This document shows positions 1 through 64,000 of a stretch of 64,000 nucleotides of DNA, in pieces (the first letter of the stretch is position 1; every line of letters starts with the position of its first letter). Source of the DNA: a virus; IMG/VR virus record IMGVR_UViG_3300042516_001464, positions 3,812 through 67,811 of that record; one strand, written 5' to 3'. The notes under the pieces are model-generated. The model ran no database searches. It was given only the letters and a program-made list of their open reading frames with translations, and was not told the DNA's origin. The position numbers were made by a program, and so were the translations under genes.

Positions 1-267
1 ATTGGTGGAAGCGTCAGTCCCTACGGATGCACAGAAGTCTTGTTTAGTTTAAAAATTGTGAAAAATAGCGAAAATATTTGTGTGGCTGAAATGGGTGCAT
101 CTGCTGGTACGGGTATATTGGTGGCTGGAGATTACTGCGAATTAGATGACTCTATTGAAGGAAATAAAATAGTTCCGGTTAACCAAATTTTAGGAACTCA
201 TAGCATGACCAACTTGAGCGGTTTAAATGGAGCGGAACCAATCTCACTTATTGTTACCATATCGTGA
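1..267 (+). CDS. Hypothetical virion-region protein, 5' end probably outside the window
   Basis: Frame is open from position 1; its stop overlaps the next start (GTGA). Confidence 0.5.
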   Translation: MGGSVSPYGCTEVLFSLKIVKNSENICVAEMGASAGTGILVAGDYCELDDSIEGNKIVPVNQILGTHSMTNLSGLNGAEPISLIVTIS

Positions 268-674
268 CCTGCCCGCACGCCACACCGATTTCCGAGCGGG
301 TCAATTCATGCGGCCTCGGCCTGCACGGAGGGCGTCCCAGCGCAGGCGTGTGTGTTTACTGCATTTCGCGGGGCGAGAACACGCCCAATCATGCCGCGAA
401 GATCAAAGCCTCACCGCCTAACCTCCCGCAACAAGCCGCAAACCTTGGCAAGGCATTCGTCAATTGGACATCCTATGGTTTTTCCGCTACCCCGCCAGAA
501 ATCCTCGCCGCCCGCGAAGCGACATGCCGCTCCTGTATTGAGTGGGACTCCACCGCGCTGAACAACACTGGCCGCTGTGTAAAGTGTGGATGTAGTACCT
601 GGGCTAAACTGCGCATGGCAAGCGAGCGTTGTCCTATTGGAAAATGGGAAGCTGTTGAAAAAACACTTGAATAA
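264..674 (+). CDS. Cys-rich putative Zn-binding protein
   Basis: CxxC pairs (CVYC, CRSC, CVKCGC) and C-terminal CPIGKW. Confidence 0.65.
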   Translation: MTCPHATPISERVNSCGLGLHGGRPSAGVCVYCISRGENTPNHAAKIKASPPNLPQQAANLGKAFVNWTSYGFSATPPEILAAREATCRSCIEWDSTALNNTGRCVKCGCSTWAKLRMASERCPIGKWEAVEKTLE

Positions 675-695
675 CATAATTGTTAACAATATATT
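667..695 (+). promoter_or_regulatory. Sigma70-like promoter (TTGAAT-N17-TATATT)
   Basis: Consensus-like hexamers ending 9 nt before ATG 705. Confidence 0.5.
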
Positions 696-704
696 TCAAT
701 ATTT

Positions 705-1988
705 ATGCAGCCAATCAAAACAACTAACGCAATGAATCCAGCCCCAGCAAAGGGGATTCAAACACTACCAACTCCGGTAATAGATGATGTCATTATTACT
801 GAAGTAGTGAATGCGTGGAAAGGCGACTATCAGAAGCTGGAGTATGGTACGATGTGGGATAGCGTTCCTCACGGATCACAGCAAGGTAGCTTTCCAGAGC
901 ATAAGCTGGTCTTCCAACAGGTATCAAGTGAAGATGGTCAGTGGGTCAAGCGTATCTGGGTCAATGATCGAGTTAACCAAGACAGCTATAACTACGCAAT
1001 CAAGTATAGTGCTGGATCACAGCAGCACCCAATCTACACAAGAACATACATTGTCCCAAGAGAGGGTTATGCTCCTCTTCCAGACGGAACTCCAGACCCA
1101 TTATTTCCGGGTGCTGTTTTGGTTGATGAGGAAGTAAATAGGTCGGAAGGAGAACTTGATTCAAAGTATATTAGTGTAACAAGGGTTTACGAAACGCTTC
1201 CTGGCCCAATACTTGCGGGGAAACAGATGGTTACCCAGTTTGGCGGTGGTGTAGTTGATGTTACGCAGCAAACAGTATTTACTGGAACTGGAGCAACAGG
1301 AATTGAGATATCTCCAAATTTCAGAACGATACAATCTTCAATTACTCCAGAGGACGTTAGCAAAGCAACGATTAAAACAGCGGAGCTTCCAAGTGGTGAA
1401 GAGTGGCCAGTATTGACAACGTATAAGGATGGGCCGTTCAATGAGAGAATCATTATTGAAAGCCAAGTTGTTCCAATAGGTACTCCGTTACCGGACAATT
1501 CTGGAGCAATTATATGGGAAGCTGAAGATGCGGATAAGTGGAGGAGTATACACACTTCGCGAAATTGTTCTGCATTGCTTGATAAGCAGTTCATTGAATA
1601 TCAAACAACATCGTTTACATTTCCAGCTCTGCTTAAAATAAGAGGAAGGACATTGAGTGATCGGTCAAATATATCATTTCAAAGGCCATCTCAGTCTGGA
1701 ATATTTATAGCAAAAATAATTACAGAATACACGGAAGACTTGCCGGATTTCTTTGAAGAACCATATATAATTTCTACTGTTAGTTTTTCATCCGATGCTG
1801 GAACATTTTCGGGTGTGCTTCACAATTGCTATAATTATGTTTCAGATGACCAGACAATTAGAGCACCGCAAAGCTTTCCAAATTCAATAAATTATGCAAT
1901 TGGAGACGAAGTTTTAATAAGACAATCAACAGAAAAAGAACAAATTGGTTTGTATAAAACAGTTAAAACATATATTGAATTGATATGA
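705..1988 (+). CDS. Putative virion structural (tail) protein
   Basis: 427-aa ORF in the tail module with a beta-rich composition. Confidence 0.55.
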   Translation: MQPIKTTNAMNPAPAKGIQTLPTPVIDDVIITEVVNAWKGDYQKLEYGTMWDSVPHGSQQGSFPEHKLVFQQVSSEDGQWVKRIWVNDRVNQDSYNYAIKYSAGSQQHPIYTRTYIVPREGYAPLPDGTPDPLFPGAVLVDEEVNRSEGELDSKYISVTRVYETLPGPILAGKQMVTQFGGGVVDVTQQTVFTGTGATGIEISPNFRTIQSSITPEDVSKATIKTAELPSGEEWPVLTTYKDGPFNERIIIESQVVPIGTPLPDNSGAIIWEAEDADKWRSIHTSRNCSALLDKQFIEYQTTSFTFPALLKIRGRTLSDRSNISFQRPSQSGIFIAKIITEYTEDLPDFFEEPYIISTVSFSSDAGTFSGVLHNCYNYVSDDQTIRAPQSFPNSINYAIGDEVLIRQSTEKEQIGLYKTVKTYIELI

Positions 1989-2836
1989 ATAATTATTTAT
2001 CACTAAATTTAGTAAACGGAAGACTTAGTAGATTTTCTGGTGGAGGTAGACCAACATTCACCTTGAATGAACTAAATGATGTTCAAATTTACCTCCTTGA
2101 TTATCCAATTCCAGTAACATATCCAGTCGAAGCATTGGGTGATGCATTCTCAGAAATAACAACAAGAGATTTTAATAACCAAGTTTTAACAATAAATGTA
2201 GGCGCAAGAGGTCAAAATAAAATAATATCAACAACTTCCTTTTTTAACCTTCCTACAAATATTATATCATCAACAACATCTAATGTTTTTTATATTAATC
2301 TTGCTGAAGGCACAAGTACAATAAGGGCAAATTATGATGTTAAATTTTCCGTTTCACCAACTCCAATTATTGGATCTTTGTTTTCATTTACAGCAACATT
2401 TGGATATGGTGGAAGTATATTCAGTAATACAAGTGCTGTGTTCTCATTTGAAAATACAATATCTGAAATAAAAAACATTCTTTCAACTGTAATCTACGAC
2501 ACTGCGGTTAGTTTTTACACTAATTATGATAGCGGCGGTAGTTTTATCAACGAATTTACAACAAATCTTTATCAAACATCAGATTATTCTTTTTCTTTTA
2601 TTGGAAACCACACTATGTCGTTTGTTACTTTACCTCCAACAGTATCTTTTAATGTAACATTAAATAATGTAAGTGCGTCTTCAAATCCAGGCAAGTATGG
2701 CAGTCTTGATTTTTCATCATTAAACTGGAACTCCGTTATAGGAACAAAAAAAGAAGTTCCAATCTGGATGGAAGCAATGATAGACAATGAAACAATAGCT
2801 CAAGGAAACGCTATTTTGTGTCGGAAGATGACTTGA
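1985..2836 (+). CDS. Hypothetical virion protein (AT-rich, S/T/N-rich)
   Basis: 283-aa ORF coupled to the upstream gene by ATGA overlap. Confidence 0.6.
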   Translation: MNNYLSLNLVNGRLSRFSGGGRPTFTLNELNDVQIYLLDYPIPVTYPVEALGDAFSEITTRDFNNQVLTINVGARGQNKIISTTSFFNLPTNIISSTTSNVFYINLAEGTSTIRANYDVKFSVSPTPIIGSLFSFTATFGYGGSIFSNTSAVFSFENTISEIKNILSTVIYDTAVSFYTNYDSGGSFINEFTTNLYQTSDYSFSFIGNHTMSFVTLPPTVSFNVTLNNVSASSNPGKYGSLDFSSLNWNSVIGTKKEVPIWMEAMIDNETIAQGNAILCRKMT

Positions 2837-2837
2837 T

Positions 2838-3131
<294 letters not shown>

Positions 3132-3138
3132 AAAAACA

Positions 3139-3167
3139 TTGCATTAAAATAATTTGTAATATAACTT
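3139..3167 (+). promoter_or_regulatory. Sigma70-like promoter (TTGCAT-N17-TAACTT)
   Basis: Intergenic, ends 7 nt before ATG 3175. Confidence 0.45.
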
Positions 3168-3174
3168 TCGCTAA

Positions 3175-4152
3175 ATGAGAATAACACTTGGAGAAGCGAG
3201 GCAACAACTTTACGCCTCAATAGTTCCATCGATTGATAACCAATCGAACATAGATCGCTTTAACTCGTATCTTAATCTTGCACAAGAAAGATTGATTAAT
3301 AGTGGAAAGTGGAACGGAACTATTCTTCCTGTTAGATTTTATTCTCCGAGTGGAATGATTACACTGCCAAGGCGATTTACTTCAGCCCTTGCTGCAAAGT
3401 GGAGCAAAGATTCCGGGAATGGAAACAACGCCACTGGTCCAATTAAGATTCGCAATGGATGGTTTACATACCTTACTCCTATCTCTGACTTGTGGACAGC
3501 TTCCTATTGGCCGAGGTATGGATATAACGAGACATTCTTTGATGACCTTGGTGATGGATTTGTTACATTTGCGAATCCAACATATGAAACATTTACTCTA
3601 AAGGTTGAGATTGAAAATGCAGCTGATGCAAATAAACAAGTTGTTATTAAAGGTAAGGACGAAAACAACAATGATGTGACAATTAATGTTGTGTTGAATA
3701 ATCCAAGCACAACTACAACTCAAGTTTTTAAGAGTATAAACTTCCTTCAAAAATCAATTACAAATGGTGCAGTCAATCTTTATGCTGTAAGTGGAGCTAA
3801 TGAGGAGCAAATCGGCGCATACGAGACAACGGAGACGACTGTGAGCTATCATCGATATGCAGTTCCAAACGAACCTACCATTGATCATCTTGATGTTCTT
3901 TGCAAGATTAGGTTTGTTCCATGCGTATATGATACTGACGAAGTTATTGTTTCTAATCTTGGCGCGTTGAAGAATATGCTTACATCTCTACGATTTGAAG
4001 ATGAGGCAGACTTAGAAAGATCAGAAATGTTTTTTATGAAAGCATTGCAACTACTAAACGGAGAGAGTCGAGAAATCCGTGGTGGTTCGCAATGGAAACT
4101 AAACATTGATAGAGCATCAATGCAATTTGAAAACCTTTGGCCGGGAAGATAA
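3175..4152 (+). CDS. Putative head-tail adaptor / tail tubular protein
   Basis: Helical N- and C-termini (LNLAQERL...ALQLLNGE) resembling podovirus adaptors; tail-module context. Confidence 0.45.
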   Translation: MRITLGEARQQLYASIVPSIDNQSNIDRFNSYLNLAQERLINSGKWNGTILPVRFYSPSGMITLPRRFTSALAAKWSKDSGNGNNATGPIKIRNGWFTYLTPISDLWTASYWPRYGYNETFFDDLGDGFVTFANPTYETFTLKVEIENAADANKQVVIKGKDENNNDVTINVVLNNPSTTTTQVFKSINFLQKSITNGAVNLYAVSGANEEQIGAYETTETTVSYHRYAVPNEPTIDHLDVLCKIRFVPCVYDTDEVIVSNLGALKNMLTSLRFEDEADLERSEMFFMKALQLLNGESREIRGGSQWKLNIDRASMQFENLWPGR

Positions 4153-4155
4153 ATT

Positions 4156-5379
4156 ATGGCAATATTTTCACAAACACCAGGAGAGCTTGAAGTAAAAGCA
4201 GTTTTAGGAAACGACTTTCTATGCAACTTAAACTTTGATGTTGCAATTTCAAACTATGAATTTGAGGCAGGAATCATTCTTCAAGAGTTCCCAAGCAAAA
4301 CAATCTTTCCAATTTCAGTAATAGAAGAATCGGCAAATAAAATCAGTCTTCAATTATCAGCATTAGAAACCGAGACTATTGGAGTTATTTCTAATAGGAA
4401 GTGGTTTTTGAATTGGTCTATTGGCGGTTCAGTTCAGACAATTCTTAGTGGGATGTTTCAGATTTCGGATGTTCCAATTGGATTAAATCAAGGTCAAGAT
4501 GTTGATGTGTCTGTTAATTTTGATGATGTAAATATCACAATTTCATCAATTGCAGCGGTTGGAGCCACTGGCGCAACCGGTATCACTGGCGCAACTGGAG
4601 TACCCGGAGCCACTGGTTCTGGCGCGACTGGTGCTACTGGACTAGGAACTATTTTTTCTCCCACACCTCCCATTCCAGTAAATGGACTAAACTGGGTTGA
4701 TACAACAACAATGCGATATTATCAGTATTATGCTGATGGAACAAGTAGTGCATGGGTTGAGGTGTCAAGTGCTTTTGTTGGCTTGCCTGGAGCGATTGGC
4801 GCGACTGGAGCTACTGGACTTATTGGCGCAACTGGTTCAACTGGACCTATTGGCGCAACTGGATTTATTGGAAATACTGGCGCAACCGGAGCTACAGGCG
4901 TACAAGGCGCAACTGGTCCACAAGGAACTCCGGGTGGCGCAACTGGAGCTTCTGGTGCAACAGGCGCAACTGGGGCAACTGGTGTTGTCCCTGATAACGC
5001 TAGTTTTACAACGATGACAATTACTGGTGAAGCCGCACTTGGAATACCAGTAGAAACAAAACAAAGTCCATCTATTGTAAGCAATGAAGTATCTTTTGAT
5101 TTAACAACAGCAACTTTTTTTGTTGTTTATCTTGATCAAGATGTAACAATAGCATTTGAAAACTCACCATCATCTCCCAAGGTGTTTTCCTTTACGCTTC
5201 AGATTGATGCTAATGGAACCCCATATATTATAACTTGGCCCGCATCTGTTAGGTGGGCTGGCGGGGTTGATCCAGTTATAACATCAGCAAACGGAAAAAG
5301 TGATATATTTGAATTTGTTACACATGATGGTGGTGCAAAATGGTTTGGATTTATTAGTGGTCAAAATTTTTTAAACTAA
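4156..5379 (+). CDS. Tail fibre with collagen-like G-A-T repeats
   Basis: (GATGAT)n tracts; C-terminal [13 protein letters not shown]...DIFEF fibre-type domain. Confidence 0.75.
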
Positions 5380-5573
5380 TGAGTTATACTGGTGGAAAAT
5401 TAATAAACCCATCTTCTAATGGTGGCTTATATAGATATGTAACGCCTTGGGACAATTCATATAGATTTGCTCTTCCAACAAACTTGACTTCTATAGCATA
5501 TGTGGATAGTACTTCATTTGCATCCGGCACAAGATATAAAAGAAAAATTACGATTAAAAACAATATACCATAA
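5379..5573 (+). pseudogene. Short ORF, possibly a truncated DUF2341-like fibre gene
   Basis: Ends just after YKRKITI, which resembles the start of DUF2341-type domains. Confidence 0.3.
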
Positions 5574-5576
5574 CAT

Positions 5577-7277
5577 ATGCCAATAGACTTTCCAAATTCT
5601 CCAACATTAAATCAAGAATTTACCGCAGCTGGTAAAACGTGGAAATGGAATGGATTTGCATGGAATTCAATTACCGTTGCGACAATAGGAGCAACTGGGG
5701 CGACTGGTTTGATTGGAGCTACGGGTGCGCAAGGAACTCCAGGTGGCGCGACTGGCGCAACTGGAGCTTCTGGTGCAACAGGCGCAACTGGAAGCATTGG
5801 AATTCAAGGAGAAATCGGATCGACGGGAGCTACTGGGATACAAGGCATACAAGGTGTTCAAGGAGCCACTGGCTCTACAGGGTTGACTGGATCGCAAGGT
5901 TCCACAGGTGCGACTGGTGTCCAAGGTGTAGAAGGAAGTACTGGAGCTACCGGATTAACTGGCGCGACAGGATTAACATCTCCAGCAGGTGGTATTCGTT
6001 GGGCATATACTGGAAATGGAACTCAAACTAATTTTAATATTGTTGGGTCAATTTCTACTCTTGCAACTGCATTCCTTGTAGCAATTGATGGAGTAGTTCA
6101 AGACCCTAACAATTATACTATTTCTGGGACTGATCTTATAATGTCAGACCCGGTTCCCAATGGTAGTATTATTGTAATTGTTTCTTTAAATGGACTTACT
6201 GGCGCAACTGGGCCGAGCGGAGGTCCAACTGGAGCAACTGGAGCTACTGGTGTAAACGGCATTGATGGAGCAACAGGAGCAACGGGCGTTCAAGGTGATG
6301 TTGGCGCAACAGGTGCTACTGGATTGAGCGGCAACGATGGTGCAACGGGTAGCACAGGTGCTACTGGAGTTGGAGCTACTGGAGCTACAGGAGTCGGAAC
6401 GCAAGGTGCAACTGGCGCAACTGGTGCAACGCTTTCTCCTCAAATTGATATTTACGCTGGCTCAACTACTTGGACAAAACCAGCAAATGCAAAGCAAGTA
6501 GTTATCGAATGCGTTGCTGGTGGCGGTGGTGGTGGATATGGCGGCAAAGGCGCAGCAGGAACTGCTTTGTATGGTGGTGCTGGTGGAGGCGCAGGAGGAT
6601 ATAGTCGAGTTTCTATTGACGCATCTCAACTTACTGAAGCAAGTTATACTGTAACAGTTGGAATTGGTGGAACTGGTGGAATTGGCGCGACTTTAACTAA
6701 TGCTGGACTTGGAACATTTACTCGTTTTATAGGAGCAGTTCAGGGGCAATTAGCTGGTGCAAACTCTGGCGGCGCGCTTGCAGGAAATGGTGGGGTTAAT
6801 TTACCTGCAACAGGTTCTGGTGGTGCGCCTACACCAAATTCAGGAGGCATAGCAAATATAACGGGAACTGCTGGAACAGGAACTGGTTCTGGATTTGCGC
6901 CTACATCCGGAGGTGCTGGAGGTGGACTAACAGCAGCAGCAGTTGTTGGATCACCAACTGGTGTATTTAATGGTGGTTCTGGAGGGAATAACGCAATTGT
7001 TACACTCATAAGCTCTGGTGGCGCAGCGAGTTCAGTCGCAAATGGAGTTTCCGCAACATCAACTGCTGCCAGAACATTATCATCGCTCGTAATCAACGGG
7101 TCTGGCGGCGGAGGTGGTGGTGCTTGCTCGTTCGCTACTGGTTCTGGAGGCAATGGAGCCAATGGTTCTGGATATGGTTCTGGAGGTGGTGGAGGTGGAT
7201 CAACCATTGGTTCTGGAGAAAGAAGTAATGGCGGCAATGGCGCACCCGGAGTCATGGTAATCACAACATACTTTTAA
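5577..7277 (+). CDS. Tail fibre with collagen-like repeats and a Gly-rich C-terminal domain
   Basis: IDFPNSP...WKWNGFAW N-terminus, GAT repeats, TWTKP...AGGGGG domain ending ITTYF. Confidence 0.8.
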
Positions 7278-7389
7278 TTATGGAAATTGACGACTGGCTT
7301 ATTGTTAACTCTGAAACGCATGAAATTGAAATGGGAATCCGTTGGGATGGGAAAACCAATTGGCCTTTGCCAGAAGGAACATATGCTGT
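7272..7389 (+). repeat. 118-bp exact direct repeat, copy 1 (copy 2 at 36757..36874)
   Basis: Base-by-base identity read from the sequence. Confidence 0.9.
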
Positions 7390-7447
7390 GAAACGAAACG
7401 AAGCAGATTTTTCAAAAATCAAATACAAACAACAAGAAGATGAATGA
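7280..7447 (+). CDS. 55-aa putative fibre assembly/chaperone protein (MEIDDWLIV...), copy 1
   Basis: Manually translated; follows the fibre gene; WDG..W.PEG motif; duplicated at 36765. Confidence 0.7.
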   Translation: MEIDDWLIVNSETHEIEMGIRWDGKTNWPLPEGTYAVKRNEADFSKIKYKQQEDE

Positions 7448-7565
7448 TAACGCTACGCTCACAAGCATTTTGGGAACCACCACAAGTTTCACGGGCTTTA
7501 TGGTTAGCATGATGCCGCATATAATTTCGTTTTCAACACAACAATTCCGAATCTTTCAAAATTAA
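7440..7565 (+). pseudogene. Truncated small membrane protein, apparent paralog of 36925..37104
   Basis: MNDNATLTSILGTTTSFTGFMVSMMPHI aligns loosely with MDTNSFNAGMAGIFATATSVGISLLPEI, then diverges and stops; same position after the chaperone copy. Confidence 0.4.
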
Positions 7566-7597
7566 TAATCGTAGGATGAACCTCAAAAAATAATATT

Positions 7598-8539
7598 ATG
7601 CCTATAACGAAAGCAAAAACAGCAGTAGTAAATCTTGACCAAGATACACTTATAAATGGAATTACGATTGGAAGAGGTGGAGGCAATGTTTTTTTCAATA
7701 CAGCCAACGGTGCAGGCGCACTCTTCTCAAACACAACAACAGGAACCAACAACACAGCCAGTGGTAGAAACGCACTCTACTCCAACACAACTGGATTCAA
7801 CAACACAGCCAGCGGTACAGGCGCACTCTTCTCAAACACAACTGGAAGCAACAACACAGCCAGCGGTGTAAACGCACTCAGCTCAAACACAACAGGAAGC
7901 AGCAACACAGCCAGTGGTAGAAACGCACTCCAAACCAACACAATATTCTCAAATGTTGGAGGATTCGGAAACAACGCTCAAGTATCTGGCTCAAATCAAA
8001 TCAGAATTGGCGATGCAAATATTACCAGTGTTACTTGCCAAACTAATGCTTGGTCTGATGAACGAGACAAATCTGATATTCGTGATACTGTTCTTGGCCT
8101 TGATTTCATCAAAGAACTTCGTCCAGTTGATTATAAATGGGACTACCGCGAAGATTATCGCCCAGAAGCACCTGTTTATGTAGGGAAACCAGCAGAACCA
8201 AAAGAAGATGCTTCTGACGAAGACAAGGCTAAATACGCTCAAGAACTTGCTGAATACAATGCTTATGTTGTTTTGAAAGACAAGTGGCTTGAAGACTGCA
8301 AGTGGTCTAACCTTGTTCACGATGGAACACACAAGCGCACTCGCTTCCATCATGGTTTGATTGCCCAAGAAGTTAAATCAGTTATTGAGAAAACTGGAGT
8401 TGATTTTGGAGGATTCCAAGATCACACAATCAAAGGTGGCGATGAGGTTATGACGATTGGTTACACCGAATTAATTGGGCCACTTATCAAGGCAGTCCAA
8501 GAACTTTCAGCTAAAGTTGAAGAATTAGAGTCAAAATAA
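7598..8539 (+). CDS. Tailspike/fibre with 14-aa repeats and a C-terminal intramolecular chaperone (peptidase S74)
   Basis: NNTASGxxALxSNTTG repeats; SDERDK, LRPVDYKW, HGLIAQEV, YTELIGPLIKAVQEL motifs. Confidence 0.85.
   Translation: MPITKAKTAVVNLDQDTLINGITIGRGGGNVFFNTANGAGALFSNTTTGTNNTASGRNALYSNTTGFNNTASGTGALFSNTTGSNNTASGVNALSSNTTGSSNTASGRNALQTNTIFSNVGGFGNNAQVSGSNQIRIGDANITSVTCQTNAWSDERDKSDIRDTVLGLDFIKELRPVDYKWDYREDYRPEAPVYVGKPAEPKEDASDEDKAKYAQELAEYNAYVVLKDKWLEDCKWSNLVHDGTHKRTRFHHGLIAQEVKSVIEKTGVDFGGFQDHTIKGGDEVMTIGYTELIGPLIKAVQELSAKVEELESK
7699..7945 (+). repeat. ~42-bp coding tandem repeats
   Basis: aacaacacagccag...gcactc...aacacaac repeated about 5 times. Confidence 0.8.
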
Positions 8540-8554
8540 TATTTTATTACAAAA

Positions 8555-8932
8555 ATGAAATACCTTCTCGCCATTGCTATCGTTGCTCTTGCTGGATGCA
8601 CTACGCTTCCAGTCGAGCAACCTGCGTTCGCAGGACGATACAAAAACGCCTGTCTTCCAGAAGCTATTGCAATGACGCAAGGTTTGAAGCAGGCAGGAAT
8701 ACAAGCTCGCGTTTTAAGAATATCAACAAACAAATGGAATCATGCCATCTGCGTGTACCTTTATCCTTCTGGATCAAATACCCTATGGGGCTGGGATAGT
8801 TATTGGAAATCAAATAGGCTGCGGGCATTTTCAGATGAACCTAATTCAATTGCCAAGGCATGGATAAACACAACGCTATCTGATGTTATATTTTTGAATT
8901 CACAATTTTTGGATAGCAATTCATTTAAATAG
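8555..8932 (+). CDS. Lipoprotein with a possible Cys-His-Asp triad
   Basis: Signal peptide with lipobox LAGC; ACLPEA...NHAICVY...WGWD. Confidence 0.6.
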   Translation: MKYLLAIAIVALAGCTTLPVEQPAFAGRYKNACLPEAIAMTQGLKQAGIQARVLRISTNKWNHAICVYLYPSGSNTLWGWDSYWKSNRLRAFSDEPNSIAKAWINTTLSDVIFLNSQFLDSNSFK

Positions 8933-8971
8933 TGCTATACATCAAACAATAATCGTTTAACAATAAAACCT

Positions 8972-9484
8972 ATGGCTACATCAATTGAAAAATTCGTAAA
9001 GTTCCAACCTATTCAGAGTGGATTCCAACGCTTCATGCGTGAGCGCAATCAAGAAGGTCGCCCTAAAGTAGATGAAACGCTTCGTGAGCGAGTTAATAAA
9101 TATCGAAATCAAGAGTTCCTTGATAAAGAACTTGAAGACGAAGATAAATACAAACAAGAATACATTGAGGAAGGAGATCAGCTCCCAGAGACAGATGTTA
9201 GGCCAAAGGCAAGTGAGCCTGCTAAACCTCGTAGTGAAGGCGTTCAGCGTATGCAGCGCCGGATGCGTGAATCTCTCGGAGAGAAAGACGATACTCCTAC
9301 TATTACCGTTTCCAAGAAGGCTAAAGAGTCGGAAGAGAGAAAACCTCGATACATTTCTGGTTTTGAGAAAGCTGGAAAGCCATCTCGTATTCGCGTTGGT
9401 GGAAGCAAACCATCAACCAGCCCAGAGCGACTTGAAGCTCGTAAGAAAATGCTTCGCAGGAACGCTATCTTTGGAAGGAAGTAA
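8972..9484 (+). CDS. Hypothetical charged protein
   Basis: 170-aa ORF in operon. Confidence 0.6.
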   Translation: MATSIEKFVKFQPIQSGFQRFMRERNQEGRPKVDETLRERVNKYRNQEFLDKELEDEDKYKQEYIEEGDQLPETDVRPKASEPAKPRSEGVQRMQRRMRESLGEKDDTPTITVSKKAKESEERKPRYISGFEKAGKPSRIRVGGSKPSTSPERLEARKKMLRRNAIFGRK

Positions 9485-9486
9485 TT

Positions 9487-10851
9487 ATGGCAATCACTGC
9501 TTCCAAAAATACCAAACTAAGCAAAGAGCAAGAAGCATTGAATGCATTTGTGGCTAGAAATAGAAACCCACAATACGAATCTCCATTGCAGGAAACAGTT
9601 ACTAAAACAGAAATAAAGACTCCAAGTGGTGGCACTGTTAAATACGGAATAGATACATTGGCAAGAATGCGTGAAACAGAAGCGCAAAATAAGGAAAAAG
9701 AAGTTGCTCGTAGAGAGAAATTTAATACATCACTTGCGTCAATGCAGCAGAATGCAGCTAATACTTTAAAGAAAAGATACGAAGATGAATTGGCTTCCCG
9801 TGGATTTGCCCCACCTCAAAACAGGCAGGAACAAGAGGCTATCGATAAAGCGAGGATGGAAGATTTTAGGGCTACTAGAAAAGCTAATATCGCAGCAGAA
9901 AGAGCTGAAAAAACAGCCTTAACAGATTACTCAAATTACAAAGCAGCCGCTAAGCAAGCTAGATTGAATAATGACTTTGGTGGAGTTGCTTATTATGAAA
10001 GCGAAGCATCAAAAGTAAATAATTATGTTGGTGGAGATATAACAAATGTAACGGCAAGAAGATCATTTTTTAAAGATCAAGCAAACAAAGATTTAATGCG
10101 TGAAGTTAATGCCCGTGTTGAAGCGAGGAAGCAAAAAACACAACAACAACAAACATCAAACCCTGAAGCTTCTTCATTTATTCCCAAATCAACAAGTGCG
10201 CCAATGGGGGTTGGAATTGATTCACTTTCATATCAGTCTCAATACAAGAAGCCGCTTGAAGCAACAGAGCAGCCATTTGGTTTGGTTGCTCCAAGAAAGC
10301 AAGATTATGGCGTGGATTTTTCAAGTATAAGCGAATACAATCCAGCTCAATCAAATACAAGTAAATTTACTTCCGAAAGAGCGATTCAAGGAAATGCGGA
10401 AAATGTAAATCCACAAACTCCATTCCCGCGATATACAGAAGAAAATCAATTCCCAGGTATTTCTAAAATTCCAAGAGTTCAAATAAACCCAGATGAATCT
10501 GCATCGGAATACAACGCCAGAGTTATTCAGGAATACAATAAAAATGTAATTATTCCATCGTTTAATAAGGAAACACAAGAAGCCGTAACTTCTGCAATTG
10601 AACTTAATAAAATAGAGCCATCACTATTTAGGAAGAGGCTTAGTTCTCCTGAAAACCTAAAAGAACATACCAAAGTTTCTACAAAATTAAAATCAGATAG
10701 AAAAGTAATTGTTCAAACAATGAAAGAATTGAAGTCTAAATTCCGCGACTATAATAAATATCCAGCAAATAGTAAGGAGAGAGCGCTTCTTGAAAATCAA
10801 ATTGGCGTTCTTAATGAACAGCTTGGATTCTTTGATAGTTTACTAAATTAA
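9487..10851 (+). CDS. Putative internal virion (ejection) protein
   Basis: Helical A/E/K/Q-rich protein upstream of the giant protein. Confidence 0.5.
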   Translation: MAITASKNTKLSKEQEALNAFVARNRNPQYESPLQETVTKTEIKTPSGGTVKYGIDTLARMRETEAQNKEKEVARREKFNTSLASMQQNAANTLKKRYEDELASRGFAPPQNRQEQEAIDKARMEDFRATRKANIAAERAEKTALTDYSNYKAAAKQARLNNDFGGVAYYESEASKVNNYVGGDITNVTARRSFFKDQANKDLMREVNARVEARKQKTQQQQTSNPEASSFIPKSTSAPMGVGIDSLSYQSQYKKPLEATEQPFGLVAPRKQDYGVDFSSISEYNPAQSNTSKFTSERAIQGNAENVNPQTPFPRYTEENQFPGISKIPRVQINPDESASEYNARVIQEYNKNVIIPSFNKETQEAVTSAIELNKIEPSLFRKRLSSPENLKEHTKVSTKLKSDRKVIVQTMKELKSKFRDYNKYPANSKERALLENQIGVLNEQLGFFDSLLN

Positions 10852-10852
10852 A

Positions 10853-11707
10853 ATGGCAAAGAGAAAATACAATAGGCCTCAAACAATTTATGAGGAGGAA
10901 ATGAGTCCAGAAGAAAAGTATGGAACATCAAGATTTTTTGAATCATTAATTAGGTCTGATCCAGATTCACAATCAAGTTTTGATTATTCTCAACTTGATG
11001 AGAAGTATCCAATTAAATCTATTGGAGGAAGAATGCAACTTGAAGAGCAAAGGCGCAATGAAAATCCTTTTCTTGAAGAAGACATTGCTTATAGAACAAA
11101 TATCATAAAGCAACGCGAATCAGAACTTGGGCTTAAAAAGGCTGCAAGAGATTTGGATATGTATGAATCGCAAATCAATCGCGAGGACGCAATACTTGAG
11201 CAAATTCCAGTTGCAAGGCAAAAACTATCCGATCTAGATGTTCGTGACCCTAATTTCATAAATAAGGCATACGATATTCAAGAACAGCATCCATTAGCGT
11301 TTGAGAGTGATAAATTTCAAAAGTATATCTTTCAACCAATGCTTAATCGTAATTCGCGTTTGATTAGCCGAAAGCAGGATGGAGTAATAACGCAAGAAGG
11401 GTTATCTAAAGCGATGGCAGAAATTTCAAAATATAACGAACTAATTGACGCTAGGGGCGAGGGGGTTGGTGCTTCAACGGAAGAGGATCGTTATCTTGGG
11501 TATTTGCAAAACCAAATTGACCAATTCTACGCGCAGAGGGGAATGGAGAATCCTAATGCAACTATGCCAATGCAAACACAACAAATGAACCGACCAGAAT
11601 CATTTTCATTTAACACTCCAGAAGAAGCGGAAGAGGCTAAAAGAAATAATATCTTGAAAGTAGGAGATAAAGTAATTATAGGTGGGAAGACATACATTAC
11701 TGAATAA
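10853..11707 (+). CDS. Putative internal virion protein
   Basis: Coiled-coil; C-terminal LKVGDKVIIGGKTY motif; coupled to the giant gene. Confidence 0.5.
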   Translation: MAKRKYNRPQTIYEEEMSPEEKYGTSRFFESLIRSDPDSQSSFDYSQLDEKYPIKSIGGRMQLEEQRRNENPFLEEDIAYRTNIIKQRESELGLKKAARDLDMYESQINREDAILEQIPVARQKLSDLDVRDPNFINKAYDIQEQHPLAFESDKFQKYIFQPMLNRNSRLISRKQDGVITQEGLSKAMAEISKYNELIDARGEGVGASTEEDRYLGYLQNQIDQFYAQRGMENPNATMPMQTQQMNRPESFSFNTPEEAEEAKRNNILKVGDKVIIGGKTYITE

Positions 11708-14700
11708 TGCCTTTCCGACTTTTAGATGAAGAGCCTAAAAAACTCGAAACAGAAATTACGCCTCAACAAACGCCAAGGATTGGGAGCTTTCGTCTTTTGG
11801 AAGACGAGCCAGCATTTGCTCAATCATCGCAACCTGCATACAAGTATGATGCTTCTCGTTTTCGCCCCAAGGGATTAACATCTACAAAATCAACGCAAGA
11901 AGCCCCGGAAGAACAAAGTATCTTCCGTCAAGTAGCAGATATCCCACTTGGCATTGCCCGTGGCGGTGTGACTGGTATCAAGATGATGACTGATATTCTT
12001 GGTGCTGATAATCCAGTATCAAAGTCATTAGCTGGAGTTGAGGGATACATGGCAGATTTGATGTCCGCTCAAGCAAAGGAAGATCAACAAGAGATTTCTC
12101 GCATTATGAAAGATGCCGAGGACAAGGGATTCGGCGAGCAGGTTAAGGCTGGTATTAAAGCGTTCAGCATTGCTCCAGTTGATATCATGTCTCAAGCGTT
12201 GGGAACAATGGCTCCTGTGCTTGCAACTGGTCTTGCTGGAAGCGCAGCAAAACTTGGAGCATTGGGGATTAGAGCGGTTCAAACTGGTGTTGGTGCTGGC
12301 ATGGGTGCTGGCATGATTAAAGGCGAGATTTACAATGAGGTTAAAAACGAACTCATTAATTCTGGAACTCCAGAGGAGCTTGCCGAGAAAGCTGCTGTTG
12401 AAGCGCAATCTTACGGAGGAAAGAACCTAGATCAGATTTTACTTGGAGCAGGACTGGGTGCGGCATCTACATTGGGAGCAGAGCAAATCCTTACGAGGCT
12501 TATAACAAAACAAGGCGTTGCTCCATCTGCTGGTATTATATCTCGCACATTAAAGGGAGGTTTTACAGAAGCTATTCCAGAAGGCGTTCAAGCTGCACAG
12601 GAACAATTGGCAAAGAACGTTGCATTGCAGAGAGAGGGATTTGATGTTGACCCATCCCGTGGTGTTGTTGCTGCCGCTACGATGGAAGCTATTGCTGGCG
12701 CACCATTGGGTGGTCTTGCTGGAGCTGTTGAGCAGCCAGCTAAAGTTAAGACTCTTGAAGAGGAGAAATTTGAGCAGACCAATGAGATTGCAAGGAATGC
12801 TGCTGAAAATGGCGCACCACTTACTGCATCCGCACTTCAAGACAAAGCCGCCGCTAATCTAAATCAAGATGAGCTTGCAAGAAAACTTGAAGAAGAACTT
12901 TCGATTTCTGCCGTTAAACCATCTGTAGCCGCACCTATAGCTATTCCTACAAAAGATGAGTATGTCGCAAGGTATTCGGCTATTGCACAGGCAGCACCAG
13001 AAGAACTTACAAGAGCAGAGCAATCGTTCACAAACGAACTCACTACTGCCGATACAGAAGAGAAACGCATCAATGCACAGAACGCATTAGACGCAATTAA
13101 AGAAGTAAAAGCAGCAGCCGCTGCGCAACCACCAACAACATATGCCACTCAAGAAATCATCCAGCAACAAGGCGTTCGTGAAGAACCTCAAGACAGAACT
13201 CAAGTTGGGGCGACCACAGAAACAGGCGTTAGCGATAGCATACTCGACGCAACGAGAAGCAAAGAAGAAAGGCAAGTAGCCAGAGACATCGTAAGCGAAC
13301 TGCAAGCTGTAGCGAACAATACCGCCACAGGCGAGCAGATTGCCCGTCTATCGATGGAAGGACTCGTAGATGTCCGTAGAGGCCAAGCCATCATTAACGA
13401 AGACGGTGAGGGCATTCTCGCGCAAGCACAAGCCCCATTGCCAAAGCTCACGCCAGAAGCAAGGGCTGCTGAAGTTGAAACTGCCCCAGCTACTCCGACT
13501 CCATCAGAACTTATCATTGGAGAAAAACCGCAAGTTTCTCCGATAGTAGGCGAGCAAGTTGCAGAGGCTACTCCAGCAGAACCAACTGTTAAGGAATCCT
13601 TGACAGTTCAGCCTGCACAAGCTGCACCCGTAGCTGCACCAGTAGAACAAGTAGTCACGCCACCAGTAGAGGTTGCACCAACCATTGCGGAGGCCGCTCC
13701 AGTTGAGCCGATTGCTCTTGCACCAGAAACTGCTGCTGTTGATAGATACACAGAGCTATCTCGCAATCCAAAAATCGGAACAGCTAAAGAACGAAAGGCT
13801 TTAGAACCAACTGTAGCAACAACAACATTCAAAACAAGTCGTGGCAGCACTTATTATATTTTGCCAGATGGGAAGATACGCCGAGACAAATACTCTGGAA
13901 CAACAAGTTACTCTGACCAGATTGCTTTTGTTTCTCCCGAAAACGCAGAAAAAATAAAAGAGATTCGGAATGAATATGAAGAAGGCAAGAATACTTCGGT
14001 TGAAATTACTCCAGAAGTAATCCGTTTTCGATTTAACGAAAAGATCGCAGAAGTTCCAATTGCTTCACAGTCACCGCAAGAAGGGCTTTCTCCCTTTGAA
14101 CTATCTGGTGGAAGATACCCGCATTTAGGTGATCCGGTAGTATCTCCCGCACCAGTCACCGAGCAAGCTGCACCAGCAGAAGCTCCCGCGCCAGAGGGTG
14201 CGCCTGCCCCACAAGTTGAACAAGAAATTGAAGTAGGTGATGAAGCGTCTGTTAATCTCGCTGGAAGAAATGAAACTGTAACCATTGCTCGTATAGAAGA
14301 CATCAACGGGGTTCCAACGGCATACTTTGATTATTTTGGATACAAGTCTCGACCATTAGCTGAAATGCAATTGGTTAAAAAATCAAAACAAAACATAGCA
14401 AAGGCTGAAAGAAAAGCAAAAGAGGCAAAGGCATCTCAAATAGAAATTACTCCACCTAAACCAGAAGACTTTTTTTCAAATGAAGAAATAGCAAGTCTTG
14501 TATCTGGAAAAGCTCCTGATGGATGGAAGTCCGACACATCTACACGCGATGATTTTTTTCTAACAGATACAAATGGGAAGCGTTGGAGTTTTAAGCCACA
14601 GTATGAAAATGGTGAAATTACATCAATTCTTATGCGTGCTGAAGGGCAAGTTACAGGCGTTACAATTACTAAAGCGCCCACTCCAGCAGTATCTGAAGCT

Positions 14701-17700
14701 CCAACTCAGCCAGAGGGCATCGCAGTAGGCAACCGCATCAAGTTAGGCAAGAGTCCACAGACATACACCATTGAAGAAGTAATTCCGCAGACAGCAACAG
14801 AGAGAGATTTGGGCGAGCAGTATTACTCTGTGAAGAACGAACGCACTGGAGAGGTGCAAGTAGTAGAGGCAATGGACATGAAGAAAGTTGGTGGGAAGAG
14901 AGCGCGGAAGATGGCAATTTCAGATGGAACGATTTCATACAATCAACTCCCAAGCAACATCCAGAAAGAAGCCGATTTTGTTCCTAACAAAGAATCAACA
15001 TTGTGGAAGTTGGAGCAAGTATCCGTTGAAGACTTGATGGAGAATAGCCCCGCTGGAATGACTGGAGATATTTCTGAAATTGAAGGCTATGATATAGATT
15101 CATTAATTAAAAGCATTAGGAAAGATGGAGTCAAGCAACCCATCGTGATGGTTCGCAATGCAGATGGATCAATTGATATTGAAGGTAATCATCGAGTATA
15201 TGCTGCGTATGAAGCTGGGCTTGATACAATCCCGGCTTATGTCCTACAAAAACAAGGCATTCTTAAACAGGCAGTCGAAGAGAAGATTTCTAAAACAGCA
15301 TTGATTGATAAAGATGGAAGCATCATTAGCGCACCAGACAAAAATCACGCAATGCTAATGGAGGAGAGCCAGTTTAATTTGGATGCTGGCGAGTATCCTC
15401 CAATGGAGAACTATGGGTTTGTTACAAACTTTGGAAGATTCGTTGGTCAGAAGGAAGCGCAGGAGATCGCTCGTAATTCGCAGCAAGTTATAGGAGGGCA
15501 GCAAATCAGCGGAGAGCTTGTTACTGCAATCAACGAAGAAGAGAGTGCGAATATTTTGAGGCTCAATGTCCAAGGTGCTTCTGGAAACAAATTCAATGAA
15601 GCAGGGTTCAAGAGATTCCCCGGCATTGCTGTTACGAGAACTAATTCTGAAACACTAACATCGCATCCGCTATACAATGCTGCCAAACGATTCAACAATG
15701 TAGAGGCTGCTAAAATCATTGTTGATGAATTTGTAGACGATCAAATGGTGTTTGATGTGTTTACCAACATTGATCCAAACAAGCCAGCGTATATTGTGCC
15801 TGTTCTTAAAGGTGAAGCTGATTCAATGAATATGCTTCCAGTCGCATTGGCTGAAAAACTTTCCAATGCAAGCGGAGTCCCCGTGTGGGGTAACTTGATT
15901 CAAGCAACTTCAGAGCAAAGCACAGGCGCTGGGGTGAATGAAAAGACAGAGATATCAAGGCAATTCATGGGTGAAGCTCCTCCAGCCGGATCGCAGATAA
16001 TTATCGTTGATGACTATCTTGCTACTGGCAGAACAATTGCATCGCTTGAAAACATGACTGGAACAGCATCTTCTGTTGCGACAATAGCTTCTGGAAGATA
16101 CGGAAATCAATATGGCTTAACTACTCAACGAGCAGAAAAACTCCTTGAGAAGGCAGGCATTACAAGAGAGAGATTTTATGAAATATATGGACTACAACCA
16201 GAACAAGCAATCACAGGAATCGAGGCCCAGGCTTACATCCTCAATGGGGCCGCTGGCGAAGGTGGACTCACAAGTAGATTCCCTGTCGAAAAAATTTCAC
16301 CAAGCAATGAAGGAATTAAAAACATTGCGAATGTCCCAGAATCAGTAGTTCTATTTGCTGGTGGTGGGCTTACAGAGCTTGGACTTGTTGGGATTGTAAG
16401 AAATGGATATGTTGTTGAGGCCAATCAACGGATAGCTGAATTCTACGAGGAAGCTCATGGCGTTCCTGTAATTCAAGACTATGTCCAGAATGTAAAGTTT
16501 TATGGTATTAATGGAGGTCATCTACACGCATCCCCCGTTTGCAAAAACTTCTCTACTGCTAAAAACAAACAACAAGTTACAGAGCAAGATAAGATTATTG
16601 ACAGAGAAGCTGCTGGCGCTGTAGCTCAAGCAATTAGGGACATACAACCAAATACTGTTTCTATTGAAAATGTAACTGGATACAAAGATACAGAATCATA
16701 CAATTCCATTATCTCTGCGCTTGAGGAGAATGGTTATATTTATGATGCGAATTTTTACAACGCAAATGATTTTGGAGCGCCAACATCTCGCAAGCGTTTG
16801 ATTGTTAGAGCAGTTAAAAAGGGTGGAGTTCTTCCAGAAATACGCAAGAAAAAGAAAAGAATGTCTTGGTATGATGCCGTTAAGGACATCGTAAATGATT
16901 TGCCGGATCACGATATCAATGCCGCGAGGTATCCAGCCAGAATGATGTCCTACTTGGCTGCAAAGGGAATTGATATTTATAATGTTGATCAACCGCTTTT
17001 GATTAGCGGAACTGATGGCAAAACATTCCGCAATGCAGATCAGCCAGCAATGACATTCTTGGCTACTCCAAGGGCGCTTAATATTATTGCTCTTCCTGGT
17101 GGCATCATTAAGAAGGTCACAGCACGGGCAATGGCAAGAATGACTGGCGTTCCAGATTCATTCCCGCTACCAGCAGATGAGGCTCTTGCAAAAACTATTA
17201 TTGGAAACGGAATTCCTCCTGCGCTTACAAGATCGGTAATTGGCGACTTGATTCAGAAGAATGAAAAGCCAGAAGTTGCCGTTCCAAAAGTAGCAGCTGA
17301 AAAGAATCAATATACATTTGATGCAGCTGAAAAAGAAGTTACAAATTTCTTCGGTGAAATGCCGGAAGGAATTGTTATTGTAAACAATACAACCGATCCA
17401 GACTTGCAATTTAAAGCCGGATACGATGTGAAGACAGGTGAAATTATTATTAACCTTGCATACATCGATAAGAAGGAAAATATCGGAGACATTATCTCTC
17501 ACGAACTTGGGCATTATATCTTTGGTGATCCGCAATTCCGGGCAGACTTCCAAGAGTTTTGGGACATGATGACTCCAGAAGAACAGGCTGAAGCTGATAG
17601 GATTATCAACCAATTTTACAACAACGAGACTAACGAAACCAAAATTGAAGAGAAACAGATTCGCGCATTCATGCAGTTGATCTCTGACTCTAAAGCTCAA

Positions 17701-20700
17701 CCACAATGGAAGCAATTGCTAGATAGCATCAAGCGTTGGATGAACAAATACTTTGGAACTAAATTCCAAACAACAGATAGGACTGCATTGGCTATCCTTT
17801 CTACTGCAATGAATCGCTTTGCAAGCGGGGAGCGAATCATCCGTGAGATTGATTCTGGCGTGCTGAAGATGGCAGCAGAGCCAAAGCGTGAGAAGGTAGC
17901 AGGCAAAGAGCGTGGAGAGATCATCACCACTCCAGAAGGGATTATTAAGCAAACGCAAGAGGTGCTACGAAACAAGTTCTTTGATGGAACGGAAGTTTCA
18001 GATAATGCAACTCAACAAGCGTGGAACTATATAGAGCAGTTGTTGGATATTAAATCCGGCGCGGCCAATGCGCTTGCAGGACAGATTAACGATGTAGTTG
18101 ATCAAGAGACGAATTCTGACTCCAGAATGGGGGCAAGTTTGTTTTCTGTATCTTTGGCTAACTATGCCGCGAAGCTCGCTGCTCAAGGTGACATGACAAT
18201 GCTTCCATACATTATCCGCAGGATCAATCGTATGCCAGTTGATAACCTTGCTGGGGGCAGAAGCGAAGCTGGTGAAGCGTTGAGAGCTGCAAGGGAATAT
18301 CAAATCGATGGATTCAATACGCTCAAGACAGAAGACAAGGCGAAGGTTGAAAGAACAGCAGCTACATTGTTTGGAACTGATAAGCCAAGCAAAGATCAAG
18401 TAAAGGTTGTTGAAGATGCTATTAAGGCTTCCGAGGATGAAACAATTGGTAATCCAGAGGATGTTGCCGCTGAAATTGAGAAGGTTGAGAATAGAACTGG
18501 CAGAAGGGTTGTTGACAAGGTCGAAGGTAAGATCAAGGAATCAACAGAACCAAAAAAAGAAGAGCTTCTTATTTCATTTGAGAATTTAGATGCAGACAAA
18601 AAGATCAAAGGCATCACGCTTAAATACAGCCCACAGAAAGTAAATGTAGTCAAAAACATTCAGAACCTCATCATCGGCAAGATGGTTGATTATCGAAAAG
18701 CACTTGTTAATCAAGGCGCAGGTGGACTTGAATCTACATTCTGGCAGACGATGAGCAGTCTGGAAAACAAGCCCGGACCATTGGGTGAGATTGACCAGGC
18801 TCAAAACAACGAGCTTGCAAGAATTGTTAAGAACACGCTTATCAAACTTGGGCTTCAAGGTGAGCCTAAGAATACAAAAATGACGGACATTGAGAAGGTT
18901 GCGTCCATCTTGAACGAGAATAAGTTGAGTGATGAGAAGAGACTTGAAGCTGATCAACGGATTGTTCAAGAGATTGAGCGTAGAAGGCAGAGTGAACTTG
19001 CATCCGGCTCAAGCCCAGAAGCTGTAAATGCAAAATACGATGTCATTCTCGATGCTTGGAATGAAGCGATGAGCAGGCAGTTGAATATGCCGATTAGCGA
19101 TAATATGCTTCAGCGTTTGCTGAAATCGGAAATAAAACAACGCAATACTCAGATTAGCGAACTCATCAATGAGAATGACGGAAGAGTTGTTGAGGAAGTT
19201 AAGAACGACATTGTTGATTCTATTATTCGCAGAATCTATGGTGTTTCTAAAGAGTCCGAAACAGGAATTGAGATGGATGAGGATTACAGCAATCTTCAGT
19301 CATATCTCAAGCAGACGATCAACAATATGTATGCAACAGCTATCCAGAAGAAGAATGCTGCATACGCAAAGCGTCAAGCTGAGAGAAGCCTCAAAAATAA
19401 TGTTGATGCACAAGCGCAATCAATCATCAATCAACTCTCAACGGAGTTAAGTGATACCCCATCATTCTCGCCGCAAATAGAAAACAAGGTTAAGGTTATT
19501 GTTCAACAAGACTTGAGGCAAAATCCAAACATGGGACGTAAGCAACCATGGACAAGCCAGCTTACAGCAAAGCTCATTGACGCTGGTGTGGACGAGACAC
19601 AGGCTCAAACAATCTCTGAACTAACCTGGAGACAGCATGAGATTAAGAAGATGGATCGTGATCTTAAGGAACTCAAGACAGCAGCTGAAAAAGGATCGCT
19701 TGCCGTTATCATTGATCGAATCAAAACAACGCCATTAGAGAAGCAGCAAGAGCCTAACTGGATGCAAGGCGTGATTCGTGAATACTTGGTTGAAGCCGGA
19801 CTATCTGATAAAGCTGCTGAAACTGCCGCGAAACTATACGAAAGCGTAATCTCTGAAAAGTTCGCAGAAGCGAAACAAAAAGCATTTGAAACAACACTTA
19901 ATAAATCCGCTCCGTGGCAAAACTATCTTTCAAGAAATAGCCGACTTGGCAAGGACGCATTGAAGAGAATTCAAGACGCGATTAGAACTGGAGTTCTTGA
20001 TCCAACGCAAAATGTCGAAAGCATTATTGCAAGAGAGAATGGGTGGTCTGGTTTTACTAAAGAACAATTCCAACGCATTGTTCAATTGGACAATGTTATA
20101 TCCAGTCCAGATACAGACCAAGTTACAAAAGCGGAGGCAATGGACGAGCTTAACAAGATCATCGTTAAGGCGAAGATTCCAGTAAGATTCAAGGATGCCA
20201 TCGGCGCATATTATGTTGGTCAGGCGCTTATGGGTATTCCAACGCTAACCGTTAACATTGCGTCACCTATTGGGTTCTCTGTCAGAAATCTTATCACAGA
20301 TATCGGACGCTATGCGTTTACTGAACCATCGAGAATTCCAATGGCATTTGAAACATTCTTGGATAGTATGAAGTCTTGGTATAACCAAAGCTCATACGCA
20401 TTCAGAAACCAAATCTACATGAATGATGTGGTTGAGTATTTGAATGGTCAGAATGTTCTTCGTGAATTGTTTGACAAAGGAAAAGCTCAATGGGCTAAAG
20501 GTGAGTATGCGAACGGCATGGCAAATATGCTTGTTGGCATGACGCAAATTACTGGTCGAGTTCTGTCGGCTTTGGATCAAGGCGCTATCTCTATGTTGGA
20601 GAATCAAAACATTACGAGATATGCGATGGAGGCAATGAAGCAAAGAAACATTCCGCAATCAAAGCGGAAGGAGATTGCCAACATGATCTTTGATACACGC

Positions 20701-22200
20701 AGAAGGACATATGCAGAAAATGTTGCTGCTGGCATGGAGAAAGATCGCGCTGGTGTGCTGGCTGATTTGGCAGTCAGAAGCGAGATTATCAATGCGCTTT
20801 CTCCAGAAGGAATTGATTTCAAGGATGTATTGGATTCTGCTATTAACGACTCATTGCAATCTGTTGGTAGAAACAAGACAATTAATGTTGATGGAATTGT
20901 TAAGGAGAATGAAAGGCTATCTGATGCGGGTGTGCTGTCTTATCTTCCAATTGAATTCCTCCAAAAGATAGCATCCGGCGCGGCAAGTAGTGGGCCATTG
21001 ATGCAGGTATTCTCCAAGATGGTTTATGGATTTGCTCTTGTCCCAGCCAGAGTATTCCATACAACAGCCTGGTATTCTCCATATGGATTCATTCGACTTG
21101 GTATTGATGCTTATAAAAAGAATAAGGGCGAAGATTCGCCATATGCGATGAGTTTGCAAACAGACCTGCAATACAAGCAAAGGCTTACAGACGCTATCGC
21201 CGGATCAATTGTCATGCTTGGACTCGCCGCTCTTGCAAGTGGATCAGCTGATGATGACGAAGAGAAGAAGTTTAAGATTGTTATTACAGGTAATGGTCCA
21301 AGTTATTCAGCAGACAGGCAGTTCTTTGATGCGTGGCATAAAAAGTATAAGCCATACAGCATTAATATTGTTATGGGCGATACCGTTATTCCAATCAACA
21401 TTGGACGAGGCGGCGAGGCATTGTTCTTCCCAATTATGCTTGCTGGCGCATTGGACGATTGGGGAATTAAAAAGAAACTTAATCTTACCAAAAAAGAACC
21501 AGAAGACTTGAACCTCGCTGTGGAAGTGTTGGGGTCATCATTCTTTGCCTTGGCTCAAAGAGGGCCATATGCTGCGTTTACCAAACCATTGTTTGATGCA
21601 TCTAAAGAAGGCAAGATTACAGAAGAACTTGTTAGCCAAGCCGGGTTCTTTGGTAAAACATTTGTTCCGATATTAGGTTCATCTCTTTCAAGGAATATTT
21701 CTGACTTTATTAACGATCCAATTGATAGGTCTTCATTGGAGGGAGCTATCTACGCTAATACACCTATTGTTGGTCCGTGGATGGGCGCTAAAGCTCTTAA
21801 TGCATTGGGGCAACCAATTAGGGCGGACGATTGGGGAGATAGGCTATTTAAGCTCGGAGTGCCAGTTGTATTCTCATTCCCTAAAAATACTCCAGAGAAT
21901 GAACTCAATGAGCTTATCCTTCAGAAAGGAAGTGGACCATCAATCCCAACAAGAGCCAATGCGCAGAAACGATTTGGTGATGTTCTGACAGATAAAGAGT
22001 TTGAAACATATGTGCGTGAATATGGACGAGTTGTGTCTGACAAGATGTTCAAGAACAGGAAACAACTTGAAAAGATGTCTGTCAAAGATTACGATGATGA
22101 ACTTCAAAGATATGTCACGGGATACTCAATCGATGGAATTAAAATTACTGGGGCATCAGATATGGCAGTTCGTGCTGTAAGAAGGATGCGAGGCGAATGA
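11707..22200 (+). CDS. Giant polyvalent internal virion protein (ParB-like, PRTase, C5 DNA MTase, zincin domains)
   Basis: EGNHRVYAA (ParB-like); IIIVDDYLATGRT (PRTase); LFAGGG/SPVC/ENV/RKRL/GNGIPP (C5-MTase); SHELGH (HExxH). Confidence 0.85.
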   Translation: MPFRLLDEEPKKLETEITPQQTPRIGSFRLLEDEPAFAQSSQPAYKYDASRFRPKGLTSTKSTQEAPEEQSIFRQVADIPLGIARGGVTGIKMMTDILGADNPVSKSLAGVEGYMADLMSAQAKEDQQEISRIMKDAEDKGFGEQVKAGIKAFSIAPVDIMSQALGTMAPVLATGLAGSAAKLGALGIRAVQTGVGAGMGAGMIKGEIYNEVKNELINSGTPEELAEKAAVEAQSYGGKNLDQILLGAGLGAASTLGAEQILTRLITKQGVAPSAGIISRTLKGGFTEAIPEGVQAAQEQLAKNVALQREGFDVDPSRGVVAAATMEAIAGAPLGGLAGAVEQPAKVKTLEEEKFEQTNEIARNAAENGAPLTASALQDKAAANLNQDELARKLEEELSISAVKPSVAAPIAIPTKDEYVARYSAIAQAAPEELTRAEQSFTNELTTADTEEKRINAQNALDAIKEVKAAAAAQPPTTYATQEIIQQQGVREEPQDRTQVGATTETGVSDSILDATRSKEERQVARDIVSELQAVANNTATGEQIARLSMEGLVDVRRGQAIINEDGEGILAQAQAPLPKLTPEARAAEVETAPATPTPSELIIGEKPQVSPIVGEQVAEATPAEPTVKESLTVQPAQAAPVAAPVEQVVTPPVEVAPTIAEAAPVEPIALAPETAAVDRYTELSRNPKIGTAKERKALEPTVATTTFKTSRGSTYYILPDGKIRRDKYSGTTSYSDQIAFVSPENAEKIKEIRNEYEEGKNTSVEITPEVIRFRFNEKIAEVPIASQSPQEGLSPFELSGGRYPHLGDPVVSPAPVTEQAAPAEAPAPEGAPAPQVEQEIEVGDEASVNLAGRNETVTIARIEDINGVPTAYFDYFGYKSRPLAEMQLVKKSKQNIAKAERKAKEAKASQIEITPPKPEDFFSNEEIASLVSGKAPDGWKSDTSTRDDFFLTDTNGKRWSFKPQYENGEITSILMRAEGQVTGVTITKAPTPAVSEAPTQPEGIAVGNRIKLGKSPQTYTIEEVIPQTATERDLGEQYYSVKNERTGEVQVVEAMDMKKVGGKRARKMAISDGTISYNQLPSNIQKEADFVPNKESTLWKLEQVSVEDLMENSPAGMTGDISEIEGYDIDSLIKSIRKDGVKQPIVMVRNADGSIDIEGNHRVYAAYEAGLDTIPAYVLQKQGILKQAVEEKISKTALIDKDGSIISAPDKNHAMLMEESQFNLDAGEYPPMENYGFVTNFGRFVGQKEAQEIARNSQQVIGGQQISGELVTAINEEESANILRLNVQGASGNKFNEAGFKRFPGIAVTRTNSETLTSHPLYNAAKRFNNVEAAKIIVDEFVDDQMVFDVFTNIDPNKPAYIVPVLKGEADSMNMLPVALAEKLSNASGVPVWGNLIQATSEQSTGAGVNEKTEISRQFMGEAPPAGSQIIIVDDYLATGRTIASLENMTGTASSVATIASGRYGNQYGLTTQRAEKLLEKAGITRERFYEIYGLQPEQAITGIEAQAYILNGAAGEGGLTSRFPVEKISPSNEGIKNIANVPESVVLFAGGGLTELGLVGIVRNGYVVEANQRIAEFYEEAHGVPVIQDYVQNVKFYGINGGHLHASPVCKNFSTAKNKQQVTEQDKIIDREAAGAVAQAIRDIQPNTVSIENVTGYKDTESYNSIISALEENGYIYDANFYNANDFGAPTSRKRLIVRAVKKGGVLPEIRKKKKRMSWYDAVKDIVNDLPDHDINAARYPARMMSYLAAKGIDIYNVDQPLLISGTDGKTFRNADQPAMTFLATPRALNIIALPGGIIKKVTARAMARMTGVPDSFPLPADEALAKTIIGNGIPPALTRSVIGDLIQKNEKPEVAVPKVAAEKNQYTFDAAEKEVTNFFGEMPEGIVIVNNTTDPDLQFKAGYDVKTGEIIINLAYIDKKENIGDIISHELGHYIFGDPQFRADFQEFWDMMTPEEQAEADRIINQFYNNETNETKIEEKQIRAFMQLISDSKAQPQWKQLLDSIKRWMNKYFGTKFQTTDRTALAILSTAMNRFASGERIIREIDSGVLKMAAEPKREKVAGKERGEIITTPEGIIKQTQEVLRNKFFDGTEVSDNATQQAWNYIEQLLDIKSGAANALAGQINDVVDQETNSDSRMGASLFSVSLANYAAKLAAQGDMTMLPYIIRRINRMPVDNLAGGRSEAGEALRAAREYQIDGFNTLKTEDKAKVERTAATLFGTDKPSKDQVKVVEDAIKASEDETIGNPEDVAAEIEKVENRTGRRVVDKVEGKIKESTEPKKEELLISFENLDADKKIKGITLKYSPQKVNVVKNIQNLIIGKMVDYRKALVNQGAGGLESTFWQTMSSLENKPGPLGEIDQAQNNELARIVKNTLIKLGLQGEPKNTKMTDIEKVASILNENKLSDEKRLEADQRIVQEIERRRQSELASGSSPEAVNAKYDVILDAWNEAMSRQLNMPISDNMLQRLLKSEIKQRNTQISELINENDGRVVEEVKNDIVDSIIRRIYGVSKESETGIEMDEDYSNLQSYLKQTINNMYATAIQKKNAAYAKRQAERSLKNNVDAQAQSIINQLSTELSDTPSFSPQIENKVKVIVQQDLRQNPNMGRKQPWTSQLTAKLIDAGVDETQAQTISELTWRQHEIKKMDRDLKELKTAAEKGSLAVIIDRIKTTPLEKQQEPNWMQGVIREYLVEAGLSDKAAETAAKLYESVISEKFAEAKQKAFETTLNKSAPWQNYLSRNSRLGKDALKRIQDAIRTGVLDPTQNVESIIARENGWSGFTKEQFQRIVQLDNVISSPDTDQVTKAEAMDELNKIIVKAKIPVRFKDAIGAYYVGQALMGIPTLTVNIASPIGFSVRNLITDIGRYAFTEPSRIPMAFETFLDSMKSWYNQSSYAFRNQIYMNDVVEYLNGQNVLRELFDKGKAQWAKGEYANGMANMLVGMTQITGRVLSALDQGAISMLENQNITRYAMEAMKQRNIPQSKRKEIANMIFDTRRRTYAENVAAGMEKDRAGVLADLAVRSEIINALSPEGIDFKDVLDSAINDSLQSVGRNKTINVDGIVKENERLSDAGVLSYLPIEFLQKIASGAASSGPLMQVFSKMVYGFALVPARVFHTTAWYSPYGFIRLGIDAYKKNKGEDSPYAMSLQTDLQYKQRLTDAIAGSIVMLGLAALASGSADDDEEKKFKIVITGNGPSYSADRQFFDAWHKKYKPYSINIVMGDTVIPINIGRGGEALFFPIMLAGALDDWGIKKKLNLTKKEPEDLNLAVEVLGSSFFALAQRGPYAAFTKPLFDASKEGKITEELVSQAGFFGKTFVPILGSSLSRNISDFINDPIDRSSLEGAIYANTPIVGPWMGAKALNALGQPIRADDWGDRLFKLGVPVVFSFPKNTPENELNELILQKGSGPSIPTRANAQKRFGDVLTDKEFETYVREYGRVVSDKMFKNRKQLEKMSVKDYDDELQRYVTGYSIDGIKITGASDMAVRAVRRMRGE

Positions 22201-22823
22201 TTGAATACGAGTATATTGACAAGTCAACCTCCCCTCCCGGCGGGTGGAAGATAAAAGTTCCACAAACTGGAGTTGAGTTTAAACATTATGACTATCGATC
22301 AATATGTAAGTCATACAAGAATCATTGCGCTGCAAATGATATATTCTTAACTCCTACATGGGAGGAAGAGTTTATTTCAGAGATGTGTAAACAGAATACG
22401 CATTGGGGCAGAATGTGCGTGAATGTAGATATGAAGAAAATACCAAGACGAAGACTTTCACTAACATCTGTTCTTTCATTCTTGAACATGATGAAAACAT
22501 GGGCTGAATCAACTTTGTCTGGAAAGGCTGCATTTGTTAGCCGAGAAGAAGCTGAGAAACGGGCTACAATTTGCGCAACATGCCCAATGAATACTACGCT
22601 CCAATTCTCATGCGGAGCGTGTATGGGGGCGGTTATAACGCTATTAAGCTCTATCCTTGGAAATAGGAAGACAGAACGAGACAACGAACTGGGTGCTTGC
22701 TTAGTATGTAGTTGCTCGTTGAAAGCTGCCGTCCATGTCCCGCTAAATGTGCAGAGGGATGGATTGAGTGAAGAAATTAAACAAGACTTTGAGAAAATAA
22801 AACATTGCTGGAAACATATATGA
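22197..22823 (+). CDS. Cys-rich Zn-binding protein with an N-terminal SPPGGW module
   Basis: CATC, CGAC, CLVCSC, HCW; C-terminal half resembles 264..674. Confidence 0.65.
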   Translation: MIEYEYIDKSTSPPGGWKIKVPQTGVEFKHYDYRSICKSYKNHCAANDIFLTPTWEEEFISEMCKQNTHWGRMCVNVDMKKIPRRRLSLTSVLSFLNMMKTWAESTLSGKAAFVSREEAEKRATICATCPMNTTLQFSCGACMGAVITLLSSILGNRKTERDNELGACLVCSCSLKAAVHVPLNVQRDGLSEEIKQDFEKIKHCWKHI

Positions 22824-23773
22824 ACTTCTTACACGAAAGAGACTTTGGTGATATTATTTTAAGCTTGGCAGTTGTTAGGTCTGCAACAAAAAGCAAGTCA
22901 AACTACTACATTCAAAACAACCCTAATGCCGTTAAGTTACTATCGCCACTTATTGAGTTTCAGACATATATAGATAAGTGCTGTAGCTATAAAAATCAAA
23001 ACATTGACGAGTCATTTGTTGACTTTAGAAAAGGTGGTTTAGAGTGGGGAAAACCGCTTATAGTAAATCATGCAAGTTGGGTTAAACGAGAAGTGGACTT
23101 GTCTAAACCTTGGCTAACTGCTCCTGTGGATAAGAAATACAAGGGGGCAATTATTGTTAACAAGACACAAAGATATGCGAATCCGCTATTCCCATGGGGT
23201 CAGCTTGTTAAGATACTTGGTAACAAGATGCTATTCGTTGGGCATGAGAATGAATATGATATTTTTTGCAAGAAATATGGCAAGGTAGAGCGGTTGATAA
23301 TCAATGATTACCTTGAACTTGCAACTGCTATAAATAGCTCTGATTGTTTTATTGGGAATCAGAGTTCTGCAAATTGTGTGGCTGAAGGATTAAAACACAA
23401 AACAATTCAAGAGGTTTGTTTATGGCAACCAGATTGTATCTATAAACGAGACAATGCTGCATTTTGTTACGATGGAACAATAGACACAACAATATCTGGA
23501 ATTGATATTGAGATAACAAGAGAGATACAGAAGCTTGATAGGCATGAATCCCCTCCTGGTGGATGGAAGTTAACGACAAATGTTAAAACGCTTAGAAGTT
23601 ATGCAATTGATGTTTTAATAAACGAGGCGAGAAACAATGGTGTTGTTGGGAAAAATAAAGAGATAGAGGAGATGATTATTTCGGAAACATCTAATGATCG
23701 TAAGTATGATCCAATTGTCGAAAGATTCATGCATGATATAAAGCGTGTTGAGGAATTACTACAGAAAGCATGA
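22820..23773 (+). CDS. Glycosyltransferase (GT-B, GT9/heptosyltransferase-like) with a C-terminal SPPGGW module
   Basis: DFGDIILS and ELATAINSSDCFIGNQSS motifs. Confidence 0.65.
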   Translation: MNFLHERDFGDIILSLAVVRSATKSKSNYYIQNNPNAVKLLSPLIEFQTYIDKCCSYKNQNIDESFVDFRKGGLEWGKPLIVNHASWVKREVDLSKPWLTAPVDKKYKGAIIVNKTQRYANPLFPWGQLVKILGNKMLFVGHENEYDIFCKKYGKVERLIINDYLELATAINSSDCFIGNQSSANCVAEGLKHKTIQEVCLWQPDCIYKRDNAAFCYDGTIDTTISGIDIEITREIQKLDRHESPPGGWKLTTNVKTLRSYAIDVLINEARNNGVVGKNKEIEEMIISETSNDRKYDPIVERFMHDIKRVEELLQKA

Positions 23774-24348
23774 ACGAGACAAGTAAAGCAATGCGGCGAA
23801 GAATGATTGAAGATGAGCTTGGAATCTTCAATTGGAGTAAAATTATCAAAGGCAAGGGGATTGATGTTGGATGTGGTCCGGACAAGGTGTGGGATGACAA
23901 CTGCATAGCATTCGATCAAGAGCAGGGTGACGCAAATAAAATATCTGAATACTTTGGGGATGGGTTTGATTACTTGCACGCCTCGCAATGCTTGGAACAT
24001 ATGCATGATCCATATGCGGCGATGGTTGAGTGGTTAAAAATAATCAAGAGTGGTGGACACGCAATTATATCAATACCAGACTGGACGCTTTACGAGGGAT
24101 GGGTTTGGCCGTCTCGCTATAATCCAGACCACAAAAGCACATGGAGTTTTACATTTGAGCAAAGTCCATCAAAGCATCATGTGAATATCTATAAATTCCT
24201 AGATAAGTTATCTCCTTATTGTTACGCTAAGAGGGTAATGCTGATAGATAATAATTATAACTACAGCGCATCTACGAGTATTGATCAGACATTTGAAGAA
24301 TCAAATGGAGTTGAGGCATTTATTGAAATGGTTTTATGCAAGCTGTAA
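23770..24348 (+). CDS. Class I SAM-dependent methyltransferase
   Basis: GIDVGCG, FDYLHASQCLEH, IIKSGG motifs. Confidence 0.85.
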   Translation: MNETSKAMRRRMIEDELGIFNWSKIIKGKGIDVGCGPDKVWDDNCIAFDQEQGDANKISEYFGDGFDYLHASQCLEHMHDPYAAMVEWLKIIKSGGHAIISIPDWTLYEGWVWPSRYNPDHKSTWSFTFEQSPSKHHVNIYKFLDKLSPYCYAKRVMLIDNNYNYSASTSIDQTFEESNGVEAFIEMVLCKL

Positions 24349-24899
24349 TCGTTAAAGCAAAATTACAAATAGCAGAAGTTGATAAACTTGTTCAATACTG
24401 CAAACAGTTAGACGGAACTGTCGTCAAAATTATCCAGAATGACGAGAAGGTTACGAGCTATCCAGAACGCAATAATCATGCGTTACAGCAGGCGTTTAAC
24501 GCAATGGGTGACGAGCCTTTCATTTGGCTTGAACCTGATAGCATTCCGTTGAAGGAGGGGTGGGTTGCTGCACTTGAGGAAGAGTATCGTAAGCTTGGGA
24601 AACATATAATGTTATCAAGTGACACTCACCCTCCGCACGATATTGTCGGAGGAATAGGTGTGTATGGAGGTTTAGCCAAAAAGCTAATACCGGCAGGGAT
24701 TAAGGCAGATGGATGGGATGGATGGACAATAAAGAACATCAAGCCATTAGTTTCCTTCACTCCGTTAATTCAACACACATACGGAGACTATTCAAAAGGG
24801 GGATGTGACCAGCATATCTTTCCAAGAGACAATCACATTATCCGCGAAGATGCCGTGATATTCCACAGAGACAAACAGCAGGGATTAATCAATAGATAG
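24336..24899 (+). CDS. Putative glycosyltransferase (GT-A-like)
   Basis: FIWLEPDSIP (DxD-like), GIGVY, GWD, IFHRDK. Confidence 0.5.
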   Translation: MQAVIVKAKLQIAEVDKLVQYCKQLDGTVVKIIQNDEKVTSYPERNNHALQQAFNAMGDEPFIWLEPDSIPLKEGWVAALEEEYRKLGKHIMLSSDTHPPHDIVGGIGVYGGLAKKLIPAGIKADGWDGWTIKNIKPLVSFTPLIQHTYGDYSKGGCDQHIFPRDNHIIREDAVIFHRDKQQGLINR

Positions 24900-26682
24900 A
24901 ACGGAACTTGCTGAACGCTTGCTTCCATCCGCTGCTTACAACCTTATTGTTCGCATTTAACGCCTTTGTTGCCTTTCCGCTATCAAGGTTCAGCCTCTCC
25001 CTCGCAAGAGCTAATAGACCCATCCCTGCGTCAGCAATGTCAGGGGATATTCCAAACCTTGATTTCATTTCCGACTTAGGCAGAACTTTAATGCGGAGAG
25101 CCAGATTCTTTTCTCCATTAGGATCAAGCTTCCTCATGCACATTTCCCGCAGCAAGTCATCGCTTATGCCCTTGATCTGACCAGTGCGCATATACTCTTT
25201 GGCTGAATACCAAATTTCAGATACAGAGTTTACATACCTTTCGTGTGATGGAGTTGGATCATAAGCTGACACTGGATTTTCAGATGCTCGCCCACCAAAT
25301 TGAAGGCCATATACATCTTTTGACCATGCTACGGAGATAAAATCTCCTAGCGGACCACCAGCGCCGGACTTATCGTATCCAGCATTCTTAGGCTGAACGC
25401 CTCTCGCCAAGCACTCATTACGAAACCACTGCACTACCTGCTGTGATCTCGTCATGGATTTGTCAGTAACATCCTCACTGAATACAAGAAACTCGTCATA
25501 CTGAAGTCCTCGATAACCATGCGGTTCAGCAAGCTTCCCAACAGTTCCGAAATAAAGCACCGTTCTATCTCCACCATTGGTAAATGAAGGATCAAGGAAC
25601 GCAACCTTCGCCTTATCATTATCAAGCCATACAGCTTTATCTGTAGCCTTTGAATTTAATATTTCAATCTCTGAGTAGATTTGATCCGTAATTCCAGCCG
25701 GACACCAAAATCCACGATACATACGCCAGAATGACGATGTGTTCTTTGCATCTTCTGGAATCTTGTCAAAGTCTTGTGGACCCTCCATCCATGGATAAAT
25801 CTTCTTTCGTGCGATCATGTTTGGATTCTTCAACCCGTCAAAGTGCAAGCACACTCCACGATCTGTTTTCCACTCCTCATCGTCGACATCAATAGAATCC
25901 CATCCTCCGCTTGGCTTGGCGAACTTACCAAACGCATCAACATAGGAAGCCGGGTTTGAAATGCCGATAAACTGAAAGCGTTCGCAACCTTTGGACAAGT
26001 TAAAGAACGCAACTTCAGTAATAGCTTCAGATAACTCTGAAAGTTCGTCAGCAACAAAGATTACATTTTTGTTGTGGATACCTTGCATCTTGCCAGTAGC
26101 GTCACGCTCTTTCTTTTTCTCACCAGGAATAAGCACAATTCCAGAAAGGTCTGATCGCTTTCCGTCTCTTCCGACATAGCTAATCTTATTCTCCGAATCT
26201 ACGAGATGCCCTGGTAATCCAAGTTGTTCACACACTCCCCAATACCTTGTGATCTTTCCCCATATACGCTGCTTGGATGCTTTGATCGTGGTGGATGTGG
26301 CAAGAACAGTTGTATTCTCTGGATCGCAAAGGTAGTTGATGATAGCCCAAATTGCGTATGCTTCAGACTTACCACAACCGCCAGACCCGGCTATAGCGAG
26401 ATACTCATGGTCACAAGCTGCGCGAATCATTCGTTCAGCCCATGGATGCCAAATGAAATTTACAGCAGCCTTCGCGTCTCTTTCCGGCCAAAACGCTTTT
26501 GCTATCCTTTGGAAGTGGTGAAATGTATCAACGCCACCAGTGTCTTTAGGTATTCTGTTTTTAATCTTCTCACGAAACATAGCCAGCTCAATAGCTATTT
26601 GGTGAGTATTCTTGCGCCAGTTAAATCCATATTGATGCAAGTAGCCATCCATTGGATCGCCAAAAATAGGAGCGAAATTCAT
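24889..26682 (-). CDS. terL: Terminase large subunit
   Basis: Walker A GSGGCGKS, Walker B IFVADE, coupling ISNP, nuclease FLDPS..GGD and SPDIADA. Confidence 0.9.
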   Translation of the reverse strand: MNFAPIFGDPMDGYLHQYGFNWRKNTHQIAIELAMFREKIKNRIPKDTGGVDTFHHFQRIAKAFWPERDAKAAVNFIWHPWAERMIRAACDHEYLAIAGSGGCGKSEAYAIWAIINYLCDPENTTVLATSTTIKASKQRIWGKITRYWGVCEQLGLPGHLVDSENKISYVGRDGKRSDLSGIVLIPGEKKKERDATGKMQGIHNKNVIFVADELSELSEAITEVAFFNLSKGCERFQFIGISNPASYVDAFGKFAKPSGGWDSIDVDDEEWKTDRGVCLHFDGLKNPNMIARKKIYPWMEGPQDFDKIPEDAKNTSSFWRMYRGFWCPAGITDQIYSEIEILNSKATDKAVWLDNDKAKVAFLDPSFTNGGDRTVLYFGTVGKLAEPHGYRGLQYDEFLVFSEDVTDKSMTRSQQVVQWFRNECLARGVQPKNAGYDKSGAGGPLGDFISVAWSKDVYGLQFGGRASENPVSAYDPTPSHERYVNSVSEIWYSAKEYMRTGQIKGISDDLLREMCMRKLDPNGEKNLALRIKVLPKSEMKSRFGISPDIADAGMGLLALARERLNLDSGKATKALNANNKVVSSGWKQAFSKFRSIY

Positions 26683-26723
26683 AAAAATATATTACAAGAA
26701 ATTTGAATTATCACAAATTATTA

Positions 26724-26751
26724 TTGCAATGAAATCACAATATGTTATCTT
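26724..26751 (+). promoter_or_regulatory. Sigma70-like promoter (TTGCAA-N16-TATCTT, TG extension)
   Basis: Divergent from terL, ends 9 nt before ATG 26761. Confidence 0.45.
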
Positions 26752-26760
26752 CCATACGCC

Positions 26761-27117
26761 ATGACACTCCTACAAGCATTGGGAATACACAAAACAAAGT
26801 CAGAGATTTTCATTGACGAAAAGCGTCCAGACATTGATTTTGAAATTATTGTTAAACCAGAAGATTATGTTAATGGAATTAAACACGACCTTACAAAGTC
26901 TCCACTTGCTCTTGCGGTATCACGCGCAATCGATGGAAGCGGATTCGTGCTTGATAGGGCAGGCTTTAAAGTTATCATTATTTCTCGCGGCATTTACGAG
27001 TATGCTTTCTTTATGCCTCGGAGGGTGTGGAGGAAGGTGAATTGCCAAGAGTTCGTTGATGAACGATATCCATCGTCTCCGATAAAGTTCACGGCAACAT
27101 TTACAATGTTATTTTAA
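26761..27117 (+). CDS. Hypothetical protein
   Basis: 118-aa ORF, first of the rightward operon. Confidence 0.6.
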   Translation: MTLLQALGIHKTKSEIFIDEKRPDIDFEIIVKPEDYVNGIKHDLTKSPLALAVSRAIDGSGFVLDRAGFKVIIISRGIYEYAFFMPRRVWRKVNCQEFVDERYPSSPIKFTATFTMLF

Positions 27118-27118
27118 T

Positions 27119-28069
27119 ATGAAGCTAGTAATACCAGTATCTCGGCATGATCGTCATTTGATCCCCGCCCTCTTGAAATCAATCGAAACATTCAACCCAG
27201 GCTCTGAGCATGAACTGCTTGTATTTGGATCACGCGAAGTTGAATCTGATGTGTTAGAGATTGAGGCAAAAATTAAACATTTATTTAATCTGTCTGAAAC
27301 CTTGATCATAGATGACACGATGCTTGGATGGCCTATGTCGTGTAACTTTTATTTCCAGCAATTGTGTAGATATATTTCTGGCAAAAAAGATATCGATTCA
27401 TTTATGTGGTTTGAACTTGATACCACAATTATGAAGGATAACTGGCTGGATATAATTTCTGATGAATACTATTCAGACACAACAAAAGCGGTAAAAGAGA
27501 AGCGTGAGCCTGCTATTTATCTTGGATCGCGGGAAAGAGTTTACGAGGGAAGGAATGGAGAGCTTTTGCCGGAATCTCTTGCTGGTCAACGAATGGCTCC
27601 AGTTGGAGTGTATTCCAGAGAAATATGTCTTTCGCATGTATTGAATTCCTTGTCTATGGTTAATAGGCATTGGACGCATGTAATCCAATGGTATGTTGTT
27701 AAGAGATTAAAAAACTCTTCATTGATTCAAAATAACTGGCGCACAAAAAACTATCGCCATGAAGATAAAAACATTGTATGTGATTCTGATGCCAATTTAG
27801 CTTGGGATGTTCACTGGAATAAACCAGTTGATGAAGGTGCTGTCCTTGTGCATGGATGCAAGGACGGTTCTCTTTTCAAGTTATTGTTGGACAATAATAA
27901 TAACGATATGAAAATGGTTAAAAATTTATCAGTTGAGGATGCTGAAGACATCTTGGATGACATCGAAGATGTTACGGATTCTGATGTAGAAAAACATTCT
28001 AAATTGCATAGACAACGCATATCAAACATCAAGTCCCTTAAAAAGAAACAAAAGGAAAAAGAAGAATGA
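27119..28069 (+). CDS. Putative glycosyltransferase (GT-A-like), related to 24336..24899
   Basis: LVIPVS start, GWP, FMWFELDT, VGVY, LVHGCKDGS. Confidence 0.55.
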   Translation: MKLVIPVSRHDRHLIPALLKSIETFNPGSEHELLVFGSREVESDVLEIEAKIKHLFNLSETLIIDDTMLGWPMSCNFYFQQLCRYISGKKDIDSFMWFELDTTIMKDNWLDIISDEYYSDTTKAVKEKREPAIYLGSRERVYEGRNGELLPESLAGQRMAPVGVYSREICLSHVLNSLSMVNRHWTHVIQWYVVKRLKNSSLIQNNWRTKNYRHEDKNIVCDSDANLAWDVHWNKPVDEGAVLVHGCKDGSLFKLLLDNNNNDMKMVKNLSVEDAEDILDDIEDVTDSDVEKHSKLHRQRISNIKSLKKKQKEKEE

Positions 28070-30366
28070 GCGATGTATTAGCAACACTTTCTAAAGATGG
28101 AACGCCTCCCGGTTCAAGAATCAAAGATGCAAGATCAGCCTATGAGATTTGGGAGACACTACGACGAGCGGATGCCGTTTCGTCTTTTGACCGCAGTAAG
28201 ATTGACGCTGCGTATGATAACGAGCGACCATACGATGAGAGGGCGTTGATTAACGCAGGACAGGCATATCGCGTAAATGTATCTTGGGGATTCGCGAAAC
28301 AAGTCCTCGATACAGCACTTGCTGGATATACAGACATTATCAATGCACCGCAAACATTCTTCTCATGCCCTACGCTTCACGGATCGCAAACAGAGAATGA
28401 TGAACTTTCACAGGTAGTCGCTCAAGAGGTTACTGCCGCAATTCGTTCTTGGCGCAATTTCTTCCCAACATACCTAAAGCTGTGCAATAGCTTTATTAAG
28501 CATGGCGTTGGAGTTGTTATGTTCAACGATGAGTGGGATTGGCGTTGGAAGGCAACAGATATGTCTGACTTCAAAATCCCTCGCAAAACGGAGATTGGTC
28601 AAGACAACATTGATGTTGCTGCCTGCCTCCGTTTCTATAGCCCAACGCAACTCTATCAGTTGATTAAAGATGAGGAGACTGCAAGAATCCACGGGTTCAA
28701 TATTGAGGCTTGCCGTAGAGCAATCATCCAATCTGTAAATAATAACAACAACTATTATAACTTTAGGCAGTATGATTGGGAGAAGTTGGAGATGGAGTTG
28801 AGGAACAATGATTTGTTCTTCACTACTCAAGCAGCCAACCAACAATCAATTCGCGTGGTTCATTTGTGGGTCACAGAGTTTGATAATCGTGTATCACACT
28901 TTATGATAAATGATGACAATTCTGTCCAAGATTTCTTGTTCAAGAAGATTGGAAGATTTGAGAATAGTTATCAGGCATACACTGTGTTTACTTATGGCGT
29001 TGGGACTAATGGATACTACCATGGCGTTCGTGGGCAGGGATACGATGTGTTCGCAATCAATGGCGCATTGAATCGAGCATATTGCTCTTTGCTTGAGATC
29101 GCATCGTTTGGTTCTGCTCCAACATTCCAGCCAAAAGATGAGACTGCTTTGCAAGAAATGCAGTTTATCCCAAATGGAATTTATAATTTGCTTTCACCCG
29201 GAATTGATGTCATTAAGGATACTATAGTTCCCAATGTATCAAATGGAACTCTTCCAATTGTAAGCGCATTTACGCAGCTATTCCGTGAAAGAACATCTGC
29301 TTATAATACGGAGTCTTTGGTTAATACTTCTGTTGAGAAGTCAGCTACACAAGTACGCGCTGAACTTAGCAATATTGCTAAAATGAGCGTGTCAAGTTTG
29401 AATCTATTCTTTGATCCATGGGAATCATTGGTTCGTGAAATGGTTCGTCGCATGAAGCGTAAAGACTACGATGCCCGTGAACCCGGAGGGAAGCAAGTTA
29501 TTGAGCTACACAAGCGTCTCCTTCGTCGTGGCTCTGAATCATTTGGCGCAAAGGATCGGTATCTTCAAGCATTCTTCAACCTCGATGTTGATAGGCTGCG
29601 TGTAACAAAACCGGTGGGCGCAGGTTCTGAAGCCGCTCGTATGGTTTCGTTTGATCGACTCATGGGAATATTTGGTAGCTTGCCAGATTTCGGCAAACAG
29701 AATCTTATTTGGGACATTGCATCTGAAACAGCAGGATATGAGAATGCTGCTCGTTATGCAGTTCAGCCTGGTGAGTCTGATCGTCCTACGGTTGACGCAT
29801 CTATCGCTCAAGTTGAGAACAACCAACTTATCGCTGGTGGTAGCATCCAAGTTCTTGATGGTCAGAATAACCTTGTTCATGCCAAGGTTCACACAGAAGC
29901 ACTCAATCCGCTTGTGTCACAGGCTCAAGAGTTGCTTGAGCTTGACCCAATGCAGCTTGCTCCTATGCTTGGAGGAATCAATGCGCTTAATGCACACGTT
30001 GCACAACACGTTGAGCTTCTATCTCAAGACCCGCAAATGCGTAGTGAGTCTGCTATGTTCCGACAAGTATTGCAGAATGCAGATGAGATTTTGCACAATG
30101 GAACTCTGAAGGTTCAGAAGTTAATGGGAGAACAAGAGCGGCAATCAATGATGCAGGGAGAAGAAGAGCAACCTCAACCACAAATTGATCCCGCTATATT
30201 GGCAAAGATTGATTCTGAAAGAGCAGTTCGCCAAGCCAAACTTGAGATGGATATGCAGTCCCATCAACAGAAAATGATTATGCGTCAGCAAGAAGCATCG
30301 CAAAAACTTGCCTTGCGTGATGCAGAGGTAGCGAGTAAGATTCAACGCGAAGGTATTAGGGCATGA
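28066..30366 (+). CDS. Portal protein
   Basis: 766 aa directly upstream of scaffold/MCP; KSATQVRA motif; Q-rich helical C-terminus typical of P22-like portals. Confidence 0.75.
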   Translation: MSDVLATLSKDGTPPGSRIKDARSAYEIWETLRRADAVSSFDRSKIDAAYDNERPYDERALINAGQAYRVNVSWGFAKQVLDTALAGYTDIINAPQTFFSCPTLHGSQTENDELSQVVAQEVTAAIRSWRNFFPTYLKLCNSFIKHGVGVVMFNDEWDWRWKATDMSDFKIPRKTEIGQDNIDVAACLRFYSPTQLYQLIKDEETARIHGFNIEACRRAIIQSVNNNNNYYNFRQYDWEKLEMELRNNDLFFTTQAANQQSIRVVHLWVTEFDNRVSHFMINDDNSVQDFLFKKIGRFENSYQAYTVFTYGVGTNGYYHGVRGQGYDVFAINGALNRAYCSLLEIASFGSAPTFQPKDETALQEMQFIPNGIYNLLSPGIDVIKDTIVPNVSNGTLPIVSAFTQLFRERTSAYNTESLVNTSVEKSATQVRAELSNIAKMSVSSLNLFFDPWESLVREMVRRMKRKDYDAREPGGKQVIELHKRLLRRGSESFGAKDRYLQAFFNLDVDRLRVTKPVGAGSEAARMVSFDRLMGIFGSLPDFGKQNLIWDIASETAGYENAARYAVQPGESDRPTVDASIAQVENNQLIAGGSIQVLDGQNNLVHAKVHTEALNPLVSQAQELLELDPMQLAPMLGGINALNAHVAQHVELLSQDPQMRSESAMFRQVLQNADEILHNGTLKVQKLMGEQERQSMMQGEEEQPQPQIDPAILAKIDSERAVRQAKLEMDMQSHQQKMIMRQQEASQKLALRDAEVASKIQREGIRA

Positions 30367-30701
30367 CACAAAGACAACTATTCCAACTAAACTCTGACAA
30401 AGTATCTCAACTAACTTTACTTCTGGAGTCTCCGCTTCTTAAAGAAGCATTTACTATTGTTAGACTAGAATGCGCTCCAAAAGCTCCAACTGATATTGAA
30501 GCAGCCAAGTCTATTGGTGCAGAAGATTTCTTGAACAAGCTAACGCTACTTACTAAAGTATCTCAAAAGAAATTGAATGACTTAGATAAGGAGTATATCG
30601 TTCAAGCGAGGAAAAAACTTTTGTCCACTGGATTATACACAGAGGATGAAATATTGGAGGCAGAACGCCTTTCAATGCAAACAAACAATCAACAGGAGTA
30701 A
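30363..30701 (+). CDS. Small head-module protein
   Basis: Coupled to portal. Confidence 0.55.
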   Translation: MTQRQLFQLNSDKVSQLTLLLESPLLKEAFTIVRLECAPKAPTDIEAAKSIGAEDFLNKLTLLTKVSQKKLNDLDKEYIVQARKKLLSTGLYTEDEILEAERLSMQTNNQQE

Positions 30702-30828
30702 TAACATGAAAGCAACAGAAACTACTAAAGCAGTAACTAAAGCAACTTCCGGCAAGAAAACGAGCGTTGGAACTAAGAACAAATCTTGGGGCGACCGTCA
30801 TCGTGCAGTAATCAAAAAATAAATAACT

Positions 30829-31989
30829 ATGTCTGAACAAACACAAGAAGCACCAGTATCCACAGATTCAGCAATCTCCAATCTACGGAGTGCGCTAACA
30901 TCCATTGCAAACAATGACCTATCGATCCAGCCGCCGAAGGAGAGTAAGCCAATTGAACCTACTCCAACTTCACCAGGAACGGAGGCAAAGCAAGAAGCGC
31001 CGAATAACTCCAATGGAGGAGTTGAGGAAAATAAAACTGAAGTTACTGCAAAAGATGTTCAGCCGGAAGCAGAGCCTACTGAAGACAAAGCAAAGATTCG
31101 GTGGAAAGAGCTAAAGCAAGCTGAGTCTGATCTAAAGAATGCACAGCGAGAACTCGCTGAACTAAAAGCTATGGGGGAAGAAAGTCAGCAAGCCGCAAGG
31201 GAAGTTGCTGAACTTAAAGAACAGCTTGAAGCAATCCAGAAAGAACGAGAAGAACTCGATGGTGAACTCTATATGTCTAGGGTTCAATCAACCCGTGAAT
31301 GGAAGCAGTATATTACTGAGCCATTGAATCAAATAATTCAAGATGCTGAATTCTTTTCGCAAAGAAACAAGGCTGATACGGGTGAGCTTATTGACGCGCT
31401 TCAGGCTGATACGAATGGTGATCCAGCTAAACTTGAAAACCTCATTGCTGATTGGTCTGAGCGTGACAAGACAAAGGTGTGGGCGTTAGCTGATAACCTT
31501 CTGCAAATTGAGAAGCGCAAGTCTGATCTTGAATCCAATTCAAAGGCTGCATACGAGGCTTCTATGGAGCGTAATAGTATGGAGCAGCAAGAACAATATA
31601 AACAATATATTGCACAGCGCGAAACCGCTGTGAGCGAAGTCTTGCCAAAGATTAGTGAAAAAGTATTTAGCCTATTGCCGGAAGACAAGCGACCAGACAT
31701 CAATAAACTTCAACAAGAAGTAATGGGTTATGATGAGTGGCCTGAGAACTTGAAGGTTTATGGAATCCTTGGAGCAACAGTTCTTCCAGACTTGGTTGAT
31801 CAAATCTCTTCATTGCAAAAAGAACTGAGCGAGGCTAGGGACAATAATGTAAAACTCCGTGGTGGCGCTCCAGCCGCTGCTGGTGGTAATTCTCCTAGGT
31901 CTCCTGCTGATACAGCAAAGCAAGTTGACTATACAAAGGTAGACACAGATGACTTTGTTAAGAGCTTAGTAAGTAGGATTTCTGTATAA
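30829..31989 (+). CDS. Capsid scaffolding protein
   Basis: Acidic, P-rich N-terminus and coiled coil, between portal and MCP. Confidence 0.65.
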   Translation: MSEQTQEAPVSTDSAISNLRSALTSIANNDLSIQPPKESKPIEPTPTSPGTEAKQEAPNNSNGGVEENKTEVTAKDVQPEAEPTEDKAKIRWKELKQAESDLKNAQRELAELKAMGEESQQAAREVAELKEQLEAIQKEREELDGELYMSRVQSTREWKQYITEPLNQIIQDAEFFSQRNKADTGELIDALQADTNGDPAKLENLIADWSERDKTKVWALADNLLQIEKRKSDLESNSKAAYEASMERNSMEQQEQYKQYIAQRETAVSEVLPKISEKVFSLLPEDKRPDINKLQQEVMGYDEWPENLKVYGILGATVLPDLVDQISSLQKELSEARDNNVKLRGGAPAAAGGNSPRSPADTAKQVDYTKVDTDDFVKSLVSRISV

Positions 31990-32013
31990 CATTTGCGTCT
32001 GGTGTAGATGCTG

Positions 32014-32049
32014 AATAGAGTGGGATTAAAACCCCACTCTATTTTTTTT
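32014..32049 (+). terminator. Rho-independent terminator
   Basis: AATAGAGTGGG-loop-CCCACTCTATT followed by a T-run. Confidence 0.8.
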
Positions 32050-32298
32050 AATTATTATTAAAAATAATGCTTGCATATTTAAACAACTTAAATTATTTCT
32101 CGCAATGCAAGTTGTAAGGCTTGTTTAAAAATCTTACACGGATCGCTGATTCCTTAACATCAGTAAATAAAACTGAGCTTAATAAATCCGAAAGGTCTTT
32201 GAAGTGGCTCAACAAAGAAAAACTAAACAGAATTGCATTCGGTAACTCAAACACTTTTGCAGTTCACAAATTAAACTTAAATTTAGAAAGATAAAATT

Positions 32299-33486
32299 AT
32301 GGCACAATATGATCTCGCTGATGTAAACAATCAGCTCCAACAAGAAGCAGGCCGAATCGGTGAAATGATTTCGGCAAAACTTATCGCAACTGACCCTTGG
32401 AATCGTCTTGTCAAACAAGACACCTTCCCTGCCGGAATGGGCGAATCTATCCAGACCCTCATCCAAGAGCGTACAACCGTTCCTAACGCATCCTCAACTG
32501 CGTGGGAAGATGTTGGCACTAACGATGGAACTGGCAACACCTGTAACCCAACTCCTCAAGTTGTTGAGTTTGCTCGCACACTCAAGAGCTACAACCTCCA
32601 GCAGTCCGCTATCCGTTCGCCTGGTTTCTGCGTGAACGATCTCCGCACTGCATGGAAGGCTGAAGAGCAGCTTGCTGGTGAAGTCAAAGTTCTTAAAGAG
32701 AACTCTCAGTGGTTCTGGGGCAACCGTTATCGCGATGAGTTCTCTCGTCTCGCTGGCAACAAGGTTGTGACTGATGTGAATGATACTCTGGCTATGTCCA
32801 CAAGTGGATCGAATCAGGCGTTCCCTGCTTCTGCTCCAGCTTTTGCTCTCGACCAAGGTATCCTTGATCAGTTCTATCTTGACCTCTCCCGTGATGCGGC
32901 TGAAGGTAACTACGCGATTGTTGATGGCGAGCCTCAGTATGCTCTCATCTGCTCTCCTGAAACGAGCAACTACCTCAAGAAACAGAACGCTGATATCCGT
33001 CAGGATTTGCGCTTCTCTTCGCAGGTTGATGAGCTTATCAAGCCATTCGGAGCAGCATTCAGCTACAGCGGATTCGTCCACTTGGTTGATCGCCAAGCCC
33101 CTCGTTACACCTTCACTGATGGCGCGTTCGTTCGTGTGCCGTTCTTCACTACTTCCCCTGCCGGAACCGGCAACAAGGCAGTTGTGAACCCAGCATACCG
33201 CACTGCTCCGTATGAAGTGAGCTTCATCTACAACCCACATGTCTACACCTCGCGTGTTGCACAGGTCATCACAAGCCCAGGCTCTGGTCTGAAGTTTGAT
33301 CCTGTCAACTATCGTGGTGAGTTCATGTGGATCAACAACAAGGATAACGCCAACAACATCCTCGGTGTTAATGGCTACTTCTATGCCTTGTTCATGCAGG
33401 GTTCTCAGCCTAAGCGCACCGAATGGGGTTATGCTATCATGCACCTTCGTTGCAATCCTGCTACGCTGTATCAATCCTGCTCGTAA
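32299..33486 (+). CDS. Major capsid protein
   Basis: 395 aa after scaffold, strongly biased codon usage, followed by a terminator. Confidence 0.75.
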   Translation: MAQYDLADVNNQLQQEAGRIGEMISAKLIATDPWNRLVKQDTFPAGMGESIQTLIQERTTVPNASSTAWEDVGTNDGTGNTCNPTPQVVEFARTLKSYNLQQSAIRSPGFCVNDLRTAWKAEEQLAGEVKVLKENSQWFWGNRYRDEFSRLAGNKVVTDVNDTLAMSTSGSNQAFPASAPAFALDQGILDQFYLDLSRDAAEGNYAIVDGEPQYALICSPETSNYLKKQNADIRQDLRFSSQVDELIKPFGAAFSYSGFVHLVDRQAPRYTFTDGAFVRVPFFTTSPAGTGNKAVVNPAYRTAPYEVSFIYNPHVYTSRVAQVITSPGSGLKFDPVNYRGEFMWINNKDNANNILGVNGYFYALFMQGSQPKRTEWGYAIMHLRCNPATLYQSCS

Positions 33487-33499
33487 GAGCTAACCAATC

Positions 33500-33537
33500 T
33501 AATGCGGGGAGGCGAAAATCTCCCCGCATTATTTTTA
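33500..33537 (+). terminator. Rho-independent terminator
   Basis: TAATGCGGGGAG...CTCCCCGCATTA then TTTTT. Confidence 0.85.
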
Positions 33538-33558
33538 TAATTTAACAAAGGATTTACT

Positions 33559-33864
33559 ATGGAAGAAAAAGAAAAAGGTGGTCTTGCTGTAATGATTGGT
33601 ATGGGAGCAGCTTCTAATGAAGTTACATTTACCGCTCCAGAAGGAATGGATGTTTCCGAACTAAAAGAAGGCGAAGAGAAAGAAATTCTCGCCATGGTTC
33701 GTTATGATGGTGATGGAGAGTTTACATTGGTTTCAGTCGATGGATTTCCATTGGGTGAAGAGGAAGAAGAGATGCCGGAAGGATACGAAGAAGAGGGCGA
33801 AGAAGTTAAAGAAGAGGAAGAGTCCTATCCACAACGGCTTCAGTCTCGCGCAGGACTAGCTTGA
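33559..33864 (+). CDS. Highly acidic small protein
   Basis: E-rich 101-aa ORF. Confidence 0.6.
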   Translation: MEEKEKGGLAVMIGMGAASNEVTFTAPEGMDVSELKEGEEKEILAMVRYDGDGEFTLVSVDGFPLGEEEEEMPEGYEEEGEEVKEEEESYPQRLQSRAGLA

Positions 33865-33865
33865 T

Positions 33866-34804
33866 ATGGCGCAGACTCCACAATACGGTGATTCTGAACA
33901 TAACCTTCTGCTAAAGATAGCAGAGAACTTTGGTGTTGCTGCTAATTCGGGGGATTCCAAAAATAGCATTCTGTATAAGATTGCAAATACGACATATCAG
34001 AGTGCAGTAACCCCGCCATCTCCTTCATATGATCCAGATGCATTAGCATATGTTCAAGCGTCTGGAGCTACCGACATACAGAATATCAATGCGTTTGTTG
34101 TTGGGATTAAAGCGTTAGGATTGTGGAATAGCATGGTATGTTGGCCTCTTCGTTCCTCGCAGAACGCAGGAACGGGATCAACTGCATACTCGCTTGGTGG
34201 ACTTGGAAGTTACAATGGAACCCTTGTTAATGGACCGACTTGGGGTGCGGACGGGGTGACAAGCGTGGGGGGGATATCAACCCCTCACATCAGCACACTA
34301 GGACGCAATAGAACATCTTATACAAACCGCTCAATTTTAATTATAGTTAAACCAATAGGCTACAGCTTTGATGATTCGTTTTTTGGAACATCAAATTATG
34401 GGCTTAATTATTCTGGTTCTGGCGGTGGAATATATATGTATAGGATCAGACCTTCTAATGTTGTTGGATTTCAAGCTGGAGCTGTTTCAGCATTTAAATT
34501 TATAAATGCTATAACAGCAATACCTAATGGGAGTTTTGCTCTGTTTACATCAGTTGTCGATGCAGGCTTGGCAAAATCAAAAACAAACGCCGATACATTC
34601 GCGGTTAATGCCAACACGATCGCTCCTATAACAGATACCAACTCTCTTAAATTACTATCTAATGGAAGCGCCGAAACATTAAGGGGTCTTGTCGGAACAA
34701 TGGCATTTGCTATGGATTGCAATACAGCATTTTCTCAAACTCAGGCAGACTCCATACGCTCACTTTACAAATCTACCCTCGGCCAAGGACTCGGACTACC
34801 ATGA
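33866..34804 (+). CDS. Putative capsid decoration / lectin-like virion protein
   Basis: N-terminal GDxxxxLLxKIA motifs; YDPDALAY, GTLVNGPTW. Confidence 0.55.
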   Translation: MAQTPQYGDSEHNLLLKIAENFGVAANSGDSKNSILYKIANTTYQSAVTPPSPSYDPDALAYVQASGATDIQNINAFVVGIKALGLWNSMVCWPLRSSQNAGTGSTAYSLGGLGSYNGTLVNGPTWGADGVTSVGGISTPHISTLGRNRTSYTNRSILIIVKPIGYSFDDSFFGTSNYGLNYSGSGGGIYMYRIRPSNVVGFQAGAVSAFKFINAITAIPNGSFALFTSVVDAGLAKSKTNADTFAVNANTIAPITDTNSLKLLSNGSAETLRGLVGTMAFAMDCNTAFSQTQADSIRSLYKSTLGQGLGLP

Positions 34805-35028
34805 GTGAACATCCTCCAATGACACGTTACAGAGCTACAGAGCTTCACGACAATGATCTTCCATGGTTCTGTTGGGATCAAACCGCAACAGATAAGACTC
34901 GTTCCATGCAGTGGGGTGTAACGCTTGTGCCAATTCCAGACGATTTTGAGAACCCTACAGAGTGGACATGGAGTGCGATGCTTCCAGAAGGAACGCAATT
35001 GCCAGATTGGATTCAACAAATTTCTTAA
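34801..35028 (+). CDS. Small Trp-rich protein
   Basis: ATGA-coupled ORF. Confidence 0.5.
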   Translation: MSEHPPMTRYRATELHDNDLPWFCWDQTATDKTRSMQWGVTLVPIPDDFENPTEWTWSAMLPEGTQLPDWIQQIS

Positions 35029-35070
35029 CAAAATTCTTGCAAAACAAAACTAACAACTTATAAAAAATAT

Positions 35071-36762
35071 ATGGCTCAACAACCAATACATGGAGACGGA
35101 AATTTAAATCTGCTATATAAGATTGCAGATAACACCTATGATATTTCGCAAGGTGGTGGTGGCACTGGTGGTAATGGGGCGACTGGTGCAACTGGAGCTA
35201 CAGGATTAACTGGAGCTACAGGAAGCACAGGTGCAACAGGCGTTGCTGGTGGGCAAGGTTCCACAGGTGCTACCGGAATCGCTGGAGGTCAAGGTTCGAC
35301 GGGGGCAACCGGAACTGCTGGAGTTGATGGTGCTACAGGAGCTACAGGGGTAGGGGCAAGCGGTTCTACTGGAGCAACAGGTTTGCAAGGCGCAACTGGA
35401 TTGACTGGCGCAGGTGGAGCATCTGGATATTGGGGTTCCTTCTGGTCAAACCAAGACCAAAGTGCAGCTAACACAACTACGGCCTATCCAGTTACCTTTA
35501 ACAATACAGACCCAGACTCAATTGGGGTTAGCGTTGTTTCAAATAGTCAGATTACTTTTGCAAATGCTGGCGTGTATAACATTCAATTTTCCGCGCAAGC
35601 AGACAGGGTTTCCGGTTCTGGCTCGGACAGCATTGATATTTGGTTCAGGAAAAATGGAACAGATATTCCAGAAAGCAATGGTGTTATAACAGTTGCAGGT
35701 GGTGCAGCGGCGGCAAAAACAATTGCGTCTTGGAATTATATGCTGAAGCTGTCAGCGGCAGATTATGTAGAATTGGTGTGGAGAACATCAGATACTAATT
35801 TACAATTCATTCACGAGGCTTCCGCAACAAGCCCAACAAGACCAGCAATTCCAAGTGTAATAGTTACTGCTCAACAAGTAATGAACACGCAACTTGGGCC
35901 TCAAGGGGCAACTGGTGCTACTGGAGTTCCACTTTCTCCTCAAATTGACAGATTCATTGGTTCTGACACATGGACAAAACCAGTAGGCGCAAAGCAAGTT
36001 TTGTTTGAATGCGTTGCAGGTGGTGGCGGTGGTGGTGCAGGATTGAAAGTTGCCGCTGGAACTGCGGTTTCTGGTGGCGGCGGCGGCGGTAGCGGCGGAT
36101 ACTCACGCGCACTAATAAATGCCGCAGACTTGCCTGATACTGATGTATATACAGTTACAGTTGGTTCTGGCGGGTCTGGAGGTGTCGCTGGAGGAACTGC
36201 GGCTACCCCCGGCGGAATTTCAAGGGTGTCTGGTTCAACCATTGGAATATTTATCAACGCAGCAGTAGGCTCGGCTGGTGGCGTTGGCGTATCAGGAGCA
36301 AATAGCGCGGTAGGAATTGCTGGCGCACCTGCTGGTAATTCTGGTGGTGCTGGAAACATAACTGGATCAGGCGGAAATGGAACGGGGCAAAATTATGCTC
36401 CATCATCTGGCGGTGCTGGAGGCGGATGCTCAACGACAACGCCATTTCCCGGAGGGGTTGGTGGGGCGGCATGGTTTATTAGTGGCGGCGCGGGAAGTGC
36501 TGGAACGGCATCAACACTTGCTAATGGAGGAAACGGAGGAACTATAGCAACGCGGGCAATACCATCACTTGTTATGAATGGCGGTGGTGGTGGCGGCGGT
36601 GGCGCGACAACTGCAAGCGGATTTAGCGGTGGTAACGGAGGAAGCGGAACTGGCTACGGAACTAGCGGAGGAGGCGGGGGATCATGTTCTGCGGCATCTG
36701 GAACTGGTGGTAATGGAGGTAATGGCGCACCCGGTATTGTAATGATCACAACTTATTTTTAA
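35071..36762 (+). CDS. Collagen-like fibre with a Gly-rich C-terminal domain, paralog of 5577..7277
   Basis: GAT repeats, beta-rich middle domain, shared LSPQID...TWTKP...ITTYF C-terminus. Confidence 0.8.
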
Positions 36763-36874
36763 TTATGGAAATTGACGACTGGCTTATTGTTAACTCTGAA
36801 ACGCATGAAATTGAAATGGGAATCCGTTGGGATGGGAAAACCAATTGGCCTTTGCCAGAAGGAACATATGCTGT
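36757..36874 (+). repeat. 118-bp exact direct repeat, copy 2
   Basis: Identical to 7272..7389. Confidence 0.9.
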
Positions 36875-36935
36875 TAAACGGAGCGAAGCAGACTATTCAA
36901 TCATAAAAGAAAAACCACAAAACGATGGATACTAA
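36765..36935 (+). CDS. 56-aa putative fibre chaperone, copy 2
   Basis: Manually translated; first 39 aa identical to the 7280 ORF. Confidence 0.7.
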   Translation: MEIDDWLIVNSETHEIEMGIRWDGKTNWPLPEGTYAVKRSEADYSIIKEKPQNDGY

Positions 36936-37104
36936 TTCATTTAACGCAGGTATGGCAGGAATTTTCGCAACTGCAACATCAGTTGGCATTTCATTACTGC
37001 CAGAAATTGAAACATGGCTGCGAATTGGTTCTCTTTGTATTGGTATTGTTGTTGGCATTGCATCTCTTGCTGTAATTATTAGAAACTGGAACAAGCCAAA
37101 ATGA
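36925..37104 (+). CDS. Small two-TM membrane protein (holin/antiholin-like)
   Basis: MDTNSF...WLRIGSLCIGIVVGIASLAVIIRNWNKPK; lysis context. Confidence 0.55.
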   Translation: MDTNSFNAGMAGIFATATSVGISLLPEIETWLRIGSLCIGIVVGIASLAVIIRNWNKPK

Positions 37105-37271
37105 AAACCATTTCACTCATCACGCTTCTATCTATGGCGCTATTGACTGGGTGCGCTGTAACATATCCAATAAAAGATGGTAGTGTTACTTTGTCATTTA
37201 CCCCTCCACCAGAACTTCTAAACAAATACGGAATCAACTACGAGTTTCCTAAACCGAAAGGCACAAAATGA
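37101..37271 (+). CDS. Small lipoprotein (spanin-like)
   Basis: MKTISLITLLSMALLTGC lipobox; Pro-rich; lysis cassette. Confidence 0.55.
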   Translation: MKTISLITLLSMALLTGCAVTYPIKDGSVTLSFTPPPELLNKYGINYEFPKPKGTK

Positions 37272-37438
37272 AAATTGTAAATCTACTGCTTGAAAAATTG
37301 AGTGAGAATTCTACCTGGAGAGGTATTATCCTAATCGCCACAGCGGTTGGCGTGCAGCTTGAGCCAGAGCTTCAAGAGTCAATCATCGTTGCTGGTCTTG
37401 GGTTGGTTGGTTTGATCAATGTTATTCGTAAAGGTTAA
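37268..37438 (+). CDS. Holin
   Basis: LSENSTWRGIILIATAVG...GLGLVGLINVIRKG, two TM segments, directly before the endolysin. Confidence 0.65.
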   Translation: MKIVNLLLEKLSENSTWRGIILIATAVGVQLEPELQESIIVAGLGLVGLINVIRKG

Positions 37439-37449
37439 TACCTTTCTTT

Positions 37450-38004
37450 ATGCCAAGCAGAATTGACATGGCTAAATTCATTCTGGACTCTGAAGCCAGA
37501 AGGGATAAGCAGGGTAATTTGAGAGTGTATGATCTACCTGCCGCTGATGGCGGGGGATCGTATGAGGTAGCCGGAATCAATGATCTCTATCATCCAGAAG
37601 CTGCAAGGAAATTAAAGAACCTTATTCAAGAAGGGAAGCATTTTGAAGCGGAAGAGTATGCCAAGGCGTATCTGTTGGACTACACGAATGTAGTTTCTAA
37701 CTGGACCCGCAACCCTGCTGTTGAAGCATTCCTTCGTGACACTGCATTTAATCGAGGTCCAAAGGGTGCGCTGCGTGTATTGCAGATCGCATTAGGTGTG
37801 CCGGACGATGGCAAGTGGGGTCCAGTTACTCAAGCGGCTATGGGGAAAGGAACTCCAGAAGAACTCTTACAGAAACTCCGCAAGGCAAGAGAGACATATG
37901 AGCTTCGTATCGCACCTCCGATTGGAGCAAGAAAACAATTTTGGGTTGGACTACAAAACAGGTGGAACAAAGCATTTTATTTTAGCAAAGAATTTATTGT
38001 TTAA
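37450..38004 (+). CDS. Endolysin (GH108-like lysozyme with peptidoglycan-binding region)
   Basis: DGGGSYEVAGI, DTAFNRG, LQIALGVPDDGKWGPVT, GLQNRW. Confidence 0.75.
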   Translation: MPSRIDMAKFILDSEARRDKQGNLRVYDLPAADGGGSYEVAGINDLYHPEAARKLKNLIQEGKHFEAEEYAKAYLLDYTNVVSNWTRNPAVEAFLRDTAFNRGPKGALRVLQIALGVPDDGKWGPVTQAAMGKGTPEELLQKLRKARETYELRIAPPIGARKQFWVGLQNRWNKAFYFSKEFIV

Positions 38005-38146
38005 CATATGAGTGAACCAAGTAAACCCAACGAAGATGTGTTGTATCTGCATAAAGAAAATCTCAAGCTAAAAGAGATATTGAGGCAGTGCTTAAAGGCA
38101 AGGCAGATTGCTCATGTGAAACAGATCATTAGGGAGGCATTAACTA

Positions 38147-39091
38147 ATGAGCGATAAAAAAGACTGGAAGACAAAGGCGCTTGAAATGATTGGCGTTGAG
38201 GGCGAGCCTCCTCGGCAACGTAAAACATTTTCCACGGAAAAGAAAACAATACAAGCGAGTGGAGATGAGAATATCCCTAAAGAAGTATTGGATAAATACA
38301 ATGAGCTTTATAGGTCTGGAGTTAAGAACATATCGCTTGAGGACTTGATTGCAGATTACTATGGAGGATCAGAAAACCTTCAAACGGAAATATCAAAAGC
38401 AAAGGAAGCAAGGGCAAATCGTAATCCCAAATCATTTGAAGATAAATCAATGGAGATGTATTACGATAAGATTTCAGAGAAGATTCCAGTTCGTTCAAGT
38501 AAAACAATGGCTTCTCATTATATTCCAGATGAGAAAAAGGCCGTTGTATCAGACCCTGAATCATACACTAAATTCCTTTCACGAATTGCGGAGAAGGGAT
38601 TAAGCGGATCAAAAAAAGACGAGGAAGAGTTTGACAAATTTCTTGAAAAAAACAGATACACCCGTGGCGACTATGCGGAAATGATGGGGAATCCATTAAG
38701 TCAATACATGGGAGCTGTTGAACATGAAGTTGGGCATCATGCGACTGGGCCAATGGAGGGAAACCTTGGTATGACATTTACTCATATATCAGATAAGGGC
38801 GAGCTTTCTAATCAGCTTGGAAGAATCCAGCGAGAAGCATATCAGTTGTATGGAGAAAGATTCACTCCAGAAACTCTTGAAGATTTTATGGTTCAACAAG
38901 AAAGTATTCCAGAAAAAGAAAGATTCAAGAACTTCTCACCAGATACAAGGCGCGGGCTTCGTGAATTGTATGATTCATACAAGGGGGAGAATCCAATGCT
39001 TAAAGAGAATCAAAGAATTTGGCCTGCTGCCAAGGCGAGGATTCCAGAATTCGTTAAAAACAAACAATCTGAAAAAACAAAATTAGTATAA
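38147..39091 (+). CDS. Hypothetical protein with an HExxH motif
   Basis: EHEVGHH plus downstream E. Confidence 0.6.
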   Translation: MSDKKDWKTKALEMIGVEGEPPRQRKTFSTEKKTIQASGDENIPKEVLDKYNELYRSGVKNISLEDLIADYYGGSENLQTEISKAKEARANRNPKSFEDKSMEMYYDKISEKIPVRSSKTMASHYIPDEKKAVVSDPESYTKFLSRIAEKGLSGSKKDEEEFDKFLEKNRYTRGDYAEMMGNPLSQYMGAVEHEVGHHATGPMEGNLGMTFTHISDKGELSNQLGRIQREAYQLYGERFTPETLEDFMVQQESIPEKERFKNFSPDTRRGLRELYDSYKGENPMLKENQRIWPAAKARIPEFVKNKQSEKTKLV

Positions 39092-39104
39092 TTCAAAAAT
39101 ATTT

Positions 39105-39132
39105 TTGACTTATTAACATTTCCTGCTAACTT
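39105..39132 (+). promoter_or_regulatory. Sigma70-like promoter (TTGACT-N16-TAACTT, TG extension)
   Basis: Ends 9 nt before ATG 39142. Confidence 0.55.
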
Positions 39133-39141
39133 ATTCACAAC

Positions 39142-39429
39142 ATGAAGAGAATCTCTGTTAAGATTGATGGAGCAAAATGGAAGGTTCTTTTCAAGAAGCC
39201 AACGCCAAATGATTACATCGGAATCGAGGAAGACGATATTGGCCTTTGCGTAGCTGAAGAGAAGAAGATATTTGTGACACCTAATCCAGATAGCGTTCTT
39301 GGAACAGCAATACATGAAGTCTTACACGCAGTCTTCCCGCAACTAAACGAAGATGCAATCATAGCTGGCGAGGAAGCGTTAATTGATTTGTTAGATAAAT
39401 TCCCTAAAGAACTTTTGAATGAGTCTTGA
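39142..39429 (+). CDS. Small zincin-like metallopeptidase
   Basis: IGLC...KIFV...TAIHEVLHA. Confidence 0.65.
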   Translation: MKRISVKIDGAKWKVLFKKPTPNDYIGIEEDDIGLCVAEEKKIFVTPNPDSVLGTAIHEVLHAVFPQLNEDAIIAGEEALIDLLDKFPKELLNES

Positions 39430-39477
39430 GAAAGGACGGGTAATCCAATCAGCTTAAAATACGAACAGTATAATTCA

Positions 39478-39678
39478 TTGGTTAAAACACAGAAGTTTCT
39501 TCGTGACCTTCTATACACGGATACTCGTCCAAAGAAAGTATCTGAACTAAAGGAAAGGGCATATCGTTGCCTTCGTCACTTCCCTCACCTAAAGGAGAAT
39601 GGTGAACCAATGTTTAGCCAGGATGACTTTCCATGTCCTAAAATTCAATTCACACAAGAATATGGCAGCAATAAATAA
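39478..39678 (+). CDS. Hypothetical protein (start uncertain)
   Basis: AYRCLRHFP; frame extends upstream without an ATG. Confidence 0.45.
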   Translation: MVKTQKFLRDLLYTDTRPKKVSELKERAYRCLRHFPHLKENGEPMFSQDDFPCPKIQFTQEYGSNK

Positions 39679-40396
39679 ACAATGGAAGAAGTGGATGGCT
39701 GTTAGCTGTTCACATGGAGATCATATTGATCCAGAAGCGAGGGATGCTGTATTGCGGTTCAAGGAGCAATTTCGCCCACATACTATAGTCCATTTGGGAG
39801 ACTTCATTGATGCGGCAGCTGCCCGTTCTGGAGCCATGAATGATCCTAACGCTTCGGATCGTGCAGCATCGGTAGCTGAAGACCTTTCAGCGGGTGTTGA
39901 TTTTTTACAGGAGCTTCGGCCAAATCATATCCTATATGGAAACCATGAGGACAGATTGTTCCGGCTTGCAAATTCGCCTAATGCATTAGCCGCTCATGCT
40001 GCAACATTAGTTATCCAAGAGATCGAGAAGACAGCAAAAAGTCTTAAAGCTGCTACATATTCCTACGATATGCAGTCTCATCCTATCATTGGCGGGGCAA
40101 AGTTTATCCACGGGTTCATGTATAATGTCGCCAGTATCAGAGATCACGCAGAGACATTTGGAACTTGCGTCATGGGACATATTCACAGAACCGGCATAGA
40201 ACAAGCCAGAACATTGAATGGGGCTACCGGATACTCCGTTGGTATGCTAATGCGTTTTAACGCCGATTATGCGAAAGCAAAGAGGCAAACTCTGGCATGG
40301 ACACAAGGGTTTGGTTACGGATTTTACACTGACACACAAATAACAATAAACTTATGCGAAAGAAAACGGGGAGTTCCGTGGATGTTGCCGCTATAA
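39662..40396 (+). CDS. Calcineurin-like metallophosphoesterase
   Basis: SCSHG, HLGDFID, GNHE, FIHG, GHIH motifs. Confidence 0.85.
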   Translation: MAAINKQWKKWMAVSCSHGDHIDPEARDAVLRFKEQFRPHTIVHLGDFIDAAAARSGAMNDPNASDRAASVAEDLSAGVDFLQELRPNHILYGNHEDRLFRLANSPNALAAHAATLVIQEIEKTAKSLKAATYSYDMQSHPIIGGAKFIHGFMYNVASIRDHAETFGTCVMGHIHRTGIEQARTLNGATGYSVGMLMRFNADYAKAKRQTLAWTQGFGYGFYTDTQITINLCERKRGVPWMLPL

Positions 40397-40617
40397 ATTC
40401 AGCCTGGTCTGATTTATTTAATCAAAACAAGGCGAGAACAATTGAAGAACTACGAGAAGAAGGGTGGCTATCTATTCCAGAGATTGCATCCAGATTAAAT
40501 AAAGGGCGGTGTGCAGCCAAAGCTACAATGGATAGACTTGGTGCAGAGCATAAAAACATTTATGTTCTTATTGATGGCATTGTAAGAAAAGTTGGATTCT
40601 TTAGGTTAAAAGAATGA
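40354..40617 (+). CDS. Small HTH-like protein
   Basis: GWLSIPEIASRLNK. Confidence 0.5.
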   Translation: MRKKTGSSVDVAAINSAWSDLFNQNKARTIEELREEGWLSIPEIASRLNKGRCAAKATMDRLGAEHKNIYVLIDGIVRKVGFFRLKE

Positions 40618-40646
40618 AGGGGGAGGAGATTTCTCCCCTCCCCCAC
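40618..40646. terminator. Hairpin between convergent genes
   Basis: GGGGGAGG..CCTCCCCC stem. Confidence 0.5.
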
Positions 40647-40690
40647 CAATGAACACACAAGCTAGGCAACACAAACCCAGCAAGTTCAAG

Positions 40691-41095
40691 TTATTTTATT
40701 GTTTCCCAATAGTCAATTGGATAATTAATTTCTATTTCTGTTTTCTCGTTGTCGAATCCTTTGACTTTTTCTTGTTCGACTTGGAGCTTGATTGTCCATG
40801 GGTTGTCTTCAGGTAGGAGTTTAGCGTGTCGCAAGCCATCGAGTAGATTCTTTGTAGAGGCTGCTGCGTTGTCTGGATCAAGGCATCTGACCCGGAACAG
40901 AGTGAAGCGGACTTCAATGCGTCCAGTAGCGCGTCCCAAGCTAACTTCTTTTCTTTGTATTGAACTGCCCAGTGCTGGCGCATGGTCTTGTTTAGCGATG
41001 GTGTTCTGTATAGGACTGTGAGCTTTAGTTGCATTGGCTTGGATAAATGATTTAGATGCGTTTGGAAATGCGAGTAGGAGTTCTTTCTCTGTCAT
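40691..41095 (-). CDS. RusA-like Holliday junction resolvase, catalytic frame
   Basis: RCLDPDNAAASTKNLLDGLRHAKLLPEDN matches the RusA DxDN..K..D..D pattern. Confidence 0.75.
   Translation of the reverse strand: MTEKELLLAFPNASKSFIQANATKAHSPIQNTIAKQDHAPALGSSIQRKEVSLGRATGRIEVRFTLFRVRCLDPDNAAASTKNLLDGLRHAKLLPEDNPWTIKLQVEQEKVKGFDNEKTEIEINYPIDYWETIK
40732..41034 (-). CDS. Overlapping-frame ORF carrying a RusA-like N-terminal segment
   Basis: MQLKLTVLYRTPSLNKTMRQHW resembles the RusA-family N-terminal PS(L/V)N motif. Confidence 0.5.
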   Translation of the reverse strand: MQLKLTVLYRTPSLNKTMRQHWAVQYKEKKLAWDALLDALKSASLCSGSDALIQTTQQPLQRIYSMACDTLNSYLKTTHGQSSSKSNKKKSKDSTTRKQK

Positions 41096-41379
41096 AGAAT
41101 ATATCCATTTTCTTTTGCCCACTTGGGATTGTCATGCACCTCGCAATGGCATCTGCGGCATAGCGATAAGAATGTATCCTTGTTGCATAGATTCTTTCCT
41201 CGCTTCGCCATGTGATGGATGTCATCAGCGCCGAAACCGCAAATAGCACAGAATGGGTTCAATGCGAAGTGTTCCTTCTTTGCTTGCTGGTATAGCGTAA
41301 GCTCTTTTGCGTGTCGTTTAGAAACCTTATTCATAGGTTTCTTTGATGTTAGTCTACTTCTTCTTTTTAGCAGGGGCAT
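41092..41379 (-). CDS. Small HNH / Zn-finger nuclease
   Basis: CAICG..DIHH...NL...LCRRCHCEVH. Confidence 0.75.
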   Translation of the reverse strand: MPLLKRRSRLTSKKPMNKVSKRHAKELTLYQQAKKEHFALNPFCAICGFGADDIHHMAKRGKNLCNKDTFLSLCRRCHCEVHDNPKWAKENGYIL

Positions 41380-41560
41380 AGTATGACTCCATGGATGTTA
41401 ATACTTCAAGGCATTCGCTATTCGTGATTGGCGATTTAACACATTTAGGAAAGTCTTTTCCGCGCATATGCATATCACCTAACTTGTTTAACTTAAACGG
41501 AGAGACGAATACTTTCATCTCTCCATTCTCCAATCCAATAAATGGTATCAACTCATTCAT
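41354..41560 (-). CDS. Hypothetical protein
   Basis: ORF in the leftward operon. Confidence 0.5.
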   Translation of the reverse strand: MNELIPFIGLENGEMKVFVSPFKLNKLGDMHMRGKDFPKCVKSPITNSECLEVLTSMESYYAPAKKKK

Positions 41561-41819
41561 CTAATTTAGCGAGAACATTTTTAAGCCAGGCATCTTTCTT
41601 CTTAGGCTTTTTCTTTGGCTTCTTTTTGATTGGCTTCCTAACTCTCTTGAGTCTGTAGATGTCAGGTATTGTACTGCTATCTGTATAAATTTCATGTGTT
41701 ATTGTTTTATGTTTCTTTTTACAATACCTCAACCTACGAACGAAAGATATATCATCATCTGTTGTTAGCGTTCTTGAGTCTGTGACATCTGTATCCAATC
41801 CGCAAATACTACACTTCAT
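41553..41819 (-). CDS. NrdR-N-like zinc ribbon protein
   Basis: MKCSICG..TDVTDSR...VRRLRYC...TITHE. Confidence 0.7.
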   Translation of the reverse strand: MKCSICGLDTDVTDSRTLTTDDDISFVRRLRYCKKKHKTITHEIYTDSSTIPDIYRLKRVRKPIKKKPKKKPKKKDAWLKNVLAKLDE

Positions 41820-42199
41820 TTTATAAACTTCTTAGCTTCGTCCATTAGAAACATTTTTTCAACAGCTTCATCTACTCCATATGCTGGATATTCAATTTGT
41901 TTTATTAGTAACTTAATTAATTCAACTGATTTAGTTAACTTGTCATACAGATTCTCAAGTTCACCAACCATTTTGTCATGGTGCTCGGCTTCTTTCTGCG
42001 AGTCAATACGCAGGACATCGCGTTCGTTGCACAATTTATTAACCGCAAGCATATGCTCGGTGGCGAGTGCATCGTATTTCTCCATTGCCTCGTCTCGCTC
42101 CCCCTCTAATCTCTTGATTACTTTCATCGCTAAATCCCGTTGGTCTTGCAGATTTATTATATCAGAACGAAGAGAATCAATCTCAGAAATTTCACTCAT
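41816..42199 (-). CDS. Coiled-coil hypothetical protein
   Basis: ERDEA-type heptads; coupled ORF. Confidence 0.55.
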   Translation of the reverse strand: MSEISEIDSLRSDIINLQDQRDLAMKVIKRLEGERDEAMEKYDALATEHMLAVNKLCNERDVLRIDSQKEAEHHDKMVGELENLYDKLTKSVELIKLLIKQIEYPAYGVDEAVEKMFLMDEAKKFIK

Positions 42200-42528
42200 T
42201 TCGTATCCTTCCCATGAATCGCATTGAGTAGCGCATCATATTCTTTACAGACAAAGCTATATGATCCAATTGGCAATTGTTTGTTTATTGCTACAAGCAA
42301 GCGGCTGGCTGCATCGTGAACTTTTTTGTGGTCATCATATGATACCCACTCTCCATCTGGAACAATCTTCCTCAATGTGTCGCGCTCTAAACGTAGGCTC
42401 AATACCTCTGCTCGTAGGGAATCAATTTCACATTGCGCCAATAGACTGCGATTGTATTCCAACAAATCGTCAGCTCGCCTTGGGCATCTGATGGAGAACT
42501 CTTCTTCGTGGTGTGGCGTATATTCCAT
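42196..42528 (-). CDS. Hypothetical protein
   Basis: PDGEWVSYDD; coupled ORF. Confidence 0.55.
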   Translation of the reverse strand: MEYTPHHEEEFSIRCPRRADDLLEYNRSLLAQCEIDSLRAEVLSLRLERDTLRKIVPDGEWVSYDDHKKVHDAASRLLVAINKQLPIGSYSFVCKEYDALLNAIHGKDTK

Positions 42529-42529
42529 A

Positions 42530-42928
42530 TCAATCTTTCTTCAAGAGTTCCTCAATGATCTTTTCCGTTACTTCATGCAGCGATGGATAACATAGAACAT
42601 GGAACGATGCGCCATGCTTCTTGATAAATGCCGTCCAATCTTTATGCTCTTCTTTAGTGAGCTTGATCTTCTGAGGTCTTGCCTCGCCTGCCTTACGGAC
42701 GATTTCCATCAGCTTGTCTTGCTTCTTGTGCGCGGCAGCTTGGATTTCAGCCCGGTCTGGATAGACGCACTGCCGGATGCTGGTGCAGCCTGGTGCTACC
42801 TTGACGAGCCAGTAGCCTTCATCAAGCCCGTGGTATGCGTTAGGATCATTGATTGGGATATATCGCTTCCCGACCTTGCGGTAGAGTATATCTGACTCTA
42901 CTTGTGCTATGCGTTGTTGTGCGTTCAT
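42530..42928 (-). CDS. Hypothetical protein
   Basis: LYRKVGKRYIP; start just after a leftward promoter. Confidence 0.6.
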   Translation of the reverse strand: MNAQQRIAQVESDILYRKVGKRYIPINDPNAYHGLDEGYWLVKVAPGCTSIRQCVYPDRAEIQAAAHKKQDKLMEIVRKAGEARPQKIKLTKEEHKDWTAFIKKHGASFHVLCYPSLHEVTEKIIEELLKKD

Positions 42929-42937
42929 GCAAAAAAT

Positions 42938-42969
42938 ATCTTGCACTAAATACAGTGTTGCGTCAATAT
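42938..42969. promoter_or_regulatory. Overlapping divergent sigma70 promoters
   Basis: Minus TTGACG-N17-CAAGAT and plus TTGCAC-N17-CAATAT, each ending 9 nt before an ATG. Confidence 0.55.
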
Positions 42970-42978
42970 CTGATTTCC

Positions 42979-43152
42979 ATGAAACACACATTCATTCACC
43001 TTGGCTGCGAGGTTAAGATCGCAGGTAACGATGTCACAATTTATCGGAAAGACGGAGGTATTGATAAGATGAAATTAAAAGTAATCTCAGATCAAGACAC
43101 CGCTGAAGAGTTCATCAAGGACTACATCACGCTCACTATTGTTAAACAATAA
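42979..43152 (+). CDS. Small hypothetical protein
   Basis: MKHTFIHLGCEV..., after the promoter. Confidence 0.5.
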   Translation: MKHTFIHLGCEVKIAGNDVTIYRKDGGIDKMKLKVISDQDTAEEFIKDYITLTIVKQ

Positions 43153-43199
43153 ACCAGAAAAACGATTGACAAATGACAATTGTTTTTTAGGCTTATTGC

Positions 43200-43622
43200 A
43201 TGAGTTGCATACCAGACATTCAAACCACAAACGAAATGTATAATCTATATCTAAAAGGATATAGTATTTCTCAAGTTGGAAAAGCGTTTCAAGTATCAAG
43301 GCAAACCGTATTCCAGAGATTTAAAAGAGCGGGAATGGAACTTCGATCAAAAGCGCTTTTGCCATTCATGGTTTTTAATGGGAAAAAATATACATTAAGA
43401 AATAATGGATATTTAGCCTGCACAGGTGGAGTTCGCTCTTCAATGCATCGCGATGTTTGGTGTTTTCACAATGGGGAAATACCAGAAAATTATGACATTC
43501 ATCACATCAATGGAAACAAAACAGACAATCGTTTAGAGAATCTACAAATTTTACCTAAATCAGAGCATACAAAACTGCACGGATTTAGGGGAAACCAACA
43601 CACAAAAAATAGAAACAAATGA
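43200..43622 (+). CDS. HNH homing endonuclease with an N-terminal HTH
   Basis: YSISQVGKAFQVSRQTV; MHRDVW...IHHINGNKTDNRLENL...EHTKLH. Confidence 0.85.
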   Translation: MSCIPDIQTTNEMYNLYLKGYSISQVGKAFQVSRQTVFQRFKRAGMELRSKALLPFMVFNGKKYTLRNNGYLACTGGVRSSMHRDVWCFHNGEIPENYDIHHINGNKTDNRLENLQILPKSEHTKLHGFRGNQHTKNRNK

Positions 43623-45913
43623 AACCATGCACAATAATAATACCATCGTCCCTTACATCAGTCTTTGTTCCGGCTATGAAGGCATCGGAATTGGACTCCA
43701 CCGCTGTATCCGAAATCTTCGCTGCATCTCTTACTGCGAGAGGGAATCATTCGCCATCGCAAACTTGGTTGCGAAAATGGAAAAAGGATTACTGGACTCA
43801 GCTCCTGTTTTCACAGATGTCACAAATTTCCCATGGGGAGACTTCACTCCATACATGGCTAAAGGAATTTTGTCCTTTGGATGGCCGTGTCAACCAGTCT
43901 CAAGCGCAGGAAAGCGAAAAGCAACAGAAGATGAGCGATGGTTATTCGACATCATCGCAGATGGAATTTCAATTATGCAACCCGGAATGCTCTTCGCAGA
44001 AAATGTCGAAGGACTCTTATCAGCAAAAATGCCAGACGGATCAAGCGTCTTCGGACACTGCATCGAGAGATTGGAGAAGCTACATTATAAAGTTGAGGCA
44101 GGAATATTCAGTGCGAGCGAAACAGGCGCTCCGCACCAACGCAAAAGAATCTTTATCCTGGCCTACCGCGAGGAGCAGGGATTGGAAGGACTCAGGGAAC
44201 TTGAGTCAAACTTCCTATGGAATGACATTGGGCAGGATGGCGCAGCAGAATGCGAATTGGCCTACGCCAGCGGTGATGGATACAACGGGAGGCAGCTACA
44301 AGACGGAATGGGTAGATGGAAGGGCGGTCAGCTACCACAATCACAAAGAGGAGAATCCGGTAGCTTACGGGGCCAAACTTTCGGATGCAGTGGCGAATTG
44401 GCCTACAGCGAGAACATCGGATTGCAAGAATCCATCAATACAGAGAATGAAAGTTGGATCGGATGGTGGAAACAAAATCCAGCTGCGGGAAGCAGTAGCG
44501 AAGGAGGAGATGAGTTGTTCCAATACGGAGGAATTAGTGTGGTTAACCCCAACGACAACACAAATACAGAGGCGGGATATGCAGAAGCGGATAGACTATC
44601 GGGAGAGCATAGGCCGGAAGTATGTGCCGGGTTCATTGGAGGAACAGATGCAGCATCACTCAAACGAACCAGTGAATTGGCCGACACCTACAACAGCGGA
44701 AGCTGGGAAGATATCAAACCAGCCGAATTACGGACAGATATGCTTGAGCAATCATCCGGCAATTGTTGGAACTCCCAATCGTCCGAAGGGGATCAAAGAT
44801 GGCCTTCTCGCCCAGGACAAACACAATACGCATGGGAACCACCCAGAACTATTGGAAAAATGGAAAATGGTTCCTGGTTGGGGCGACAAATATCAAGTCA
44901 GCAATCACGGAAGAATGCAGTCCAAGGCGAGTGGGGATTGGAGAGAGATGACCTTAACAATCAAGGACACGGGATATCTGAATGCGAGCTTGAGGCACGA
45001 AGGAAAACAGAAAAAAGTAACGATCCACATTCTGGTTGCGATGCTGTTTCTTGGGGAAAGGCCAAGTGGATTGGTGATAAATCACATAGACGGCAACAAG
45101 TTGAACAACTGCATTTGGAATCTGGAATATGTGACAGCAGCAGAGAACAACCGCCATGCTCAAATGATGGGTTTGAATTGCACGAAAGGAGAATCCAATC
45201 CAATGGCGAAGCTCAATACAGACCAGGTAGAGGAGATACTACAATCAACGGAATCGCAGTTAGTAATAGCGAAGCGGATGAATGTATGCCAACAAACCAT
45301 ATCGTTGATTCGTTCTGGAAAAAGGTGGAAAGGTTTGAAGCAAGAGTCATGGCCGACACCAACGATGCAGGACGGCAAGCAGGGAGGGATAACTCCATCT
45401 CAGATGGTGGAAGGAGCTGGTCACACGGGACTGCTTCACATTGCAGCAATAAAGCAAGAGCAATGGAGGACACCATCTGTAGCGGAAGCAAAGAATCAAA
45501 ATACATCAACACAAGTTTATCTTCAGAACCAAGTCGGAGCTACTCCGAAACAATGGGCGACTCCTCAAGCGAGCGACCACGTGGAGGGACGCAGGACGGA
45601 CTTGGACAGCAATCAGAAATGTTTGGGGAGAGACATGAAGAAGTGGGCGACTCCGAGTGCGTTCGACTTCAAGGATGGGGAGAGCAGGGAACAATGGGAG
45701 AAGAGAGCTGCATTCCAAGCGGAGAAGGGCGTGAGTCTTCAACTTCCGCTCAAGAGCCAATCGATACAGGAGGCGGGAACGATGAGTCCCAGTTCAGCAA
45801 AATTGAATGCGAGATGGGTCGAAACTCTCATGTCGCTTCCAATGGGATGGGTATGCCCGTCATGTCCAGCCTCTGTGATTCAGAACTGGAAGAAATTTAT
45901 GAGTGGATGGTGA
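43619..45913 (+). CDS. C5 methyltransferase beta frame (WPTP repeats, motif IX-like) with an embedded NUMOD4-HNH endonuclease
   Basis: Nine W(P/L/R/A)T(P/A) repeats; LNARWVETLMSLPMGW; YQVSNHGR...HIDGNKLNN...ENNRH. Confidence 0.75.
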   Translation: MKPCTIIIPSSLTSVFVPAMKASELDSTAVSEIFAASLTARGNHSPSQTWLRKWKKDYWTQLLFSQMSQISHGETSLHTWLKEFCPLDGRVNQSQAQESEKQQKMSDGYSTSSQMEFQLCNPECSSQKMSKDSYQQKCQTDQASSDTASRDWRSYIIKLRQEYSVRAKQALRTNAKESLSWPTARSRDWKDSGNLSQTSYGMTLGRMAQQNANWPTPAVMDTTGGSYKTEWVDGRAVSYHNHKEENPVAYGAKLSDAVANWPTARTSDCKNPSIQRMKVGSDGGNKIQLREAVAKEEMSCSNTEELVWLTPTTTQIQRRDMQKRIDYRESIGRKYVPGSLEEQMQHHSNEPVNWPTPTTAEAGKISNQPNYGQICLSNHPAIVGTPNRPKGIKDGLLAQDKHNTHGNHPELLEKWKMVPGWGDKYQVSNHGRMQSKASGDWREMTLTIKDTGYLNASLRHEGKQKKVTIHILVAMLFLGERPSGLVINHIDGNKLNNCIWNLEYVTAAENNRHAQMMGLNCTKGESNPMAKLNTDQVEEILQSTESQLVIAKRMNVCQQTISLIRSGKRWKGLKQESWPTPTMQDGKQGGITPSQMVEGAGHTGLLHIAAIKQEQWRTPSVAEAKNQNTSTQVYLQNQVGATPKQWATPQASDHVEGRRTDLDSNQKCLGRDMKKWATPSAFDFKDGESREQWEKRAAFQAEKGVSLQLPLKSQSIQEAGTMSPSSAKLNARWVETLMSLPMGWVCPSCPASVIQNWKKFMSGW

Positions 45914-46014
45914 AGTGTGAGAATCGCACGGATGAATTACGCTTGCTGGGTAATGGCGTGGTTCCGGCAACAGCAACGAAAGCATTCATAACTTTATTCA
46001 ACAAACTCAAATGA
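43627..46014 (+). CDS. C5 cytosine DNA methyltransferase, alpha frame (motifs I, IV, VI, VIII, X)
   Basis: SLCSGYEG, GWPCQPVS, AENVEGL, APHQRKRIFI and C-terminal LRLLGNGVVP. Confidence 0.85.
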   Translation: MHNNNTIVPYISLCSGYEGIGIGLHRCIRNLRCISYCERESFAIANLVAKMEKGLLDSAPVFTDVTNFPWGDFTPYMAKGILSFGWPCQPVSSAGKRKATEDERWLFDIIADGISIMQPGMLFAENVEGLLSAKMPDGSSVFGHCIERLEKLHYKVEAGIFSASETGAPHQRKRIFILAYREEQGLEGLRELESNFLWNDIGQDGAAECELAYASGDGYNGRQLQDGMGRWKGGQLPQSQRGESGSLRGQTFGCSGELAYSENIGLQESINTENESWIGWWKQNPAAGSSSEGGDELFQYGGISVVNPNDNTNTEAGYAEADRLSGEHRPEVCAGFIGGTDAASLKRTSELADTYNSGSWEDIKPAELRTDMLEQSSGNCWNSQSSEGDQRWPSRPGQTQYAWEPPRTIGKMENGSWLGRQISSQQSRKNAVQGEWGLERDDLNNQGHGISECELEARRKTEKSNDPHSGCDAVSWGKAKWIGDKSHRRQQVEQLHLESGICDSSREQPPCSNDGFELHERRIQSNGEAQYRPGRGDTTINGIAVSNSEADECMPTNHIVDSFWKKVERFEARVMADTNDAGRQAGRDNSISDGGRSWSHGTASHCSNKARAMEDTICSGSKESKYINTSLSSEPSRSYSETMGDSSSERPRGGTQDGLGQQSEMFGERHEEVGDSECVRLQGWGEQGTMGEESCIPSGEGRESSTSAQEPIDTGGGNDESQFSKIECEMGRNSHVASNGMGMPVMSSLCDSELEEIYEWMVKCENRTDELRLLGNGVVPATATKAFITLFNKLK
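44858..45340 (+). mobile_element. NUMOD4-HNH-HTH homing endonuclease inserted in frame in the beta ORF
   Basis: WKMVPGWGDKYQVSNHGR, HILVAMLFLG, INHIDGNKLNN, GESNPMAKL...TISLIRSGKRW. Confidence 0.75.
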
Positions 46015-46193
46015 CAAACGAACAGAAGGTTTGGCTTGCACTCCAGTCTGCAAAGACTGATATTATTCTTGCGATTTCTGATTACAAAAAACCAGATCGC
46101 GCAGCTTGCATGGATTGGGTAGACCAAGCCACAGCAAAGTTAATGGAGGTTTACGCAATACTGCGAGACGACAAAGGAGGATACGAGCTTTAA
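46011..46193 (+). CDS. Hypothetical protein
   Basis: ATGA-coupled to the alpha MTase frame. Confidence 0.55.
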   Translation: MTNEQKVWLALQSAKTDIILAISDYKKPDRAACMDWVDQATAKLMEVYAILRDDKGGYEL

Positions 46194-46456
46194 TATTTCG
46201 GAGCAATAATGTGGTAATGTGGCGGGTGTTCAAACCTTGGCGGGTCTGCATCTGGTAAACAAGTAGCCATTCCCGTAACCACATAAAACGGGAACTCCAA
46301 AGTATCGTTAAACAATACTTGAACACTACAATCGCTTAGTGTATTGTCCAAATTTGCTGTAGAGATACAGTCATTCGCGTGAGAACGAATGCAACGCAAG
46401 ATTAAATTGAAACCATATATATCGACTACCTCTCGTAGATCATTCTCACCCGTCAT
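46190..46456 (-). CDS. Hypothetical protein
   Basis: Fills a gap between plus-strand genes. Confidence 0.4.
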   Translation of the reverse strand: MTGENDLREVVDIYGFNLILRCIRSHANDCISTANLDNTLSDCSVQVLFNDTLEFPFYVVTGMATCLPDADPPRFEHPPHYHIIAPKY

Positions 46457-46498
46457 TTCAACGGTCTTGCGCTACGAGGGGGGTCGGCCCCATTTATT

Positions 46499-47326
46499 AT
46501 GAATGAATTGAAGAAGGAATTTAGAGGCGTGTGGATTCGCGCCAGTCTATGGAGACGACAAGACTTAACATGGTTTGAGAAATGCCTAATCGCTGAGATT
46601 GATTGCTTCGCTGGAAATTGTTTTGCAAGCAACGCATACTTAGCGGAGATGATGGGAACAACTGAGTCTCGTTTAGCAAATGCTCTGAGCAAATTGAGAG
46701 GCATGGGATTGATCATTGATGGAAGTTTCAATGGTAGAGTTCGCCAGATTTTAGTGTCAAATGAAGTATCATCTGACCCAACGGCAGGGTTCACACAGGA
46801 GTTAAAGCAGGGTTCACCTATATGTGAAGGCAGACTTAACCCCAGTGTGAACATAGATACTACTATAGAACAAAGCATAGAACATACTCCTTCGGAGTTT
46901 GAAAAATTCTATTCTGCATACCCTCGTAAAATTTCAAAAGCAAACGCTGAGAAGGCATGGAAAAAACAGAAGTGTGTCCTTGCCGAAGTAATGCCAGCAC
47001 TTCAGAAACAAATGAAGCTATGGAACGATCCTCAATACATTCCTCATCCAGCTTCATGGCTCAATGGCAGAAGGTGGGAGGACGAATTACCGAGCGGTAA
47101 TAAATCTGCCTCAACGCAATCAAATGTACGAGCAGTCATACCGAGCGGTAACATTGATCCGTCAACCAAGAAGAAGCAATGGTATACACTCTGCGAGGAG
47201 CGTGGAGAGAAGCAAGCATTCAAGGATTGGCTAATGGAAACCCGGCCTGAAGAATGGAGTGATTTCCTGCCGTCAATGGATGTCCGCTGGTGGGTTGAAT
47301 TTTGTAATAGACCAGTTGAGTTTTAG
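46499..47326 (+). CDS. Replication initiator / replisome organizer
   Basis: N-terminal wHTH (ASNAYLAEMMG); FEKFYSAYPRK...PHPASWLNGRRWEDE. Confidence 0.8.
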   Translation: MNELKKEFRGVWIRASLWRRQDLTWFEKCLIAEIDCFAGNCFASNAYLAEMMGTTESRLANALSKLRGMGLIIDGSFNGRVRQILVSNEVSSDPTAGFTQELKQGSPICEGRLNPSVNIDTTIEQSIEHTPSEFEKFYSAYPRKISKANAEKAWKKQKCVLAEVMPALQKQMKLWNDPQYIPHPASWLNGRRWEDELPSGNKSASTQSNVRAVIPSGNIDPSTKKKQWYTLCEERGEKQAFKDWLMETRPEEWSDFLPSMDVRWWVEFCNRPVEF

Positions 47327-47577
47327 TGGATACAATCAAACCGAACACATGAGATACGCGAGACTTCTTTGGCTCTACATCAAGCGCGAATACTACATCG
47401 CGCAGCTGGTATGGCTTGAATTCAAAGTCGCAATCATCAAGTCACTCTCCAAATGAAAGAATTATTATTTATGATAGCATTAGCTATCGCATTTATCATC
47501 ACAATTTCCGCTTGGCAACGGGCAACCAAGCCGGACTTCACAATATGCCCACTCTGCAATCAACACACAAACACACA

Positions 47578-48339
47578 ATGAAAGAATCAGGACATTATTA
47601 CGATCTCACAGGCAAAGCAGTCTTTGAGGTTCCAAACAAATCAAAAGGTGGAATGCGCGGAACAACTCTCCGAGACGCGAAAGCACTTGGACTCCTTCCG
47701 TCAGTAACAACAATCTTCAAATGCCTCGCTGCTCCAGAACTTGATAAGTGGAAGCAACAACAGGTTCTAATGGCAAGTCTCACACTTCCTCGTAACGAAG
47801 GCGAAAGCGATGAAGATTATTGCTCGCGTATTATGACGGATGCCTTCAAGCAAGTGGAGGATGCAGCTGATCTTGGAACACAAATCCACAAGGCGCTTGA
47901 GTTACACTTCCAAGGTCAACCATACGATCCAATCATGGAAGAGTATGTCGCGCCGGTTAAGAAGTGGGTGGATCATAATCGAGTCAAATTTCTACAGCAT
48001 GAACTTCGCCTGGTTAACCCGGAGGTTGGCTATGCTGGAACTACAGACGCGCTCATTGAGAAAGATGGTGTGCTGTATGTCTTGGACTACAAGAGCCGGA
48101 AGACCAAATCGGAATACGAGATCAAGCCATGGAGTAAGGAGCCAATGCAGATCGCTGCTTATGCCCATGTTGCAAAGGCAACCCGTGGTGTGAACCTTTA
48201 CATCAGCACAACAGAACCAGGGCGTATCGGCGAGGCTTGGTATGATGAGAAGACTCTCAAGGAAAACTATGAGGCATTCACTCATGTCTGCAAATACTGG
48301 CAGTTCGCAAACAATTATGTGCCTCCAGTAAGTTTCTAA
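47578..48339 (+). CDS. PD-(D/E)xK exonuclease
   Basis: PSVTTI, GTQIHKALE, YAGTTD..VLDYKS, QIAAY. Confidence 0.8.
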   Translation: MKESGHYYDLTGKAVFEVPNKSKGGMRGTTLRDAKALGLLPSVTTIFKCLAAPELDKWKQQQVLMASLTLPRNEGESDEDYCSRIMTDAFKQVEDAADLGTQIHKALELHFQGQPYDPIMEEYVAPVKKWVDHNRVKFLQHELRLVNPEVGYAGTTDALIEKDGVLYVLDYKSRKTKSEYEIKPWSKEPMQIAAYAHVAKATRGVNLYISTTEPGRIGEAWYDEKTLKENYEAFTHVCKYWQFANNYVPPVSF

Positions 48340-48358
48340 AAAAAATAAAAACTTTTTA

Positions 48359-48386
48359 TTGACCGCATAGGAAAAGCAAATATAAT
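48359..48386 (+). promoter_or_regulatory. Sigma70 promoter (TTGACC-N16-TATAAT)
   Basis: Near-consensus, ends 9 nt before the erf ATG. Confidence 0.7.
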
Positions 48387-48395
48387 AAGAGCCGC

Positions 48396-49100
48396 ATGAA
48401 CACACAAAGCGAAAACATCGGCGAGCTTGCAGCCGCATTAGCAAAGGCGCAGGCCGAAGTCGGAACCGTAACCAAGGATTCAGCGAATCCATACTTCCGC
48501 TCAAATTACGCGAGTCTTGCAGCAGTATGGGAAGCTACGCGTCCAATCCTATCCAAACACCAGTTGAGTGTTGTCCAGATGCCGTCACACGACGAGGCTG
48601 GATACTATGTAGAGACTCAATTGATGCACTCATCTGGTCAATGGATTCGTAGCCGGACTTACATGAAGCCAGCGAAGGACGATCCACAAGGCATCGGTTC
48701 GCTGATTAGCTACGCTCGACGCTATGCTCTCCAAGCAGTCACCATGATTTGCCCTGACGACGATGACGGTGAAGCTGCAATGGGACGCACTGCTCCACAA
48801 AAGGCAGCGCCAAGGGTGGAGACACCTAAAGCTATCGCAAAACGCGATACAGAGGCAACCAATAGCGAAGAACCAAAGCAGAAGTTTAATGGCGCGAAGC
48901 ATCAGGAACTCTTCCAAGAGTTGATGAAGGCAGGTATCACGCAGGATGATTTCATGTCGGCGCTCCGTCATGCTGGAACTATTCCAGAGAACGCTAAAGA
49001 TTTCTTTCTTATGAAGGAAGCAACTGCCCAAAAATTCTTGGGCGAATTAACAACAACAATCGGTGTGGTTCGTGAATGGATCGCACTCTACAAAAAATAA
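48396..49100 (+). CDS. erf: ERF-family single-strand annealing protein
   Basis: KDSANPYFRSNYASL, LMHSSGQW, QGIGSLISYARRYAL, DDDGE. Confidence 0.9.
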   Translation: MNTQSENIGELAAALAKAQAEVGTVTKDSANPYFRSNYASLAAVWEATRPILSKHQLSVVQMPSHDEAGYYVETQLMHSSGQWIRSRTYMKPAKDDPQGIGSLISYARRYALQAVTMICPDDDDGEAAMGRTAPQKAAPRVETPKAIAKRDTEATNSEEPKQKFNGAKHQELFQELMKAGITQDDFMSALRHAGTIPENAKDFFLMKEATAQKFLGELTTTIGVVREWIALYKK

Positions 49101-49104
49101 TAGT

Positions 49105-49326
49105 ATGGCTAAAGAAAACACAGGAACACTAAGTAAAAACAAATACAAAAAAGAGGACAAGCACCCAGACATCAAGGGTAAAATCAATGTTGCTGGAAAA
49201 GAATACGAGCTTGCTGGATGGCAGAACACAAATGAGAATGGTTCGTATTATTCGCTAAAGATTTCAGAGCCTCGCGCTAAGGAAGACTTCAAGCCAAAAG
49301 ATACAGACTTGAACGAGGACTTCTAA
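49105..49326 (+). CDS. Small ssDNA-binding protein (DUF736-like)
   Basis: NKYK..DKHPDIKGKINV.GKEYELAGW; acidic tail ending EDF. Confidence 0.7.
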   Translation: MAKENTGTLSKNKYKKEDKHPDIKGKINVAGKEYELAGWQNTNENGSYYSLKISEPRAKEDFKPKDTDLNEDF

Positions 49327-49336
49327 TTACTCGGCC

Positions 49337-49382
49337 TTGGGGAGGTGGGGTTTTTGCATTTCCCTACCTCCCCAAACATTTT
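49337..49382 (+). terminator. Putative terminator hairpin
   Basis: TTGGGGAGGT...ACCTCCCCAA. Confidence 0.5.
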
Positions 49383-49388
49383 AAATAT

Positions 49389-49535
49389 ATGAAAAAGTAT
49401 CCAGTTCTCGGAGTTATCTTGCCGGATGCGGTAAAGAAAGAGCTAAAGAAACGAGCCGTTAAGAACGGACGATCTATGTCAACAGAAGCTGCGCGAATCA
49501 TTGCCAAGGAAGTTGGCATGGAAGATGCTGAATAA
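49389..49535 (+). CDS. Arc-like ribbon-helix-helix regulator
   Basis: Manually translated VILPDAVKKELKKRAVKNGRSMSTEAARII. Confidence 0.75.
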   Translation: MKKYPVLGVILPDAVKKELKKRAVKNGRSMSTEAARIIAKEVGMEDAE

Positions 49536-49544
49536 GCATTCGCA

Positions 49545-50612
49545 ATGAACACACACACACTGAAGGGTTCTTTCTCTACCCCAAAGGGAATCATAACGCG
49601 CCAGCAACTTGCTGAAATGCTTTCTGGCAAGCATAAAACCGACATCAAGACGGCACTCAAACTCATCTCAATCTGTGAGCGAGAGCTTGAGCTTGAAGAA
49701 GATGCGCCAAACAATCACTTCGCATTATTGGAAGAGGCTTGTGCTATCATTCAGTTTGATCGAGGTGAGATTGACGCAAGGGAGCTGAAGATGACTATTG
49801 TTAAACAAGAACTTGAGGTTGGAACTGAAGAGTCAATTCTCAATGCGGCATTGAATACACGATTGGATAACGGATATTCCAAGTTGTCTGAACGATATGA
49901 TTTCGGTGAGTTTATGACGCAATTCCGTCCAAAGGAAGGGGTTATTCCTACTCCAGAGGACTACGCTGCGGCTATTGGAATGGGCGTTGATATGTCATCC
50001 AAGGGAATGTGGCTTGCAGGTGATGGCATCCGTTACCTTTATGCTACTAGGCATGAGAATGTTCTTACGCAAATCGCGGCAAGCCTCAAGCTATCGTATA
50101 GCCATGTAAGTAATTGGCATCGAGCCGCATCGAGGATTCCTTCTCACCTGCGTAATGAGATTAGCCCAACTGTTGCTGTTGAGATTGCTACGGCAAAGTT
50201 CTCCGACGATGAGCAAGAGAACAACCGCAAAGTGTTGCAACTTGTTGATCAAGCCAGGAAAGAGAAGTGGTCCTGCCAAGAAGCTCGCTCCCATGTGCGA
50301 GCAGAGAAAGGTGGAGTAATTGAGAAACCGGTAAAACTATCTTGGGTTCAAGAGTTTGGTGGAAACGAAGACCTTCTTGTTATCGCTTGCCAATGGTCGA
50401 TTGGTGGTGGTGCTGGAGAATTGGATCAGTTTCATTTCATTGGTAAGTTGGTTAAAATTTTCCATCGTCTGTCTATAAATACACAGGGAGCAATCCGATT
50501 GATCATCAATGATAGGTTAAAGGAGCATGATGCTCTTGAACTTCGCGATTCTGCTGGATTGTTTGACGAAGACACGCTGCAAGAGTTGAGGAAATTGCGA
50601 AATGACAATTGA
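49545..50612 (+). CDS. Hypothetical protein, possibly DNA-binding
   Basis: 355-aa ORF; WLAGD helical motif. Confidence 0.6.
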   Translation: MNTHTLKGSFSTPKGIITRQQLAEMLSGKHKTDIKTALKLISICERELELEEDAPNNHFALLEEACAIIQFDRGEIDARELKMTIVKQELEVGTEESILNAALNTRLDNGYSKLSERYDFGEFMTQFRPKEGVIPTPEDYAAAIGMGVDMSSKGMWLAGDGIRYLYATRHENVLTQIAASLKLSYSHVSNWHRAASRIPSHLRNEISPTVAVEIATAKFSDDEQENNRKVLQLVDQARKEKWSCQEARSHVRAEKGGVIEKPVKLSWVQEFGGNEDLLVIACQWSIGGGAGELDQFHFIGKLVKIFHRLSINTQGAIRLIINDRLKEHDALELRDSAGLFDEDTLQELRKLRNDN

Positions 50613-50910
50613 AATTATTAAAGGCAGTGATAATCCTGTATCGGATTTTTTCTCATCGCCATCCAACACACCAGAGACGAATGCACTAACATCGGTTGGA
50701 TTGGAAAATGCCGACCGAGAATGTGTGCCAGCAGATTTTGCACGAAAACTAGAGCGAGAGCGCGACGAGGCGCGGGAGCAAATCAAAGAGCTGATTTATA
50801 TTTCAGAACGGGCTATCGCTTTGGCTGAAATAGATTTTGAAAACGACAAGTTTGGAATCGTGTCTGAACTCTGGGATGGGGTGGAACGGATAAAGGAGGG
50901 CGCGAAATGA
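50602..50910 (+). CDS. Hypothetical protein
   Basis: TPETNA...VPADFARKLERERDEAR. Confidence 0.55.
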   Translation: MTIEIIKGSDNPVSDFFSSPSNTPETNALTSVGLENADRECVPADFARKLERERDEAREQIKELIYISERAIALAEIDFENDKFGIVSELWDGVERIKEGAK

Positions 50911-51149
50911 AAGAGTATAAACGATGCAGAGAGATAGGAGTGACTATAATCCAAGAACCAATGAATCATGTAAACAGGAATAATTTACATGAGTGCTTAA
51001 CGAAAGCTGGGATGAGTTCAGAATTATACTCCAAGTTGTATGGAGTCCAGACGCAATACATCGGAGGACCATACGCCTGGGATGTTGAAGCCGTTCTTGA
51101 GCGCATGATGTCCGGCAAACTAACTGGAACTCAACTCTTGATGGACTAA
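50907..51149 (+). CDS. Hypothetical protein
   Basis: Coupled ORF. Confidence 0.5.
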   Translation: MKEYKRCREIGVTIIQEPMNHVNRNNLHECLTKAGMSSELYSKLYGVQTQYIGGPYAWDVEAVLERMMSGKLTGTQLLMD

Positions 51150-51763
51150 TGCACTACGCACTAAACGCACCAGTTCCGCAGCACATCTACGGATATGTTG
51201 AGAAGAGAATCCTATTCGGTCTTGATGATGTTGAAGGATACGAACCTTGCGTAATTACTGGCGTGACATCTATCCCAGGGCGAGCATTGCACTTCTCTAT
51301 TCTCTGCGAAAGCGGGGCGCAATGGGCAAGGATTCCGATACATTGCTTATTCCACAAGCTACCATGCGGTGATCAGAAGCCCGTGTATGAGGTTTTTGAC
51401 CTTCAGATGTGGGACTGCATGGGTCTGGAGTTTAGCGTTGTTCAATACACATATTTTCGAGAGATGTCTTGCACCTTCCGAAATAGGGAAGGCGTGTGTG
51501 TTCCAGCTCAATATTGGTTCACGCTGGATCATACCGACAACGGATATAGTCTGTCTCCAACACAACACAAATGCTTTCACTTATTGAAATGTTGTGATGG
51601 GTCCGGGCAGATCGCAGCCATGCCGAATAATAGAATCGTGTGGCATGATCCATCGTTTGTTAAGCTTGGTGATGTTCCTAAATATAAAGTGATGGCAGAT
51701 GTGACATGGCACTGCGAGCAACAAGCTCTTGACAATCCGCACGATACAGCATTTACTGAATAA
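51149..51763 (+). CDS. Conserved-looking phage hypothetical protein
   Basis: GRALHF..ESGAQW.R.P, LQMWDC, HK, GQIAAMPNNRI. Confidence 0.6.
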   Translation: MHYALNAPVPQHIYGYVEKRILFGLDDVEGYEPCVITGVTSIPGRALHFSILCESGAQWARIPIHCLFHKLPCGDQKPVYEVFDLQMWDCMGLEFSVVQYTYFREMSCTFRNREGVCVPAQYWFTLDHTDNGYSLSPTQHKCFHLLKCCDGSGQIAAMPNNRIVWHDPSFVKLGDVPKYKVMADVTWHCEQQALDNPHDTAFTE

Positions 51764-51917
51764 AAATTATGGCTAAATCAGACTACTACGATGACCCTGA
51801 GTCCTATTGGGAAGATAAACGATGGGCCGAAGAACAAGACGCGAGGGATAAATTAGCTCGATGGGAGAGCCAGAATCCTAATCATGTATATGGTCAACGA
51901 GAACCAGAGGAAAATTA

Positions 51918-52415
51918 ATGGCACGGGCTAAAGGACAGGACTTGACTCCAAAGGAGCGTGAGTTTTGCAAGTTTCTTGCAACCGGCATTCCAGTCTATCG
52001 TGCATTCTTCCAAGCAGGATACAAGGCAACGAATAACAAGTATGCCAGCATGAAGGGGTCTGCTATTTCTGCTCGTCCTAATTGCGCTAAGTATATTGCT
52101 GAACTGAAGGAGGCTCAGTGGCTATCGAGTGTGATGAGCATCGCTGAGAAGCGTTCTCTCATGGCTGAGATCGCCCGGTCTAAACCATCAGACATCACCG
52201 AGGATTCGCCAGTTGCCTCTATATCGATAGATGGTGAGGGAAATAGGTCGATACAAGGACCGAAAGTTTCCGACAAGCTAAAGGCCATTGAGCTTGATGC
52301 TCGTATCTCCGGCGAACTAACCCAGGAGAATGATTCCAGAACTCAGATCGCGATCCAGTTGGTGAATGATCGTCTTGAGATTCCATCTCTTGAGGTTAAA
52401 GAGATAGAAGAGTAA
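51918..52415 (+). CDS. terS: Terminase small subunit
   Basis: LTPKEREFC...AFFQAGY N-terminal HTH; DKLKAIEL. Confidence 0.75.
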   Translation: MARAKGQDLTPKEREFCKFLATGIPVYRAFFQAGYKATNNKYASMKGSAISARPNCAKYIAELKEAQWLSSVMSIAEKRSLMAEIARSKPSDITEDSPVASISIDGEGNRSIQGPKVSDKLKAIELDARISGELTQENDSRTQIAIQLVNDRLEIPSLEVKEIEE

Positions 52416-52455
52416 ACAAAAAACCCGCTCCGATTAAAGAGCGGGTGTTTTGTTT
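52414..52455. terminator. Bidirectional terminator
   Basis: AAACAAAA-ACCCGCTC...GAGCGGGT-GTTTTGTTT between convergent genes. Confidence 0.8.
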
Positions 52456-52480
52456 AGCTTGTATTTAGCTTGCGTTTAGC

Positions 52481-55432
52481 TTACTCGCAGATGTCTGCTC
52501 GCTTTGTGATGCGCGTGAATGCTGCGTCTCCTTTGCGTTTGAATGACAGAACTTTGCCGCACTTTGATACGATACAGCAGTTCTGCTTGATGTTTTCCAT
52601 CCCATAAATCTCTGCCATTGCGAGGGATTCAAATGTGATGTCCTGCGATGCCGTTGAGAGCTTGACGAATGTCATTATCCGTTCCTCCTTGCGCGATTGA
52701 GTGCTGCGCGACATTGCATCATCAACAATGTGTCACCGTCACCATAGGCATCGAGGACTGCTTCCAGTGCCTCCATCATTTCTCGCCTTGAAGACTCGCC
52801 GGATAGTGGTGAATCTTTGAATCTGAATAGTGGTTTCTGTTTATGTAATGCGTGTGTTCTCATTTTTTCTTTGGGTTGTATGTTGATTGGAATCTTGGTG
52901 TTTGCTGAGTGTTGGCTGATGCGTTCCAGAGTCTCATGTAGGCTTCTGGAGGCAGGCAATGGCTTCCGATGGTTGTTTTGCTTGGTATTGTTTTCATTGT
53001 GTGTTTTGTGTTTGTTTCTGTCATAATCTGACAGCTTCCGGCATGATTGCCAGACTGCTGCACACTCCGTAGAATGTGCAGAGTGTCTGACTATTCCCCT
53101 CGCGCCTCTGATATAGCTTTGTGACAGATTGCGATGATGTCTGCTCGGCAGTCATTCTTTTCGCAGGCTAATACCGCGATCTGCATTAGTGCTTCTAACA
53201 TCATTGGCGCTGATGCCTTAACAGGGTCGAATTTGCGTTTGCGTTTCACTTTTGTCCATGAGTATGGTGTGTTTTTCATTTTGAGAATGTTGCTTTTACT
53301 TGGTGAGGTGAAATGTATGGGTGTGCAGCAAGGAATTTAGCTTTCGCTTCCTTACAGGTCTTGCTCCATGTTGTTGAGCATTCGTAGACCCAACCGGAAT
53401 TTGGTAGGCCGCGCAAGAATCGGCGTGTGTAGATGTCTATTTTCACTTGTAAACCTTTCCAAGGCGCTCCATTTCGCGCCACATCGCTTTGTATCGAGGA
53501 ACATTTCGGCGTTGACCATCCCGGCGAATCCATTCCGCATCGTGGAGTGTTCCGTCCGGCCAATACCAAGCCGTGCATTTTCCGGTCCAACATGGTGATG
53601 TGATGTCCCGCAGGACGAATTCACCGGCAGCGAATATGCCTCCGGATAGTATTTGTTTTCTTATCTTCATTTGGCGTTTGTAGCAGTCAATCATATTTCG
53701 CGTGTTTTGTATTCAAAATGCGCCCAAATGGCTTGATTGATGCGCTCCAGATCAGTAGCGCCGGACAAGTGTGATTCGACTGCAATGAAGAATGCGGTCA
53801 AATCCTCATCGATTGGCTGATCGTAAAGACCATTCGCATCATCGCCCTGGAAATAATTCAAGCCGACAATCATTTCATTTTCTGTAGTGACAACGATGTG
53901 CCTGTCGTGATCGGCACACCAGTATAGTTCTTTGCTTTTTATTCTCATGGTGTTGTATGTGTTTATTGTTAACGATTGCGGAAAGGCTTTAGCCTCTCCC
54001 TGCTGCCTCCCCCGATGTTGAGAGAGGCAGTATGGGAGCGTCTAAATCTTCCCTAATGCGCTTTCTAAATCGCGCCTTAGTGTGTTTCTGATTAGATCAG
54101 CCTGCTTCCGGGCATGTTCCATTATTTTGCCTGCCTCCTCGTTTGCATCTTTTATGGTGTATTTTGCCTGCTCCCGTGCGGTGTTGAGCATTCCATCATG
54201 CAATCGGCGTGTTTCACTCCATGAGGATGTCGGAAGGATGTCGCACTTCATGTCATGCTCAATGAAGGGGATTTGATCTCGCAGCCATTCACCGCAATAG
54301 GAGTCGATTCCAAGTGTGTTGACGGCTTCTAGGAGGATTTGGATTTCTTGTGCTTTGGTCATGTGTTTGGGTTTTGTTGAGGGTTGGATTTTTGCGTAGC
54401 ATGATTCATGCCAGTGAATGTTTGCGTTTGCGTGTGTTCCCATCCGGCGAGGAGAGAGTGAATCAGACTAGCCTCTCGTTTTGAGATGCGTTGCCTCGAT
54501 GTGTTGATGCATTGCTGGACAGCCTCCCGCGAATATAGTGGACGCTGAGTGTGGATCGTGTGTGTTCTCATGTTTTTAGTTTTGTTTACTGTTAACCTCG
54601 AAAGAATATCCCAGCTTGTCGCAATAGTGTGTTGTGAGCGTGAATCGCGAAGGATCGTCCCATCCTTGTCGTGTCATGTGTTTTTCAACCCATGCCCAGG
54701 CCGCTTTTTTGTGGACCTCCTCGCCCGATAGCTCGTATGGGTATGGGATTGACTTTGTTTTTCCTCCGAATGTTGCTTTGATTCGAGAGCCTGTCGTATC
54801 GGTGGCCGGAATGTATTTGGTGCGTATTAGGATTAGCATAAGATGAAAATGAGTGTTGATGTGATGAGTGATAGTGTGAGGAGCAGGTGAAAGAAACGGG
54901 CCTTTGCTAGTGTGTTTTGCTTGTGAGAGTTAAGTTTATTCATGTGTTTTTCTCCTTATTTCATTCCACAGATTGTTTTAAGTTCGGCTTTTAATGCTTT
55001 CGCCTTTTCGCCTCGATAGGATGAAGCGTTGCATAGAAAGTATCGGACGATACTTTCGCCGGAATCATAGCCATAACTATCCTGGAGCGTGTTCAGTTCC
55101 ATCATGGCAGCGAGGTAGGGTCTTGCCGCAAAGTTAACTTTGCTTCCCCAGTCTGAGCGGATATCGCGGGCAATTGCACTTAGTGTGCGTGTGTGTGTTT
55201 TGTCTGACATAGTTTTTGGTGTTTGGTGTTTGGTGTTTGGTTTTTATTTGAAGCGGGCTTTTTGTTCATCCGTTCCATGTTTGGCAACGGTTTCCTTTAC
55301 TTTTTCCAATGTATATAGTTTGCGAAAAACCCGGCTAGGGTAAAACCCGCCGAACATGTTCGGAGACCCTGGGAAGATTAATGTCACTGGGTATTTTCCA
55401 TCACGCCTGGGTTGAGATATTTGAATTGTCAT
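52481..55432 (-). other. Cluster of ~13 small leftward early-type ORFs (e.g. 52481-52675, 52675-52863, 53091-53279, 53276-53446, 53443-53694, 53691-53948, 54042-54362, 54359-54571, 54576-54839, 54956-55210, 55244-55432)
   Basis: Tightly packed same-strand small ORFs with overlapping stop/start codons and CA-rich leaders. Confidence 0.65.
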
Positions 55433-55513
55433 ATATTTAGTGTGTTTAATGTGTTTAATTCTGGCAATCCCGCCAGACTACGCCCGCCCATTAAAGAGCG
55501 GGCGCTTGTCTGA

Positions 55514-56188
55514 TTAGATTACAAAACCGGATGTGTCTTTTTTCGCTTTGCCTTTAGCCTTTAATGCGACAACAACGCCCCTAGGGTCCAAGAATCGCAA
55601 ATCAGACTCGTCTCCATTAAAGCAGACTTTGCCTTTCCATGTTTTAGGGATGTCAGAAAATACCGCCGCAATGTTCCCTCCTCTTTCCATGATCTCATCA
55701 CAGGCAGCCTCGTTATCCTCTTTTCTGGAAAATGTGAGAGAGTAATTTTGGGGAAGCTTCCCATCTAAAAAATCAAGCATCCTTTGCTTGTTAGGTGTAT
55801 AGTCATAAAATGGGACATCTGGAAAGGATTCCATTAATCCCATTTTGTGCCATGGAATATCGCTAGTCCCATTTAAACGCACGCAAGGCAACATCCCGGC
55901 TTTTTCCGCCTTCTTTACTAAAGCTTGAATATCCTTTTTGAGATCATTTAAAAATGCATTTTTATCCTTAAAAAATGCTAGCGTCTTGCGGAGACGAGCA
56001 GATTTGACATTATCAAACGCCCCCCGCCCTGCGGAGAAAAGACAAGCGGCGCGACATCCGGCGCTTGCGTGCGGACAAACATTCCGTCCGCTAATGTCTG
56101 CAGGAGTCAAATAAAGGATGCCGGTCATGTAGCCTTTAGCCTGGCCTTTTTTAGTTTTTGCGTTTGTATCAATAGATAGTAATTTCAT
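55514..56188 (-). CDS. gp88-like protein with a Cys cluster (radical SAM-related)
   Basis: VCPHASAGCRAACLF, VRLNGTSDI, FYDYT, GDESDLRFLD. Confidence 0.7.
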   Translation of the reverse strand: MKLLSIDTNAKTKKGQAKGYMTGILYLTPADISGRNVCPHASAGCRAACLFSAGRGAFDNVKSARLRKTLAFFKDKNAFLNDLKKDIQALVKKAEKAGMLPCVRLNGTSDIPWHKMGLMESFPDVPFYDYTPNKQRMLDFLDGKLPQNYSLTFSRKEDNEAACDEIMERGGNIAAVFSDIPKTWKGKVCFNGDESDLRFLDPRGVVVALKAKGKAKKDTSGFVI

Positions 56189-56236
56189 GGGATTTGATTT
56201 GAATTGATTTGATGCCATTGCGGCATCTCATGACAT

Positions 56237-56252
56237 AGCAAAGCCCGTGCCA
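56237..56252 (-). promoter_or_regulatory. Sigma54-type -24/-12 promoter (TGGCACGGGCTTTGCT)
   Basis: Exact TGGCAC-N5-TTGC match facing the early genes; weaker copies at 56298-56313 and 56429-56444. Confidence 0.65.
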
Positions 56253-56314
56253 GCTTTTCAGTGTATTTTCTCCAATGGTTTACGCGAAAAAATACGTAGC
56301 ACATTCCATGCCAA

Positions 56315-56369
56315 GGCATTTTTTGCCGCTTTTCTAGGCAATTCTTGCCGGTAGCAGGCAACATTTGCC
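56315..56369. promoter_or_regulatory. Three GGCA-N5-TGCC palindromes (candidate activator sites)
   Basis: At 56315, 56337 and 56357; spaced 22 and 20 bp. Confidence 0.55.
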
Positions 56370-56779
56370 CAGGTCATTTGACTCGATTCTTGCAAGTGGA
56401 AAATATCCAGGGCTTTGCGCGGAATCGCAGCAGATAGTGTGCCAATATTGGAAAGAATAAGGGGAAAAGGATTAATCGCTGTATCGCTGTACAGCGATAT
56501 TTGCTAGGATGCATTGGCAAGGCGTCCGTCATTCATTCCGGCGACATCATGCCGACATCGCATCCGGCGATATCATGCGGATCATTGGCAAGCTATCGCA
56601 TCCGGTGGCCTGCCATCCGGCTTTCAATTTTGGGCAATGGTGACATAGCAGCCAATCAAACAAAACGATTCTTGCGCCCTCCTCACTCGATTATTCTTGC
56701 AAGCTACTTGCAACAAAGGGGATGCGTCCACTATCTACTACCCATCTTATCGGAAGTTATAGAATTAAATCATTGCAAT

Positions 56780-56975
56780 GCAACACGATACAACGCAAGC
56801 GGCACAGCGCAGCGGCGCAGCACAGCGGAGCGGAGCGGATGACATAAGAGCGGAGGGACGGCGCAGCGGCACAGCACAGCACAGCGGAGGGTGGCACAGC
56901 GTAGGGGTGGCACAGCGTAGAGCGGAGGGCGGCAGGGGTGACGGGGCGGGGGGGTACGCAGCCGGTGCGTGGCAC
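56780..56975 (+). repeat. GC-rich, purine-skewed degenerate repeats (GCACAGCG / GCGGAG)
   Basis: Multiple gcacagc copies in a non-coding region. Confidence 0.75.
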
Positions 56976-57023
56976 GGAAACTATGCCCCAAATAAAAATA
57001 TAAAAATATAAAAATAAAAAACT

Positions 57024-57097
57024 TACCCTCGGCTGGGATCGAACCAGCAACCATCGAATTAGAAGTACGATACTCTATCCTATTGAGCTACGAGGGT
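57024..57097 (-). tRNA. tRNA-Arg (UCU), no encoded CCA
   Basis: Cloverleaf: acceptor ACCCTCG/CGAGGGT, D arm GCTC/GAGT, anticodon loop CT-TCT-AA, T arm GCTGG-TTCGATC-CCAGC. Confidence 0.9.
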
Positions 57098-57272
57098 GTA
57101 ATGTTCTGTATGTGGGGCGTTACGCTGGTTAATGTTGCGTATATGGTGTGTTAAGTGTTGTTTTGTTGTTTAATGCGTCAAATTTGAGTCGTTATGCTAT
57201 GACGGATGATTTATATGTCATAGAGATAAAAACGCGATATAGGGCATCCTCGCGCAATTGTGGGTATATATT

Positions 57273-57584
57273 TTAAGCGTTGTTGCTACTGGTATCTGAA
57301 TCGGTGGATTCTTCTTTGCGGACTATATAGGACATATCGATTCCTTGGGTTTGCATGAATTGAAGGATTATTTCTTGGTCCCTTTCGAGTTCTTCTACCT
57401 TTTCGATGAGTTCCTCTGTGTCTTCTATGAGTTCTGCTCTTTCTTCTTTGAGTTGTTCTATGATTGATCCGAGGAATCTTACGCCTTCTGTCATGGCCTG
57501 GGCTATCTTTACTGGATCACCCTTGCCTTTAGATAGGGAGGCGATTGCTTCGTCTATGGCTACGAGTTGTGGGAATGGGGTCAT
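57273..57584 (-). CDS. Coiled-coil hypothetical protein
   Basis: 103-aa ORF. Confidence 0.55.
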   Translation of the reverse strand: MTPFPQLVAIDEAIASLSKGKGDPVKIAQAMTEGVRFLGSIIEQLKEERAELIEDTEELIEKVEELERDQEIILQFMQTQGIDMSYIVRKEESTDSDTSSNNA

Positions 57585-57856
57585 ATGAGAGATAGTTTAT
57601 CACACTTGTCCAGTACACACCCTCTGGAATATGTGTGAGGAAAATTGATTTTTATTGAGTGTTTCCCTACACAGCATTTCAGAAACCCCTATAATGTGTG
57701 GGGAGCGTGGGGAGCGTGGAGAACCATACCACATATTCAGCACTCCTCTCTCCTTTAGGTGTGCGACAAATTGGTTTTTAAATGAAATCTCCCTACACAG
57801 GCGTTTCAAAATCCCTATAATGTGTGTGACACTTTTGTGTATCGCGTGGAATGGGG

Positions 57857-58227
57857 TCATATTGGGATAGCAGTGATGCGGGACTTTAGTTCTTCTCCGT
57901 TGTATTTAAAGGTTACTACATCGTATCCTTGCTCGTCTTCCTCGATGTTTATGAACTCTACCTCTCGCATGGGGATGAACTCACCATTAGTTAGGTGAAG
58001 GCAGGGTTCACTTAACATTTGTGGTTTAGCCTTCATTTGGCAGCTATTACCTTTAGGATAAAAACGCATACCAAAAGTAGAAATATAAGTGCAAAATTAA
58101 CCAATAGAGGCGATAACACCAACCACCAACTCCAGTCAATCACGCTCGTTAGCTTCAGCGTAATGAATATCAAGGTAAGATAATTACAGAAGCTGCCTCC
58201 AATATATATTGTTTTTTTGTCGCTCAT
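57857..58227 (-). CDS. Two small ORFs (57857-58069 and membrane protein 58033-58227)
   Basis: TLIFITLKLTSVIDWSWWLVLSPL transmembrane motif. Confidence 0.55.
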
Positions 58228-58240
58228 AGTGTTAAAAGTA

Positions 58241-58315
58241 ATCCCCGCTGTAGTAGTCCCCCGCTACGCAGAGGCATTGCCCCACTACACTTTCGTCCGG
58301 CATAAGAACGGGGAA
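58241..58315 (-). ncRNA. Candidate small structured RNA
   Basis: Closing stem UCCCCGUU/AGCGGGGA, inner GUAGU/ACUAC stem and a GAAA hairpin. Confidence 0.45.
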
Positions 58316-58319
58316 ATTG

Positions 58320-58541
58320 TTACTTTGCGTTATTTATAATTTTCTTTAGTCCATCCTTTAGATTAAACAGAGTGCATTGATCTCCGTCTGCCAAATGTGC
58401 GTTTTCCTTTAGGCAGGCTTTAACCAACTTGATTAACTCATTCCTTTGATGTTCCATCATTCGTGAAACATCAGCCAACCTAAAACTCCATTGTCCTTTG
58501 CTATCAAGAATAGCCTGGTCGGTTTCTGGCGTTTTAATCAT
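58320..58541 (-). CDS. Hypothetical protein
   Basis: TPETD...EHQRNE; coupled ORF. Confidence 0.5.
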   Translation of the reverse strand: MIKTPETDQAILDSKGQWSFRLADVSRMMEHQRNELIKLVKACLKENAHLADGDQCTLFNLKDGLKKIINNAK

Positions 58542-58780
58542 TTCATGGATTTACTTCCCCGGCATTTCCATTTTTTCCTCGACAGGCGGTTTGGGCTATT
58601 CGGATCATTCTTCCAGTCACCCTTGATCTTAGCGGATCGAGCGCAATACGCATCACCACGCTTTGAGCCTGGATCAACATTTGCTCCTTTTTGTCCGTAA
58701 GAAACCTTACGAGTTCTTCCTGTCTGTGGATTTTTTACTATTTTAACTGACGCTTTGCCAGTTGCAGGTTTTGATTTCAT
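58538..58780 (-). CDS. Small basic protein (DUF6321-like)
   Basis: SYGQKG...YCARS...SPNRLSRKKWKC. Confidence 0.6.
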   Translation of the reverse strand: MKSKPATGKASVKIVKNPQTGRTRKVSYGQKGANVDPGSKRGDAYCARSAKIKGDWKNDPNSPNRLSRKKWKCRGSKSMK

Positions 58781-58932
58781 TTCTTCTTTGCAGTTTTTGC
58801 TGATTGTTTGAATGCTTGTGCTGTAGGAGCGCCCTTGCTACCCGGCTTCCTCATCTTCTCGCCACTTCCGGCAGCGATGCGATTGCGTTTAGCGTGAATT
58901 GCGGCATAAAGCCCTTGTGGTTTCTTATTCAT
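58777..58932 (-). CDS. 51-aa basic peptide
   Basis: Manually translated GLYAAIHAKRNRIAAGSGEKMRKPGSKGAPTAQAFKQSAKTAKKK. Confidence 0.65.
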   Translation of the reverse strand: MNKKPQGLYAAIHAKRNRIAAGSGEKMRKPGSKGAPTAQAFKQSAKTAKKK

Positions 58933-59528
58933 ATTTTTTGTGTGGTTTGTGAAAGTAGCCTTGAACTAAATCGCCGTTTCTACGATATATGTAGCCATTA
59001 AAAAGTTCTTTGATTGCTCGGAAAAGGTCTTTGGTTAGGCATTTTTTATGAATGCGAACAGGCGTGTCTTCTACTTTTGCTGGAGATTTAAGCTCCATAT
59101 CGCATACAGCGCATTTCATTTCTTCACCTTCCCTGCTGTTGTAACATAAAACCTTATGTTTTGTCCATCTGTTAAATCTTTTTTCAAGAAAACATGAGCG
59201 GATTCAACTATTGTCCCCTCATCATTTGACCTATTTATGACATTCTTAAGAGCAGTGTTGATGTCTTCCACTATCATTTCAAAAAGCGCAGAGTTCTCAT
59301 TATGCTTTTCTGTATTGATCCATTCAGTTAAAACTGCATGACACTTAACATTTTGCTCCATACTATTTCTTCTTCCAGTCAATTTCGTCGTAGTTGTCCC
59401 AATACTTCTTTGTGATTGGTCTTGGTTTATCGCCCTTGCCAGCTCCATCAGTTTTGGATTTCAACGCCTTGATTCTGGCTTTCCTATCATCGTCGTGTTT
59501 TAGTTTCATTGTGGTTTTTTTAAAGTTT

Positions 59529-60345
59529 CGCAGGAACGAGTATGCATCCTCTTTTCAGGTGTTGGGTTGCCAAGGTTACGCCTCCTACCCCGCTATGCAG
59601 CGGATCGGTGACTCGGTAATATACCTCCCAACCTCGATGTGGCAGTGGCTAGAAATCCCTAACCTAACCGCTCATCCGGCAATTATTACACCTGCCTGCT
59701 ATATTAGTCTCCTCAACTATAGCGTCCTATAGTCTCATCTGTTAATTCAGATTCGGGCGATGCCAGAACAGGTCTGACAGAGCGGTAACCGGAAGTAGTT
59801 TTGATACGGGTTGGCGCGTTACTACCAATCATGGTTTCAGTTTCGGCCCCATGTAATGCCGATAGGCTGTTGATGCCAGTTAAACAAGGTTGCTTCAAAG
59901 CTCGCAACTTAGCTGCATGACTCCATGCTTCCCGTAAAGTTTACTACCAAGACCTTTCATTACCTTTCGGTGAAAAGTTCCCTACAGAGTAAATGTTGAT
60001 TCTAGACTCATTGCATTGTCTTCTGTCGCGGATATAGCTTTGCAGGCTTATGCGCTTGGTAGTTTGCAATCCAGTTAATGTTAGCTCTTGTCGCATCCAT
60101 GGGGCTTACGAGACGAGGGCATGAACCCCGTTTCCATTAACCAGATTAAATATATCAAAGATCATTACCACTGATTCGCATCGCTGGCTCAATGGTCAAG
60201 CCTCTGTGGATTCCCTGCCTCTGGCAGATAATAAAATTGGGGCTGTCTCTCCAGCCATGTCACGCCTTACACCAGTTAATGGAACTGGCAACTAAGGTGG
60301 GCGTTCACCGACTTATGGAAATGTGGTCGTTCAGCGACTCCAAGG
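59529..60345 (-). ncRNA. Array of candidate structured ncRNAs, including an ~400-nt module at 59529-59935
   Basis: Successive self-closing stems with G-U pairs and a GAAA loop on the minus strand; no credible ORF. Confidence 0.6.
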
Positions 60346-60399
60346 AAATAGTTTATTTGTCATGTATTTAATTTATTTTATTTTAAAAAAAAGTAAAGC

Positions 60400-61671
60400 C
60401 TATTGTTCAGCAACTCCCTCCTCCAATCGAGCCATATGCTTATGGAACCTCAATGGGATTATTGGCGTTGTTCCGTTCCTATTGTGTGTGATGTGAAGAA
60501 CATATGCGTATGGATCATCTGACTCTTCCGCTGGCATGATCTTTGTGAGGCTATCGCAGTCCATCTCAAATGTCCGGCTCTCGCGGATCGTGTTATCCTC
60601 GTTGAGTTGAGCAAGCAGAACCACACACACATTCAACTCTTTCGCTACGATCTTCGTCATGCGGCTGATCTCTGCTACTTGGCGTTCCCTGCTTTCCTTT
60701 AGATTGCTTGGAGTCACAAGTTGCGCGTAGTCCAACATAATAATCTCACACTTGTTCTCAGCAACTAACCTTCTTGCCCTGGCTCTAAATTGATTCACCG
60801 TCATTGAGGCTTCATCAACAATGTGGATTGGAGCCTTCATTCCCTGCGCCATGAAATTTGATACCTTGGCGAAGTCTGCTCTGCTGAGTTTCCCATCACG
60901 GAGATCATTCATTCCAATCTGTGCATGGCAGGATGTGATCTTGTCTACGAGTTCACCAGCGCCCATCTCAAGCGATATGATCCCAATTGGAACTTTCTTA
61001 TCTATGGCTGGAGTAGTAACCATCTGAAGTGCTGCTGTGGTCTTACCCTGCTTGGCGCGTCCAGCTACAATGTGAACCGTCTGAGGCCGGAATCCTCGCG
61101 TTGACATATTCCACTTTGGGAAACATGAATCATGTCCTCGATTGATTGCGCCTCCAGTTCTTGCCGCCTCTTCCCATGCCGTGATCCTGCTGTTGAATAC
61201 TTCCGCAATGTGAACAGATTCGGTTTTTGTTGTCATCATTCCGGTTATCTCACGGCTTGCGGCTTCCTTGATATCTTCTGGGTCTTGAGTCCTATCAAGC
61301 GCATCTGCCGCCATTCTCTTCGCAGCAAAGTGTATTTTTCTACGAAGGTAGCAATCGGATATTGTTTTGAAGTATTCATCCCAGTTAGCGGATGAGTAAA
61401 CAACAGTGTAGATTTGCGTGATGTAGTGTTCCCCGCCAATTCCCTCAAGAAGTCCGGCTGCTTGCAACTCAGAGGTTATTGTTAACAAGTCTATAGGTTT
61501 CTTGTCAAAATACATCTTAACCAATGTAGCCCAGATGTCTTGGTGTGCTGGAAGGTTAAAGTGTTCCAGTGTAATAATATCGGCAATTTTGCCAATGATT
61601 CGCGTGTCTTGCATGCAAGAGCAAAGCAAGCCTTGCTCCGCGCCCATATCGGACGGTAGTTGTTTTTCCAT
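60400..61671 (-). CDS. dnaB: Replicative DNA helicase
   Basis: AEQGLL N-terminal domain, Walker A AGRAKQGKT, ISLEM, LDYAQL, LAQLN, NRNG. Confidence 0.92.
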   Translation of the reverse strand: MEKQLPSDMGAEQGLLCSCMQDTRIIGKIADIITLEHFNLPAHQDIWATLVKMYFDKKPIDLLTITSELQAAGLLEGIGGEHYITQIYTVVYSSANWDEYFKTISDCYLRRKIHFAAKRMAADALDRTQDPEDIKEAASREITGMMTTKTESVHIAEVFNSRITAWEEAARTGGAINRGHDSCFPKWNMSTRGFRPQTVHIVAGRAKQGKTTAALQMVTTPAIDKKVPIGIISLEMGAGELVDKITSCHAQIGMNDLRDGKLSRADFAKVSNFMAQGMKAPIHIVDEASMTVNQFRARARRLVAENKCEIIMLDYAQLVTPSNLKESRERQVAEISRMTKIVAKELNVCVVLLAQLNEDNTIRESRTFEMDCDSLTKIMPAEESDDPYAYVLHITHNRNGTTPIIPLRFHKHMARLEEGVAEQ

Positions 61672-61682
61672 AGTCGAGGTCG

Positions 61683-61710
61683 ATTATAGAGAAACTTCAG
61701 AACTTGTCAA
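61683..61710 (-). promoter_or_regulatory. Consensus sigma70 promoter (TTGACA-N16-TATAAT) for dnaB
   Basis: Perfect hexamers ending 11 nt before the ATG. Confidence 0.8.
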
Positions 61711-61952
61711 CGCATTCCGAAAAGATTTAAAAGGTCTTTTAAACCCTCAGAGTCTTCAGACATTTTTCTATTGGGTGGAAGTTCGTTTGTATACGATTCA
61801 TCGTATATTCCTTCTTTATACGCCACATCGTATGTCGTCTCAAAGAACTTCTTAAATCCTTTTGCAGACATGACAACCTTGCCATCTACGAGTTGATTGA
61901 CAAGTGATGGGTTTTTAAGTAGATAGTATTCAAACAATTTTTCTTTACTCAT
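61707..61952 (-). CDS. Hypothetical protein
   Basis: 81-aa ORF. Confidence 0.55.
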   Translation of the reverse strand: MSKEKLFEYYLLKNPSLVNQLVDGKVVMSAKGFKKFFETTYDVAYKEGIYDESYTNELPPNRKMSEDSEGLKDLLNLFGMR

Positions 61953-61982
61953 TTTTTTAAAGCTATAATTATAATAAACATT

Positions 61983-63246
61983 ATGGAATCAATACAAGAA
62001 GCATATATTAAACTTTTAAATAATCAACAATCTAGTGGAAACAATGATTGGGTAAATGAATTTCAAGAACTTAACGCAACAAAAGATAAGGCAAGAAAAA
62101 GTGAACTTTTTGCAAAATTAAAATCAGACCTTGAAAAGAATAGCGGAGGAAATAAAACGCTTGTCCGAGCCTCTGAACTTGAGGGCGCTGGATTTTATCA
62201 CCCGTCATTAACTGGAGGGAGTATGTATTCCACAATTGATACAGAACGCGCTTACAGAGCAAAAGACCCCAATTCAGCCGAGTTTAAACAACGCAACATT
62301 GAAGCGCAGAACAAGAGTAAAGAAGATGAATATAAAGCAAAACTAAGAGTTGCACAAAATAAAGCCGCTCGACCATGGCTATTTGGTGGATAATAAAATT
62401 ATGAAAAAATACAACTCACTTAAAGCATTTTACGATCAACCCAAAAACGGCAAGAAAATTACCAAGGGACAACAGCAAGGTAAAAAAGGCTTTACAAAAA
62501 ATCGTGAGACAGGAAAGGTAACTGGAAAACAACTCGGAAAACTTAACTACTAAAATACTATGATGTATAAACAGAAAATGCCAGGATCAGAATCAATTTC
62601 ATCTTCATATGGAAAAATAATGGGTGAATCTGGACTTGATGCCGGAATGGAAATTGAAGATGCACAAAGAAAATCTTTTATGGATTTTATGCAAAAAGCT
62701 AAATCTGGACAAGTTCAAGGGCAAGGAAGATTTTCTGGTAAATATGAACCTACCGCTATTGGGTTTCAAAAATATCTTTCAGATAATGCGGCGTACCAGC
62801 TTGATCAAGGGGCAGGAGGCAAGGCATATTATGATAAAATTTCTAAAATCGATTGGAGTAAAATTTAAAACTAAATTACTAATATGAAAAAACCTATAGT
62901 TGGAAATTACAATTGGTCGCCACAACAAATGGCAAGAGTTAACGCGCAGCGTGAGGCGAAAGGACGAGCACCATTGGCTAGTTATAATCAAGCGCAAGAT
63001 ACTCAAGAGTATGATGATTATTATAATGAAATAAAGAAACGTGTAGGCAGTAGTGGCATTAAAAAAAGCCAATACGATATTGATAAGGAAAAGGAAAGTG
63101 GAACTTCACTTAGTAAGAGGATTAAAGAACGAGACACTTCATTTGGAGAGAAATTTGGAAAGAAACAAATGCTACCACAGGGAATGAGCGGATTTCGTGG
63201 AGCTATCTCTTATTCGCCTCGCGATTACGGGTCAGGCAATGCGTAA
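61983..63246 (+). CDS. Run of four small hydrophilic ORFs (61983-62393, 62401-62553, 62560-62868, 62884-63246)
   Basis: Tandem K/G/S/Q-rich ORFs with AT-rich spacers. Confidence 0.55.
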
Positions 63247-63322
63247 TTACCGCCTTGTTCGTCCTTCAGCAAATGCACATAAAGCAATAATTGCCCAAGC
63301 AAGAATTATTGCAAAAGTTTGA

Positions 63323-63529
63323 TCATTCATGGAGTTCTATTGTTTCGGCGTTATACCACATCGTTTCGTCTTCCCAATATAGCTCGTTCTTTTCCATGCG
63401 ATTTGTACCTCTTGCATCTGGGAATTCTTTTCTTATGTAGGCCATCATTGCCTTCTTGGTTTTAAATGCTGCTTCTGGAAAGCCGCGCCCTTCTCCTTTA
63501 AATGCGTTTGATAGAACGTAAATTTTCAT
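63323..63529 (-). CDS. Hypothetical protein
   Basis: Coupled to the deaminase stop. Confidence 0.5.
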   Translation of the reverse strand: MKIYVLSNAFKGEGRGFPEAAFKTKKAMMAYIRKEFPDARGTNRMEKNELYWEDETMWYNAETIELHE

Positions 63530-64000
63530 ATTCCAAGTATCTTTGCTCCGTTTGGGTATGTGCCTCGATAAATTTCAGATTGGTCTTGTTTAACAATAAA
63601 CACAGAAGGTTTTCCGCTATGATCCCAATACGATGTTAGTTTTGGCTTCTTGAACTGAACAAGCTCAATTCCCATTTTTTCTGCAACCTCAAGAGCCGTA
63701 GAGTCATTTGCATAAACACTCTGGTAGATAACTTTTTTTATCTTATATGCAGCTATGGCTTTTATGCAGTCACCGCATGGTAGAAGTGTGCAGTAAAGAA
63801 CATCGCCATCTCCAGGCTTAATGAATCTTAGCGCGTTCTGCTCTGCATGGATTACATACTTCCTGCGCTGATCACGATCAGACCAGTCTTCTTCTACTCC
63901 CTGTGGGAATCCATTGTATCCAACTGATGCGATAGAATGATCTTCTCGTAGGATTACAGCACCAACCTGATGCCATGGGTCTTTGCTTTTTTTGGCTACA
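63526..64000 (-). CDS. dCMP deaminase (start outside the window)
   Basis: Manually translated SKDP..QVGAVI...GYNGFP...IHAEQNA...PCGDC. Confidence 0.9.
   Translation of the reverse strand, partial: VAKKSKDPWHQVGAVILREDHSIASVGYNGFPQGVEEDWSDRDQRRKYVIHAEQNALRFIKPGDGDVLYCTLLPCGDCIKAIAAYKIKKVIYQSVYANDSTALEVAEKMGIELVQFKKPKLTSYWDHSGKPSVFIVKQDQSEIYRGTYPNGAKILGI

Follow-up and report, generated by a model that had tools for sequence, protein, structure and literature searches.

Codon usage and defences directed at tRNAs are the usual explanations for the clusters of tRNA genes in phages. The cluster of phage T4 also contains two small stable RNAs that are not tRNAs, RNAC and RNAD, described as of unknown role (PMC3014915). 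Large structured RNAs, GOLLD and ROOL, are carried by phages beside tRNA arrays, and their function is given as unknown as well (PMC12286853). Two further systems are of interest here: the abiF-motif RNA, which is reported to bind the AbiF toxin and neutralise it (bioRxiv 10.1101/2025.04.15.648962), and the pseudo-ToxI through which a phage is reported to have escaped ToxIN by RNA mimicry (PMC3475682). Finally, a boxA consensus (GYTCTTTAANA) is available for gamma-proteobacteria (PMC5725501).

The window analyzed here, from a lake phage (the whole stretch of 64,000 nucleotides, positions 3,812 to 67,811 of the IMG/VR record IMGVR_UViG_3300042516_001464) contains an untranslated RNA-gene array of about 890 nt (60399-59510, minus strand), located between a dnaB gene and an ORF of 48 codons. 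Read along the minus strand it comprises M1, M2, a boxA-like motif, M3, M4, M5, M6 and M7/8. A preliminary description had been restricted to M1-M4, which are the first half of the array; it actually runs past those coordinates, down to 59510.

The array and its surroundings

The upstream neighbor of the array is a dnaB-type replicative helicase gene (60400..61671, minus strand; Pfam DnaB 7e-23, DnaB_C 8.4e-48), whose product is ca. 30% identical to Ban of phage P1 and whose stop codon directly adjoins the array. On the other side, coding resumes with the 48-codon ORF (59363..59509, minus strand), which is conserved among relatives at 84-92% (tblastn). A promoter may be present at the array start (60370..60409, minus strand), judging from consensus matches: a promoter tool proposed TGAACA-18-TAAAAT (60409-60380, 9/12 matches), a second candidate, TTTACT-16-TAAATT (60397-60370), was read by eye, and TTTACT-16-TATACT is kept at the same promoter-like position in the alignment of relatives.

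The stretch had been taken for non-coding, and this proved correct. There is no ORF longer than 64 codons in 59510-60399, none of the ORFs there matches Pfam, and no other non-coding stretch of the window is as long as the array. Its G+C content varies between 0.42 and 0.49, and the only repeat found is tandem, a 19-nt TTTAT run, with 0 direct-repeat families; the direct repeats of one unit that type III antitoxins or CRISPR-like arrays display are absent. Very small protein genes, such as the 50-codon frame at 60096-59944, are a hardly credible alternative. Short ATG/TTG frames do exist, and one of the differences between the window and its relative L012 leaves the 50-codon translation unchanged (read by eye). 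However, this frame begins in M3 and ends in M4, yet these two modules occur apart; the six-frame test, which is informative for M3 and M4, found a stop-free frame of any kind in just 5 of 20 M4 and 2 of 6 M3 sequences; and the relatives of M5 differ by single-base indels.

No module matched any family of Rfam 15 at E up to 10, and over 59300-60500 the same threshold returned only chance-level matches (RMST_5, Vax2os1_2 and DUF2693, the last one a 37-nt piece that covers the boxA-like spacer). The tRNA covariance model (RF00005) did not match within this region at E up to 10, and ARAGORN identified no tRNA in the array, the only gene that it recognized in the window being a tRNA-Arg (57024-57097), 2.4 kb away. 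The ribozyme and intron models of Rfam 15 matched nowhere in the window at the gathering score, and relaxing the threshold to E up to 10 over 59300-60500 did not change this, so that the idea that the modules could be ribozymes found no backing in these searches; the abiF, GOLLD and ROOL models were likewise negative at both levels. A blastn search of the region against GenBank phages returned no match, and Pfam detected no RNA-handling protein (Ro60, RtcB, reverse transcriptase, Abi_2 and others) among the 74 ORFs of the window.

Structure and covariation of the modules

All the stems previously listed for M1-M4 can be read directly on the minus strand, and the four modules are real and separable, with the proposed limits falling within 1-3 nt of the mosaic breakpoints and of the family alignments. 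By folding energy they are only modestly unusual (z-scores of -1.31 for M1, -1.98 for M2, -1.90 for M3 and -2.91 for M4, with 20, 5, 10 and 0 of 200 shuffles, respectively, folding at least as well), and the strong evidence is comparative. Helices in M1-M4 are upheld by compensatory changes. Since the families were gathered by fixed-sequence patterns, their apparent conservation is inflated and their diversity limited, and the kinship of the aligned sequences makes the shuffle controls for M3, M4 and M5 overstate significance.

M1 (60238..60345, minus strand) is formed by a leader segment followed by the hairpins CCAGUU/AACUGG (60288-60283 / 60277-60272) and GGCUG-GAGAGA-CAGCC (60256-60241), the latter also recovered by a scan of the sequence. 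In the GGCUG hairpin both sides change in two of the five pairs (alignment A7), and with these two covarying pairs and five sequences M1 is the weakest supported of the four. M2 (60167..60232, minus strand) folds into an extended CUGCC-AGA-GGCAG hairpin and a second one, ACCAUUGA...UCAGUGGU. A gapped pattern located it in 28 viral contigs, which provided 13 distinct sequences; they vary little overall, with both sides changed in 4 of the 19 predicted pairs and 0 pairs broken.

M3 (60068..60147, minus strand) has a closing stem around two or three small helices. The 11 bp of UCUGGUUAAUG/CAUUAACUGGA, two of them G-U pairs, extend to a stem of 13 bp. Exact patterns for M3 and M4 had 0 matches; degenerate ones, designed after the loci L079, L100 and L108 had been found, placed M3 in five viral loci. 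In alignment A5 (six sequences) 93.7% of the cells pair, versus 35-51% with slid partners, and both partners have changed in 13 of 24 pairs, eight of which belong to the closing stem. The inner helix GGGGUU/AGCCCC of the preliminary description, listed there with a possible pseudoknot, fared worse, with 75% of the cells paired and 0 compensatory pairs, and a competing local hairpin on the same G-run pairs better (86.7% of the cells, two compensatory pairs).

M4 (59944..60062, minus strand) is a four-way junction with an 8-bp closing stem, inside which come P2, the long P3-P5 arm, the AGGGA linker and lastly P6, which is variable and directly adjoins the closing stem; the module contains CUACCAAG/CUUGGUAG with an ACC-GAAA-GGU hairpin. 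A gapped pattern found it in 20 viral contigs. Among the 20 distinct sequences of alignment A3, 99.5% of the cells pair, versus 34-44% when slid, and both partners have changed in 9 of 33 pairs, a figure matched by 0 of 500 shuffles that ignore kinship.

The helices of M5 (59805..59936, minus strand) come in tRNA order. After the closing stem (6 bp in the window, 7 bp in most relatives) there is an arm resembling the D arm, then one whose loop is GAGCUUUGAA; a variable part, which includes a pseudoknot, separates these from a T-like arm of 5 bp adjoining the closing stem. A 22-mer of M5 was found in 42 viral contigs, with one copy per genome. The 32 distinct sequences of alignment A2 pair in 98.6% of the cells, compared with 19-38% for slid partners, and in 11 of 36 pairs both partners have changed. 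A 19-mer of M5 matched genome contigs four times, three of them by chance in G+C-rich coding DNA; the fourth match is a 52-kb phage-like contig (L067) that was binned in an archaeal MAG. None of the four provided a lead to the host.

M6 (59705..59801, minus strand) follows M5 in the window. A stretch at the border between the two aligns by eye with the 3' end of the tRNA-Met of L002. M7/8 (59530..59700, minus strand) is a large predicted RNA closed by GCAGG/CCUGC and CAGGUG/CACCUG around a variable interior, and 8 of its 20 predicted pairs change on both sides (alignment A8, 10 sequences). The string CUGAUGAG of some of its relatives suggested a hammerhead; the window sequence differs at that place and no hammerhead model matched, and the candidate was discarded. 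Taken together, the alignments show M2, M3, M4, M5 and M7/8 to be members of conserved families of predicted RNAs, whose carriers are many uncultivated phages, mostly from lakes.

G-U or U-G pairs, common among the conserved ones, give an indication of the strand that matters. Pair 6-20 of M2, for instance, is of this kind in 13 of 13 sequences and pair 94-155 of M4 in 12 of 20. Such pairs exist on the minus strand only. On the other strand or in a cruciform they would be mismatches, which speaks against a DNA-level element beside the helicase gene, i.e., a replication origin or a packaging or recombination site, with inverted repeats acting in the DNA. The extent of non-coding sequence next to dnaB would suit such an element, but there are no iterons or direct repeats and no A+T-rich unwinding block, and in other phages the modules are distant from replication genes. 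We regard this possibility as extremely small.

Module exchange and sister arrays

A way to delimit the modules is to compare the arrays of close relatives, of which 10 were available (9 viral and 1 metagenomic, DnaB 87-96% identical); scans with the DnaB alignment recovered the same 9 viral loci again and, in metagenome contigs, 2 loci, one of them a duplicate. Among these 10 relatives M1, M2, M3+M4, M5 and M6 come and go independently. M1 is present in the window, L012, L002, L006 and L010, with M2 in its place in L003, L005, L007, L008 and L009; M6 is absent from L007 and L009; the M7/8 of L012 is interrupted by an ORF-containing insert of ca. 730 nt; and real tRNA genes occupy module slots in L010 (tRNA-Ala) and L002 (tRNA-Met). 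In a second phage group the order is permuted, M6-M9-M5 in L022 (where M6, at 97% identity, precedes M5) and M7/8-M5-M9-M2 in L026. Sequence conservation of the modules reaches 76-98% among phages with unrelated flanks. Comparison of these loci shows each module to be an independent evolutionary cassette with sharp limits; the independent shuffling among phages, for which the preliminary description had suggested a check, is upheld. One large RNA resembling GOLLD was rejected as an explanation, as the module order permutes and modules occur singly.

Pieces of the modules also appeared in contigs from RNA libraries (4 runs from 4 studies), where DNA carry-over is possible. M2 lies in contigs of X19 and X20 with unlike flanks that end at 60155/60157 and 60226-60231, and in one X19 contig M2 and the start of the boxA-like motif are joined straight to M4, skipping M3. 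The runs were covered in small shares only, and depth (35 for an M4 piece in X16) and gaps in cover were set aside as evidence.

The position of the array between co-oriented genes, in the window and in close relatives, could also indicate a cis-acting untranslated leader, in which the modules would remain unreleased and would control either the small-ORF operon that lies downstream or how stable the dnaB message is (as riboswitch, attenuator or stabilizer). M7/8 ends 20 nt upstream of the 48-codon ORF, and M2, often the last module before a convergent gene, might protect a 3' end. Against this, the same modules are found in other orders, near unrelated genes and in RNA-only operons with no ORF, and M7/8 of the second phage group is not accompanied by the 48-codon ORF. 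A leader of this kind seems unlikely to us.

The sharp limits and the movement between unrelated phage backbones would also be expected from self-cleaving ribozymes or small mobile RNA elements that invade tRNA or RNA islands, the shuffling being due to their own mobility. One of the sister arrays, that of L108, does hold a group I intron. But the region of the array has no match to a ribozyme or intron family at E up to 10, repeats or duplications are seen neither at the junctions nor within the array, and there is no attached endonuclease or transposase gene, making this reading quite improbable.

The association with tRNAs extends to the sister arrays in which the families are found. ARAGORN detected a tRNA or tmRNA gene in 17 of the 20 M4 loci and Rfam added two tmRNAs, giving 19/20, all on the strand of M4. 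The likeness to a tRNA array noted in the preliminary description is hence literal, since genuine genes for tRNA or tmRNA stand in these very arrays in relatives. It might then be thought that the modules are decayed tRNA genes or recombination scars of a former tRNA array, now functionless, the more so as tRNAs fill the same slots in relatives, the helix order of M4 and M5 is tRNA-like and the M5/M6 border can be aligned with a tRNA-Met end. This is very unlikely, because the sequences are conserved despite unrelated flanks, with 94-99.5% of the cells paired, and helices are kept by compensatory changes, which points to purifying selection and not to decay.

Two sister arrays contain an abiF RNA (RF03085, gathering score 37), one with 49.6 bits only 5 nt upstream of M4 (L096) and another with 44.4 bits on the strand of M3 (L116). 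No Abi_2 protein was found among the six flanking ORFs scanned near them.

Possible expression, role and relation to known systems

The boxA-like motif UGAUCUUUGAUA (60153..60164, minus strand) is found in the spacer between M2 and M3. Within it, GATCTTTGATA agrees with 9 of the 11 positions of the gamma-proteobacterial consensus, which may differ from that of the host, and GCTCTTTGATA of L007 with 10 of 11. Its position and strand turned out to be conserved. Of the 42 M5 loci, 34 carry a relaxed form of it upstream, in the orientation of the array, as do 21 of 21 M4 loci; at the M5 loci there are 0 occurrences on the other strand or downstream, in 97 kb. It stands immediately 5' of M3 in 7 of 7 loci and is missing upstream of M2 in 19 of 28. 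In L104, L107 and L108 it comes after a predicted promoter and a leader hairpin, and in one phage group it overlaps the stop codon of the upstream ORF. The best promoter match (11/12) is just 5' of the leader, boxA-like motif and modules in L107 and L108, and L107 has a terminator-like site behind its last tRNA, with no ORF of more than 85 codons in between.

The explanation that we favor, with some reserve, is that of a co-transcribed, boxA-protected array of stem-closed small-RNA genes that would be processed like tRNA precursors, the RNAs perhaps serving as decoys in trans. One long untranslated RNA would be made from the array; its synthesis could start at a promoter located at the dnaB stop, or polymerase could read through out of dnaB. 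The boxA-like motif might recruit the NusB/NusE antitermination complex of the host, and if it does Rho could not stop this ribosome-free transcript, as happens in rRNA operons. The terminal helices (8-13 bp) and the A/U-rich spacers would then direct cuts by tRNA-processing and RNase E-type enzymes of the host. In M4 and M5 the closing stem, stacked on the abutting arm, would amount to 12-13 bp, like the acceptor and T-arm of a tRNA. Stable small RNAs would thus be released.

What these RNAs might do is more speculative. By analogy with the orphan abiF RNA they could bind proteins in trans, as decoys for, or antidotes to, host defences that target RNA. The case for the decoy or anti-defence role, already proposed in the preliminary description, is circumstantial, coming from the abiF-motif RNAs of sister arrays, and the role is assigned by association only, since no window module matches abiF or another Rfam family. 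A stronger version, which we put forward tentatively as one possibility, would see the array as a cassette-type RNA anti-defence island, in which each module is a decoy or antidote for a different RNA-binding effector of the host, the cassettes are swapped between tRNA/tmRNA islands like protein anti-defence genes, and the tRNA-like stems serve both stability and processing by the tRNA enzymes of the host.

At least four or five structured-RNA families (M2, M3, M4, M5 and M7/8) are new with respect to Rfam 15, with clear covariation, sharp limits and wide spread. Six contig identifiers did not appear in 6 of the 9 supplement files of PMC10690425 (8,495 unnamed IMG/VR candidates). The families are set as exchangeable cassettes in putative RNA-only transcription units reminiscent of rRNA operons, and the orphan antitoxin-type RNA alongside them leads to the testable idea that RNA antidotes may be carried by phages in the form of arrays. 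Should this idea be wrong, they are still well-supported new RNA families and a natural case of modular shuffling of RNA genes.

Among the known systems, the leaders of rRNA operons and the lambda nut sites (a hairpin and a boxA bound by NusB/NusE) resemble the array in that a hairpin precedes a short, U-rich motif close to where a long, highly structured and untranslated transcript (here a predicted one) has its 5' end, but the array contains no rRNA and its boxA-like motif is a putative site. With the abiF RNA and the type III antitoxins the connection is through the sister arrays, which carry an abiF-motif RNA with no recognizable AbiF gene, whereas the modules of the window are single-copy and mutually unrelated instead of tandem repeats, and do not match abiF. 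GOLLD and ROOL are also structured phage RNAs near tRNA arrays, but here we find, with no Rfam match, several small independent RNAs in permuting order and not a single large one.

The resemblance to tRNAs, or to the tRNA-like domain of tmRNA, is found in M4 and M5, with a closing stem and three arms in tRNA order, the last of them abutting to form the 12-13-bp stack, and with a location in tRNA arrays; M2 and M3 lack this order. In M4 and M5 it is a resemblance only: they are not recognized by ARAGORN or by the tRNA and tmRNA models of Rfam, have larger arms, do not encode CCA and lack conserved D- or T-loop sequences (by eye). Bacterial Y RNAs are likewise tRNA-like RNAs and may be comparable to M4 and M5. 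RNAC and RNAD of T4 find a parallel in the M4 family, of whose 20 loci 19 have tRNA or tmRNA genes in the same orientation, and in L002 and L010, where a tRNA is inside the array. The array of the window, by contrast, contains no tRNA (the nearest is 2.4 kb away), and stable species such as those of T4 are here predicted. Besides, T4 has two such RNAs, as against many mutually unrelated modules here, which pass as cassettes between unrelated phages and are associated with a boxA-like leader.

The non-coding stretch beside dnaB

The window takes up most of a viral contig of 67.8 kb that has terminal repeats, and the public runs carrying the array are lake or freshwater metagenomes (at least half of the sampled words in 15 DNA runs). 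The array occupies about 890 nt without a credible ORF (60399-59510, minus strand), more than any other non-coding part of the window, between the stop codon of a DnaB-type helicase gene (60400-61671), whose product shares about 30% of its residues with any phage helicase in GenBank, and a 48-codon ORF (59509-59363), the first past the array. A preliminary description had proposed four RNA modules at 59942-60345 from the sequence alone; these make up the first half of the array and are called here M1 (60345-60238), M2 (60232-60167), M3 (60147-60068) and M4 (60062-59944), followed by M5 (59936-59805), M6 (59801-59705) and M7/8 (59700-59530). No tandem or direct repeats were found in the array, and the modules are therefore mutually unrelated. 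ARAGORN called no tRNA in it, the sole one in the window being a tRNA-Arg (57024-57097), 2.4 kb further on. Just downstream of this gene (56810-56990, minus strand) lies a pyrimidine-rich block of about 180 nt, with up to 68% G+C, strong strand skew and degenerate CCGCTGTGC or CTCCGCT-like repeats. Elsewhere in the window, an ORF of 3497 codons (11707-22200, plus strand) contains a C5 cytosine methylase domain and a ParB N-terminal domain, and a second ORF (43627-46014) also has a methylase domain.

All the stems originally listed could be located on the minus strand: CCAGUU/AACUGG and the GGCUG-GAGAGA-CAGCC hairpin (also picked up by a terminator scan) in M1, CUGCC/GGCAG and ACCAUUGA/UCAGUGGU in M2, the long closing stem of M3 (with two G-U pairs and extendable to 13 bp) and CUACCAAG/CUUGGUAG with its ACC-GAAA-GGU tip in M4, together with the boxA-like string UGAUCUUUGAUA at 60164-60153. 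The folding z-scores against shuffles were -1.31, -1.98, -1.90 and -2.91 for M1 to M4, with 20, 5, 10 and 0 of 200 shuffles folding as well. Since these energies are only modestly better than those of shuffles, thermodynamics is insufficient and it is the comparative data that carry the claim.

Rfam 15 gave no family beyond chance level, either at the gathering score or with E values up to 10. The suggestion that the modules might be ribozymes found no matching ribozyme model in that search; with no model match and with junctions devoid of repeats, we regard ribozymes or mobile elements as a very improbable explanation of the modules.

Covariation within the module families

With a gapped pattern that combined the window sequence with a copy diverged to 76% identity (L079), M4 was retrieved from 20 viral contigs, 4.5-134 kb long. 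Aligning 20 distinct sequences gives 99.5% of cells paired, versus 34-44% after sliding the partners by 1-3 columns; 9 of the 33 pairs changed on both sides and none of 500 shuffles reached the observed values, conservation and shuffle statistics that are optimistic for all these families because they were gathered with fixed motifs and their sequences are related. M4 folds as a four-way junction: its closing stem has 8 bp, a short and then a long arm precede the linker AGGGA, and the final arm, which differs in length between sequences, abuts the closing stem. This final arm has a variable end, in the window the ACC-GAAA-GGU tip, which shows, by eye, compensatory replacement in relatives.

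A degenerate pattern found M3 at five loci besides the window, and here 93.7% of the cells are paired (35-51% when slid), with 13 of 24 pairs changed on both sides. Eight of these are within the 13-bp closing stem, which covaries as expected from the helices first described, whereas the inner GGGGUU/AGCCCC is 75% paired and has no compensatory changes. M2 is very conserved (28 viral contigs, 13 distinct sequences), with 4 of 19 pairs changed on both sides and none broken. M1 was found in five close relatives only, its GGCUG hairpin having two covarying pairs, and the closing helices of M7/8, an RNA of about 130-170 nt, also covary. M5, whose 22-mer occurs in 42 contigs (36 without dnaB in the flank examined), has 98.6% of its cells paired and 11 covarying pairs, and combines a pseudoknot with a T-arm-like helix in which CCAAG/CUUGG is swapped for UUGGU/GCCAA. 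Its arm P3 bears an invariant 10-nt loop, GAGCUUUGAA (59896-59887), that repeats the spacer motif GAUCUUUGA(U/A) at 60163-60154 and might display the putative protein-binding site of that motif a second time; seven nucleotides within it also have the shape of an anticodon loop.

Many conserved pairs are G-U on the minus strand, which favours a minus-strand RNA over a DNA structure. A DNA origin of replication is contradicted by these strand-specific pairs, by the absence of iterons and by the presence of modules far from replication genes. Small-peptide genes are likewise contradicted, as the frames are broken and M3 and M4 are also found apart, and the strong purifying selection on the modules contradicts their being the wreckage of tRNAs.

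Cassettes and putative RNA operons in other phages

Ten contigs, nine of them viral and one from a metagenome, encode a DnaB 87-96% identical to that of the window. Next to this gene they have a non-coding stretch of between about 500 nt (L010) and about 1620 nt (L012), a mosaic of blocks that share 76-98% identity with those of the window and meet at sharp breakpoints. The M1 hairpins are present in the window, L012, L002, L006 and L010 and are replaced by M2 in L003, L005, L007, L008 and L009; among these close relatives only the window has both, and only the window and L012 have M3 and M4. M5 is missing from L010, and M6 from L007 and L009. The likeness to a tRNA array noted at the outset is literal in sister genomes, since genuine tRNA-Ala (L010) and tRNA-Met (L002) genes sit in module slots with the same spacers ahead. 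In the closest relative, a G+C-rich insertion of about 730 nt (L012:1890-2620) with two or three small ORFs, one CxxC-rich, interrupts the interior of the M7/8 RNA, much as intron ORFs lie within peripheral loops.

A second phage group has its array after an ORF and opposite a convergent gene, with the order boxA-M6-M9-M5 in L022, boxA-M5-M9-M7/8 in L023, boxA-M7/8-M5-M9-M2 in L026 and boxA-other-M5 in L029. A 52-kb contig from an archaeal MAG bin (L067) has the ORF end of this group, the boxA-like motif, M5 and M9, and is most likely a mis-binned phage contig. A third group has a solitary M2 ahead of a convergent gene, and CCTCCGTG repeats resembling the 56810-56990 block come after M2 there (e.g., L068). 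RNA-library contigs from four studies, which document further arrangements but are not proof of transcription, hold module pieces with module-sharp ends. In one of 151 nt, M2 and the beginning of the boxA motif run straight into M4 and the 95 nt with M3 are skipped, another links M1 to M5/M6 via 228 unrelated letters, and M2 has unlike flanks in two runs. The array is non-coding and its modules, present or absent separately and permuted between phage groups as the anticipated independent shuffling implies, evolve independently under structural constraint.

The module families are also associated with phage tRNA/tmRNA islands. ARAGORN found tRNA or tmRNA genes within 1.2 kb of M4 at 17 of 20 loci and Rfam added tmRNA in two more, all on the strand of M4; tmRNA is present in 13 of 18 Rfam-scanned loci (L098, L099, L100, L102-L105, L107, L109-L111, L114 and L115). 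ARAGORN called seven of these 13, with tag peptides ending in ALAA, and tRNA-Tyr and tRNA-Glu usually come next. One sister array contains a group I intron (L108:1943-2169), and tRNA-model matches of about 120 nt (L097:852-973 and L113:1388-1506) indicate tRNA genes with long inserts.

M3 is immediately 3' of the boxA-like motif in 7/7 loci. In relaxed form the motif is found upstream, in the orientation of the array, at 34 of 42 M5 loci and 21 of 21 M4 loci, with no matches elsewhere or on the other strand in the 97 kb of M5 loci. It agrees at 9 of 11 positions (10 in L007) with the boxA consensus quoted by Baniulyte et al. (PMC5725501), which is gamma-proteobacterial and may not be that of the host. 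The first 33 positions of the Rfam DUF2693 RNA model align to this spacer and the start of M3 (60127-60163, minus strand; 15.1 bits, E 3.7), and the 5' end of that family may include the same leader motif.

At both the L107 and the L108 locus, the highest-scoring sigma-70 match (11/12) is just upstream of a conserved leader hairpin, followed by the boxA-like motif and the modules. This hairpin, GUUGGUUCCCGAUGAGCCAA...AAAUCGGA (L079:945-1000; also L100, L102, L104, L107 and L108), is placed in these A+T-rich phages between consensus promoter and boxA-like motif, as is boxB in rRNA leaders. The L107 unit continues with tRNA-Ala, M4 about 5 nt past it, more modules, tmRNA, tRNA-Tyr, tRNA-Glu and a terminator-like hairpin; it has no ORF above 85 codons, its short frames overlap RNA genes, and judged by its sequence it appears to be an operon of RNA genes alone, organised in the manner of rRNA operons. 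That the array is a purely cis-acting leader is unlikely, as its modules are found again in different orders, next to unrelated genes and in operons that lack ORFs.

Possible roles and known counterparts

The array would most likely be transcribed as a single untranslated RNA, by read-through or from a promoter-like site that a promoter scan placed at the dnaB stop (relatives conserve TTTACT-16-TATACT), and the boxA-like motif would shield the transcript from Rho. Host tRNA-processing and RNase E-type enzymes could excise stable small RNAs at the A/U-rich spacers, helped by the terminal helices of 8-13 bp, which in M4 and M5 may stack on the abutting arm to 12-13 bp in a tRNA-like manner. More speculatively, the released RNAs might decoy host RNA-binding defence proteins in trans.

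Two sister arrays have a match to the Rfam abiF RNA model that exceeds the gathering score: in L096 it lies 5 nt upstream of M4, and in L116 it is co-oriented with M3 and some 400 nt downstream of it. The 5' and 3' halves of this RNA, unscored by Rfam, are seen by eye around a 40-60-nt insert in L079, L100, L102, L104 and L107. No Abi_2 protein was detected among the six flanking ORFs scanned. Since RNA with abiF motifs is described as binding and neutralising AbiF, an abortive-infection toxin, in the way of type III antitoxins (bioRxiv 10.1101/2025.04.15.648962), and phage escape from ToxIN via RNA mimicry has been described (PMC3475682), the orphan abiF RNA would, by analogy, most simply be a counter-defence decoy. 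This lead touches the window by association only, because none of its modules matches abiF.

By membership tests the modules fall outside tRNAs, known ribozymes, abiF, GOLLD/ROOL and repeat-type antitoxins. In the open-access literature we found no description of these RNA families, nor of non-tRNA RNA genes shuffling like cassettes. From IMG/VR, a survey published in 2023 (PMC10690425) predicted 8,495 structured-RNA candidates without names; six contig identifiers were absent from six of its supplementary files, and as only these files were covered the modules may already be among its anonymous candidates. The nearest known system is the tRNA cluster of T4 with RNAC and RNAD, whose roles are given as unknown (PMC3014915), and for the leader of the array it is the boxA antitermination of rRNA operons.
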